The translations under genes and the position numbers were made by a program. The notes beneath the pieces are model-generated. The model did not search any database, was not told the origin of the DNA, and worked only from the letters and a program-made list of their open reading frames with translations. Shown here one piece after another: positions 1-23,771 of a stretch of 23,771 bases of DNA. This DNA comes from a virus (taxonomy: Duplodnaviria > Heunggongvirae > Uroviricota > Caudoviricetes): the IMG/VR virus record IMGVR_UViG_2671180577_000029; one strand, given 5' to 3'. Each line of letters opens with the position of its first letter. Positions within the stretch are counted from its first letter, which is position 1.

Positions 1-153
1 GTCAATACCAGTGGAACAGGCGGGCATACTTACGCCAGTATTAATATATTCATCAGACCAGCCCGTATACTCAGATGTTTCAGCATCATAATAAAAACAA
101 CGCATATCGCCCGGCACTGTAGCCAGCCCATTTTCATCAAAAACAGGTTTCAT
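1..153 (-). CDS. Tail fiber assembly protein, N-terminal 51 codons only (gene continues past window start)
   Basis: ATG at 153..151 overlaps the H stop codon (TAATG). Frame is open to position 1 and translates MKPVFDENGLATVPGDMRCFYYDAETSEYTGWSDEYINTGVSMPACSTGID. It lies immediately downstream of the tail fiber gene, as G follows H in P2. Confidence 0.6.
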   Translation of the reverse strand, partial: MKPVFDENGLATVPGDMRCFYYDAETSEYTGWSDEYINTGVSMPACSTGID

Positions 154-1436
154 TATTTAGCCCTCACCAGAAAGTTAAATGCAATATTTCGCGGTCTGAC
201 AGCAACAAAATTCACACCATCACCCACAGAGTTACTGGTGAAATTAAATCGTGAAAATCCTGGCTGATTTCCGGCGATGCCATCATGAAAGTTAATTGCG
301 TGTCCCGCACCTCCGCCTATATTCCCGGCAAACTGAGAAAAGTTTGTAGCTGCCTGCCAGCTTAATAATTCGCGACCACCATCTGCACCTCGCCCGTCAT
401 CCCAGATACGAATGAAATCACCGCGGGCCTCAGGTAATACCAGCGAAGGAAACACTTTCGCCAGCACAGGGTAATCAGTGGCAGAGAATTTCGCGCCGTT
501 GAACTTCAAAAACACCATACTGGACCAGCTGTCGATTACAGTATTTGGCATTGCAGCGGACGGCCAGAAGAACGGAACGCCAATAGCTGGAGAACCTTCT
601 CCCAAACCAAGGTATGCGAGAAGACCGGCAACATCCTTTCCACTCAAATGAGTCAGCGTATTGTCCAGCGGTTGTTTACCTGCCAGCGCATTGTTAATGG
701 TGGTGCTGAATTTCGGGTCATTGTTAATGGCTGCGGCAATTTCTTTCAGTGTGTCCAGCGTGGCAGGCGCACCATTAATCAGAGCGGTAATAGCAGCCTG
801 TACAAACGCAGTGGTCGCAATCCGCGTGGTGTTATTTCCTGCATCAGGAGTCGGCGCTTTTGGTTCTCCGGTAAATGTCGGATTATGTTTCTGTGCATAC
901 TGGGTATGAGGATCCTGTGCGGCAATGTGGTTTCTCATCTGGTCATCCACATACAGCCTTAATTCCAGGACTTCATCATCCACGTATTTACGGGTCGCCA
1001 GTACCACCGACGGGTCGATTTTCAGCGTAATAGCTTCGGTATTCGTGACAACCAGAATCATGCGGATAGTCTGGGTACGACCGCTGCCTTCCTGTAACTG
1101 CGGTTTGTACGTTTCCGGGCAGTTCGCCACCGCAATGAGTACGCCTTCATCATCATAAAGCCCAATCTCACGGATCCAGAATCCACCCTCGTTCTCAGGG
1201 ATGATTTGCTCCGCAATAATCTGGCTCTGGTTGTTCGGGTCAACACTCAGAAGATTCAGCGGCGCGATGCGTTTCTGGTTAATCAGTTTTGTCTGTGCCG
1301 GGTCTGGTGTCGGCAAGACACCATTCGCATCACCAACGGCCATTTGCGTCAGATTCAGCTTACTGCCAAGCATCGTCGCGTTAGCCAGCCGTGCTGCGCC
1401 CTGATTAGTCAGAATGGCGTAGTATTTCACTGTCAT
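153..1436 (-). CDS. H: Tail fiber protein (P2 gpH-like), distal duplicated copy, Ala at residue 362
   Basis: 427-aa ORF. N-terminal region (MAVGD...GGFW.RE.GLYDD.G.LIAVAN..E.YKP...EGSGR) matches the conserved P2 gpH N-terminal domain; the C-terminal part is divergent, as expected for a receptor-binding region. Confidence 0.85.
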   Translation of the reverse strand: MTVKYYAILTNQGAARLANATMLGSKLNLTQMAVGDANGVLPTPDPAQTKLINQKRIAPLNLLSVDPNNQSQIIAEQIIPENEGGFWIREIGLYDDEGVLIAVANCPETYKPQLQEGSGRTQTIRMILVVTNTEAITLKIDPSVVLATRKYVDDEVLELRLYVDDQMRNHIAAQDPHTQYAQKHNPTFTGEPKAPTPDAGNNTTRIATTAFVQAAITALINGAPATLDTLKEIAAAINNDPKFSTTINNALAGKQPLDNTLTHLSGKDVAGLLAYLGLGEGSPAIGVPFFWPSAAMPNTVIDSWSSMVFLKFNGAKFSATDYPVLAKVFPSLVLPEARGDFIRIWDDGRGADGGRELLSWQAATNFSQFAGNIGGGAGHAINFHDGIAGNQPGFSRFNFTSNSVGDGVNFVAVRPRNIAFNFLVRAK

Positions 1437-2044
1437 GCGTTTACTCTCAGGTTATCAATTAAATGAATGGCCGAGGCCGGGAAATAATCCCCTCCGACAA
1501 TAATGGCCTCCGGGGTGTAGGGATAAACTGTCAGGGCGTCGCCGTGATAGCATCCCGCACCGGCAAAAATGTTGCCGGTTGTACTTAAACTGATAGCCAG
1601 TCCCGTCAGATGGCGGCTTGCCGGTTTTGCATCAGCAACGAGGCGCTCCAGCTCCTGATACATTTCCTCGGTAATACCCTGCTCAAGCACGCCAACAACG
1701 ATACGGAACGTCCCCGGCTCCTCATTGAGTTGCCACCACTCCCTCACCTCAATCAGATAGCCGAGCGGCTCCACCACACGCCGGATTGCGCCTATAGTGC
1801 CCTTATGGCAGTGAATGAAATACGCATCGCGGATAACAGCGCGTTTTGTCGCTTCCGCCCACTTATCATCCCAGCGGTCAACCGAAAATGACCACGCCAG
1901 CCACGGCAGCAGATTTGCCGGGCAGGTGTCCGGGTTCCACAGCTCACGAATACTGACCGGCGTTTTTTCAATTTCCGCACAGGCTTTTGCAGCAGCGACT
2001 TCAAGCGGTGATGAGCCGGTCGGCAGCAGGCGCAAATCACTCAT
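1433..2044 (-). CDS. I: Baseplate assembly protein I (P2 gpI-like), distal duplicated copy
   Basis: 203-aa ORF beginning MSDLRLLPTGSSPLEVAAAKAC, identical to the copy at 3945..4556; 4-nt overlap with H start. Confidence 0.85.
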   Translation of the reverse strand: MSDLRLLPTGSSPLEVAAAKACAEIEKTPVSIRELWNPDTCPANLLPWLAWSFSVDRWDDKWAEATKRAVIRDAYFIHCHKGTIGAIRRVVEPLGYLIEVREWWQLNEEPGTFRIVVGVLEQGITEEMYQELERLVADAKPASRHLTGLAISLSTTGNIFAGAGCYHGDALTVYPYTPEAIIVGGDYFPASAIHLIDNLRVNA

Positions 2045-2594
2045 CCGAGCCTCCGGTCACGACGCGGTATTCGGTACAGAAAGACGCCTGCGTACTGTTG
2101 AGCACGATGTCGACCAGTGGTGAAGCCAGTTCAACACGCTGCACGCCTTCCACATGCAAAGCGGCATAAATGGCAGACAGACGGATGTCACGCCCCAGCC
2201 GGTGCTGTGCCGTGATGTACGCTTCCAGTTTTTTCACGGCGGCAGCGCGTATGGGTTCGCTTTCGGGACCAGGGTAAAGGTAAAGCGTGGCGTTTATCTG
2301 GTATTCAACAATGGCGGCAGACTGCACGGTCACGCGGTCGGCCACCGGTCTGACGTCCTCGCCATTAAGGGCGTTACGCACCACGGCCAGCAGGTCTTCG
2401 GATGCGACACCATTATTTTCACGTGACAGCACAGAGATGGTGACGCAGGCCGGAGACGGACTGGTGACAGAAATATCGGCGACACGCCCGTCGGCACTGC
2501 GACCATGATACTGATAGGCTCCCACCGACCCGGCGACGCTTAAGCCCTCAAACGCCTGCTGAATACGCAGCCGATAATCGGTGTCAGATTCCAT
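2037..2594 (-). pseudogene. Truncated baseplate J fragment (C-terminal 185 residues of gpJ) created by the duplication junction
   Basis: Identical to residues 118-302 of the full J at 4549..5457. Upstream frame runs into the junction and hits a stop inside duplicated tfa sequence; no Shine-Dalgarno before the internal ATG at 2594. Confidence 0.7.
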
Positions 2595-2664
2595 TACTGC
2601 CGGTGTCGGCGGGATGGTTGAATCATCTGCCGAGCCAGCCCATTTTCATCAAAAACAGGTTTCA

Positions 2665-3948
2665 TTATTTAGCCCTCACCAGAAAGTTAAATGCAATATT
2701 TCGCGGTCTGACAGCAACAAAATTCACACCATCACCCACAGAGTTACTGGTGAAATTAAATCGTGAAAATCCTGGCTGATTTCCGGCGATGCCATCATGA
2801 AAGTTAATTGCGTGTCCCGCACCTCCGCCTATATTCCCGGCAAACTGAGAAAAGTTTGTAGCTTCCTGCCAGCTTAATAATTCGCGACCACCGTCTGCAC
2901 CTCGCCCGTCATCCCAGATACGAATGAAATCACCGCGGGCTTCAGGTAATACCAGCGAAGGAAATACTTTCGCCAGCACAGGATAATCAGTGGCAGAGAA
3001 TTTCGCGCCGTTGAACTTCAAAAACACCATACTGGACCAGCTGTCGATTACAGTATTTGGCATTGCAGCGGACGGCCAGAAGAACGGAACGCCAATAGCT
3101 GGAGAACCTTCTCCCAAACCAAGGTATGCGAGAAGACCGGCAACATCCTTTCCACTCAAATGAGTCAGCGTATTGTCCAGCGGTTGTTTACCTGCCAGCG
3201 CATTGTTAATGGTGGTGCTGAATTTCGGGTCATTGTTAATGGCTGCGGCAATTTCTTTCAGTGTGTCCAGCGTGGCAGGCGCACCATTAATCAGAGCGGT
3301 AATAGCAGCCTGTACAAACGCAGTGGTCGCAATCCGCGTGGTGTTATTTCCTGCATCAGGAGTCGGCGCTTTTGGTTCTCCGGTAAATGTCGGATTATGT
3401 TTCTGTGCATACTGGGTATGAGGATCCTGTGCGGCAATGTGGTTTCTCATCTGGTCATCCACATACAGCCTTAATTCCAGGACTTCATCATCCACGTATT
3501 TACGGGTCGCCAGTACCACCGACGGGTCGATTTTCAGCGTAATAGCTTCGGTATTCGTGACAACCAGAATCATGCGGATAGTCTGGGTACGACCGCTGCC
3601 TTCCTGTAACTGCGGTTTGTACGTTTCCGGGCAGTTCGCCACCGCAATGAGTACGCCTTCATCATCATAAAGCCCAATCTCACGGATCCAGAATCCACCC
3701 TCGTTCTCAGGGATGATTTGCTCCGCAATAATCTGGCTCTGGTTGTTCGGGTCAACACTCAGAAGATTCAGCGGCGCGATGCGTTTCTGGTTAATCAGTT
3801 TTGTCTGTGCCGGGTCTGGTGTCGGCAAGACACCATTCGCATCACCAACGGCCATTTGCGTCAGATTCAGCTTACTGCCAAGCATCGTCGCGTTAGCCAG
3901 CCGTGCTGCGCCCTGATTAGTCAGAATGGCGTAGTATTTCACTGTCAT
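2665..3948 (-). CDS. H: Tail fiber protein (P2 gpH-like), proximal copy, Glu at residue 362
   Basis: 427-aa ORF identical to 153..1436 except Glu instead of Ala at residue 362 (codon 2865..2863 GAA versus GCA). Confidence 0.85.
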   Translation of the reverse strand: MTVKYYAILTNQGAARLANATMLGSKLNLTQMAVGDANGVLPTPDPAQTKLINQKRIAPLNLLSVDPNNQSQIIAEQIIPENEGGFWIREIGLYDDEGVLIAVANCPETYKPQLQEGSGRTQTIRMILVVTNTEAITLKIDPSVVLATRKYVDDEVLELRLYVDDQMRNHIAAQDPHTQYAQKHNPTFTGEPKAPTPDAGNNTTRIATTAFVQAAITALINGAPATLDTLKEIAAAINNDPKFSTTINNALAGKQPLDNTLTHLSGKDVAGLLAYLGLGEGSPAIGVPFFWPSAAMPNTVIDSWSSMVFLKFNGAKFSATDYPVLAKVFPSLVLPEARGDFIRIWDDGRGADGGRELLSWQEATNFSQFAGNIGGGAGHAINFHDGIAGNQPGFSRFNFTSNSVGDGVNFVAVRPRNIAFNFLVRAK

Positions 3949-4556
3949 GCGTTTACTCTCAGGTTATCAATTAAATGAATGGCCGAGGCCGGGAAATAAT
4001 CCCCTCCGACAATAATGGCCTCCGGGGTGTAGGGATAAACTGTCAGGGCGTCGCCGTGATAGCATCCCGCACCGGCAAAAATGTTGCCGGTTGTACTTAA
4101 ACTGATAGCCAGTCCCGTCAGATGGCGGCTTGCCGGTTTTGCATCAGCAACGAGGCGCTCCAGCTCCTGATACATTTCCTCGGTAATACCCTGCTCAAGC
4201 ACGCCAACAACGATACGGAACGTCCCCGGCTCCTCATTGAGTTGCCACCACTCCCTCACCTCAATCAGATAGCCGAGCGGCTCCACCACACGCCGGATTG
4301 CGCCTATAGTGCCCTTATGGCAGTGAATGAAATACGCATCGCGGATAACAGCGCGTTTTGTCGCTTCCGCCCACTTATCATCCCAGCGGTCAACCGAAAA
4401 TGACCACGCCAGCCACGGCAGCAGATTTGCCGGGCAGGTGTCCGGGTTCCACAGCTCACGAATACTGACCGGCGTTTTTTCAATTTCCGCACAGGCTTTT
4501 GCAGCAGCGACTTCAAGCGGTGATGAGCCGGTCGGCAGCAGGCGCAAATCACTCAT
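3945..4556 (-). CDS. I: Baseplate assembly protein I (P2 gpI-like)
   Basis: 203-aa ORF with N-terminus MSDLRLLPTGSSPLEVAAAKAC; lies between J and H as in P2. Confidence 0.9.
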   Translation of the reverse strand: MSDLRLLPTGSSPLEVAAAKACAEIEKTPVSIRELWNPDTCPANLLPWLAWSFSVDRWDDKWAEATKRAVIRDAYFIHCHKGTIGAIRRVVEPLGYLIEVREWWQLNEEPGTFRIVVGVLEQGITEEMYQELERLVADAKPASRHLTGLAISLSTTGNIFAGAGCYHGDALTVYPYTPEAIIVGGDYFPASAIHLIDNLRVNA

Positions 4557-5457
4557 CCGAGCCTCCGGTCACGACGCGGTATTCGGTACAGAAAGACGCC
4601 TGCGTACTGTTGAGCACGATGTCGACCAGTGGTGAAGCCAGTTCAACACGCTGCACGCCTTCCACATGCAAAGCGGCATAAATGGCAGACAGACGGATGT
4701 CACGCCCCAGCCGGTGCTGTGCCGTGATGTACGCTTCCAGTTTTTTCACGGCGGCAGCGCGTATGGGTTCGCTTTCGGGACCAGGGTAAAGGTAAAGCGT
4801 GGCGTTTATCTGGTATTCAACAATGGCGGCAGACTGCACGGTCACGCGGTCGGCCACCGGTCTGACGTCCTCGCCATTAAGGGCGTTACGCACCACGGCC
4901 AGCAGGTCTTCGGATGCGACACCATTATTTTCACGTGACAGCACAGAGATGGTGACGCAGGCCGGAGACGGACTGGTGACAGAAATATCGGCGACACGCC
5001 CGTCGGCACTGCGACCATGATACTGATAGGCTCCCACCGACCCGGCGACGCTTAAGCCCTCAAACGCCTGCTGAATACGCAGCCGATAATCGGTGTCAGA
5101 TTCCATTACTGCCGGTGTCGGCGGGATGGTTGAATCATCTGCCGGGGTGATAATCAGGCGTGTGGTGTTGTAATTGGCACCAATCACATCAAGGTCATTA
5201 CCGGCTGCACAGGCCAGCATCACCGCCCGTGCAGCCTCATTCACACGCTGACGCCAGATAAGCTCACGATAAGCATTTTCCTCCAGCAGTTTGACGAGAG
5301 GCTCAGATTCCAGTGTCAGGGTACGGGCGACCGCCTCCTGCTGGTCTTCCGGGTAAAGGGAAATCAGTGTCGCCTTGCGTTCGGCAAGAATGGTTTCAAA
5401 GTCCAGCTCCTCGACCACATCCGGTGCGGGTAGCTGGTTCAGGTCGATAATCGGCAT
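4549..5457 (-). CDS. J: Baseplate assembly protein J (P2 gpJ-like)
   Basis: 302-aa ORF, the same length as P2 gpJ; follows W and precedes I. Confidence 0.9.
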   Translation of the reverse strand: MPIIDLNQLPAPDVVEELDFETILAERKATLISLYPEDQQEAVARTLTLESEPLVKLLEENAYRELIWRQRVNEAARAVMLACAAGNDLDVIGANYNTTRLIITPADDSTIPPTPAVMESDTDYRLRIQQAFEGLSVAGSVGAYQYHGRSADGRVADISVTSPSPACVTISVLSRENNGVASEDLLAVVRNALNGEDVRPVADRVTVQSAAIVEYQINATLYLYPGPESEPIRAAAVKKLEAYITAQHRLGRDIRLSAIYAALHVEGVQRVELASPLVDIVLNSTQASFCTEYRVVTGGSDE

Positions 5458-5461
5458 GGTT

Positions 5462-5809
5462 TCAACTCACAGGGATGGTTAACGAAAGTGGCTGGCCGGT
5501 GTCGTTGTGCTGGCCGGTTAACGTGACCGTCATTCGCCCGTCAAAACTGCGCGCCGTGGTGACGGATGACAGGGTGACGCGGGGTTCCCATTTCAGCACT
5601 GCCATGTAACAGGCGACTTTAATCTGCAACTCAAGCGCCGGGGTCTGCGGCTGGTCAATCATTGACGCCAGCAACGAGCCGTAATCACGACGCATCACCC
5701 GTGAGCCGACCGGTGTGCGCAGGATATCGCCGATACTCTGGCTGATATGCTCAAGGTCAGTGACAGTCAGGCCATCACTGCGATTCATTCCGAGATAACG
5801 CGCTGTCAT
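5462..5809 (-). CDS. W: Baseplate assembly protein W (gp25/GPW family)
   Basis: 115-aa ORF, same length as P2 gpW; ATGA overlap with V stop. Confidence 0.9.
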   Translation of the reverse strand: MTARYLGMNRSDGLTVTDLEHISQSIGDILRTPVGSRVMRRDYGSLLASMIDQPQTPALELQIKVACYMAVLKWEPRVTLSSVTTARSFDGRMTVTLTGQHNDTGQPLSLTIPVS

Positions 5810-6441
5810 AGAGGTCCCCCTGTTGTGCCGCCACTGTCGCCGGGGTGTTTATGGGTATGCAGTACCTTACCGTTTGATGAGAGTTCACCGCCGGTGTGTT
5901 CAATGTTGCCGCGCATCGTCCCGCCCTTCTGCACTTCCAGCGTGCCGGTAATCAGCCTGTTGGTGCAGACCACCTCCGGTGTGTCCAGGGTGACGCGGGT
6001 TGATGCTTTCACCATGACCACCGGCACCGTGGCAGTAACAGAATCAGAAGCCGTCACGCTGGCCGTTTTAATTCCGCTTACCGTGAGTGCACTGGTTTCG
6101 GGTTCATACTCAATCACCGCCCCGTCAGGGAAACGGATATGCAGGGCATCCGCCGACGCAGACGGCGCGGGGTTATCGCCGGAATAAATCCCCGGCAGAA
6201 CAAACGCCGTGTCAAGTTCACCGCCCACGGCCAGAATCAGCACCTGCTCCCCCACGGAAGGTGCCCACCATGTGCGCGAACGACCGGCACGACAGGTCAG
6301 CCACTGAAGCCAGTCGGTGCACATGCCACCGGTCTGCACACGGCAGCGACCGGCTTTAAGGTTGGTTTCGACGACAAGGCCGGTGCGAATCATGTTGCGC
6401 AGTGCGCGCGCGAGTTCCTGGATATTTGCGAGAGTGTTCAT
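5806..6441 (-). CDS. V: Baseplate spike protein V (P2 gpV-like)
   Basis: 211-aa ORF (P2 gpV is 211 aa), beginning MNTLANIQELARALRNMIRTGLVVE. Confidence 0.9.
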   Translation of the reverse strand: MNTLANIQELARALRNMIRTGLVVETNLKAGRCRVQTGGMCTDWLQWLTCRAGRSRTWWAPSVGEQVLILAVGGELDTAFVLPGIYSGDNPAPSASADALHIRFPDGAVIEYEPETSALTVSGIKTASVTASDSVTATVPVVMVKASTRVTLDTPEVVCTNRLITGTLEVQKGGTMRGNIEHTGGELSSNGKVLHTHKHPGDSGGTTGGPL

Positions 6442-6453
6442 AACGGGAAGGAT

Positions 6454-6475
6454 GCCGCCGGGTCATACCGGCGGC
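6454..6475 (-). promoter_or_regulatory. GC-rich hairpin (8-bp stem GCCGCCGG/CCGGCGGC, 6-nt loop) in the S-V intergenic region
   Basis: Perfect inverted repeat read directly from the sequence, 15 nt upstream of the V ATG and downstream of the S stop. Could be a terminator for the O-to-S operon or a 5' UTR structure for V; a TGT-N10-ACA dyad lies just upstream at 6491..6506. Confidence 0.35.
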
Positions 6476-6507
6476 AATGTAACGATGAGGTGTCGGGAAT
6501 GGCACAA

Positions 6508-6960
6508 CTAACGGTCGAGGTGAGCCAGGATAATCTCTTCAATCATCTGCACATCCTCACCGGTAAAGCCGAGCAGAGGACGCACCGGATAATCAATTTT
6601 CTTACCGTCTTTCCGGTTTTCTTCCGACAGACCAAACTGATGCACACTGGCGATTTTCGGTGACTTCCCGCCGTAAAACTCCATTGATGCCTGTTCAGGG
6701 CTGGCGCGGATATGCAAAAAACGACTGGTGATAAGTTTCGCAAACATTTTTCGCTTAACACGACCGGTCTTTTTTCTGGCGCTCTGCTGCTGGCGTGGCG
6801 CGTAGGGTGTGCCGTCCGGGGCTTTCTGTGCCATCACCCGACGCTGCTGACTCTGCCGCAGACGTTTCGCCAGTTCGGCACTCAGTCGCCGACGCCCTGA
6901 CGGTGACAGCGACTCAATCAGTCCGGTCAGCCGGTCTTCAAAACGCTTAAACTCATTCAT
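6508..6960 (-). CDS. S: Tail completion protein S (P2 gpS-like)
   Basis: 150-aa ORF, same length as P2 gpS, beginning MNEFKRFEDRLTGLIESL. Confidence 0.9.
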   Translation of the reverse strand: MNEFKRFEDRLTGLIESLSPSGRRRLSAELAKRLRQSQQRRVMAQKAPDGTPYAPRQQQSARKKTGRVKRKMFAKLITSRFLHIRASPEQASMEFYGGKSPKIASVHQFGLSEENRKDGKKIDYPVRPLLGFTGEDVQMIEEIILAHLDR

Positions 6961-7420
6961 CCCACTTGCTCACCAGTTCGCCATTGATATAAAGCTCCAT
7001 CGGGCGGGTGACCGGCTCCGGCGGCGTGGGTTCCGGGATATTCTTCACATGCAGCGCGCCGTCCACCTCACTGACCAGCGTGCGCTCGGTCAGCATCAGG
7101 CTGATGCTGATATCAAAGCTGCTGTCATTGTTGATGTCTGCATAAAACGTGAAGCCCTTTTTCTGGCCTTCGTCAGTGGTCATGATGTCGGGCTGATTTT
7201 CCCGCAGCCACGCCAGCACCGGCACGATGAGCAGGTCAAAATCACCGGTAAAGTCGGTCACAATGACATTGAGCGTGTAACGCTTTTCAAATGACAGCGA
7301 CGTCGCCAGTGTGGAGGCAATACTCCCGTTATCCACGAATATCCGCAGCATCTCGGGACTGGTTTTCAGCACCGTGACGGCATCAGTCAGCGCCCTGCGC
7401 AGGCTGTCGGGTTTGAGCAT
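6953..7420 (-). CDS. R: Tail completion protein R (P2 gpR-like)
   Basis: 155-aa ORF, same length as P2 gpR, beginning MLKPDSLRRALTDAVTVLKT. Confidence 0.9.
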   Translation of the reverse strand: MLKPDSLRRALTDAVTVLKTSPEMLRIFVDNGSIASTLATSLSFEKRYTLNVIVTDFTGDFDLLIVPVLAWLRENQPDIMTTDEGQKKGFTFYADINNDSSFDISISLMLTERTLVSEVDGALHVKNIPEPTPPEPVTRPMELYINGELVSKWDE

Positions 7421-7673
7421 CGTTTTCGTCCTGACAGTGTTTAATCATTTTTACCTGGCTGGCACAGCGTGCCAGCGCGTTCTCAAGCTGCCGGATATCG
7501 GCACTTAAATCACCGTTCGTCTCCGGGTCACTGCCCGGCATCGGGCAAAGGCTCACTTTCGGGCAGGCGTTGTGGACAATCACTGGCGTCAGTGCAGGCC
7601 GGGCGCTGGTGCAACCGGCGCACAGCATCAGGCAGGTCAGCGCCGTACCAGCGGCGAAAATCTTCGTTTTCAT
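7383..7673 (-). CDS. lysC: LysC, Rz1-like outer-membrane spanin lipoprotein, partly embedded in lysB
   Basis: 96-aa ORF in an alternative frame, overlapping the lysB 3' end and the R 5' end. N-terminal signal with Cys-containing lipobox-like LMLCAGC; Pro-rich, as in Rz1-type o-spanins. Confidence 0.75.
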   Translation of the reverse strand: MKTKIFAAGTALTCLMLCAGCTSARPALTPVIVHNACPKVSLCPMPGSDPETNGDLSADIRQLENALARCASQVKMIKHCQDENDAQTRQPAQGAD

Positions 7674-7953
7674 TCAGTAACCTCGTGATGGTTTTCTCGC
7701 GCTGTGCTTCACGCTTCGCGGCGTTTTCCAGTTCCTGACGCAGTGCAACCTGCGCCAGCTCGTTTTTATCTGCCCTGGTGAGCGCAACATGAAACTGTTT
7801 TTTCAGCATGGTGATGGTCATCTGCTGCCCGCTGGCGACATTGTTTGCCCTGTCCAGCGAGGCGCGCAGGCTGGCGTTTTCATGCTTCGCCAGAAACAGC
7901 CCCGCCACCGCCAGTGATAACAACACAACCAGCACAATCATCAGTTTTGACAT
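7528..7953 (-). CDS. lysB: LysB, Rz-like inner-membrane spanin
   Basis: 141-aa ORF with an N-terminal transmembrane segment (MSKLMIVLVVLLSLAVAGLFLA) followed by a charged, coiled-coil-like region; P2 lysB position and length. Confidence 0.85.
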   Translation of the reverse strand: MSKLMIVLVVLLSLAVAGLFLAKHENASLRASLDRANNVASGQQMTITMLKKQFHVALTRADKNELAQVALRQELENAAKREAQREKTITRLLNENEDFRRWYGADLPDAVRRLHQRPACTDASDCPQRLPESEPLPDAGQ

Positions 7954-8366
7954 GGTTCCCGCCCCTCAAAACGCTGACGGCAGGCCGTACGTATCAGCCG
8001 GAAGAACAGCGACGCCACGAGGTAAATCAGCGCAGTAAAAATCCACCCGGCAGCGACCAGCGAGATAAACGTCGCCACCATCACTACCAGAGCCACTGAC
8101 CGCCTGCGCCACGGCACCGGCTGCAAAAACAGCGCCGTGACAATCTTCACGGCCAGCGATTCCGGCGGCAGCTCCCGCCCGTAGCGTTCCAGCACATACT
8201 CAGTGGCATACACGCCGACACCACCGGCAACCACACAGATAACCGTCACCAGAATCGCCCAGGCGGCGACAAAATTGACGGCCACGCTCTGCGGGTAAAT
8301 CAGGGACAGTGCCAGCATCAGCGCCAGCGACACGTTCAGCATCAGTGAAAGGGATAATTTCTTCAT
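7941..8366 (-). CDS. lysA: LysA, lysis timing membrane protein
   Basis: 141-aa ORF with multiple hydrophobic segments; P2 lysA position and length. Confidence 0.85.
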   Translation of the reverse strand: MKKLSLSLMLNVSLALMLALSLIYPQSVAVNFVAAWAILVTVICVVAGGVGVYATEYVLERYGRELPPESLAVKIVTALFLQPVPWRRRSVALVVMVATFISLVAAGWIFTALIYLVASLFFRLIRTACRQRFEGREPCQN

Positions 8367-8380
8367 GGTATTTACTCCGT

Positions 8381-8878
8381 TTAAGCCGGTACGCCGCCGG
8401 CGGTACGCCAGACGGTGACCAGTTTTTCCAGTGAATGCTCACGCTGACCGTAACCGGCACCCGGCAGGGACGCCCAGATATTGCGACAGCGTGAAATGGC
8501 GCGCTCAATGCGTCCCGCCCGGATGTCATCCAGCGCACCGCGTTCGCGGATCAACTGAATGGCGAGTCTGTCCTGTGACAACGGACTGAAATCCGGCAGG
8601 GCAAGCTGTTTGCGGTAATGCGGCCAGAACAGGTAAAGCTGCTGATAGCGACCGGAGGCCGTGGATTTTTCACCGCGACGGTTAAACACCTTCGCCGGTC
8701 GACCATGTGCGAACGGGTGGTCACTGTAGTCGGTGAAGATTTCCGGCTTTCCATCCAGTCCGGTGACTATCACGTCATAGCCCCGGTTTTTCGTCAGCGG
8801 ATGGTTCGCCGTCCCTTCGGACACGGCCAGCATGTCGAGAAAGGCGGCGATATTCTGATGCGTGTTAATTACCGGCAT
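8381..8878 (-). CDS. K: Endolysin (P2 gpK-like lysozyme)
   Basis: 165-aa ORF beginning MPVINTHQNIAAFLDMLAVSEGT; same length and position as P2 K. Confidence 0.9.
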   Translation of the reverse strand: MPVINTHQNIAAFLDMLAVSEGTANHPLTKNRGYDVIVTGLDGKPEIFTDYSDHPFAHGRPAKVFNRRGEKSTASGRYQQLYLFWPHYRKQLALPDFSPLSQDRLAIQLIRERGALDDIRAGRIERAISRCRNIWASLPGAGYGQREHSLEKLVTVWRTAGGVPA

Positions 8879-9159
8879 TACGGTTTCCCCCTGCCCTTAA
8901 AGCGGCGCTGAATGGCAATCTCAATCACCTGATAACCGGCGATACCCAGCATGGAGCCGATGCCGCACACCGCAGGCAGTGACAGGTCAGGAAACTGCAC
9001 CAGAACAACACCGGCAACCATCGAGACAAAACCACCGAGCAACATGCGCCCGATAAACAGACGCGGGGTGATGGGTTCACCACCGGCAAGCACCTTGCCG
9101 ACAACAATCAGCACCCCAATCATGAAAAGCGACAGGACGCTTTTTTCTTCTGCTGTCAT
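8878..9159 (-). CDS. Y: Holin (P2 gpY-like)
   Basis: 93-aa ORF with transmembrane segments and a charged C-terminus (RRFKGRGKP); P2 Y position and length. Confidence 0.9.
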   Translation of the reverse strand: MTAEEKSVLSLFMIGVLIVVGKVLAGGEPITPRLFIGRMLLGGFVSMVAGVVLVQFPDLSLPAVCGIGSMLGIAGYQVIEIAIQRRFKGRGKP

Positions 9160-9162
9160 GCG

Positions 9163-9366
9163 TTACTCCCACAGATTGACAGTTTCAGCCACGGGCGCGG
9201 TCTGAACGTCGGGCAGTTCGACGGCGGTGCCGTGTGGCAGCACCGCACCCAGTTCAGCCAGTCCCGGATTTGCGGCGAGCACGGTCTCAACCACGCCCTC
9301 AGTGCGCCCGTAATACCGGACACAAATGGCGTCGAGCGTGTCGCCCTGTAGCGCAAAGGTCTTCAT
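9163..9366 (-). CDS. X: Tail protein X (P2 gpX-like)
   Basis: Start set at the internal ATG 9366..9364 (MKTFALQGDTLDAICVRYYG), giving 67 aa as in P2 gpX; the ORF-track start at 9435 would overlap L. Confidence 0.85.
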   Translation of the reverse strand: MKTFALQGDTLDAICVRYYGRTEGVVETVLAANPGLAELGAVLPHGTAVELPDVQTAPVAETVNLWE

Positions 9367-9875
9367 CAGATTTGACTCACGATGCAGCGCGGCTTGTCCT
9401 GGATACGCGCCACCGCCCAGCGCATATCCCGCCACAGTTCATCAATGGTGCTGTCAATGCTGTCAGCCTTCTTGTCGCCTTTCGCACTGGCATCCACGCC
9501 GCGATAACGCTCATAAAGCGACGCGGTCGCCATCGCACACACGGCGCGCTCGTAGTAAAAAACTTTGATGCTTTCACCGTCGATATCGTCCGCCGGGACG
9601 TCCGCCAGACGCGTAAAACCGGCGGCAATTTTCTGTTCGCGGTACTCGTACAGCTCCGCATTCGTCTCCGCCATGCCTGACTTGATGGCCTCACGCAGAC
9701 GAGCGGGGGCGACGGTCTGCTCAAGGCGCATACGTTCCCGGACGCGCTTCGGGTCGATATCGGGGAAAAAGAACGTGTTTTTAATCACCGGCTCGTCGCC
9801 TGCCGGTTGCGGGATGACCACCGTACCCTCACCGGACACGGGAGCCTCCTTTCGCGGAATAATCAGCGTCATCAT
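9366..9875 (-). CDS. L: Head completion/stabilisation protein L (P2 gpL-like)
   Basis: Start set at ATG 9875..9873 (MMTLIIPRKEAPVSGEG) with AGAGG 5 nt upstream, giving 169 aa as in P2 gpL. Confidence 0.88.
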   Translation of the reverse strand: MMTLIIPRKEAPVSGEGTVVIPQPAGDEPVIKNTFFFPDIDPKRVRERMRLEQTVAPARLREAIKSGMAETNAELYEYREQKIAAGFTRLADVPADDIDGESIKVFYYERAVCAMATASLYERYRGVDASAKGDKKADSIDSTIDELWRDMRWAVARIQDKPRCIVSQI

Positions 9876-9974
9876 GACTACCTCTGAAAAGTCGGGCGGT
9901 GGACGCCGGTGCAGTGTCAGGTGATTCACCCTCACTGACCGGCGTGCCGCCCTGGCGCGGGGCGCATTCGGTTG

Positions 9975-10718
9975 TTAACTGGCTTTCTTTTTCGGGCGTC
10001 CACGTTTTGCCGGTGCCACGCTCCGGGTCTTACGCGGGGCGCGGGTGGCCGCTTTTGGCTGCGGCTCCGGCTTCGGTTTCAGTTCCCGCTCCAGTCGTTC
10101 AATCTCTTTTTTGACGCCTGCCTGACAGTCGAGCTGTGTCGCACGTTGCAGGTGCGCCAGCGCACCGGCGGCATCACCACCGTCACGCAGAAACAGACCG
10201 GTAATTTTGTGCAGCTTTGCGCGCACTTCATCAGGCATGTCAGCCGTGGCGGTCAGTTCAAGGGTCTCCGTCAGCAGGCGGGTATCCACAGACTCACCGG
10301 CAGCGTGAGCGCGCATGGCCGCAAGCGCTACCTCCTCGGTGAACATGTACGGCGGGGTACGGCGGTGTTTACCCGGCATGGTCAGACCGTACTTCAGGGC
10401 ATAACGGGCAATCTCCAGCGCACCGGCAATATCGCCGGTATCCAGACGCCACAGCATGACCGTCATCAGAATGTCATCCTGTGCACCTTTGCCCTGCTCC
10501 AGCACGCCGTTCACCCACGGCAACCAGAACGGCAGCAGTTCGCGTTTTTTCGCGGCCTTCAGCTCTTTTGAATAAATCGCTTTCAGTGTGCGCTGGTCTG
10601 CGGCGAGCTTAACCAGCATCTGCTCATAGACAGTTGCATGTCGCAGCGGGGCGGCTTCCCGCTGCGCGGTCATCGCTGCCGAGACCCGCATCATGTGGCG
10701 CTGTGCGGGACTCGTCAT
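9975..10718 (-). CDS. M: Terminase endonuclease (small) subunit M
   Basis: 247-aa ORF beginning MTSPAQRHMMRVSAAMTAQREAAPLRH; same length as P2 gpM; basic Lys/Arg-rich C-terminus. Confidence 0.9.
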   Translation of the reverse strand: MTSPAQRHMMRVSAAMTAQREAAPLRHATVYEQMLVKLAADQRTLKAIYSKELKAAKKRELLPFWLPWVNGVLEQGKGAQDDILMTVMLWRLDTGDIAGALEIARYALKYGLTMPGKHRRTPPYMFTEEVALAAMRAHAAGESVDTRLLTETLELTATADMPDEVRAKLHKITGLFLRDGGDAAGALAHLQRATQLDCQAGVKKEIERLERELKPKPEPQPKAATRAPRKTRSVAPAKRGRPKKKAS

Positions 10719-10721
10719 CGG

Positions 10722-11795
10722 TTACGCTCCCGGCTCTGCGGTCGCCTTAGCCGGTGTGGAGAAATCACCGACCTTAATTTTTTCCACCAGACAACCGGCG
10801 GCGTAGTCTTCCACCACGTAATCAATGTTCATTGACTCGTAGTTCTCCACTCGGTCGAGTTTCGGGTTTTCCTCAATCACGCGGCGATGGCTGTCATCCA
10901 TGTAGTAGATGGACAGGTTTTCCAGCTTCGTGATGAGCATCGCATCCGCCGGGAAGTACGGGACGCGTACCGCCGGCAGGTTACCGATGCGTTTCTGGCT
11001 GATGATGACGTCAGCGGCCAGCATTTCGCTGTTGTCCTGCTCCTTGTTGACGATGGGGAAATATTTGTCCGCCAGCAGCTGACGCCCCACAATCACCACA
11101 AGGTCAGGGTCTTCCTGATACCACGGCTCAATCAGGTTGTTGGTCGCATCCATCACCAGTGCATCGAGGCTGGCATAATCACCGCTCTTACCCACGCGGA
11201 TGACCTCAGAGGTGGTGTGCCCTTCCTCGTCAGTGACCTTGCTCATCACGCGCGCCGGGGCTTCATTGCGGTATTTCTGCAGCCAGCCGACCGCCACATC
11301 CTGCAGCATCGGATTGCTGCTGCGGTCAGAGGTTTCGGCACGCCTCACGCCGTTAAAACCGGCCATGATGAAATCAAGGGACTGGCGTTTGATAATGGCG
11401 TTACGGACACGGAGCTGGAAATCCTGATAACGCGCCCACAGGTCCAGCGTTTTGTAGCGGATATAAAAATCGAAGTTAATCTGGTCGCATTCGTACTTGT
11501 TTGACGCCAGCTTCGAGAAGTCCTTCGGCTGACGCTCGGTGCCACCGGCGGTGTCGGTGGTGCTGGCGATGGAGCCGGTGACACCGATGCCAATTTTTTC
11601 CCCTTTCATTTCGCTGACCGGCACAATGTTGATGCGGGTCAGAAAGTCAGAGGACTCCTGCATGGTGTTCATCAGGGTCTGGGTGACCGACGGTTCAACG
11701 GTGAATTTTTTCGACACATCACCGGCGTCGATGCCGTTCAGTTCGGCAACACGGGACAGGTAAGCATTAAATTTAAAGCGGGTTTCCTGGCGCAT
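10722..11795 (-). CDS. N: Major capsid protein N
   Basis: 357-aa ORF, same length as P2 gpN, beginning MRQETRFKFNAYLSRVAELNG. Confidence 0.92.
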   Translation of the reverse strand: MRQETRFKFNAYLSRVAELNGIDAGDVSKKFTVEPSVTQTLMNTMQESSDFLTRINIVPVSEMKGEKIGIGVTGSIASTTDTAGGTERQPKDFSKLASNKYECDQINFDFYIRYKTLDLWARYQDFQLRVRNAIIKRQSLDFIMAGFNGVRRAETSDRSSNPMLQDVAVGWLQKYRNEAPARVMSKVTDEEGHTTSEVIRVGKSGDYASLDALVMDATNNLIEPWYQEDPDLVVIVGRQLLADKYFPIVNKEQDNSEMLAADVIISQKRIGNLPAVRVPYFPADAMLITKLENLSIYYMDDSHRRVIEENPKLDRVENYESMNIDYVVEDYAAGCLVEKIKVGDFSTPAKATAEPGA

Positions 11796-11853
11796 AGTTT
11801 TTCCTGAAATTAAGGGTTAATCGTGAAGGTTTTCCCGGACTGACTGACGCCGG

Positions 11854-12708
11854 TCAGCAGTTCGTCATCAGGGCGTCACCGCCACCACCGGTGGCCTTGC
11901 TGCGGCGCTGCTGGGTCAGACTTTCGGTGTGGTCGAGACTGTTTTTCAGGCGGGTGAATGCCTGGCTGGTTTCATCCGCCCTGTCAGTCACCTCCTGCTT
12001 AAGTGCGGAAAAGGCGGTTTCCATCTCAGAGAGGCGCTGCTCAGTGGCGCTCAGTTTTTCCTGCACATGTTCAGCAACAGCGGTCACCGCTTCATGCACG
12101 TCATTCAGACGGGCGTCATCGCTGGCCTGTTTGCGGCCAAAAATGGATTTCACCTTTTCGGTCAGGGCGGTGAACACGGTTTCAGGCAGGTCTTCAAATT
12201 CCAGCTCAACAGGCGTTGCCACTGAAATCAGGTTTTCAGGGCTTAATTTGAAGCGGTTCAGGGGGTTGTGTTTTGCCGTGCGGCAGAATTCCAGGTATTC
12301 CGTGCCGAGGCTTGCCGGGTCATCGGTGACGGCCAGCCCCACCAGATAACATTTGCCGGTATTGGCAAAGTTCGGCTGAATTTCCATTGAGGTGTAGACT
12401 TTCTGCGCGGCCTTGTTCATCGCGATAAGGTCATCGGTCGGGGTGATTTTCGCAAACAGCGCCCATTTGCCTTTCAGCGCCGAATCGTCGTCAATCTTTT
12501 CGGCCTTCAGTTCGACCACATCGCCATAACGTTTAAAAATACCGTCAGGCAGGATGCCGCGCAGATGTTCCAGGTTAATGCGGCAACCGTAGACACGCGG
12601 GTCAAAGGTTTCAGCCATTTCCTGAATATCCTGCGCACTGATGACACGCCCGTCACAGGTGTCACCCTCAACGCCGATACGAAAGAATTTTGAGACTTTT
12701 TTTGCCAT
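11854..12708 (-). CDS. O: Capsid scaffolding protein O
   Basis: Start set at ATG 12708..12706 (MAKKVSKFFRIGVEGDTCDGR), giving 284 aa as in P2 gpO; the longer ORF-track start at 12774 is not supported. Confidence 0.88.
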   Translation of the reverse strand: MAKKVSKFFRIGVEGDTCDGRVISAQDIQEMAETFDPRVYGCRINLEHLRGILPDGIFKRYGDVVELKAEKIDDDSALKGKWALFAKITPTDDLIAMNKAAQKVYTSMEIQPNFANTGKCYLVGLAVTDDPASLGTEYLEFCRTAKHNPLNRFKLSPENLISVATPVELEFEDLPETVFTALTEKVKSIFGRKQASDDARLNDVHEAVTAVAEHVQEKLSATEQRLSEMETAFSALKQEVTDRADETSQAFTRLKNSLDHTESLTQQRRSKATGGGGDALMTNC

Positions 12709-12881
12709 TGTCAGGAGTCCTGAATAGTGATTAGAGGAGTCACATGTCGGCATCAGTTTCCCGACGATACGCATCCTCCGCCATCAGTCCCGGATGGCTT
12801 ATCACTGACACAACAGCACCTTAGCGAATCGCGGGGCGCGACTCAGTAGCCTTGCCGTGTATTCATCACGGCGAGGTATTC
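12709..12881. promoter_or_regulatory. Divergent late-promoter region between O (minus) and P (plus)
   Basis: 173-bp non-coding spacer between divergently oriented operons, as for the P2 late promoters PO and PP. I could not find a canonical TGT-N12-ACA activator dyad here, so elements are not mapped. Confidence 0.4.
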
Positions 12882-14654
12882 ATGACCATCACCACAGACA
12901 CCACTCTTTTACACGACCCGCGTCGTCAGGCGGCGCTGCTGTACTGGCAGGGGTTTTCCGTGCCGCAGATTGCCGCCATGTTGCAGATGAAACGCCCGAC
13001 GGTGCAGAGCTGGAAACAGCGCGACGGCTGGGACAGCGTTGCCCCCATCAGCCGTGTCGAAATGAGTCTGGAAGCGCGGCTGACCCAGCTCATCATCAAA
13101 CCGCAGAAAACCGGCGGTGACTTCAAGGAAATTGACCTGCTAGGACGCCAGATTGAACGACTGGCACGGGTCAACCGCTACAGTCAGACCGGCAACGAGG
13201 CAGACCTTAATCCGAACGTCGCTAACCGCAACAAAGGCGGGCGTCGCAAACCGAAAAAGAATTTTTTCAGTGACGAGGCCATCGAAAAGCTGGAGCAGAT
13301 TTTCTTTGAGCAGTCTTTCGACTATCAGTTGCACTGGTATCGCGCCGGGCTTGAGCACCGCATCCGCGATATCCTGAAATCCCGCCAGATTGGCGCAACG
13401 TTTTATTTTTCCCGCGAGGCGCTGCTGCGCGCCCTGAAAACCGGCCATAACCAGATTTTTCTGTCGGCCAGTAAAACGCAGGCGTATGTGTTCCGTGAAT
13501 ACATCATCGCCTTTGCCCGGCTGGTTGACGTTGACCTGACCGGTGACCCGATTGTCCTGGGCAATAACGGCGCAAAACTGATTTTTCTCGGCACCAACTC
13601 CAACACCGCACAGAGCCATAACGGCGACCTGTACGTCGACGAGATTTTCTGGATCCCGAATTTTCAGGTACTGCGTAAGGTGGCATCAGGTATGGCCTCA
13701 CAGAGTCACCTGCGTTCGACCTATTTCTCCACCCCGTCCACGCTGGCGCACGACGCCTACCCGTTCTGGTCGGGTGAACTGTTTAACCGGGGACGCGCCA
13801 GCGCCGCCGAACGCGTGGAAATCGACGTCAGTCATAACGCCCTTGCCGGTGGACTTCTCTGTGCGGACGGCCAGTGGCGGCAGATTGTCACCATTGAGGA
13901 CGCCCTGAAAGGCGGCTGCACGCTGTTCGACATTGAGCAGCTCAAACGCGAAAACAGCGCCGACGATTTTAAAAACCTGTTCATGTGTGAATTTGTTGAC
14001 GACAAGGCGTCGGTGTTCCCGTTCGAGGAGCTGCAACGCTGCATGGTCGACACGCTGGAAGAATGGGAAGACTATGCGCCGTTTGCCGCGAATCCGTTCG
14101 GCTCCCGCCCGGTATGGATTGGTTACGACCCGTCACACCGTGGCGACAGCGCCGGATGCGTGGTACTGGCACCGCCGGTGGTGGCCGGTGGCAAATTCAG
14201 AATACTTGAGCGTCACCAGTGGAAAGGCATGGACTTTGCCACTCAGGCTGAATCCATCCGCAAACTCACCGAGAAATACAACGTCGAATACATCGGTATT
14301 GATGCCACCGGCCTCGGTGTCGGCGTGTTCCAGCTCGTGCGCTCGTTCTATCCCGCCGCACGCGACATCCGCTACACGCCGGAAATGAAAACCGCAATGG
14401 TGCTCAAGGCCAAAGACGTTATCCGCCGTGGCTGTCTGGAATATGACGTCAGCGCCACCGACATCACCAGCTCGTTTATGGCTATCCGCAAGACCATGAC
14501 CAGCAGCGGACGCAGTGCCACCTATGAGGCCAGCCGCAGCGAGGAAGCCAGCCACGCCGACCTCGCCTGGGCGACCATGCACGCCCTGTTAAATGAGCCA
14601 CTCACCGCCGGTATCAGCACCCCGCTGACATCCACCATTCTGGAGTTTTACTGA
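12882..14654 (+). CDS. P: Terminase ATPase (large) subunit P
   Basis: Start set at ATG 12882 (MTITTDTTLLHDPRRQAALLY) with GAGG 5 nt upstream, giving 590 aa as in P2 gpP. Confidence 0.92.
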   Translation: MTITTDTTLLHDPRRQAALLYWQGFSVPQIAAMLQMKRPTVQSWKQRDGWDSVAPISRVEMSLEARLTQLIIKPQKTGGDFKEIDLLGRQIERLARVNRYSQTGNEADLNPNVANRNKGGRRKPKKNFFSDEAIEKLEQIFFEQSFDYQLHWYRAGLEHRIRDILKSRQIGATFYFSREALLRALKTGHNQIFLSASKTQAYVFREYIIAFARLVDVDLTGDPIVLGNNGAKLIFLGTNSNTAQSHNGDLYVDEIFWIPNFQVLRKVASGMASQSHLRSTYFSTPSTLAHDAYPFWSGELFNRGRASAAERVEIDVSHNALAGGLLCADGQWRQIVTIEDALKGGCTLFDIEQLKRENSADDFKNLFMCEFVDDKASVFPFEELQRCMVDTLEEWEDYAPFAANPFGSRPVWIGYDPSHRGDSAGCVVLAPPVVAGGKFRILERHQWKGMDFATQAESIRKLTEKYNVEYIGIDATGLGVGVFQLVRSFYPAARDIRYTPEMKTAMVLKAKDVIRRGCLEYDVSATDITSSFMAIRKTMTSSGRSATYEASRSEEASHADLAWATMHALLNEPLTAGISTPLTSTILEFY

Positions 14655-15688
14655 TGAGCAAGAAAAAAGGGAAAACACCGCAACCTGCGGCAAAAAAAAT
14701 GACCGCCAGCGCCCCGAAAATGGAAGCATTCACCTTTGGTGAGCCGGTGCCGGTACTCGACCGCCGTGACATTCTGGATTACGTCGAGTGCATCAGTAAC
14801 GGCAGATGGTATGAGCCACCGGTCAGCTTTACTGGTCTGGCAAAAAGCCTGCGTGCTGCCGTGCATCACAGCTCACCAATTTACGTCAAACGCAATATTC
14901 TGGCCTCGACATTTATCCCGCATCCGTGGCTTTCTCAGCAGGATTTCAGCCGCTTTGTGCTGGATTTTCTGGTGTTCGGTAATGCGTTTCTGGAAAAGCG
15001 TTACAGCACTACCGGTAAGGTCATCAGACTGGAAACCTCACCGGCAAAATATACCCGCCGTGGGGTGGAGGAGGATGTTTACTGGTGGGTGCCGTCCTTC
15101 AACGAGCCGACACCTTTCACGCCCGGCTCCGTGTTTCACCTGCTGGAGCCGGATATTAATCAGGAGCTGTACGGCCTGCCGGAATATCTCAGCGCCCTTA
15201 ACTCTGCCTGGCTGAATGAGTCGGCCACGCTGTTCCGCCGCAAGTATTACGAAAACGGCGCACATGCCGGATACATCATGTACGTCACTGATGCCGTGCA
15301 GGATCGCAACGATATCGAAATGCTTCGCGAAAACATGGTTAAGTCGAAAGGCCGCAATAACTTTAAAAATCTGTTTCTCTATGCCCCACAGGGGAAAGCC
15401 GACGGCATTAAAATTATCCCGCTCAGTGAAGTGGCAACGAAGGACGATTTTTTTAATATCAAAAAAGCCAGCGCCGCTGACCTGCTGGACGCGCACCGCA
15501 TCCCCTTTCAGTTGATGGGGGGCAAGCCGGAGAACGTCGGGTCGCTGGGTGATATTGAGAAAGTGGCAAAGGTCTTTGTCCGCAATGAGCTTATCCCGTT
15601 ACAGGACAGGATCCGCGAGATAAACGGCTGGCTCGGTCAGGAGGTCATCCGCTTTAAAAACTACTCACTGGACACTGACAACGGCTGA
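14654..15688 (+). CDS. Q: Portal protein Q
   Basis: 344-aa ORF, same length as P2 gpQ; start overlaps the P stop (TGATG). Confidence 0.92.
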   Translation: MSKKKGKTPQPAAKKMTASAPKMEAFTFGEPVPVLDRRDILDYVECISNGRWYEPPVSFTGLAKSLRAAVHHSSPIYVKRNILASTFIPHPWLSQQDFSRFVLDFLVFGNAFLEKRYSTTGKVIRLETSPAKYTRRGVEEDVYWWVPSFNEPTPFTPGSVFHLLEPDINQELYGLPEYLSALNSAWLNESATLFRRKYYENGAHAGYIMYVTDAVQDRNDIEMLRENMVKSKGRNNFKNLFLYAPQGKADGIKIIPLSEVATKDDFFNIKKASAADLLDAHRIPFQLMGGKPENVGSLGDIEKVAKVFVRNELIPLQDRIREINGWLGQEVIRFKNYSLDTDNG

Positions 15689-15693
15689 ACATC

Positions 15694-15715
15694 GCCGCCT
15701 GCGGGCGGCTTTTTT
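15694..15715 (+). terminator. Rho-independent terminator after Q
   Basis: GCCGCC-tgcg-GGCGGC hairpin (15694..15709) followed by a run of six T (15710..15715). Confidence 0.7.
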
Positions 15716-15857
15716 ACAACCCGCCATCACGCCCTCACACGCTCACCACCGCACAAAACAGCCCGCAGACACACCAACGCCCCGGCTAACAATCTAAACG
15801 CCATCACGACGCGCTCAGACGCTGAAAAAATAAAATCAGCACCACCGCCAGCGCGCA

Positions 15858-15876
15858 GTGCTTTCCCCGCCTCGCC
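15858..15876. other. cos cohesive-end site (19 nt)
   Basis: Plus strand reads GTGCTTTCCCCGCCTCGCC, the reverse complement of the P2 19-nt cohesive end GGCGAGGCGGGGAAAGCAC (recalled from the literature, not looked up); it lies about 170 bp past Q, as at the P2 left end. Confidence 0.8.
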
Positions 15877-16037
15877 CGCCCGCTTCATGGGGTGTTTTTA
15901 ATGCAGGTGCAATACCGCTTTTGAGCCACGCCCGTTCTGGCGGACGCACGGCCGGAACATGCAACTCCGGCACATGCAAAACCATGCACATATTGCACGC
16001 AGAAAGATAAATGCCAAAATACCTAAATCAACTTCCA

Positions 16038-17876
16038 TTAATCAGTCAGATAAGGTTCAACTTTATCTTCCCATACACTAAATAAAGGCAAACAAGTTAA
16101 ATAAAAGATAAAGACACAGGCAAAAACTGAAGTTGGTTGATAACAATGATTTACAGTATACCTGCCATGAGCCATCGTGTGTCTAATTGCAGCACCACCT
16201 TTCATATTGAACAATAAATCCATAGTCAATACATGATCACTCCCCAAAATACCTTCCATTTCACTCTTATAATTTGCAAGCATTTGAGATAGACTAGTAG
16301 CCTCCTCAAAAAGTGACACATCTATTTTCGTTGTTTCTTTTCTTCTTAATTCTAAAATCCATCTAATTGAATTCTCCAACTGCGGCAACAACAAATAACA
16401 GGCAGACACATAATCCCCCTGCCAAAGCTTAAGAAATCCTAAAGAAAATATTTCCGCATACCCAGGAGGAACAAATAGACTTTGTTGTGAGATTGGGTCA
16501 AATGTATTCTCATTTAATGAATACCTAGACAACACTCTTTGCCTAACAACTTCAAACTCACCATAAACATAAAACTGATGCTCAATATTACTAGTTCTTA
16601 AATAATTTACACAGGCATCATCTAGACTTATATCCCCAGCAGAATCTAAAGGTGGTTGCCTTGCCACAACGCGTCCTCTGTCATCATAAAAAACCGTATC
16701 ACTCACATTAACAAAAAAATATCTCTTAGCATCAGAGCGAGCTCTTTCCATAATCTCACTGGCACTTACAACCTTAAATCTAGAGATTAATTTTTTAATT
16801 ATTTCTGAGAAATTTAATTGATTATAAATATGCTCTTTCTGAGCGATAACATCACTAAGATCCATTGGTATTGCAAAGGAATACATTTCATCATTGATTT
16901 GATCTCGAATAGAATTTAATTCCTCTTTAATCTCTTTAATCCTTTCACTCATTCCACCAATCGCTCTAAATTCCCCAAGAGCAACTCTTAGCCAATGAGC
17001 CTTCAATGTTGGAGATGAAGACTGTTCAAATTGAGCCAATGTTATTTCTGTCGCTTTCATTTTGCACCTTCTTCCTTGCTCTTCCATATCATTTTTAACA
17101 TATAATTCAGACGCAAAATAAAACAATTTTTTCACAGCATCAAAATAAGAAGCTCCACAATGCTCATCAGCTATCTTTTCTGCATTCTTAGCCAATTGTA
17201 AGGGGCACAATAAATTATTCTTATAAAGAATTTCAGAAATTCTTAAAACACCGATAAATATACTAGAATCTATTAATATATGATATAGCCTTAACGTCGA
17301 GTCAACTATCCCTCCTTGCAGTTGTTTTTTCCTGCCAATAAGCATGCGCGATATTGTAATACCTCTATCCAAGCAGTCAACAACATCAAAAACATGGATG
17401 TCACCTGATTCCTTTTTTTCTAACAAAGTATCACAAGCATCATTAATCATTAGAGCATATGACTCTATTGCTTTATTAGCAGAATCTATATCCTTACGGT
17501 TATTTATCCATAAAACATCACACACCCTAGATATAATATAAGGGTTATCAGTATTTTCTTTAATACAAGTTAATATGGTTAAATAATTATCCTTGTAATC
17601 TGAAGGTCTATAACCTCGCTTAGGATAGAGAATGATTTTAGACTCAAAGTCGATAATATCACCAGACTTAGAAAATTTTAAACTAAATAACGAACGTAAT
17701 AAATAGCAAACCCTCCAAGAACTCACATCTTTTTTTTGCTTATAAAATGACAACAACTGAAAAAAATAAGATTCCATTTCAAAATAAGAATGGCTTCTTG
17801 GTGGTAACAATATACTGGCGTACTCACTTTTTTTAAAATCATCAACTGAAATAGAAAAAACATCGAACTCGCTCAT
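16038..17876 (-). CDS. Hypothetical 612-aa cargo protein of unknown family in the tin/old accessory locus; candidate defense or lysogenic-conversion protein
   Basis: Long intact ORF with strongly AT-rich composition (about 30% GC in sampled 60-nt stretches) against GC-rich phage flanks. AAAGGTGAGGA precedes the ATG. No Walker A motif seen. C-terminal RHTMAH (R565-H570) resembles a HEPN Rx4-6H motif, but this is weak evidence. Confidence 0.75.
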   Translation of the reverse strand: MSEFDVFSISVDDFKKSEYASILLPPRSHSYFEMESYFFQLLSFYKQKKDVSSWRVCYLLRSLFSLKFSKSGDIIDFESKIILYPKRGYRPSDYKDNYLTILTCIKENTDNPYIISRVCDVLWINNRKDIDSANKAIESYALMINDACDTLLEKKESGDIHVFDVVDCLDRGITISRMLIGRKKQLQGGIVDSTLRLYHILIDSSIFIGVLRISEILYKNNLLCPLQLAKNAEKIADEHCGASYFDAVKKLFYFASELYVKNDMEEQGRRCKMKATEITLAQFEQSSSPTLKAHWLRVALGEFRAIGGMSERIKEIKEELNSIRDQINDEMYSFAIPMDLSDVIAQKEHIYNQLNFSEIIKKLISRFKVVSASEIMERARSDAKRYFFVNVSDTVFYDDRGRVVARQPPLDSAGDISLDDACVNYLRTSNIEHQFYVYGEFEVVRQRVLSRYSLNENTFDPISQQSLFVPPGYAEIFSLGFLKLWQGDYVSACYLLLPQLENSIRWILELRRKETTKIDVSLFEEATSLSQMLANYKSEMEGILGSDHVLTMDLLFNMKGGAAIRHTMAHGRYTVNHCYQPTSVFACVFIFYLTCLPLFSVWEDKVEPYLTD

Positions 17877-17988
17877 TCCTCACCTTTAAAGCACTTAACA
17901 AACAACCATGGCAAACAATACCAAACTGCAAGTAACAACTAAATATATACAGTACGAAACTATCTAAGATCTCGTGAATTTTTGCCAT
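17842..17988 (-). CDS. Possible small hydrophobic ORF (48 aa) between A and the cargo gene
   Basis: ATG 17988..17986 overlaps the A stop (TAATG). Translation MAKIHEILDSFVLYIFSCYLQFGIVCHGCLLSALKVRNERVRCFFYFS contains one hydrophobic stretch. It overlaps the cargo gene start by 35 nt, and its ATG sits inside a candidate -10 element, so it may not be a real gene. Confidence 0.2.
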   Translation of the reverse strand: MAKIHEILDSFVLYIFSCYLQFGIVCHGCLLSALKVRNERVRCFFYFS

Positions 17989-18014
17989 TATATCCACTCC
18001 ATTACCGTTGAGAA
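17987..18014 (-). promoter_or_regulatory. Candidate sigma70 promoter for the cargo gene
   Basis: Minus strand reads TTCTCA (18014..18009), a 16-nt spacer, then TATAAT (17992..17987, a perfect -10) overlapping the A stop codon. Predicted start near 17980 would give a roughly 100-nt leader to the ATG at 17876. Confidence 0.35.
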
Positions 18015-20273
18015 TCCCGGCCACTCATCAGCGACCGGATACGTGAATTTTTTCCCGTCATAATTTACGGTCGCGCCACGCGCCAGCGCCTCAAGCTCCC
18101 ATCGCTGCGGCCTGATACCGTTCTGAGCAAGGTCAACACGGATACGGGTGATTTGCATTCGTTCCGACCGGGTCAGTCTGGCCGATGGCGCTATTTCATG
18201 CTGTTTTAACGGGCTTCCGTTTCTTTGCTGACGATTAGGTGTTCTCAGGCCGTGTTTTAATGCGCCCCTGAGCGCCCTCACGACCTCCGGCTCATTCCAT
18301 TCGATAACTCCGTCATCAACCAGATTAAGCACTGCTGCGGCGTGCTCAGAAGGTGTGGGAGCCGGTAACGAAGTATCACCACCGGTGAGCATTCCACAGT
18401 TATTGACAGGACTCCGAGGCGCGGCGATGCCGCTTTTTAAAGTCAAAGGCTCAACGACCGGCACTTTCGGAACAATGCGCCAGTCCGTCGTTCTGGTGAT
18501 ATGAATATGACGCGCGCCGAGATGCGGCGCGTAAATGCCGACCACTCTCTCGACTTCTTCCTCGTACTCGTTAACTTCATCCGACGGACTACGGGCGACC
18601 CTGACAGTCTGACAATCGCGCGGGACATTTGCCCCACCCTGCGCACTGATATACAACGCAAAATCGCCACTGTCTGCGGCAGCGCGTGCAGCCTCGACGC
18701 GTTCGTCAAACTCATCAGCAATGCTGACGCCGCGAGGCAATTTGCGTAGTTCACGGTAAGCCCCCATTGTCGGCAGACCAACCGTTTTAAATTGCGGGAT
18801 GCGCCACGTTGACGCCCATGCAGTAACAGCCGCGGCAGTATCTTTCAGAGGTCTGCCGGTATCGTTATCGAGCTGACCATCCAGTGCATAGCCGTCGATG
18901 TTTTTTGAGATGTATTTCGCGATATACCCCGCAGCACCGCCCCGATTAAGGTGTTTTGCCTGAAAACGGTTTCGCGCGGCTCCTCTTTCGTCGCCATCCT
19001 CTTTGAGCGCATAGCGACGCATGATTTCGATAATCTGGTTACGCTGGCGCGGATTACAAAAAAGCATCATATGCCAGTGCGGCGTTCCGTCGTGGTGTGG
19101 CTCGACGACACGCAAACCGTAGACCTGTAAATCATTATCCTTGAATGCCGTGCGCATCAGGCTCCAGATACGGCAGAGATAACGCTGCGCATCCTTTGGA
19201 TTAAATGCCTCATCGTTCCAGCCGTGATTTAGCTGGACGGTTTTACTTTCGCCTTTTCCAACCTGACGTGTCGGGTGATACTTTGACGGCGCGGTCAGCG
19301 TGATAAACATCCCCACATCACCCTCTGCTGCGGCGTAACGCTCAATACCGGCAATGGTGTTCATCAGCTCCATCCGGCGAATTTCAGGATTAGAAATACT
19401 GCCCATCACCTTACTGATAAGGTCGATGCGCTCGCCGGTTTCCCTGTTTTCGAGATCACACGATTTAAGAAATTCCAGATTTGCCTGGCGGCGTGCACGC
19501 ACATCACGAATGGCATGTTTACTGGCATAAGGAGAACGGTCTTTATTGACCTCCCCGACAGCAATCAGTAACGCCTCATGCCAGCGCATACGCTGGCCTT
19601 TAAGCTGACTAATCCACCACTCATCGTTAAACAGACGGGCAATGGCAGAATATGCCTGCCTCGTGGTCATCTGCCCTTTACGGTATTTTTTCCAGTAGAG
19701 AGGGGAAATATTGAAAGCTCGTGCAGCGCCAGCAACATGACCATACAGGTGAGCCTGTGCCTCATCCGTAAACAGCGATTCTTTCTCGCCATGCGCATCC
19801 ACCCAGGCATCGCAGAGTTCCTCATACATCATGAAAAGCTGCGATGAGATACGGGCGGCAAACTTTTTCAGCTCCTTGTCATTCATCCCCGGCAGACGCG
19901 CATAATGGTCACGCTCTGCCAGAAACAGCAACGACGCGTCGGTGTTCATTTCATGGCGCTGATTCACACGCTCAATGCGCGGCCATAAACGACGCTGAAA
20001 AGTGGATGTGAGAAAATAAAACCCGTGCACCGGGCTTTTATTGCGCCGGATGTAGTCATAGCGTGAAGTAAACAGCGAGCGCAAAAAGTAAGGCAGGCGG
20101 TTAATCGTGGATAAAACACCTTGCACCTGACGCATCTCGTCACGTGTAAGGGGTCTTTCGCGCCCGACGGCCTCGCGTGGCGCGTTCCATGCATAAGCAC
20201 CGGTAAACGCCTTACCGGTGCCTGCGGCAAATGCTGACGGAGGGACAAAACGCCCGGAGGCTTTAACGGCCAT
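17988..20273 (-). CDS. A: Replication initiation protein A (rolling-circle initiator)
   Basis: Start set at ATG 20273..20271 (MAVKASGRFVPPSAFAAGTGK), giving 761 aa as in P2 gpA; the longer ORF-track start at 20315 is a TTG and would overlap the upstream gene. Confidence 0.92.
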   Translation of the reverse strand: MAVKASGRFVPPSAFAAGTGKAFTGAYAWNAPREAVGRERPLTRDEMRQVQGVLSTINRLPYFLRSLFTSRYDYIRRNKSPVHGFYFLTSTFQRRLWPRIERVNQRHEMNTDASLLFLAERDHYARLPGMNDKELKKFAARISSQLFMMYEELCDAWVDAHGEKESLFTDEAQAHLYGHVAGAARAFNISPLYWKKYRKGQMTTRQAYSAIARLFNDEWWISQLKGQRMRWHEALLIAVGEVNKDRSPYASKHAIRDVRARRQANLEFLKSCDLENRETGERIDLISKVMGSISNPEIRRMELMNTIAGIERYAAAEGDVGMFITLTAPSKYHPTRQVGKGESKTVQLNHGWNDEAFNPKDAQRYLCRIWSLMRTAFKDNDLQVYGLRVVEPHHDGTPHWHMMLFCNPRQRNQIIEIMRRYALKEDGDERGAARNRFQAKHLNRGGAAGYIAKYISKNIDGYALDGQLDNDTGRPLKDTAAAVTAWASTWRIPQFKTVGLPTMGAYRELRKLPRGVSIADEFDERVEAARAAADSGDFALYISAQGGANVPRDCQTVRVARSPSDEVNEYEEEVERVVGIYAPHLGARHIHITRTTDWRIVPKVPVVEPLTLKSGIAAPRSPVNNCGMLTGGDTSLPAPTPSEHAAAVLNLVDDGVIEWNEPEVVRALRGALKHGLRTPNRQQRNGSPLKQHEIAPSARLTRSERMQITRIRVDLAQNGIRPQRWELEALARGATVNYDGKKFTYPVADEWPGFSTVMEWI

Positions 20274-20538
20274 ATGAGCCAAAAGCCTCTGAACAACGCT
20301 TGCTGAGTTGCTCAACCTGCGCGTTTAAATCAGCAAAAGACTTTGCGCTTCCGGTCAGAATATCGTGATGCATCAGGCCGGAAACGAGCTGGCTTAATTT
20401 CGGGTAATAACCAACCACCGACAGCCATTCCTGACCGGCGTTTTTACCGCTTTCCGCTCTCTTTTTCTCGTGGAGAATAAACTGAAAGCTGTCACTGGTA
20501 ACGACATAACGTTCGCCAATTTCGATACGAATACTCAT
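20263..20538 (-). CDS. Hypothetical protein (P2 orf83 position)
   Basis: 91-aa ORF immediately upstream of A; ATGA overlap with the preceding ORF. Confidence 0.6.
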   Translation of the reverse strand: MSIRIEIGERYVVTSDSFQFILHEKKRAESGKNAGQEWLSVVGYYPKLSQLVSGLMHHDILTGSAKSFADLNAQVEQLSKRCSEAFGSYGR

Positions 20539-20759
20539 GCCATTCTCCGGTAATGTTTGTTTTTTGCTTCAAAGACTGACTGACAGGAAACACAACGCGT
20601 GGCTGACGGATAAGCCGCACGACGGGCAGCAGGTATTGGCGCGTCACACTCTTCGCAAACCAGCGCAGAAGCACCGCAATGTTTTACCCTTGCCGCGTTA
20701 ATCTGGCGCTCCAGTAATTCAGCCTGTTGTTCCTGAATAAAATCTACGTTGTCCGGCAT
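20535..20759 (-). CDS. DksA/TraR-family C4 zinc-finger protein
   Basis: 74-aa ORF with CEEC and CVSC pairs spaced as in the TraR/DksA zinc finger; one of four small ORFs between B and A, as in P2. Confidence 0.7.
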   Translation of the reverse strand: MPDNVDFIQEQQAELLERQINAARVKHCGASALVCEECDAPIPAARRAAYPSATRCVSCQSVFEAKNKHYRRMA

Positions 20760-21064
20760 TACCAGTTCCTTTTGTCGTTAAGGTTTTTAAATTCATCAGC
20801 GCAATAACTGGCAATTTCTGTCGTTAATTTCGTCAGTTCATCCACGGAGGAGATTTGCTTGTGAAATACAGCGCGTTTAACAAGTAAATTGACCACATCA
20901 GACAGGAGATTTAATTCGTTCTGATAAATCGCGATAACAGACTCAGTTATTTCGCGTTTTTCTTTATCAAGACCAAGTTGAATAAGAGACAAATCGCCAT
21001 TTTTCATAACGGCGATTTTTAGGGCGTTATTCAGTAATACAACTGAACGAGAACAGGACATCAA
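20759..21064 (-). CDS. Hypothetical protein (P2 orf81 position)
   Basis: 101-aa ORF, translationally coupled to its neighbours. Confidence 0.55.
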
Positions 21065-21285
21065 AGCACCTCCCCGCGAGACAATCCGATATTGTGAAAT
21101 TTTTCCGACTCCTGACTGAGCAGCTCGACTATCTCCACGCGGGATAACTCCGCCTTTGTGATGTGGCGAATCATGGCGTCAAGATGAGAAGAAAAGCGCG
21201 TCGCAGCGTCGGCCTGTGCTTCGGTTCTGGCCTGTTGCAGCATTAATGCGTATATACCGCACTGATTTTCAGAAACTGTATGCAT
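21061..21285 (-). CDS. Hypothetical protein (P2 orf80 position)
   Basis: 74-aa ORF downstream of B. Confidence 0.55.
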
Positions 21286-21348
21286 GACTTTCTCCAGGCA
21301 AAAAGAAGCCCCGCACGATTAAGTGCGTTAAAAACTCTGGTTAATTAT

Positions 21349-21849
21349 TTAATGCAGATATTGCTCTGGTTTTACCGACGTCAGAATTGTCGGTGCATAC
21401 TCAAACAGGCTGAATAATTCACGTAATGCACGGAACAAAGCATCACGCCAGTAACATGATTCTTCATTAATTCGCCAGTATGGCTGGTTGAATTCTTTTT
21501 CAGTCAGTCGTGCGTGCATAAATAAAGTGCGACGCTGACTGACTGTTAAAAAACTAATATATGCATACTCACTTGCGCCAACCTGACGGCGTTTTGAGAA
21601 TGCGCCACGCAATTCATCAATTGCACAAACCAGCCGTTCACGTTCGACGTCGTTCATTTCTTCAAAACGCATCGTTGCGTGACGTTGTTTTAACTGCGCA
21701 TGAAAGCAAACTGTTAGCCGTTCGCGCTCCATCATCTGATTATAATAATCACATGTATCCTGCCAGCGAGGAACGGCAAGATGCTTACCAATTATCCGGC
21801 GCATAGCTGCTGGCTGTTTTTCAACGAGATTGAGCGTCATCACTGTCAT
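21349..21849 (-). CDS. B: Replication protein B
   Basis: 166-aa ORF, same length as P2 gpB; lies between the orf78-like ORF and the small-ORF cluster. Confidence 0.85.
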   Translation of the reverse strand: MTVMTLNLVEKQPAAMRRIIGKHLAVPRWQDTCDYYNQMMERERLTVCFHAQLKQRHATMRFEEMNDVERERLVCAIDELRGAFSKRRQVGASEYAYISFLTVSQRRTLFMHARLTEKEFNQPYWRINEESCYWRDALFRALRELFSLFEYAPTILTSVKPEQYLH

Positions 21850-22043
21850 TTCCAGGCCCTCCGGCTTTTCAGAAAGGTCAGAGCCTTTTTTAACGGACTC
21901 TGTTTTTTGGTGCGGATAATGATTCCCTTGCGCCCCTTCCCGTGGGTGATGGTGAAGTCAATCGCCCTGGGGCTTTCGTTACGCAATAACTGAGCAATAC
22001 AACGCGGCTCATTCATAATCACAACCCCATCCACAAAAGCCAT
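21846..22043 (-). CDS. Hypothetical protein (P2 orf78 position)
   Basis: 65-aa basic ORF between cox and B; ATGA overlap with B. Confidence 0.5.
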   Translation of the reverse strand: MAFVDGVVIMNEPRCIAQLLRNESPRAIDFTITHGKGRKGIIIRTKKQSPLKKALTFLKSRRAWK

Positions 22044-22291
22044 GCATCACGCTGTTCAACCGGTCGGTTATAAAACGCCTCACGTACAGCGCGATTAAAC
22101 TCAGGAATGAAAACCCATTTTTCACCGGCACGAGCCTTCGGTTTGCAAGGATCACGCAATTCAATAATTGGTAATTTATTTGCCTTCACCATTTCACTGA
22201 CGGCTGTCTTTGGCTTCCCTAATAAATCAGCAAATTTATCCACATGAACCGCATCAAGCGGATACTGAATCACATAATTTTCAGCGTCCAT
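22019..22291 (-). CDS. cox: Cox excisionase / early-operon regulator
   Basis: C-terminus ...RDAWLLWMGL matches the P2 Cox family signature. Start set at ATG 22291 (GAGGG 8 nt upstream), giving 90 aa; the alternative ATG at 22306 is possible. Confidence 0.8.
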   Translation of the reverse strand: MDAENYVIQYPLDAVHVDKFADLLGKPKTAVSEMVKANKLPIIELRDPCKPKARAGEKWVFIPEFNRAVREAFYNRPVEQRDAWLLWMGL

Positions 22292-22427
22292 ATATGGTAC
22301 CCTCATAGGATCCAGCCCTTTCTAAACCACTCAAAACCGTTTAGACGCTGGTTTATTCTCAAATCAATGGAACCTATATAGGTTCCAGTTTTGAGGGAAT
22401 TTAGTCCCTATATAGGCACCATGTCAA
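22292..22427. promoter_or_regulatory. Immunity switch region between cox and C (early and repressor promoters plus operators)
   Basis: 136-bp spacer between divergently oriented cox and C. Contains an 18-bp perfect palindrome GGAACCTATATAGGTTCC (22369..22386) and a second CCTATATAGG (22407..22416); each carries a TATATA that could serve as a -10. Confidence 0.65.
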
Positions 22428-22721
22428 ATGAAATTAAGCGAAAAGATTAAGGCCTTGCGTGAGGCTGAAGGGCTAAGCCAATCAAAATTCTGTGAAATCA
22501 TAGAGTTACCGCTAAGCACACTTAAAAAATATGAAGGAGGAAACTTTGAACCCGGTGGCACAGCTTTGCTAAAAATCACTATGCATCCCACATTCCAAAA
22601 ATATGCTCTATGGCTTATGACAGATAAAACCGCGCCGGACGCAGGACAAATCGCACCGGCTCTCGCGCACATTGGGCCAGAGTCAACAGAGTCCAACCAC
22701 TCCGCGAAAAGGATTGGCTAA
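22428..22721 (+). CDS. C: Immunity repressor C
   Basis: 97-aa ORF containing QIAPALAHIG, which matches the P2 C repressor (QIAPALAH). Little or no leader or Shine-Dalgarno, so possibly a near-leaderless mRNA. Confidence 0.8.
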   Translation: MKLSEKIKALREAEGLSQSKFCEIIELPLSTLKKYEGGNFEPGGTALLKITMHPTFQKYALWLMTDKTAPDAGQIAPALAHIGPESTESNHSAKRIG

Positions 22722-22790
22722 CTCTATATAAAGATTACATTTTCACCATTTGCTACCAAGATGGTGAATACAGCGCCGGAGGGCTTTCTT

Positions 22791-23771
22791 ATGGCAATTA
22801 AGAAGCTCGATGATGGTCGCTATGAAGTGGACATTAGACCTCGCGGTCGCGACGGAAAACGCATCCGCAGGAAATTCGAAAGAAAAGCTGAAGCACTAGC
22901 ATTTGAGCGATACACAATCGCCAATGCCAGTCAGAAAGAATGGGGAGGCCAGCGAGCAGACCGCCGGACTTTGAGTGAGTTGCTGGACATCTGGTGGAAA
23001 TATCACGGGCAAAACCACGAGCATGGAACAAAAGAGTTTAATCATCTACTCAAAACCATCAGCGGCATAGGTGATATACCAGTGAGCAGGATGAGCAAAA
23101 GGGCTTTGATGGATTATCGTTCCATGCGACTACGTGATGGTATCAGTGCCTCAACGATAAACCGTGACATGTACAGATTATCCGGCATGTTCACAAAATT
23201 AATTCAATTGGATGAATTTTCCGGGCAACACCCAATTCACGGACTGCCGCCACTGGCGGAGGCCAACCCTGAAATGACGTTCCTGGAAAAAGCAGAAATC
23301 GAAAAACTGTTAAATGTTTTGGCTGGTGATGACTTACTTGTCGCGCTTTTATGTCTGAGCACTGGAGGAAGATGGACGGAAGTTGCCACGCTAAAACCAG
23401 CACAGATTACAAATTGCAGGGTTACCTTCCTGAAAACCAAAAACGGTAAAAAGCGAACCGTGCCGATTTCTGAGGAACTGGAGAAAAAAGTTAAAGAGGA
23501 GGCCAGCGCCAAATTATTCAAAGTTGATTATGAGAAATTTTGCGGGATTTTACGCAGAGTGAAACCTGATATACCACCCAATCAGGCAACCCACATCCTG
23601 CGGCATACATTCGCAAGCCATTTCATGATGAATGGGGGCAATATAATCGCACTGCAACAGATTCTGGGACATGCGAGCATTCAGCAGACGATGGCCTATG
23701 CGCACCTTGCGCCTGACTATCTGCAAAATGCCGTCGCTCTGAATCCACTAAAAGGCGGAGTGACGTTATAA
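22791..23771 (+). CDS. int: Tyrosine integrase (P2 Int-like)
   Basis: Start set at ATG 22791 (MAIKKLDDGRYEVDIRPRGRDGKRIRRKF) with GGAGGG upstream, giving 326 aa. C-terminus has the tyrosine-recombinase HxxR...Y region (HILRHTF...MAYAHL). Stop codon is the last three bases of the window. Confidence 0.9.
   Translation: MAIKKLDDGRYEVDIRPRGRDGKRIRRKFERKAEALAFERYTIANASQKEWGGQRADRRTLSELLDIWWKYHGQNHEHGTKEFNHLLKTISGIGDIPVSRMSKRALMDYRSMRLRDGISASTINRDMYRLSGMFTKLIQLDEFSGQHPIHGLPPLAEANPEMTFLEKAEIEKLLNVLAGDDLLVALLCLSTGGRWTEVATLKPAQITNCRVTFLKTKNGKKRTVPISEELEKKVKEEASAKLFKVDYEKFCGILRRVKPDIPPNQATHILRHTFASHFMMNGGNIIALQQILGHASIQQTMAYAHLAPDYLQNAVALNPLKGGVTL

Follow-up and report, generated by a model that had tools for sequence, protein, structure and literature searches.

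A 2512-bp segment of the late tail operon, carrying the 3′ part of J and all of I and H, together with 11 codons (33 nt) from the start of tfa, the tail-fibre assembly gene downstream of H, is present twice, head-to-tail, at one end of the DNA analysed here (the window: 23,771 nt of IMG/VR record IMGVR_UViG_2671180577_000029). We favour, at about even odds, a tandem duplication that arose very recently, in a single lineage, in a P2-like (Peduovirus-type) E. coli prophage. An assembly artefact is a serious possibility, held at rather less than evens: the strain would have a single-copy J-I-H-tfa module and an assembler, scaffolder or gap-closer would have written the segment twice at a contig end. 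Whichever applies, the event, a duplication or an assembly error, is an ordinary one.

Structure of the repeat and its junction

The direct repeat has an offset of 2512, copy 1 (2512 bp) lying at 121..2632 and copy 2 (2512 bp) at 2633..5144, abutting with no spacer. The two copies are 99.80% identical, with five mismatches over 2512 bp, so that an earlier note was right about the tandem arrangement, the offset and the missing spacer but not in calling the duplication exact. Chance does not account for 2.5 kb repeated at 99.8% identity, and the head-to-tail order with a single novel junction is the structure of a tandem duplication. The unit was previously described as the 3′ part of J with I and H; the inclusion of 11 tfa codons and the closeness of the contig end are two features that the description lacked.

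At the novel junction (2632..2633) ...CATCTGCCG is joined bluntly to AGCCAGCCC..., the second base of J codon 105 meeting the end of tfa codon 11. No base of microhomology is shared on either side, as had been noted before. Neither the join nor the contig end carries Ns or junk, the letters of the window being A, C, G and T only, which counts against an artefact.

We propose that the duplication arose in an illegitimate, homology-independent event that joined J codon 105 with tfa codon 11, probably between sister copies. Spontaneous tandem duplications occur in phage genomes (lambda, T4 rII) and in bacterial chromosomes, and P2 duplications were reportedly mapped by electron microscopy in the 1970s; a search of the open library for literature on tandem duplications of P2 yielded no relevant paper. 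The present structure resembles such cases in being a few-kb head-to-tail repeat with one novel join, in its expected instability through homologous recombination and in the limit that packaging capacity sets on its size. It differs from them in its location (J-I-H-tfa′ in the late tail operon), in its zero-homology junction, and in being known from one draft contig with no known selection or phenotype.

Gene content of the duplicated module

The genes are those of a P2-like tail module, in the order V-W-J-I-H-assembly gene on one strand, with matches to the Pfam families Baseplate_J, Tail_P2_I, Phage_tail_fib N-terminal domain, GPW_gp25 and Phage_base_V. DNA identity to P2 and its relatives is 95-97%, and 96% for J against P2 itself. 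Where a module of this type has J, I and H once each, the window has two I, two H and 1.6 J, and the minus strand reads J - I - H(2) - 23-codon tfa′/′J peptide - ′J (185 aa) - I - H(1) - tfa. We located all of the reading frames of the two H genes, two I genes, complete J and J fragment that had been listed earlier for the minus strand.

In the order of transcription, the full-length baseplate gene J (4549..5457, minus strand, 302 aa) contains the right duplication boundary at 5144/5145, and is followed by I copy 2 (3945..4556, minus strand, 203 aa, the same as I copy 1) and by the tail-fibre gene H copy 2 (2665..3948, minus strand, 427 aa, A362E, annotated CTT46536.1). Across the junction lies a 23-codon ORF (2594..2665, minus strand) of 11 tfa codons joined out of frame to J sequence, encoding MKPVFDENGLARQMIQPSRRHRQ and then a stop, which overlaps the ATG of a truncated J in the sequence TAATG. 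The truncated J ORF (2037..2594, minus strand, 185 aa, annotated CTT46507.1) starts at internal Met118 of J and keeps only the middle and C-terminal domains of Baseplate_J; its product might be made through this TAATG stop-start coupling. The baseplate/tail gene I copy 1 (1433..2044, minus strand, 203 aa, PF09684) and H copy 1 (153..1436, minus strand, 427 aa, PF12571 N-terminal domain) come next; the protein of this H is found, identical, on at least 57 further contigs. Last is the 5′ part of tfa (1..153, minus strand, 51 codons, P2 G-like, with Caudo_TAP in relatives), whose start overlaps the H stop, again as TAATG, and which the contig end interrupts 2 nt past window position 1.

The genes, their order and their strand are thus those of the canonical P2 late tail operon V-W-J-I-H-G, from which the window differs in that H and the assembly gene are separated by an 11-codon stub of the latter, a truncated J and additional copies of I and H. 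The view of the earlier note that this J-I-H arrangement is foreign to the canonical P2 layout is borne out by complete E. coli genomes: the collapsed single-copy arrangement is found at one place in 513 of them, and the junction in none.

In favour of a duplication, the ORFs downstream are all intact and the operon order is kept. The E308 prophage, a single-copy relative, measures about 29.7 kb from ogr to int and P2 measures 33,593 bp; an addition of 2.5 kb therefore stays below the P2 genome size and the genome would still be packageable. In function we expect nothing new: I and a near-identical H would be present in additional dose, and the array should be unstable, with RecA recombination returning it to one copy.

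Source record and occurrence elsewhere

The window corresponds to NCBI contig CYAX01000039.1 of the draft WGS assembly GCA_001285865.1 of E. coli. A feature planted in silico was considered and rejected, as the NCBI record has the same structure with annotated proteins. This contig ends 122 nt from the start of the repeat, and agrees with a related sequence, L011, through its last base. We found nothing relevant in the literature on the assembly (searched by the CYAX01, CYDI01 and GCA accessions).

A 400-nt query across the junction had no match in 5,426 complete E. coli genomes or 50,697 phage records, nor did a junction 35-mer in IMG/VR, GTDB representative genomes or JGI metagenomes. The truncated J protein is likewise found on CYAX01000039.1 alone, and the H copy 2 protein has its only exact match there. 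In these collections, then, we found no independent occurrence or inheritance of the duplication, its junction-specific proteins being on one contig only. Repeat copy 1 and both flanks are identical to the single-copy prophage in E. coli E308, CYDI01000023.1 and ERZ1743135, and over 7.4 kb the collapsed sequence matches single-copy prophages of other assemblies at 100% identity, one of these apparently belonging to the same series of submissions. The duplication thus shows no divergence that would point to any age.

It is these observations that weigh against a duplication and for an artefact: a draft WGS contig as source, a junction with both of its junction-specific proteins unique to one record and missing from every collection searched, a repeat beginning 122 nt from the contig end, a contig break that is itself unexplained, and identical prophages in CYDI01000023.1 and ERZ1743135 that are single-copy. 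Contig-end duplication artefacts in drafts have the same signature, namely a single draft record, an adjacent contig end and a near-identical repeat that exceeds typical short-read inserts; unlike them, the repeat here has five natural-allele differences and a join that lies off any repeat boundary. Against a duplication, too, short-read assemblers usually collapse 2.5-kb repeats of 99.8% identity. The suggestion made earlier of an assembly artefact from a mixed population survives in part: the draft contig, the contig end and the identical single-copy prophages elsewhere strengthen the case for an artefact, but a mixed population alone would give no blunt head-to-tail junction.

A five-site patch in H

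All five mismatches between the copies (352/2864 G>T, 381/2893 A>G, 429/2941 C>T, 453/2965 C>T and 471/2983 G>A) fall within 120 nt in the variable C-terminal part of H; the probability of five random sites clustering so tightly is about 2.5e-5. The copy-1 patch (352..471) has alleles G, A, C, C and G, the type common to E308, L011 and L016, while the copy-2 patch (2864..2983) has T, G, T, T and A, the alleles of most other related prophages (5/5 in strain B2C, 4/5 in PigCaeca_1). Four of the copy-2 changes are synonymous and one is missense (A362E), leaving the H proteins different at one residue. Sequencing error is ruled out as the source of the mismatches, all five being known alleles and four synonymous.

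As the copy-2 bases are common natural alleles, they are neither sequencing errors nor the product of copy-paste, and suggest a short patch of recombination or of mis-threading; five clustered natural-allele differences, four of them synonymous, also mean that copy 2 is not a software copy of copy 1, and this non-identity argues against an artefact. Under a duplication, we suggest that a 120-300-bp patch of the common alternative allele of the H C-terminus, the invertible part, was either gained later by one copy or differed already between the two parental molecules. Under an artefact, the copy-2 bases would have been supplied by a minor subpopulation or by reads belonging to a paralogous tail-fibre variable segment at another genomic location. 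Possible donors exist, as E. coli genomes often have several matching tail-fibre/tfa loci (up to 6-7 per genome, and four in E308). We also considered the prophage's own alternative Hv cassette as donor and rejected it, since the E308 locus has no similar second copy. The copy-2 H haplotype has no second occurrence among about 15 billion proteins, and a chimeric assembly path crossing the bubble of a paralogue would make it equally unique.

Duplication endpoints and the contig break

Mis-joins in assembly graphs usually occur at repeat or mosaic boundaries, and the endpoints here are away from both. They lie off the population mosaic and paralogy boundaries, at arbitrary sites within conserved J and tfa: at the J endpoint the alignment continues without a break in 1505 of 1516 E. 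coli records, and at the tfa endpoint in the best-matching 25 E. coli records listed. We therefore rejected the idea that the endpoints are mosaic or paralogy breakpoints, which would have accounted for a graph mis-join or a homologous origin. De Bruijn assemblers have no junction k-mers beyond those in the reads and cannot create absent ones, so a k-mer graph assembler would need junction-spanning reads to make this join, a further point against an artefact.

It is also conceivable, at a low probability, that the junction is real and that the structure is more complex or subclonal, being present in part of the culture or coupled to a rearrangement or IS insertion in tfa that breaks the contig, in which case the assembled phasing of the five SNPs may be wrong. 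The contig stops at about tfa codon 51, where there is no common mosaic boundary, the common one being about 160 nt further on; something unusual may follow, and one relative, L015, has an IS insertion beside the module.

Crossover sites and the inversion system

A 26-bp cix/gix-like crossover site, TTCTCCCAAACCAAGGTATGCGAGAA, lies at 597..622 in H codons 272-280, at the border of the invertible variable part, and the duplication has added a second, directly repeated cix-like site at 3109..3134. The inverted partner site and a serine recombinase are seen in L011 (crossover sites 6815-6846 and 8555-8586, recombinase 8642-9235) and E308, in the region corresponding to that beyond the source contig end; since that contig stops within the segment, relatives alone show them.

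A site within the unit and a recombinase encoded in relatives could suggest that a Cin/Gin-type invertase, or P2 Int or terminase, made the duplication. We consider this very improbable, the junction sequence essentially refuting it. Serine invertases of the Hin/Gin/Cin family carry out exchange at identical core dinucleotides, but the endpoints (120/121 and 5144/5145) lie not at crossover sites but 476 nt and more than 2 kb from the cix-like sites, and share neither a 2-bp core nor other homology. An invertase-, Int- or cos-mediated origin was accordingly rejected, as the endpoints are at no such sites. The recombination intermediate proposed in the earlier note likewise finds no support, as the joined positions, codon 105 of J and codon 11 of tfa, are not cos, att or cix sites.

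Implications for tail-fibre diversity

That the duplication might yield virions with two fibre alleles had been suggested before, and is weakly supported at best: the H proteins differ by one residue (A362E), which barely supports such a reading, and the upstream H has no assembly gene of its own. A bolder proposal, which we regard as highly unlikely, is that a real, heritable duplication frees one copy of H from the inversion switch, so that virions or tailocin-like particles could carry two receptor specificities at once. Copy 2 would then express Hc-Hv1 constitutively, copy 1, beside the invertible segment, could flip to Hv2, and the locus would be a snapshot of multi-fibre phages arising from a single-fibre P2-type module.

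An artefact would make the record a caution and no more, with CTT46507.1 (truncated J) and CTT46536.1 (H A362E) as misassembly products. A real event would be a gene duplication caught in the act within a phage host-range module, and its illegitimate junction, short conversion tract and extra recombinase site would be raw material for fibre diversification; even so, the duplicate would be a lone one, almost unchanged, probably unstable and of no demonstrated phenotype.

Invertible tail-fibre cassettes are known from the Mu G segment, the P1 C segment, the e14 P segment and P2-like E. coli prophages (PMC4272514). The present module is like them in that H has a 26-bp cix/gix-like site, to which relatives add the inverted partner, alternative Hv/tfa cassettes and a serine recombinase. 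Whereas those systems diversify their fibres by inversion between inverted sites, the extra copy here lies in direct orientation, differs very little and has its boundaries away from the crossover sites.

Results and Discussion

Structure of the repeated tail module

In the window, two near-identical segments (121-2632 and 2633-5144) follow one another head to tail in the same orientation, offset by 2512 nt. Their junction (...CATCTGCCG/AGCCAGCCC...) has neither spacer nor microhomology, since the bases preceding 121 and 2633 are unlike, as are those following 2632 and 5144. The exact tandem duplication described in the earlier note is thus partly confirmed: the record does contain a repeat with a blunt join, yet its two copies differ at five positions, and the unit also includes a stub of tfa, the tail-fibre assembly gene.

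All genes across the repeat lie on the minus strand: full-length J (4549-5457, 302 aa); I and H of copy 2 (3945-4556, 203 aa; 2665-3948, 427 aa); a junction ORF (2594-2665, 23 codons); a truncated J (2037-2594, 185 aa); I and H of copy 1 (1433-2044, 203 aa; 153-1436, 427 aa); and the first 51 codons of tfa (1-153). Pfam matches are to Baseplate_J, Tail_P2_I and the tail-fibre N-terminal domain; of the J domains, the middle and C-terminal ones are all that the truncated J retains. The left endpoint lies immediately behind tfa codon 11 and the right one within J codon 105, at its second base, so the copy-2 tfa stub continues out of frame into J; the junction ORF product is MKPVFDENGLARQMIQPSRRHRQ, followed by a stop. 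This stop overlaps the codon of J internal Met118, which opens the 185-aa ORF, as TAATG (2594-2598). The same stop-start overlap is found at 151-155, where H is coupled to tfa. Recreated by chance at the border of the junction peptide and the truncated J, it could permit translational re-initiation on the J fragment, and we infer that the 185-aa ORF may be translated.

RefSeq (PGAP) splits the intact 427-aa H ORF into two partial pseudogene fragments in the related prophages E308, PigCaeca_1, HB-Coli0 and AST81; the ORF is at 20153-21436 of locus L001 and at 3033-4316 of L002, L003 and L004. The split looks more like a peculiarity of how a mosaic fibre gene is annotated than a true disruption.

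The single-copy form in other genomes

A search with 400 nt centred on the junction gave matches in 1,969 records of E. coli and 89 of phages; none covered at least 80% of the query, and all alignments among the matches listed ended at the junction. A junction-spanning 35-mer was not found in IMG/VR, GTDB representative genomes or JGI metagenomes. The 185-aa J fragment (CTT46507.1) and copy-2 H (CTT46536.1) are each on one public contig only, CYAX01000039.1 (GCA_001285865.1, Escherichia coli, 51,100 bp), and the biological reality of the duplication rests on this draft contig.

With one unit removed, the sequence (1-2632 plus 5145-7000) occurs in its entirety in 513 complete genomes. The E308 prophage matches it with 0 mismatches up to window position 6616 (99.4% identity over 21 kb), and two further assemblies, CYDI01000023.1 (GCA_001285245.1) and ENA ERZ1743135, have J-I-H-tfa once and match the collapsed window at 100% identity for 7,436 nt. 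The accession of GCA_001285245.1 suggests that it comes from the same submission series as the source assembly. Because of these full-length matches and identical single-copy assemblies, the single-copy haplotype with copy-1 alleles is the ancestral and common form. A contig of 30,095 bp, about one phage-genome length, from JGI metagenome 3300045988 (Ga0495776_030515) is 99.96% identical to window 12761-23771 and ends 174 nt beyond the integrase gene, which suggests wide circulation of the phage at roughly single-copy genome length.

A chimeric second copy

The five mismatches between copies (352/2864, 381/2893, 429/2941, 453/2965 and 471/2983) span at most 120 nt, a clustering with a random-site probability of ~2.5e-5. 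Copy 1 has the G, A, C, C, G of E308 and the related locus L011; copy 2 has T, G, T, T, A, as do most other related prophages: strain B2C at all five sites, PigCaeca_1 at four and the others at three or four. Four of the differences are synonymous third-position changes and the remaining one gives A362E. As natural alleles, mostly synonymous, they are not attributable to sequencing error, and a copied string as the source of copy 2 was likewise rejected; the pattern is that of a brief stretch of natural alleles, at least 120 nt and at most ~300 nt long. The exact copy-2 haplotype occurs in 0 complete genomes (best match 99.5%), and its H protein is unique among ~15 billion proteins, that of copy 1 being on at least 57 contigs. 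Copy 2 is thus a chimera of local background and a foreign patch, such as would arise if another tail-fibre locus donated the patch by gene conversion, or if an assembler threaded a paralogue variant into one repeat pass. With a single residue separating the two H proteins, one can for now hardly speak of two fibre alleles.

The H gene carries a 26-bp cix/gix-like crossover site (597-622, duplicated at 3109-3134); the patch sits downstream of it, in the variable C-terminal region. Invertible fibre loci are known in P2-like prophages of E. coli (PMC4272514). In relatives an inverted partner site lies 1.7 kb away, with tfa, a convergent second tfa and an alternative H C-terminus between the two, and a serine recombinase gene thereafter (in L011, sites 6815-6846 and 8555-8586, recombinase 8642-9235). 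The window has neither partner site nor recombinase because the source contig ends inside the invertible segment. An invertase origin of the duplication was rejected, since the endpoints lie away from the cix/gix-like sites and share no core. In the related prophage locus L015 (8642-10395) a transposase (rve family) is inserted directly after a shortened recombinase gene, and inversion of its fibre segment is probably no longer possible.

Real event or assembly artefact

We give a genuine, very recent tandem duplication about an even chance. Uninterrupted alignment runs through the J endpoint in 1505 of 1516 records and through the tfa endpoint in the 25 E. coli records listed as the best matches, so a paralogous-prophage graph would not branch there; both endpoints lie at arbitrary positions in uniformly conserved genes, which counts for a real event. 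So do the absence of Ns from the window, the distinguishable copies, the intact ORFs, and a length (~29.7 kb plus 2.5 kb) below P2's 33.6 kb.

An assembly artefact is a serious possibility, though somewhat short of even. Repeats of 2.5 kb with 99.8% identity are seldom resolved in short-read assembly, the duplication is known from a single draft record, and outside the five-nucleotide patch and the join there is no divergence from single-copy relatives. Window coordinates are those of CYAX01000039.1 minus 2 (window 1 is record position 3), so the repeat starts only 122 nt from the end of this draft WGS contig. That end falls inside tfa at codon ~51 (L011 7436-7440), agreement with relatives holding to the final base; the break does not coincide with the common tfa mosaic boundary, and the tfaE/yfdK-like block, which is widely shared, begins ~160 nt beyond. 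An IS insertion, a second rearrangement or low coverage are possible causes. It is improbable that a real junction lies inside a more complex or subclonal structure. The prophage is a very common one, and the repeat in it is either a structural variant of an ordinary sort or an error.

A genuine duplication would have originated by homology-independent illegitimate recombination between sister copies, the patch coming from a conversion tract or from parental molecules already different there, and RecA would later collapse it by recombining the 2.5-kb repeats. It would provide an extra I and H, possibly a truncated J, and a third cix site; the added site, being direct relative to the first, should mostly be ignored by an invertase demanding inverted sites.

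Other genes of the prophage and its relatives

Between the portal gene and replication gene A, in a variable slot of P2-like phages, lies a 612-aa minus-strand ORF (16038-17876) matching the PADLOC candidate defence family PDC-S39 (E = 6e-73) and Pfam DUF7380, and probably a prophage-borne anti-phage gene. In a related prophage (GCA_023520215.1, L012 1505-3407), a PycTM and nucleotide-cyclase gene pair resembling the Pycsar defence system is inserted between tail genes S and V.

Follow-up and report, generated by a model that had tools for sequence, protein, structure and literature searches.

That unrelated phages exchange their tail-fibre tips in mosaic fashion, as among P2 H, Mu S and P1 S, was reportedly described by Haggard-Ljungquist in 1992 and by Sandmeier in 1994. 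Tips can also be switched by invertible segments of the Gin/Cin/Pin/Hin type, such as Mu G, P1 C, e14 P and that of phage pro483, and inversion of such a cassette has been experimentally shown in P2-like prophages of E. coli (PMC4272514). To these two biological routes towards a new tail fibre must be added a third that owes nothing to the phage and everything to the software. In the Sanger assembly pipeline SSPACE is followed by 120 iterations of GapFiller, both of them greedy and, by the account of the pipeline's authors, open to false joins (PMC5320598). For GapFiller to close a gap, the extensions from its two sides must overlap and the length inserted must fit the estimated gap, failing which the attempt is carried into the next iteration (PMC3446322). 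Here we consider all three in the light of a P2-like prophage sequence of 23,771 nt (the whole stretch analysed, hereafter the window), in which the tail-fibre gene H appears twice, as two alleles. This duplicated tail fibre is almost certainly not a real feature of the phage.

The apparent repeat consists of direct copies at 121..2632 and 2633..5144, with a period of 2512 bp and differences at five sites only. On the minus strand each copy takes in 32 nt from the start of the tail-fibre assembly gene, H in full (427 aa), gene I and a portion of J. In what follows P is the prophage of the window, Q' is a divergent second P2-like prophage, pieces B and A are the parts of the source contig to the left and right of position 2633, and hap1 and hap2 are the five-site haplotypes of copies 1 and 2. 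The features of the window are:

1..152, minus strand: about 50 codons from the 5' end of the P2 G-like gene for tail-fibre assembly (197 aa in relatives; E308 annotation)
121..2632: 'copy 1', which with bases 1-120 makes up piece B (contig nt 1-2634) and has the lineage's normal alleles (hap1)
153..1436, minus strand: tail-fibre gene H, 427 aa, Ala362, PF12571 over residues 1-150; the prophage's genuine allele
352..471, minus strand: five-site patch of copy 1, hap1
597..622: crossover-site-like arm, TTCTCCCAAACCAAGGTATGCGAGAA, repeated at 3109-3134; boundary of the constant and variable parts of H
1433..2044, minus strand: gene I (baseplate/tail), 203 aa, PF09684, in piece B
2037..2632, minus strand: 3' part of gene J (baseplate), PF26078 and PF26079, cut at the end of piece B
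2037..2594: 185-aa open reading frame called in the truncated J'
2633..2633: scaffold gap, N in the source record and A in the window
2634..5144: 'copy 2', with which piece A opens on its left at single-copy coordinate 122; probable chimera of P sequence bearing Q' alleles at five sites
2864..2983, minus strand: five-site patch of copy 2, hap2, matching the alleles of prophage Q'
2665..3948, minus strand: 'copy 2' of H, 427 aa, Glu362; probable assembly chimera
3945..4556 and 4549..5457, minus strand: genes I and J respectively, full length and continuous with the rest of the prophage
up to 23771: rest of the prophage, with W, V, S, R, lysis, capsid, terminase, portal, replication and integrase genes

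The first-pass annotation of this DNA placed the differences between the copies at 352, 381, 429, 453 and 471, with identity everywhere else, and in the window as supplied this is accurate. On the plus strand the bases of copy 1 and copy 2 at these sites are G/T, A/G, C/T, C/T and G/A, giving G, A, C, C, G for hap1 and T, G, T, T, A for hap2. Its account of the affected residues was likewise exact: four changes are synonymous and in the third position of minus-strand H codons (Y322 TAC/TAT, V328 GTG/GTA, E336 GAG/GAA and D352 GAT/GAC), and the fifth, GCA/GAA, is A362E, the one residue by which the two H proteins would differ. Confinement of five differences to 120 of 2512 bp has a p of ~2.5e-5 under uniform placement. 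Both residues at position 362 are common in the family (71 Ala and 37 Glu among the 120 homologues listed), and all five sites are common standing polymorphisms which occur across many genomes in many recombinant haplotypes.

The closest complete genome is that of E. coli E308, which is 100% identical to window 1..2632 and 99.4% identical to the remainder. There, and in many other genomes, the locus is single-copy, with the order H, tfa, inverted tfa', inverted alternative tip, serine invertase and sheath. An inverted repeat in E308 (I1; 32 nt, 78% complementary, arms 1707 nt apart) has one of its arms at window 597-622, inside the tail-fibre gene and coincident with the breakpoints of homology, since similarity to Mu-like cassettes stops at 621 and similarity to other Peduovirus H genes starts at ~591-597. 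The inverted alternative tip (106-111 aa) and its 142-aa PF02413 chaperone stand in the opposite orientation, and next to the cassette, in E308 and in other relatives, is an invertase of 197 aa with PF00239 and PF02796; both the invertase, which is just to the left, and the second repeat arm are outside the window. The whole tip-and-chaperone cassette is ~1.75 kb (E308 locus L003, 7203-9622), recurs in two Mu-like prophages (L098 and L099), and has the same layout in characterised Peduovirus phages such as pro483, where a DNA invertase is annotated. In gene content and order the relatives of P conform to the Gin/Cin/Pin/Hin-type segments. As one arm lies inside H at 597-622, the five sites fall within the invertible receptor-binding cassette, downstream of the crossover site, and the earlier placing of the patch in the receptor-binding part of H is upheld. 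The real host-range device of this family is the known serine-invertase cassette with its crossover site at 597-622, and that switch is unrelated to the five differences except for their location inside the shared cassette.

The intact 427-aa H of this lineage appears in the RefSeq annotation of E308 as two partial pseudogenes (record 4542924-4544207; window 153-1436), a call which presumably reflects the missing middle part of longer P2-type fibres. As for the remainder of the prophage, almost all of its differences from that of E308 are found in 6617-7600 and 9283-14249, where divergence is ~2% in otherwise identical sequence; two patches of this kind indicate what would be homologous-recombination mosaicism, as is typical of phages.

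Exact protein matches place the window on the NCBI draft contig CYAX01000039.1 (GCA_001285865.1; 51.1 kb), accession numbers for which the literature yielded nothing relevant, and we compared that record with the window base by base. On the left the contig extends 2 nt beyond window base 1; over 13.9 kb the two agree except at a single position, 2633, the first base of 'copy 2', which is N in the contig and A in the window and is the sole N in the first 13.9 kb of the record. The window's A is an imputed base. It appears that ambiguous bases were substituted before release of the window, a practice by which scaffold gaps can become seemingly clean junctions. Since the source record has N at 2633, the 'junction' is a one-N scaffold join and not a sequenced junction. 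The scaffold runs from piece B (window -1..2632) through the N to piece A (single-copy coordinate 122 onward), setting the interior of J (..CATCTGCCG) against tfa (..GCCAGCCC) with no microhomology at the junction, and the same sequence is repeated on both sides of the gap character.

Against this background we consider it very improbable that the window records a real 2.5-kb tandem duplication of G'-H-I-J', one H of which received a conversion tract of 120-470 bp from the cassette of a co-resident Q'. Were it so, one late operon would express two receptor-binding alleles differing at residue 362. The order B-N-A with a near-zero gap is the expected output of read pairs spanning the junction of such a duplication, and the prophage, estimated from the E308 map at ~29.8 kb, would grow to ~32.3 kb and still be shorter than the 33.6 kb of the P2 genome. 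Yet a sequenced junction from the end of one unit to the start of the next is what a duplication should possess, and this one consists of an N; none of 5,426 complete E. coli genomes has a place spanning it. The exact junction pattern is likewise absent from the GTDB species-representative genomes and from IMG/VR, which is weak evidence given that the patterns carried the imputed A. A short-read graph, moreover, would collapse two true copies and not print them twice.

The closest relatives tell a simpler story. A sister isolate from the same ENA batch (L009) is identical over 11,436 nt to the de-duplicated window except at the five sites, where it has the copy-1 alleles, and two further prophages (L013 and L014) add only one difference beyond the five; all three are single-copy with hap1. 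Exact matches to the copy-1 H protein occur in 102 index blocks, single-copy in all places shown. By comparison, the full-length copy-2 H with E362 and the 185-aa truncated J' product were each found, as exact proteins among the indexed assemblies, in the source contig only. Products unique to one assembly, when near-identical genomes are normal, are the mark of an artefact, and the absence of both the junction reading frame and the E362 fibre from all other indexed assemblies counts further against a real duplication. It also leaves little room for the earlier suggestion that two fibre alleles in one prophage might vary host range, the more so as the alleles differ by a single residue.

Where, then, do the copy-2 alleles come from? 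Exact hap2 was found in the 501-aa H of the divergent P2-like prophage Q' (L016; exact protein P0122), as well as in L090 and in E. coli B2C. Two sister assemblies of the batch encode P0122: GCA_001286445.1, which also contains prophage P at 99.98% identity, and GCA_001286145.1. From -1 to 592, clean Q' prophages (L103 and L105-L107) depart from hap1 only by 471 G>A, 453 C>T, 429 C>T, 381 A>G, 352 G>T and 121 A>G, the next P/Q' difference being at -2. At all five patch sites the base in copy 2 is that of Q'. A donor allele with every one of the variants is thus present in the lineage, as gene conversion would demand, and this point speaks for the duplication-and-conversion reading. The source isolate itself would, on the strength of the sister assemblies in which Q' was seen, be expected to carry Q'.

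Other donors were less satisfactory. The defective prophage of E. coli B2C has hap2 but also differs at 216 and 521, and is a poorer fit than Q'. A BLAST search of the patch region against the E308 prophage returned no second copy, and hence no donor within the prophage such as the alternative tip Sv'. The 249-aa proteins with the exact copy-2 tip (P0004 and P0006) are fibres of Mu-like prophages in unrelated assemblies. The Q' locus L016 was entertained as a natural mosaic boundary at 121 and rejected, as it has an N at that position. The scaffold that contains L016 and L090 (IMGVR_UViG_2698536341_000022) has the hap2 tip twice, ~7 kb apart, with a single N after the first copy, beyond which the tail genes do not have the orientation expected of them. 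This scaffold probably represents one more mis-scaffolded invertible region, again from that strain collection.

Prophages P and Q' are only ~66% identical in their structural genes J and I and almost identical in the variable end of H and the tail-fibre assembly gene, with runs of 122, 230 and 121 nt shared without a mismatch around the five-SNP bubble. Such a contrast, ~66% identity in J and I yet just six differing sites from -1 to 592, resembles the tip exchange of P2 H, Mu S and P1 S and agrees with the known modular exchange of tail-fibre tips. Unlike an event in a duplicated gene, it is ancestral variation between two prophages. The one solid biological point to emerge, and an ordinary one, is that two divergent P2-like prophages of a single E. 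coli lineage share an almost identical invertible tip-and-chaperone cassette.

The five variants, so compared, are best described as the allele of another prophage's diverged tail-fibre gene and not as a second copy in P. The first-pass annotation was right to see a diverged allele in place of random error, the alleles being those of the tail-fibre gene of Q'. Its further proposal of duplicated copies and gene conversion inside one prophage gives way before the one-N join, the single-copy hap1 state of near-identical prophages and the Q' origin of the alleles. The linkage of the variants to copy position has in effect dissolved with it, judged from the assemblies.

The ends of the pieces are as informative as their contents. 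Piece A ends at 122, adjoining the P/Q' SNP at 121, and the contig ends at -1, adjoining the P/Q' SNP at -2. These endpoints are not independent of the branch points of an assembly graph, and a real duplication would need chance coincidence to place both piece ends exactly at P/Q' SNPs. The same break also recurs in related assemblies: in GCA_001286445.1 and GCA_001286145.1, and likewise in the IMG/VR locus L016, the Q' piece stops at the equivalent of base 122 and a single N comes next (loci L104, L108 and L016). Sister assemblies without any duplication therefore have the same break, which again argues against a real one. Window 6038-20150 is matched at 100% identity by ERR178207_23, an independent contig from Logan, which by coordinate arithmetic ends at single-copy position 663, that is, 30 nt short of the first P/Q' mismatch at 693 (693-30). 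Logan graphs use a k-mer size of 31, and an end 30 nt from that mismatch is what is expected of a 31-mer graph containing Q'. Beside the right end of piece B (2632) we found no polymorphic or Q'-shared site, J being only ~66% identical. Because copy 2 has the alleles of Q' and the pieces end beside P/Q' SNPs, copy 2 is taken to be a chimera.

Taken together, these comparisons make it very probable that the tandem duplication is a scaffolding and gap-filling artefact of a short-read draft assembly and not a structure of the phage genome. The events may be pictured as follows. The lineage contains two P2-like prophages, P (that of the window, integrated next to cpxP) and Q', whose almost identical cassettes would create short common stretches around a five-SNP bubble in the assembly graph. 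The main P contig, piece A, would have passed along the bubble's Q' arm and come to a stop at 122, before the ambiguous site at 121. Piece B, the true P arm from -1 to 2632, would have been linked to piece A by read pairs, and the negative or zero gap between them written as a single N. Most likely the edge of piece B was then walked rightwards through the P-specific sequence 593-2632, repeating what piece A already contained, by greedy read-walking into a gap that did not exist. This over-extension of piece B by ~2 kb is a proposed mechanism, and the exact software steps behind the join are reconstructed from its outcome. We infer from the accession batch and the single-N signature that the assembly came from the Sanger Velvet/SSPACE/GapFiller pipeline.

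False duplications made by SSPACE and GapFiller at scaffold gaps provide the nearest parallel. As in those, a single N separates two pieces repeating the same sequence, the ends fall at ambiguous bases of paralogues, the break recurs across sister assemblies of one batch, and a greedy rule can go on extending without closing the gap (PMC3446322, PMC5320598). The present case departs from the usual ones in its overlap, which at 2.5 kb is large, and the software is in this instance surmised.

A very improbable alternative is that the culture was heterogeneous, being mostly P with hap1 and in part a subpopulation of P that had recombined with Q' and acquired hap2, both versions having been kept and abutted by the scaffolder. 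Both haplotypes do have P-specific flanks in the scaffold, the P and Q' cassettes are near-identical over >470 bp and would be a good substrate for homologous exchange, and many recombinant five-site haplotypes exist in the population. Against it, sister assemblies break at the same site without a P-hap2 variant. Furthermore, the stretches common to P and Q' that flank the patch measure 230 and 121 nt, and with k<=121 no k-mer must join hap2 to a P-specific base. The linkage of P to hap2 therefore requires no real molecule, and a mixed culture is unnecessary. Vanishingly improbable is hypermutation of the receptor-binding tip, for instance by a diversity-generating retroelement, which the clustering of changes towards the C-terminus, where the fibre binds its receptor, might suggest. 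It is refuted by a mixed, mostly synonymous pattern (C>T, G>A, G>A, T>C and C>A on the coding strand from copy 1 to copy 2) with four of five changes in synonymous third positions and no specificity for adenine. The presence of all five sites as standing polymorphisms in many genomes and an E308 prophage annotation without a reverse transcriptase also speak against it.

With the join most probably the work of an assembler, its lesson is one of caution. A single N silently made into a base is enough for a scaffold join to mimic a clean tandem duplication complete with a 'gene-conversion patch'. Where co-resident prophages have near-identical receptor-binding cassettes, short-read assembly can be expected to yield chimeric tail-fibre alleles, and such chimeras, of which the full-length E362 H is a probable example, can enter protein databases as unique variants.

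Two other features of this group of prophages deserve mention. Between the portal gene and replication gene A, the cargo hotspot of P2, the window encodes on the minus strand (16038-17876) a 612-aa DUF7380 protein with a match in PADLOC to PDC-S39, a candidate defence family (E 6e-73). A related prophage (L010, GCA_023520215.1) has a two-gene insert at 5505-7407, between tail genes S and V. One gene codes for a protein with a PycTM domain and the other for a protein of 450 aa that gives weak cyclase hits, and from its domain content the insert looks like a Pycsar-type defence system.

Follow-up and report, generated by a model that had tools for sequence, protein, structure and literature searches.

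A low-GC cargo gene of the P2-like gpA–cos–gpQ hotspot encodes a PDC-S39-family HEPN protein, a candidate for phage defence

In the window, meaning the whole stretch of 23,771 nucleotides analysed, genes of phage P2 lie on both sides of one large open reading frame. The terminase gene gpP (12852–14654, plus strand) and the portal gene gpQ (14654–15688, plus strand) form one flank, and the replication gene gpA (17988–20315, minus strand, with its stop codon at 17988) forms the other. A 19-nt sequence, GGCGAGGCGGGGAAAGCAC, which we take to be the P2 cos site, has a single exact match in the window, where none is expected by chance (15858–15876, minus strand), and it bounds the hotspot. The reading frame between cos and gpA (16038–17876, minus strand) encodes a protein of 612 residues, and its stop codon is 162 bp from the cos match. 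It is thus located in a recognised defence hotspot: the gpA–cos–gpQ locus, which in P2 itself holds old and tin (Rousset et al., 2022). The first-pass annotation had called this reading frame exactly and had assigned it to the tin/old locus, in agreement with our analysis.

Comparison with the cassette type of E. coli S88 defines the limits of the variable cargo segment (15916–18020). Homology between the two ends at 15915 and restarts at 18021, and the last ~11 codons of gpA fall inside the swapped part. The GC content is 0.30–0.35 in the four 500-bp bins spanning 16001–18000, compared with 0.51–0.59 in the flanks. The gene itself has a GC content of 0.332 and a GC3 of 0.258, whereas the value for gpP, gpQ and gpA is 0.547 (33% against 55%). 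The flanks are common to 79 P2-like phage records, only one of which contains the 612-codon gene. Based on the GC step, the proximity of cos, the rarity of the gene between common flanks and the segment boundaries, we conclude that the gene is horizontally acquired, low-GC cargo of a variable P2-like prophage hotspot, as had been proposed from its AT-rich composition.

The reading frame starts with ATG, contains no internal stop and encodes a protein of 70.8 kDa with a pI of 5.7. It is preceded by a Shine-Dalgarno sequence, GGTGAGG (17878–17884, minus strand). Compared with an 88%-identical allele, the gene has a dN/dS of 0.23; values lie between 0.16 and 0.32 in every segment, and no segment, including the putative sensor, shows diversifying selection in this comparison. 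The intact frame with its ribosome-binding site and the low dN/dS point to a genuine gene that is kept by purifying selection. P2 remnants that have decayed, with gpA, the terminase or gpM disrupted, still carry the gene unbroken. An identical protein is already present in public collections, and ORF612 of prophage P2-EC46, from a record that is presumably tied to the Odegrip 2006 study, is 88% identical.

The cassette of 2.1 kb brings its own upstream region (17877–18020, minus strand), which is kept between alleles except for a 42-bp indel. In addition to the Shine-Dalgarno sequence, this region contains a sigma-70-like site, TTCTCA-16 nt-TATAAT (18014–17987, minus strand), that overlaps the end of gpA. 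It scores 10/12 in a consensus scan in which the region holds no more promoter matches than shuffled sequences do. About 40 bp 3' of the stop codon, the same kind of scan identifies a putative, weak terminator-like hairpin of six pairs, three of them G-C, with a T-rich tail next to it (15983–15999, minus strand). The only other reading frame of the cassette is a non-conserved one of 48 codons (17988–17842), which is missing from more distant homologues. An Rfam search of the window gave no match.

The protein had been described as an orphan, a label that does not survive database searches. Residues 8–184 (17325–17855, minus strand) match the Pfam domain DUF7380 (PF24098) with 93 bits and an E-value of 2.5e-26, above the gathering threshold of 27 bits. 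Residues conserved in this family are R87, D93, R117, D120, W123, Y140 and R171. The PADLOC profile PDC-S39 (PDLC05011) matches at E 5.9e-73, aligning residues 8–599 with positions 7–583 of 595; with this full-length match from a stand-alone gene, the protein is a member of PDC-S39 and shows no structural difference from it. PDC-S39 is itself a candidate for defence through guilt by association only. The protein also matches phrog_5183, and the gene type of the window is listed as P2-hotspot system #55, 'DUF4209' (Rousset et al., 2022). An exhaustive search of representatives, clustered at 50% identity, returned 3,719 relatives at E ≤ 1e-3, mostly of 600–640 residues and matching end to end; a word-indexed search gave 10 relatives even with a profile of 137 sequences. 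An NCBIfam search with the protein returned nothing, and sequence searches of PDB chains, with the single protein or the 137-sequence profile, gave noise only. The family is large and already catalogued, and the gene is a sensible lead, not a new kind of thing.

The region following the start of DUF7380 is predicted to form a TPR-like alpha-solenoid (residues ~97–390; 16707–17588, minus strand), which overlaps the DUF7380 model and which we propose as a sensor or regulatory module. A fold search with the whole predicted model retrieved generic TPR and solenoid proteins only. In this model, helical repeats make up the N-terminal two thirds of the protein, a part that could serve as a sensor, consistent with the N-terminal sensor domain suggested in the first-pass annotation. 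The near-invariant polar residues of the N-terminal half are R87, D93, R117, D120, R171 and D398. From the alignment, this cluster resembles a fixed functional site more than part of a fast-evolving sensor, and it could be a new site for binding a ligand or trigger.

The C-terminal domain was masked in the whole-model fold search and was therefore modelled and searched alone. Residues 455–612 (16041–16514, minus strand) form a four-helix up-and-down bundle in the predicted model, the fold of HEPN domains, and are assigned to the DUF4209 or C6orf70/ERMARD family through homologues. HEPN domains are defined by an Rx4-6H motif at the junction of helices 3 and 4, with a polar residue after the arginine, and by an acidic residue in helix 2, typically within Ex3[KR] (PMC3710099). 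In the predicted model, R565-H-T-M-A-H570 (16167–16184, minus strand), with the polar H566 after the arginine, lies at the helix-3/helix-4 junction; it is an Rx4H motif of the kind that the first-pass annotation had suspected near the C-terminus. E501-N-S-I-R505 (16362–16376, minus strand) is an Ex3[KR] motif in the second helix, residues 489–510, and would supply the acidic residue of the active site. An alignment of 137 relatives at ~23% identity shows no substitution of E501, R565 or H570, and R505 reaches a conservation of at least 90%. Together, E501xxxR505 and R565x4H570 make up a complete predicted metal-independent RNase site, from which we infer that the protein is an RNase. The protein itself has no match to DUF4209 (PF13910; gathering threshold 22.3 bits) even at E ≤ 10. 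The threshold is passed by the full-length homologues P0006 (26.1 bits) and P0007 (25.4 bits) and by 47/52 and 60/69 relatives in two samples; DUF7380 and PDC-S39 are each found in 69/69 of the latter sample. With its own score below threshold, the DUF4209 assignment of the window protein rests on collinear homology. The last helix (residues 583–601) is strongly hydrophobic, with a Kyte-Doolittle value of 2.17. It is buried as HEPN helix 4 in the model, with a pLDDT of 96–99, so a membrane anchor is unlikely.

Several other identities were considered. Motif searches found no Walker A, YxDD or HxK-x4-D, nor GIY or DEAD, and the Pfam search returned no such domain, which supports the earlier statement that the protein is not an OLD-type ATPase, reverse transcriptase, phospholipase D, TIR or SIR2 protein. 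The OLD family and Tin were also rejected on searches of Pfam, PADLOC and NCBIfam, in which Old, Toprim and Tin gave no match, and the reverse-transcriptase and phospholipase-D readings on the absence of their motifs and domains. A HEPN-MNT toxin-antitoxin pair is not compatible with the cassette, which has no adjacent MNT gene and encodes a protein of 612 residues, not about 130.

The relatives are patchily distributed across phyla, among them Proteobacteria, Deinococcus, Chloroflexota, cyanobacteria, Bacillus and one haloarchaeon, and are often found on plasmids, in prophages or in islands flanked by integrases. Among complete E. coli genomes, 21/5,426 carry the gene, and all inspected loci are the swap-prone P2 slot. 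Variants of 52%, 35% and 33% identity fill this slot in further P2-like prophages. In IMG/VR, 17/23 loci are those of P2-like elements, flanked by gpA and gpQ; the query for related loci was a 7-sequence alignment, so those recovered are skewed to close, mostly P2-borne relatives. A relative of 28% identity adjoins two integrases, QatABCD, an MmeI-type restriction-modification enzyme and RES-Xre. Outside P2, the neighbours at 11 loci include Lamassu, Pycsar, DRT, SoFic, PifA, DrmC and integrases; many non-P2 neighbourhoods also hold ordinary metabolic genes, and the defence neighbours are a raw tally. The loci show an association of the relatives with the P2 hotspot as well as with integrases and known systems of defence.

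On balance, we favour, with slightly more confidence than doubt, a single-polypeptide conflict protein that acts against phages or mobile elements as a sensor-RNase of the abortive-infection type. Its dimer activation, trigger, RNA target and defence phenotype we infer as follows. The cassette-borne promoter would drive expression in the lysogen, where the protein would stay inactive. DUF7380 and the TPR-like solenoid, ~450 residues in all, would serve as a sensing or autoinhibitory module. During infection by a phage or satellite, a cue from the invader would bind or alter the solenoid, upon which two HEPN domains, the C-terminal 160 residues of each copy, could form a composite active site. 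This site would cut cellular or phage RNA (tRNA, rRNA or mRNA), translation would stop and the infection would be aborted. The first-pass annotation had suggested an abortive-infection function, which stays at the level of a proposal, and the hotspot paralogue, the 'Putative HEPN' system of E. coli S88, is listed only among additional tested systems. Points that count against the favoured reading are this unvalidated paralogue, the absence of a demonstrated defence phenotype for any family member from the literature searched, the score of the protein below the DUF4209 threshold, the fixed-looking N-terminal residues, the fact that no segment exceeds a dN/dS of 0.32, the metabolic neighbours and a promoter that is a consensus match where matches are not enriched. 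It is conceivable, and we hold it tentatively, that PDC-S39 is a true and very widespread single-protein immune sensor-RNase, which P2-like phages gain and lose at their cos-proximal hotspot, and that the negative result for the S88 system reflects trigger specificity. In that case, the function of the bacterial lineage of the HEPN family ancestral to human ERMARD (C6orf70) would become accessible for the first time.

The protein might instead be a conflict or toxin module that confers no broad abortive-infection defence, either a toxin for addiction to, or stabilisation of, the prophage or a narrow exclusion factor directed at other P2-like phages, P4-type satellites or plasmids. A narrow exclusion factor would be missed by standard panels of lytic phages, and the hotspot paralogue is missing from the list of systems validated with a panel of eight phages; cargo of this hotspot can act on P2 relatives (Rousset et al., 2022). 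Retention of the gene in decayed prophages is expected of an addictive or host-beneficial element, and the HEPN fold is common to the toxins of HEPN-MNT and RnlA/LsoA. Against a toxin, no conserved gene of antitoxin size is adjacent, since the small reading frame at 17988–17842 is absent from distant homologues, and the cassette holds no MNT partner. Relatives outside phages, moreover, adjoin classical anti-phage systems. We consider this explanation unlikely, though it deserves attention.

By analogy, the protein could also be an RNA-processing or regulatory factor of the prophage or host, for example a stress-linked RNA decay enzyme of the kind proposed for eukaryotic ERMARD/C6orf70, and have no part in immunity. 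The family includes the C6orf70 lineage, for which housekeeping RNA decay at the ER membrane is predicted; the very hydrophobic last helix would suit such a location, but in the model it is the buried helix 4. The conserved polar residues of the N-terminal half point to a constant ligand or partner, and some homologues lie among metabolic genes. The foreign composition, the rarity of the gene in E. coli, with the inspected copies all in the P2 slot, and the patchy, mobile-element-borne relatives are typical of conflict genes, not of housekeeping ones, and make this reading quite improbable. We regard it as highly improbable that the HEPN domain is a non-nuclease, whether a module that only binds RNA or nucleotides or a scaffold or adaptor for an activity in the N-terminal region. 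The strict conservation of E501, R565 and H570 at such low overall identity argues against it, as does the observation that non-catalytic HEPN families have lost Rx4-6H while DUF4209 is classed as catalytically active (PMC3710099).

If the favoured reading is correct, a family of ~3,700 clusters would count as a defence system and no longer as a candidate only, and one more single-protein sensor-RNase would join the immune genes exchanged by temperate phages at this locus. The family would also offer an experimentally tractable system in bacteria for studying the HEPN domain of human ERMARD, for which an RNase role is predicted. The literature searched contained no defence phenotype for any PDC-S39/DUF7380 member and no functional studies on DUF7380, ERMARD with HEPN, HEPN-TPR or PF13910. 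Of smaller, practical value is the annotation: we suggest 'PDC-S39-family HEPN (DUF7380/DUF4209) protein, candidate phage defence' in place of 'orphan'.

Among known systems, P2 Old and Tin occupy the same slot as the window gene and share its presumed role of excluding competing phages, but are unrelated proteins; the window protein has neither a Walker A ATPase nor a Toprim domain. Single-protein HEPN nucleases of abortive-infection or anticodon type include AbiV, the C-terminal HEPN domain of AbiA and RnlA/LsoA, as well as AbiD/F, AbiJ, PrrC/RloC and ApeA. The window protein has no detectable sequence kinship with these outside the HEPN core, and its DUF7380/TPR-like N-terminal module is not known from them.

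The closest comparison within the hotspot is system #13, 'Putative HEPN', from E. coli S88, which was cloned with its native promoter as pFR103 and is missing from the validated systems, its only entry being in Table S2B, 'additional tested systems' (Rousset et al., 2022). In that study only 3/8 additional P2-hotspot systems tested showed activity, and type #55, that of the window, is absent from the table of tested systems. Like the window gene, the S88 system is a single low-GC gene in the gpA–cos slot with its own upstream region. The two proteins are collinear over ~600 residues, and both contain the ExxxR and RHxxAH motifs. They differ in that the protein of the S88-type cassette in phage vB_EcoM-569R9 is only 33% identical to the window protein, with different cassette boundaries, and in that 'Putative HEPN' is the commoner type, with 193 locus occurrences compared with 76 for #55 (Rousset et al., 2022).

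By way of its close relatives, the C-terminal domain is homologous to DUF4209, of the C6orf70/ERMARD family of HEPN domains. This family is described as catalytically intact, as fused to TPRs in bacteria and as linked to restriction-modification operons (Anantharaman et al., 2013). Its eukaryotic members are predicted to be housekeeping proteins anchored in the ER membrane, whereas the window protein lacks a convincing transmembrane segment and is encoded in a phage hotspot.

The first-pass annotation had described an AT-rich 612-codon gene in the P2 accessory slot, and the gene, its composition and its position are all confirmed. The ORF occupies 16038–17876 on the minus strand, with an ATG start and a Shine-Dalgarno sequence (GGTGAGG) 4–5 nt upstream. 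The GC content drops to 0.30–0.35 over 16001–18000, versus 0.51–0.59 on either flank; the gene itself has a GC of 0.332 and a GC3 of 0.258, and its neighbours gpP, gpQ and gpA stand at 0.547. Replication gene A (17988–20315, minus strand) lies on one side, and cos, the portal gene (14654–15688, plus strand) and the terminase gene (12852–14654, plus strand) on the other. The 19-nt P2 cos sequence occurs once in the window, at 15858–15876, 162 bp past the stop codon of the gene. Elsewhere, 20501–23771 has a GC of 0.42–0.48, versus 0.51–0.62 for most P2 genes of the window. The window also starts with a near-perfect tandem duplication of 2,512 bp (121–2632 and 2633–5144, ~100% identical in 100-bp bins), which could be real or an assembly artefact. 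The duplicated ORFs encode 427 aa (153–1436 and 2665–3948) and 203 aa (1433–2044 and 3945–4556); a third ORF differs in length between the copies, with 185 aa in the first and 302 aa in the second.

The gene is not an orphan, as had been claimed: Pfam, PADLOC-DB, PHROGs and public proteins all match its product. In the profile search that the annotation had proposed, Pfam DUF7380 matches residues 8–184 with 93 bits (cut-off 27), and both PADLOC-DB models of PDC-S39 match over their full length (E 5.9e-73 and 1.6e-68). PHROGs gives an end-to-end match to phrog_5183, of unknown function. Public collections hold an identical protein, labelled 'DUF7380 domain-containing protein', and relatives at 88%, 76%, 52% and 49% identity under the same label. 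The gene type is listed in Table S5B of Rousset et al. as system #55 ('DUF4209', 76 occurrences), beside a second type, #13 ('DUF4209', 193 occurrences) (Rousset et al., 2022; PMC9122126). The sequence of system #55 shares its first 23 residues with the 612-aa protein and corresponds to the 88% allele. Databases and the 2022 paper's supplementary tables already contain the gene, its locus, the family models and the HEPN prediction.

The PDC-S39 family is large. When 1.84 billion cluster representatives were searched exhaustively with a profile, 3,719 matched with E<=1e-3 and 1,121 with E<=1e-30; most are 600–640 aa long and align end to end. All 69 sampled members match DUF7380 and PDC-S39, and 60 of the 69 match DUF4209; the 612-aa protein itself falls below the Pfam DUF4209 model, and collinear homologues score above it. 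One of the 69 also matches Pfam DUF4238 (E 3e-6), which could be a fusion, a hybrid or a remote relationship; DUF4238 is the domain of a single-gene P2-hotspot system validated against T7 (Rousset et al., 2022; PMC9122126).

Structure prediction and a similarity search, also proposed earlier, indicate that the C-terminal domain resembles HEPN proteins. The AlphaFold2 model, built with a 137-sequence alignment (pLDDT 95, pTM 0.85), is nearly all helical with three small hairpins. Searched alone, the C-terminal domain matches Csm6 (at 7.3, 6.9 and 6.4), HEPN toxins of HEPN-MNT pairs (7.0 and 6.9) and the AbiA C-terminal domain (6.8), as well as HI0074 and sacsin; Roquin, RnlA/LsoA, Csx1, MtlR, Las1 and AbiV rank lower. 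Catalytic HEPN domains carry Ex3[KR] in helix 2 and Rx4-6H, with a polar residue after the arginine, at the helix-3/4 junction (Anantharaman et al., 2013; PMC3710099). The suspected C-terminal HEPN-like motif proves real, since both signatures are present, as E501-NSI-R505 and R565-H-TMA-H570, each in the expected helix of the model and conserved in relatives. Across 137 relatives with a median identity of ~23%, only E501, R565 and H570 are invariant, and conservation is 90% or higher at R505, P498, G561 and G571. A non-catalytic HEPN domain is therefore unlikely. DUF4209 was described as the C6orf70 (ERMARD) HEPN family, with conserved catalytic residues, found more often in bacteria than in eukaryotes, its bacterial members being 'fused to TPR' and occurring 'in R-M related operons' (PMC3710099). 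The architecture of the 612-aa protein thus fits this computational description from 2013. In the N-terminal half, R87, D93, R117, D120, W123, Y140, R171, D398 and G401 are near-invariant, suggesting a fixed binding or interface site rather than a rapidly diversifying sensor surface. A membrane anchor through residues 583–601 (Kyte-Doolittle 2.17) is unlikely, as this segment is buried helix 4 of the confident HEPN model. A pattern scan of the protein agrees with the earlier negative claims: Walker A, YxDD and PLD HxK motifs are absent, likewise GIY and DEAD, and a Pfam search found no corresponding domain.

The gene is under purifying selection. Set against the allele of E. coli ECC-1470, which is 88% identical, it has an overall dN/dS of 0.23, with values of 0.16–0.32 in all segments; the dS of 0.244 is roughly double the value for neighbouring gpA.

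The cos-proximal gpA–gpQ interval is a hotspot, where P2 carries old and tin and 1,650 gene arrangements occur in E. coli (Rousset et al., 2022; PMC9122126). A neighbourhood comparison, suggested in the first-pass annotation, bears out its variability here. When 15600–18100 was compared with 50,697 phage records by megablast, 79 matched via the flanks and only one covered the gene (AM157366.1, 'Bacteriophage P2-EC46 proviral ORF612', source ECOR46). Relative to a P2-like phage with other cargo, homology ends at 15915 and restarts at 18021, so the swapped segment is ~2.1 kb long and takes in the final ~11 codons of gpA. It contains a sigma-70-like site (TTCTCA-16-TATAAT, 18014..17987) that is kept in the identical allele; the site is no more than a consensus match, and promoter-like matches are not enriched in this region. 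A consensus scan gives a weak terminator-like hairpin 3' of the gene. A 48-codon minus-strand ORF (17842–17988, MAKIHEILDSFVLYIFSCYLQFGIVCHGCLLSALKVRNERVRCFFYFS), whose ATG overlaps the gpA stop (TAATG), overlaps the first 35 nt of the 612-aa gene. In the 88% allele it is still open (55 aa) despite a 42-bp in-frame insertion, but it is absent upstream of more distant homologues; it may serve as a leader or in coupling, or may have arisen by chance. In the prophage of the 35% homologue P0008 (locus L007), a second partial gpA 3' end (9968–10163, 196 bp, 75% identical to window 18007–18202) follows the DUF7380 gene and precedes further cargo, apparently a trace of cassettes stacked through recombination at this end of gpA. 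The ECC-1470 locus (L003), in the prophage of the 88% allele, encodes two additional hypothetical proteins, WP_023567683 and WP_087891114, at 2955–3687, between portal and cos, across cos from the DUF7380 gene; its homology to the window is broken over 15594 to 15850. This three-gene arrangement is in the Rousset tables, as is another in which an RVT_1 reverse transcriptase accompanies the gene (PMC9122126).

The gene is present in 21 of 5,426 complete E. coli genomes, always chromosomal and single copy, and lies between gpA and portal at both E. coli loci inspected. The same slot of other P2-like prophages is filled by variants with identities of 52% (in an Enterobacter, where the P2 remnant is decayed), 35% and 33%; one P2-slot relative comes from a Salmonella sequence that was deposited as a plasmid. 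The gpA and gpQ flanks occur at 17 of 23 IMG/VR loci encoding relatives, in a search biased to close relatives. Outside P2, a 28% relative adjoins two integrases, complete QatABCD, a RES-Xre pair and an R-M enzyme of the MmeI type. On a Cedecea plasmid, an IS3 element and three genes annotated as a 'three component ABC system' are found close to the copy. Raw tallies for 143 ORFs at 11 non-P2 loci include PADLOC matches to QatA-D, LmuA/B, PycC/PycTM, DRT reverse transcriptases, SoFic (two ORFs), PifA, DrmC and PDC-S24, Pfam matches to four integrases and two transposases, and ordinary metabolic genes. Plasmid-borne relatives occur in Klebsiella, Aeromonas, Pantoea, Xanthomonas, Bradyrhizobium, Deinococcus, Bacillus, a Chloroflexota species and the haloarchaeon Natrinema. 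In E. coli VE-V10-F (99.9% identity), the gene is intact in a P2 remnant whose gpM and terminase are pseudogenes; in the Enterobacter-type remnant (52%), it is intact beside a gpA in three fragments. This suggests that the cargo gene is kept after prophage decay.

The best-supported reading is that the protein is a single-polypeptide sensor-effector, in which a helical-repeat module controls a HEPN RNase; we regard the gene as a mobile-element-borne HEPN sensor-RNase candidate of family PDC-S39. It would be exchangeable cargo of a temperate phage, used against other phages or mobile elements. By analogy to characterised HEPN enzymes such as KEN/RNase L, PrrC/RloC, Csm6 and RnlA, two HEPN domains would pair for activity and cut RNA without a metal ion, halting translation. 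Part of this knowledge is summarised in PMC3710099. The analysis establishes the fold, the motifs, the size of the family and its context; activity, trigger, target and phenotype are all predicted.

Persistence of the intact gene in prophages with broken essential genes argues that it either benefits the host or is addictive. We consider it improbable that the protein is an addiction toxin or serves to exclude a narrow set of competitors. Non-immune RNA processing, the role predicted for ERMARD, is somewhat less probable still; the family is tied to this human protein, and the relatives sit in prophages and on plasmids. A literature search found no published phenotype for PDC-S39/DUF7380. An assayed relative, 'Putative HEPN' on plasmid pFR103, had been cloned together with its native promoter and appears only among the 'additional tested systems' of Table S2B, not among the validated ones; additional P2-hotspot systems showed activity in only 3 of 8 cases (Rousset et al., 2022; PMC9122126). 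This is a direct caution against the defence reading, and a narrow trigger range is possible because the panel comprised eight phages. The pFR103 gene, which originates in the P2 locus of E. coli S88, is the nearest tested relative. Phage vB_EcoM-569R9 carries this cassette type, and the phage protein shares 33% identity with the window protein across 603 aa.

Follow-up and report, generated by a model that had tools for sequence, protein, structure and literature searches.

A putative HEPN endoribonuclease motif of the C6orf70/DUF4209 family in a solenoid-fused cargo protein of the P2 prophage hotspot

The signature of the HEPN superfamily comprises an Rx4-6H motif, whose arginine is directly followed by a polar residue, usually N, D or H, and an Ex3[KR] motif located on helix 2; in the published description of the fold an insert separates helix 2, which carries an acidic residue, from helix 3, whose distorted end bears the Rx4-6H motif (PMC3710099). 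Among the families so defined is C6orf70, equivalent to DUF4209 (PF13910), for which a conserved Rx4-6H motif, the distribution 'Bacteria > Eukaryotes' and a prediction of catalytic activity have been reported (Anantharaman et al., 2013, PMC3710099), and whose bacterial members are predicted to be active and occur in conflict-related neighbourhoods (PMC3710099). The position occupied in phage P2 by the exclusion genes tin and old is described by Rousset et al. (2022, PMC9122126) as an anti-phage hotspot, and Table S5B of that study reports two cargo types labelled 'DUF4209', system 55 with 76 occurrences and system 13 with 193. The system 13 version from E. coli S88 was cloned as pFR103 under the designation 'Putative HEPN' and appears in Table S2B among the 'additional tested systems', being absent from the validated Table S2A, in a work where 3 out of 8 P2-hotspot systems were active on an 8-phage panel (PMC9122126). 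The HEPN assignment at the family level was therefore already published in 2013, and a P2-hotspot orthologue 88% identical to the protein considered here was catalogued in 2022: our cargo protein diverges within an HEPN family that had already been predicted by computation, and its locus was already known as a hotspot. The present analysis adds the refinement of its family to C6orf70/DUF4209 and, from the alignments, the identification of a second predicted catalytic motif, E501-x3-R505.

The cargo gene lies in a window of 23,771 nucleotides, i.e., the whole stretch of viral DNA that was analysed (IMG/VR record IMGVR_UViG_2671180577_000029), which is a P2-like prophage according to its PHROG matches, with scaffold and major head protein genes identified in addition to the features collected in Table 1. 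Between gpA and cos/portal the 612-aa cargo gene is the sole gene, no neighbouring gene being present in its 350-nt and 111-nt flanks, and the slot, from gpA to cos and the portal gene Q, is that of the P2 tin/old hotspot. The encoded protein matches phrog_5183, whose function is unassigned, and is labelled 'DUF7380 domain-containing protein' in RefSeq, while the GC content of the gene is ~0.33 vs. ~0.55 in the flanks. Prophage P2-EC46 carries an 'ORF612' (AM157366) with 92% nucleotide identity to the cargo gene, which was found in 21 of 5,426 complete E. coli genomes, and the order portal, cargo gene, gpA was the same in both E. coli genomes inspected (n = 2). A promoter-like and a terminator-like site flank the gene as matches to the consensus; the promoter-like sites of the region amounted to 10, not above the shuffle mean of 7.8.

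Table 1. Features of the cargo gene, its product and the surrounding prophage, in window coordinates.
Feature	Position	Strand	Basis or remark
Cargo gene, 612-aa protein	16038..17876	-	ORF list and translation
N-terminal DUF7380 domain, aa 8-184	17325..17855	-	Pfam PF24098
All-alpha middle region, aa 185-469, containing a single small beta-hairpin (394-407)	16470..17324	-	AlphaFold2 model
Predicted C-terminal HEPN domain, about aa 470-612	16041..16469	-	Model and motifs
Upstream Ex3[KR] motif, E501-N-S-I-R505	16362..16376	-	Conservation; helix 489-510 of the model
Rx4H motif of the predicted HEPN domain, R565-H-T-M-A-H570	16167..16184	-	Conservation in 196 relatives; closes helix 3 of the model
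G571, directly after RHTMAH	16164-16166	-	
RTSNIEH, aa 427-433, chance Rx5H	16578..16598	-	Not conserved
RYTVNH, aa 572-577, chance Rx4H right after RHTMAH	16146..16163	-	Not conserved
Very hydrophobic last helix, aa 581-611	16044..16136	-	Hydropathy; modelled as buried helix 4
P2 gpA-like replication nickase, left hotspot border	17988..20315	-	phrog_91; RefSeq 'replication endonuclease'
P2 gpQ-like portal protein, right hotspot border	14654..15688	+	phrog_68; RefSeq 'phage portal protein'
Terminase large subunit	12852-14654	+	PHROG
Integrase	22761-23771	+	PHROG
19-mer GGCGAGGCGGGGAAAGCAC, which we take to be the P2 cos sequence	15858..15876	-	Single exact match; 161 nt past the cargo stop codon
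Promoter-like site TTCTCA-16-TATAAT, 10/12	17987..18014	-	Consensus match only; ~110 nt before the ATG, where gpA ends
Terminator-like hairpin and T-run	15983..15999	-	Consensus match only; ~40 nt after the cargo stop codon

An earlier note, made on the DNA letters, had placed the motif R-H-T-M-A-H, followed by G-R-Y, at residues 565-570 of the cargo protein (window 16167-16184), and the translation of the open reading frame reproduces it exactly. The presence of RHTMAH is by itself uninformative, since the count of Rx4-6H motifs is not significant: three were observed (RTSNIEH at 427, RHTMAH at 565 and RYTVNH at 572) vs. 1.83 expected from the protein composition (34 R and 11 H in 612 aa), in agreement with the one or two chance occurrences anticipated at the outset, and at least three were obtained in 26% of the shuffles. 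RTSNIEH had been pointed out as a further occurrence, whereas the third one, RYTVNH, had been missed. In a MAFFT alignment of 196 full-length members, taken as cluster representatives at 50% or 90% identity, E501, R565 and H570 are the only ones among the 612 positions to be 100% invariant. In the same relatives position 566 is occupied by H in 167 cases, by N in 27 and by D in 2, A569 and G571 are conserved at 92 and 97%, respectively, and R505 and P498 at 98 and 99%, with E501-x3-R505 sitting in the conserved stretch P498-Q-L-E-N-S-I-R of helix 2. R565 and H570 are also invariant in 47 sequences with identity down to 17% and, as judged from these alignments, their conservation is far beyond chance. 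R565-H566-x2-A-H570 together with E501-x3-R505 present all three features of the HEPN signature, and the proposal of RHTMAH as an HEPN motif is supported.

The other two Rx4-6H occurrences were considered as alternative active sites and rejected because neither is conserved among the 196 relatives: Q or R predominate at position 427, R at 433 and K or L at 572, and 577 is variable. The N-terminal 460 residues were likewise rejected as the seat of a further HEPN domain, because the 196-sequence alignment shows neither another HEPN motif nor a conserved His there. Among the relatives carried by IMG/VR viral contigs, 49 out of 52 have R[HN]xx[AS]HG, and PQxExxx[RK] lies upstream in 48 of those 49, of which counts only that of the Rx4H motif is unbiased because the upstream motif belonged to the scan pattern.

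The C-terminal 160 residues alone match DUF4209 below threshold (13.9 bits vs. a cut-off of 22.3, E 0.059; aa 500-587, model positions 1-83 of 89), and a search of the cargo protein against NCBIfam gave no match. The weak DUF4209 match is clarified by the relatives, which match this model at E <= 0.01 in 41 of 47 full-length sequences (best 8e-20) and, at a permissive E <= 5, in all 28 diverse C-terminal fragments (best 6e-21); the DUF4209-bearing relatives are homologous to the cargo protein over its full length (E 1e-69 to 0). It is through these relatives that the predicted HEPN domain is assigned to the C6orf70/DUF4209 family. DUF7380 was found in all 47 full-length relatives, at identities down to 17%. 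As to the homologue set, a second, word-indexed search with the alignment A1 returned the same 7 proteins, and the use of a 28%-identical protein (P0007) as query widened it; an exhaustive profile search reached 3,719 cluster representatives at E <= 1e-3, and the length is about 600-640 aa for most of the 150 members listed of these 3,719. Judged by its sequences, the family is large, and its members keep a constant length and the same two-part architecture. The comparison with HepT/Abi-type toxins made at the start is corrected here, the family being C6orf70/DUF4209 and neither HepT nor Abi. There is no MNT antitoxin gene beside the cargo gene and no DUF86 or nucleotidyltransferase Pfam match in its product, so that a HepT/MNT-HEPN toxin-antitoxin identity was discarded, and membership in the Abi2 (AbiD/AbiF) family was likewise discarded because the Abi_2 Pfam model had no match, even at E <= 5-10, in the cargo protein or in 28 relatives.

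The N-terminal DUF7380 match covers aa 8-184 (93 bits vs. a gathering cut-off of 27, E 2.5e-26), and its strongly conserved residues are R87, D93, R117, D120, W123, Y140 and R171, while in the hairpin of the middle region D398 and G401 are conserved. The full-length AlphaFold2 model (pLDDT 89, pTM 0.67) is nearly all helical, and its Foldseek comparison with the PDB retrieved only TPR-type solenoids, e.g., IFIT5, OGT and LGN, in agreement with the 'fused to TPR' entry given for the C6orf70 family (PMC3710099). In the model DUF7380 and the middle region together form a TPR-like solenoid. A separate model of residues 455-612 (pLDDT 92.9, pTM 0.88) shows helix 1 at 474-486 and helix 2, bearing E501 and R505, at 489-510, followed by an insert made of a beta-hairpin (516-526) and two short helices within 529-544. 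Helix 3 is distorted, running from 546 to 556 and resuming at 564-569, so that it ends on R565...A569 and H570 and G571 open the next loop, and helix 4 is the long last helix (581-611). As modelled, the C-terminal domain matches the published HEPN description and is a four-helix up-and-down bundle. It had been proposed to look for an HEPN fold in the last 120 residues: the fold at the C-terminus is what the model gives, whereas its extent is larger, about aa 470-612, including the beta-hairpin and the helical insert.

The structures listed for the fold comprise Csm6 (6tug 7.3, 8jbc 6.9, 5yjc 6.3), SsR10 (7.1), the MNT-HEPN toxins (7ae2 7.0, 5yep 6.9, 8xdj 6.8), TTHA0636, YutE, HI0074, AbiA (6.6) and the sacsin HEPN (6.4), with Roquin, RnlA, LsoA, Csx1, Las1, MtlR and nucleotidyltransferase helical domains lower in the list. 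A Foldseek search with the HEPN-domain model had no significant match. Sequence searches of the PDB with the protein, the C-terminal profile and the full-length profile returned no meaningful match, the bromodomain and HMG matches among them (E >= 0.02) being regarded as noise, and thus detected no solved structure for any family member.

The HMMs of the PADLOC candidate PDC-S39 match the protein over its full length (E 5.9e-73 and 1.6e-68, about aa 8-600) and are also matched by 47 of 47 relatives. In the hotspot catalogue, the start of the system 55 sequence matches a protein (P0002) that is 88% identical to the cargo protein, and system 13 is a paralogue with the same architecture, 28% identical to it over 399 residues. 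A 52%-identical relative again occupies the slot between gpA and the portal gene, in a P2-like remnant. Among more distant contexts, a Dickeya relative is located on an ICE and adjoins CBASS (SMODS/ThiF/JAB/SAVED), CcdAB and ArdC, a Sphingomonas relative is flanked by QatABCD and by genes for an MmeI-type enzyme, T5orf172 and a helicase, and in Dyella the relative is part of an island, with an integrase and smpB next to it. No neighbouring gene was conserved across the contexts examined, and a conserved partner gene was rejected because the neighbours differ in each of them; the cargo protein therefore most likely acts alone. The literature searched held no biochemical or phenotypic data for DUF4209, DUF7380 or PDC-S39, including the papers that mention PDC-S39, and no report of RNase activity for DUF4209 or ERMARD; searches for DUF7380, or for ERMARD with HEPN, found no paper, and ERMARD with RNase led to clinical-genetics papers only.

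In light of these results, the HEPN fold and motif are very probable, RNase activity of the predicted domain is likely in our assessment of the whole, and a role in defence has an even chance or slightly better. The explanation that we favour, and hold to be reasonably probable, is that of an HEPN endoribonuclease active-site motif in a solenoid-fused cargo of the P2 hotspot, acting as a sensor-gated abortive-infection RNase. The protein would be made in the lysogen, and R565, H566, H570, E501 and R505 would make up its HEPN site, as conservation and model suggest. By analogy with the superfamily, RNA would be cleaved without metal, leaving 2',3'-cyclic phosphate ends, probably after the pairing of two HEPN domains. 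The architecture and the genomic context suggest that the N-terminal solenoid may restrain the nuclease until a cue from an infecting phage is sensed; RNA cleavage would then arrest the infected cell and shut out the rival phage, in the manner of tin and old from the same locus, a step to which the position of the gene and its PADLOC candidate status point. The contexts of distant relatives, in defence islands or on mobile elements, count in favour of this explanation. Against it we count the lack of an antitoxin or partner gene that would explain how a constitutive RNase is tolerated, the place of the sole cloned paralogue, pFR103, outside the validated list, and the sub-threshold DUF4209 score of the protein itself. 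A more specific version, to which we give somewhat less than even chances, is a single-protein abortive-infection system in which the conserved charged cluster of DUF7380 (R87, D93, R117, D120 and R171) might sense a small ligand or some product of the phage, thereby switching on the DUF4209 HEPN RNase.

The sensor-gated defence RNase has to be weighed against the possibility that the protein is a true HEPN RNase with another role in prophage or host, for instance as a toxin of addiction or stress, or as a nuclease engaged in RNA processing or regulation. The absence of pFR103, the sole relative tested, from the validated systems, the mere candidate status of PDC-S39, the presence of partition systems and a cytolethal distending toxin in the same P2 hotspot (PMC9122126) and the prediction of housekeeping or ER RNases for eukaryotic C6orf70 relatives (PMC3710099) all speak for such a role; however, distant relatives recur beside CBASS, Qat and restriction-modification genes, on phages as well as ICEs, the cargo gene occupies the same slot as tin/old, and its low GC and patchy presence (21/5,426 E. 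coli genomes) fit a mobile defence gene. We consider a non-defence role unlikely. The HEPN fold could also be non-catalytic and, like that of MtlR or of nucleotidyltransferase HEPN domains, serve as an RNA- or ligand-binding or oligomerization module. This appears improbable, as the R, the H, the polar residue after the R and Ex3R are invariant or nearly so across the 196 sequences, and the C6orf70 family is predicted to be catalytically active (PMC3710099).

The last helix invites yet another reading, namely that aa 583-601 are a membrane anchor and the protein a membrane-tethered RNase or a membrane effector. The Kyte-Doolittle mean over these 19 residues is 2.17, a value at which a transmembrane predictor would probably call the helix; the system 13 paralogue is flagged '1 TM' in Table S5B (Rousset et al., 2022, PMC9122126), and for C6orf70 an ER membrane location with a single TM is described (PMC3710099). 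Nonetheless, the last helix is buried in the model, where it forms helix 4 of the bundle; block-mean pLDDT is 92-97 for aa 581-610 in the full-length model and 94-98 for model residues 127-150 in the C-terminal one, and we regard the anchor as very improbable. Finally, RHTMAH might be a chance Rx4H in a helical protein other than HEPN, as its Rx4-6H count no higher than chance, the non-significant Foldseek search and the protein's own DUF4209 match below threshold would allow; this is hardly credible, being effectively refuted by the conservation in 196 relatives and by DUF4209 in 28 of 28 C-terminal fragments.

What started as a guess from a short motif has become a well-supported assignment, with R565, H570 and E501 as predicted catalytic residues and two decoys that can be ignored. 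It leads to a family of 3,719 cluster representatives whose members are found repeatedly on phages, on ICEs and in defence islands, and whose HEPN domain is common to human ERMARD. Were the P2 cargo to show a defence phenotype, PDC-S39 would be validated and DUF4209 would have its first functional data. If the single-protein abortive-infection version were true, experiments on the family that includes human ERMARD/C6orf70 would have a first tractable member in the cargo protein, which would offer a handle on how this family, a predicted RNase, is regulated.

Compared with the described systems, the HepT (DUF86) toxins measure about 130-140 aa vs. 612 aa, with a large N-terminal region, in the cargo protein. 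No sequence-level relationship to it was found for RnlA/LsoA, the C-terminal HEPN of AbiA or Abi2/AbiD-F; the single-chain abortive-infection HEPN proteins differ from it in their N-terminal domains, and unlike the RnlA/LsoA type its gene has no RnlB- or Dmd-type partner beside it. PDC-S39 is a class of phage defence candidate only. With the C6orf70/DUF4209 family the cargo protein shares the Rx4H and Ex3[KR] motifs and the fusion to TPR-like helices ('Fused to TPR' in Table 1 of PMC3710099), whereas the E. coli/P2 subclade to which it belongs falls below the Pfam threshold and is annotated only as DUF7380, and the restriction-modification operons described in PMC3710099 contrast with the lone prophage-hotspot gene found here. 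From the tabulated system 55 the present allele differs by 12%, only the system 13 paralogue (pFR103) having been cloned, and with the cargo of the P2 tin/old hotspot it has in common the same gpA-gpQ/cos locus.

The N-terminal DUF7380 domain of the cargo protein (window 17325-17855, aa 8-184) contains a cluster of charged and aromatic residues, namely R87, D93, R117, D120, W123, Y140 and R171, which are near-invariant, the conservation of each being 94-99% across the full-length relatives aligned (n = 196 sequences). Such a cluster is unusual for a plain TPR-like scaffold, and the alignment suggests that this putative 'sensor' domain harbors a pocket, either ligand-binding or a second catalytic one. 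At the opposite end of the protein, the final helix (aa 581-611, window 16044-16136) shows strong hydrophobicity, with a Kyte-Doolittle mean of 2.17, and for a paralogue '1 TM' is marked in a published table; in the AlphaFold2 model the same helix is buried as helix 4 of the HEPN bundle. The transmembrane annotations across the family, possibly including that of the human member ERMARD, may be core helices that were misread.

In other P2-like prophages, i.e., those of E. coli EH41 (L008) and of the 52%-identical relative (L003), further unannotated genes adjoin the DUF7380-HEPN gene in the same hotspot, none of which is present in the window. The prophage of E. coli VE-V10-F (L007) is near-identical to that of the window, and its cargo gene is 99.9% identical. 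There (L007 2096-3117) two genes are partial pseudogenes according to the RefSeq annotation, that of the small terminase subunit (gpM) and one with the label 'oxidoreductase' that lies upstream of the portal gene. L007 seems to have lost by deletion the block of capsid, scaffold and terminase genes that the window has at 10722-14654, and this prophage copy is therefore probably defective.

The tail region of the window contains a 2,512-nt unit in two tandem copies (121-2632 and 2633-5144) with only five interior mismatches, which could represent either a recent genuine duplication or an assembly artefact.

Genes adjoining the DUF7380-HEPN gene in other prophages, and window tail genes affected by the tandem repeat
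Feature	Location	Remark
Two small hypothetical genes (156 and 89 aa)	L008 3455-4187 (E. coli EH41)	Hotspot, beside the DUF7380-HEPN gene
303-aa protein without Pfam matches	L003 9849-10760	Hotspot of the 52%-identical relative
Tail-fibre gene	153-1436 and 2665-3948	Two copies, within the 2,512-nt duplication
gpI-like tail gene	1433-2044 and 3945-4556	Two copies, within the 2,512-nt duplication
Baseplate J-like gene	4549-5457	3' 185 codons repeated as a 5'-truncated copy at 2037-2594

Distant members of the family directly adjoin a four-gene CBASS operon with CcdAB in a Dickeya ICE (L002 1058-5370) and a QatABCD system in Sphingomonas (L004 32-4728), and both loci are usable for guilt-by-association statistics.
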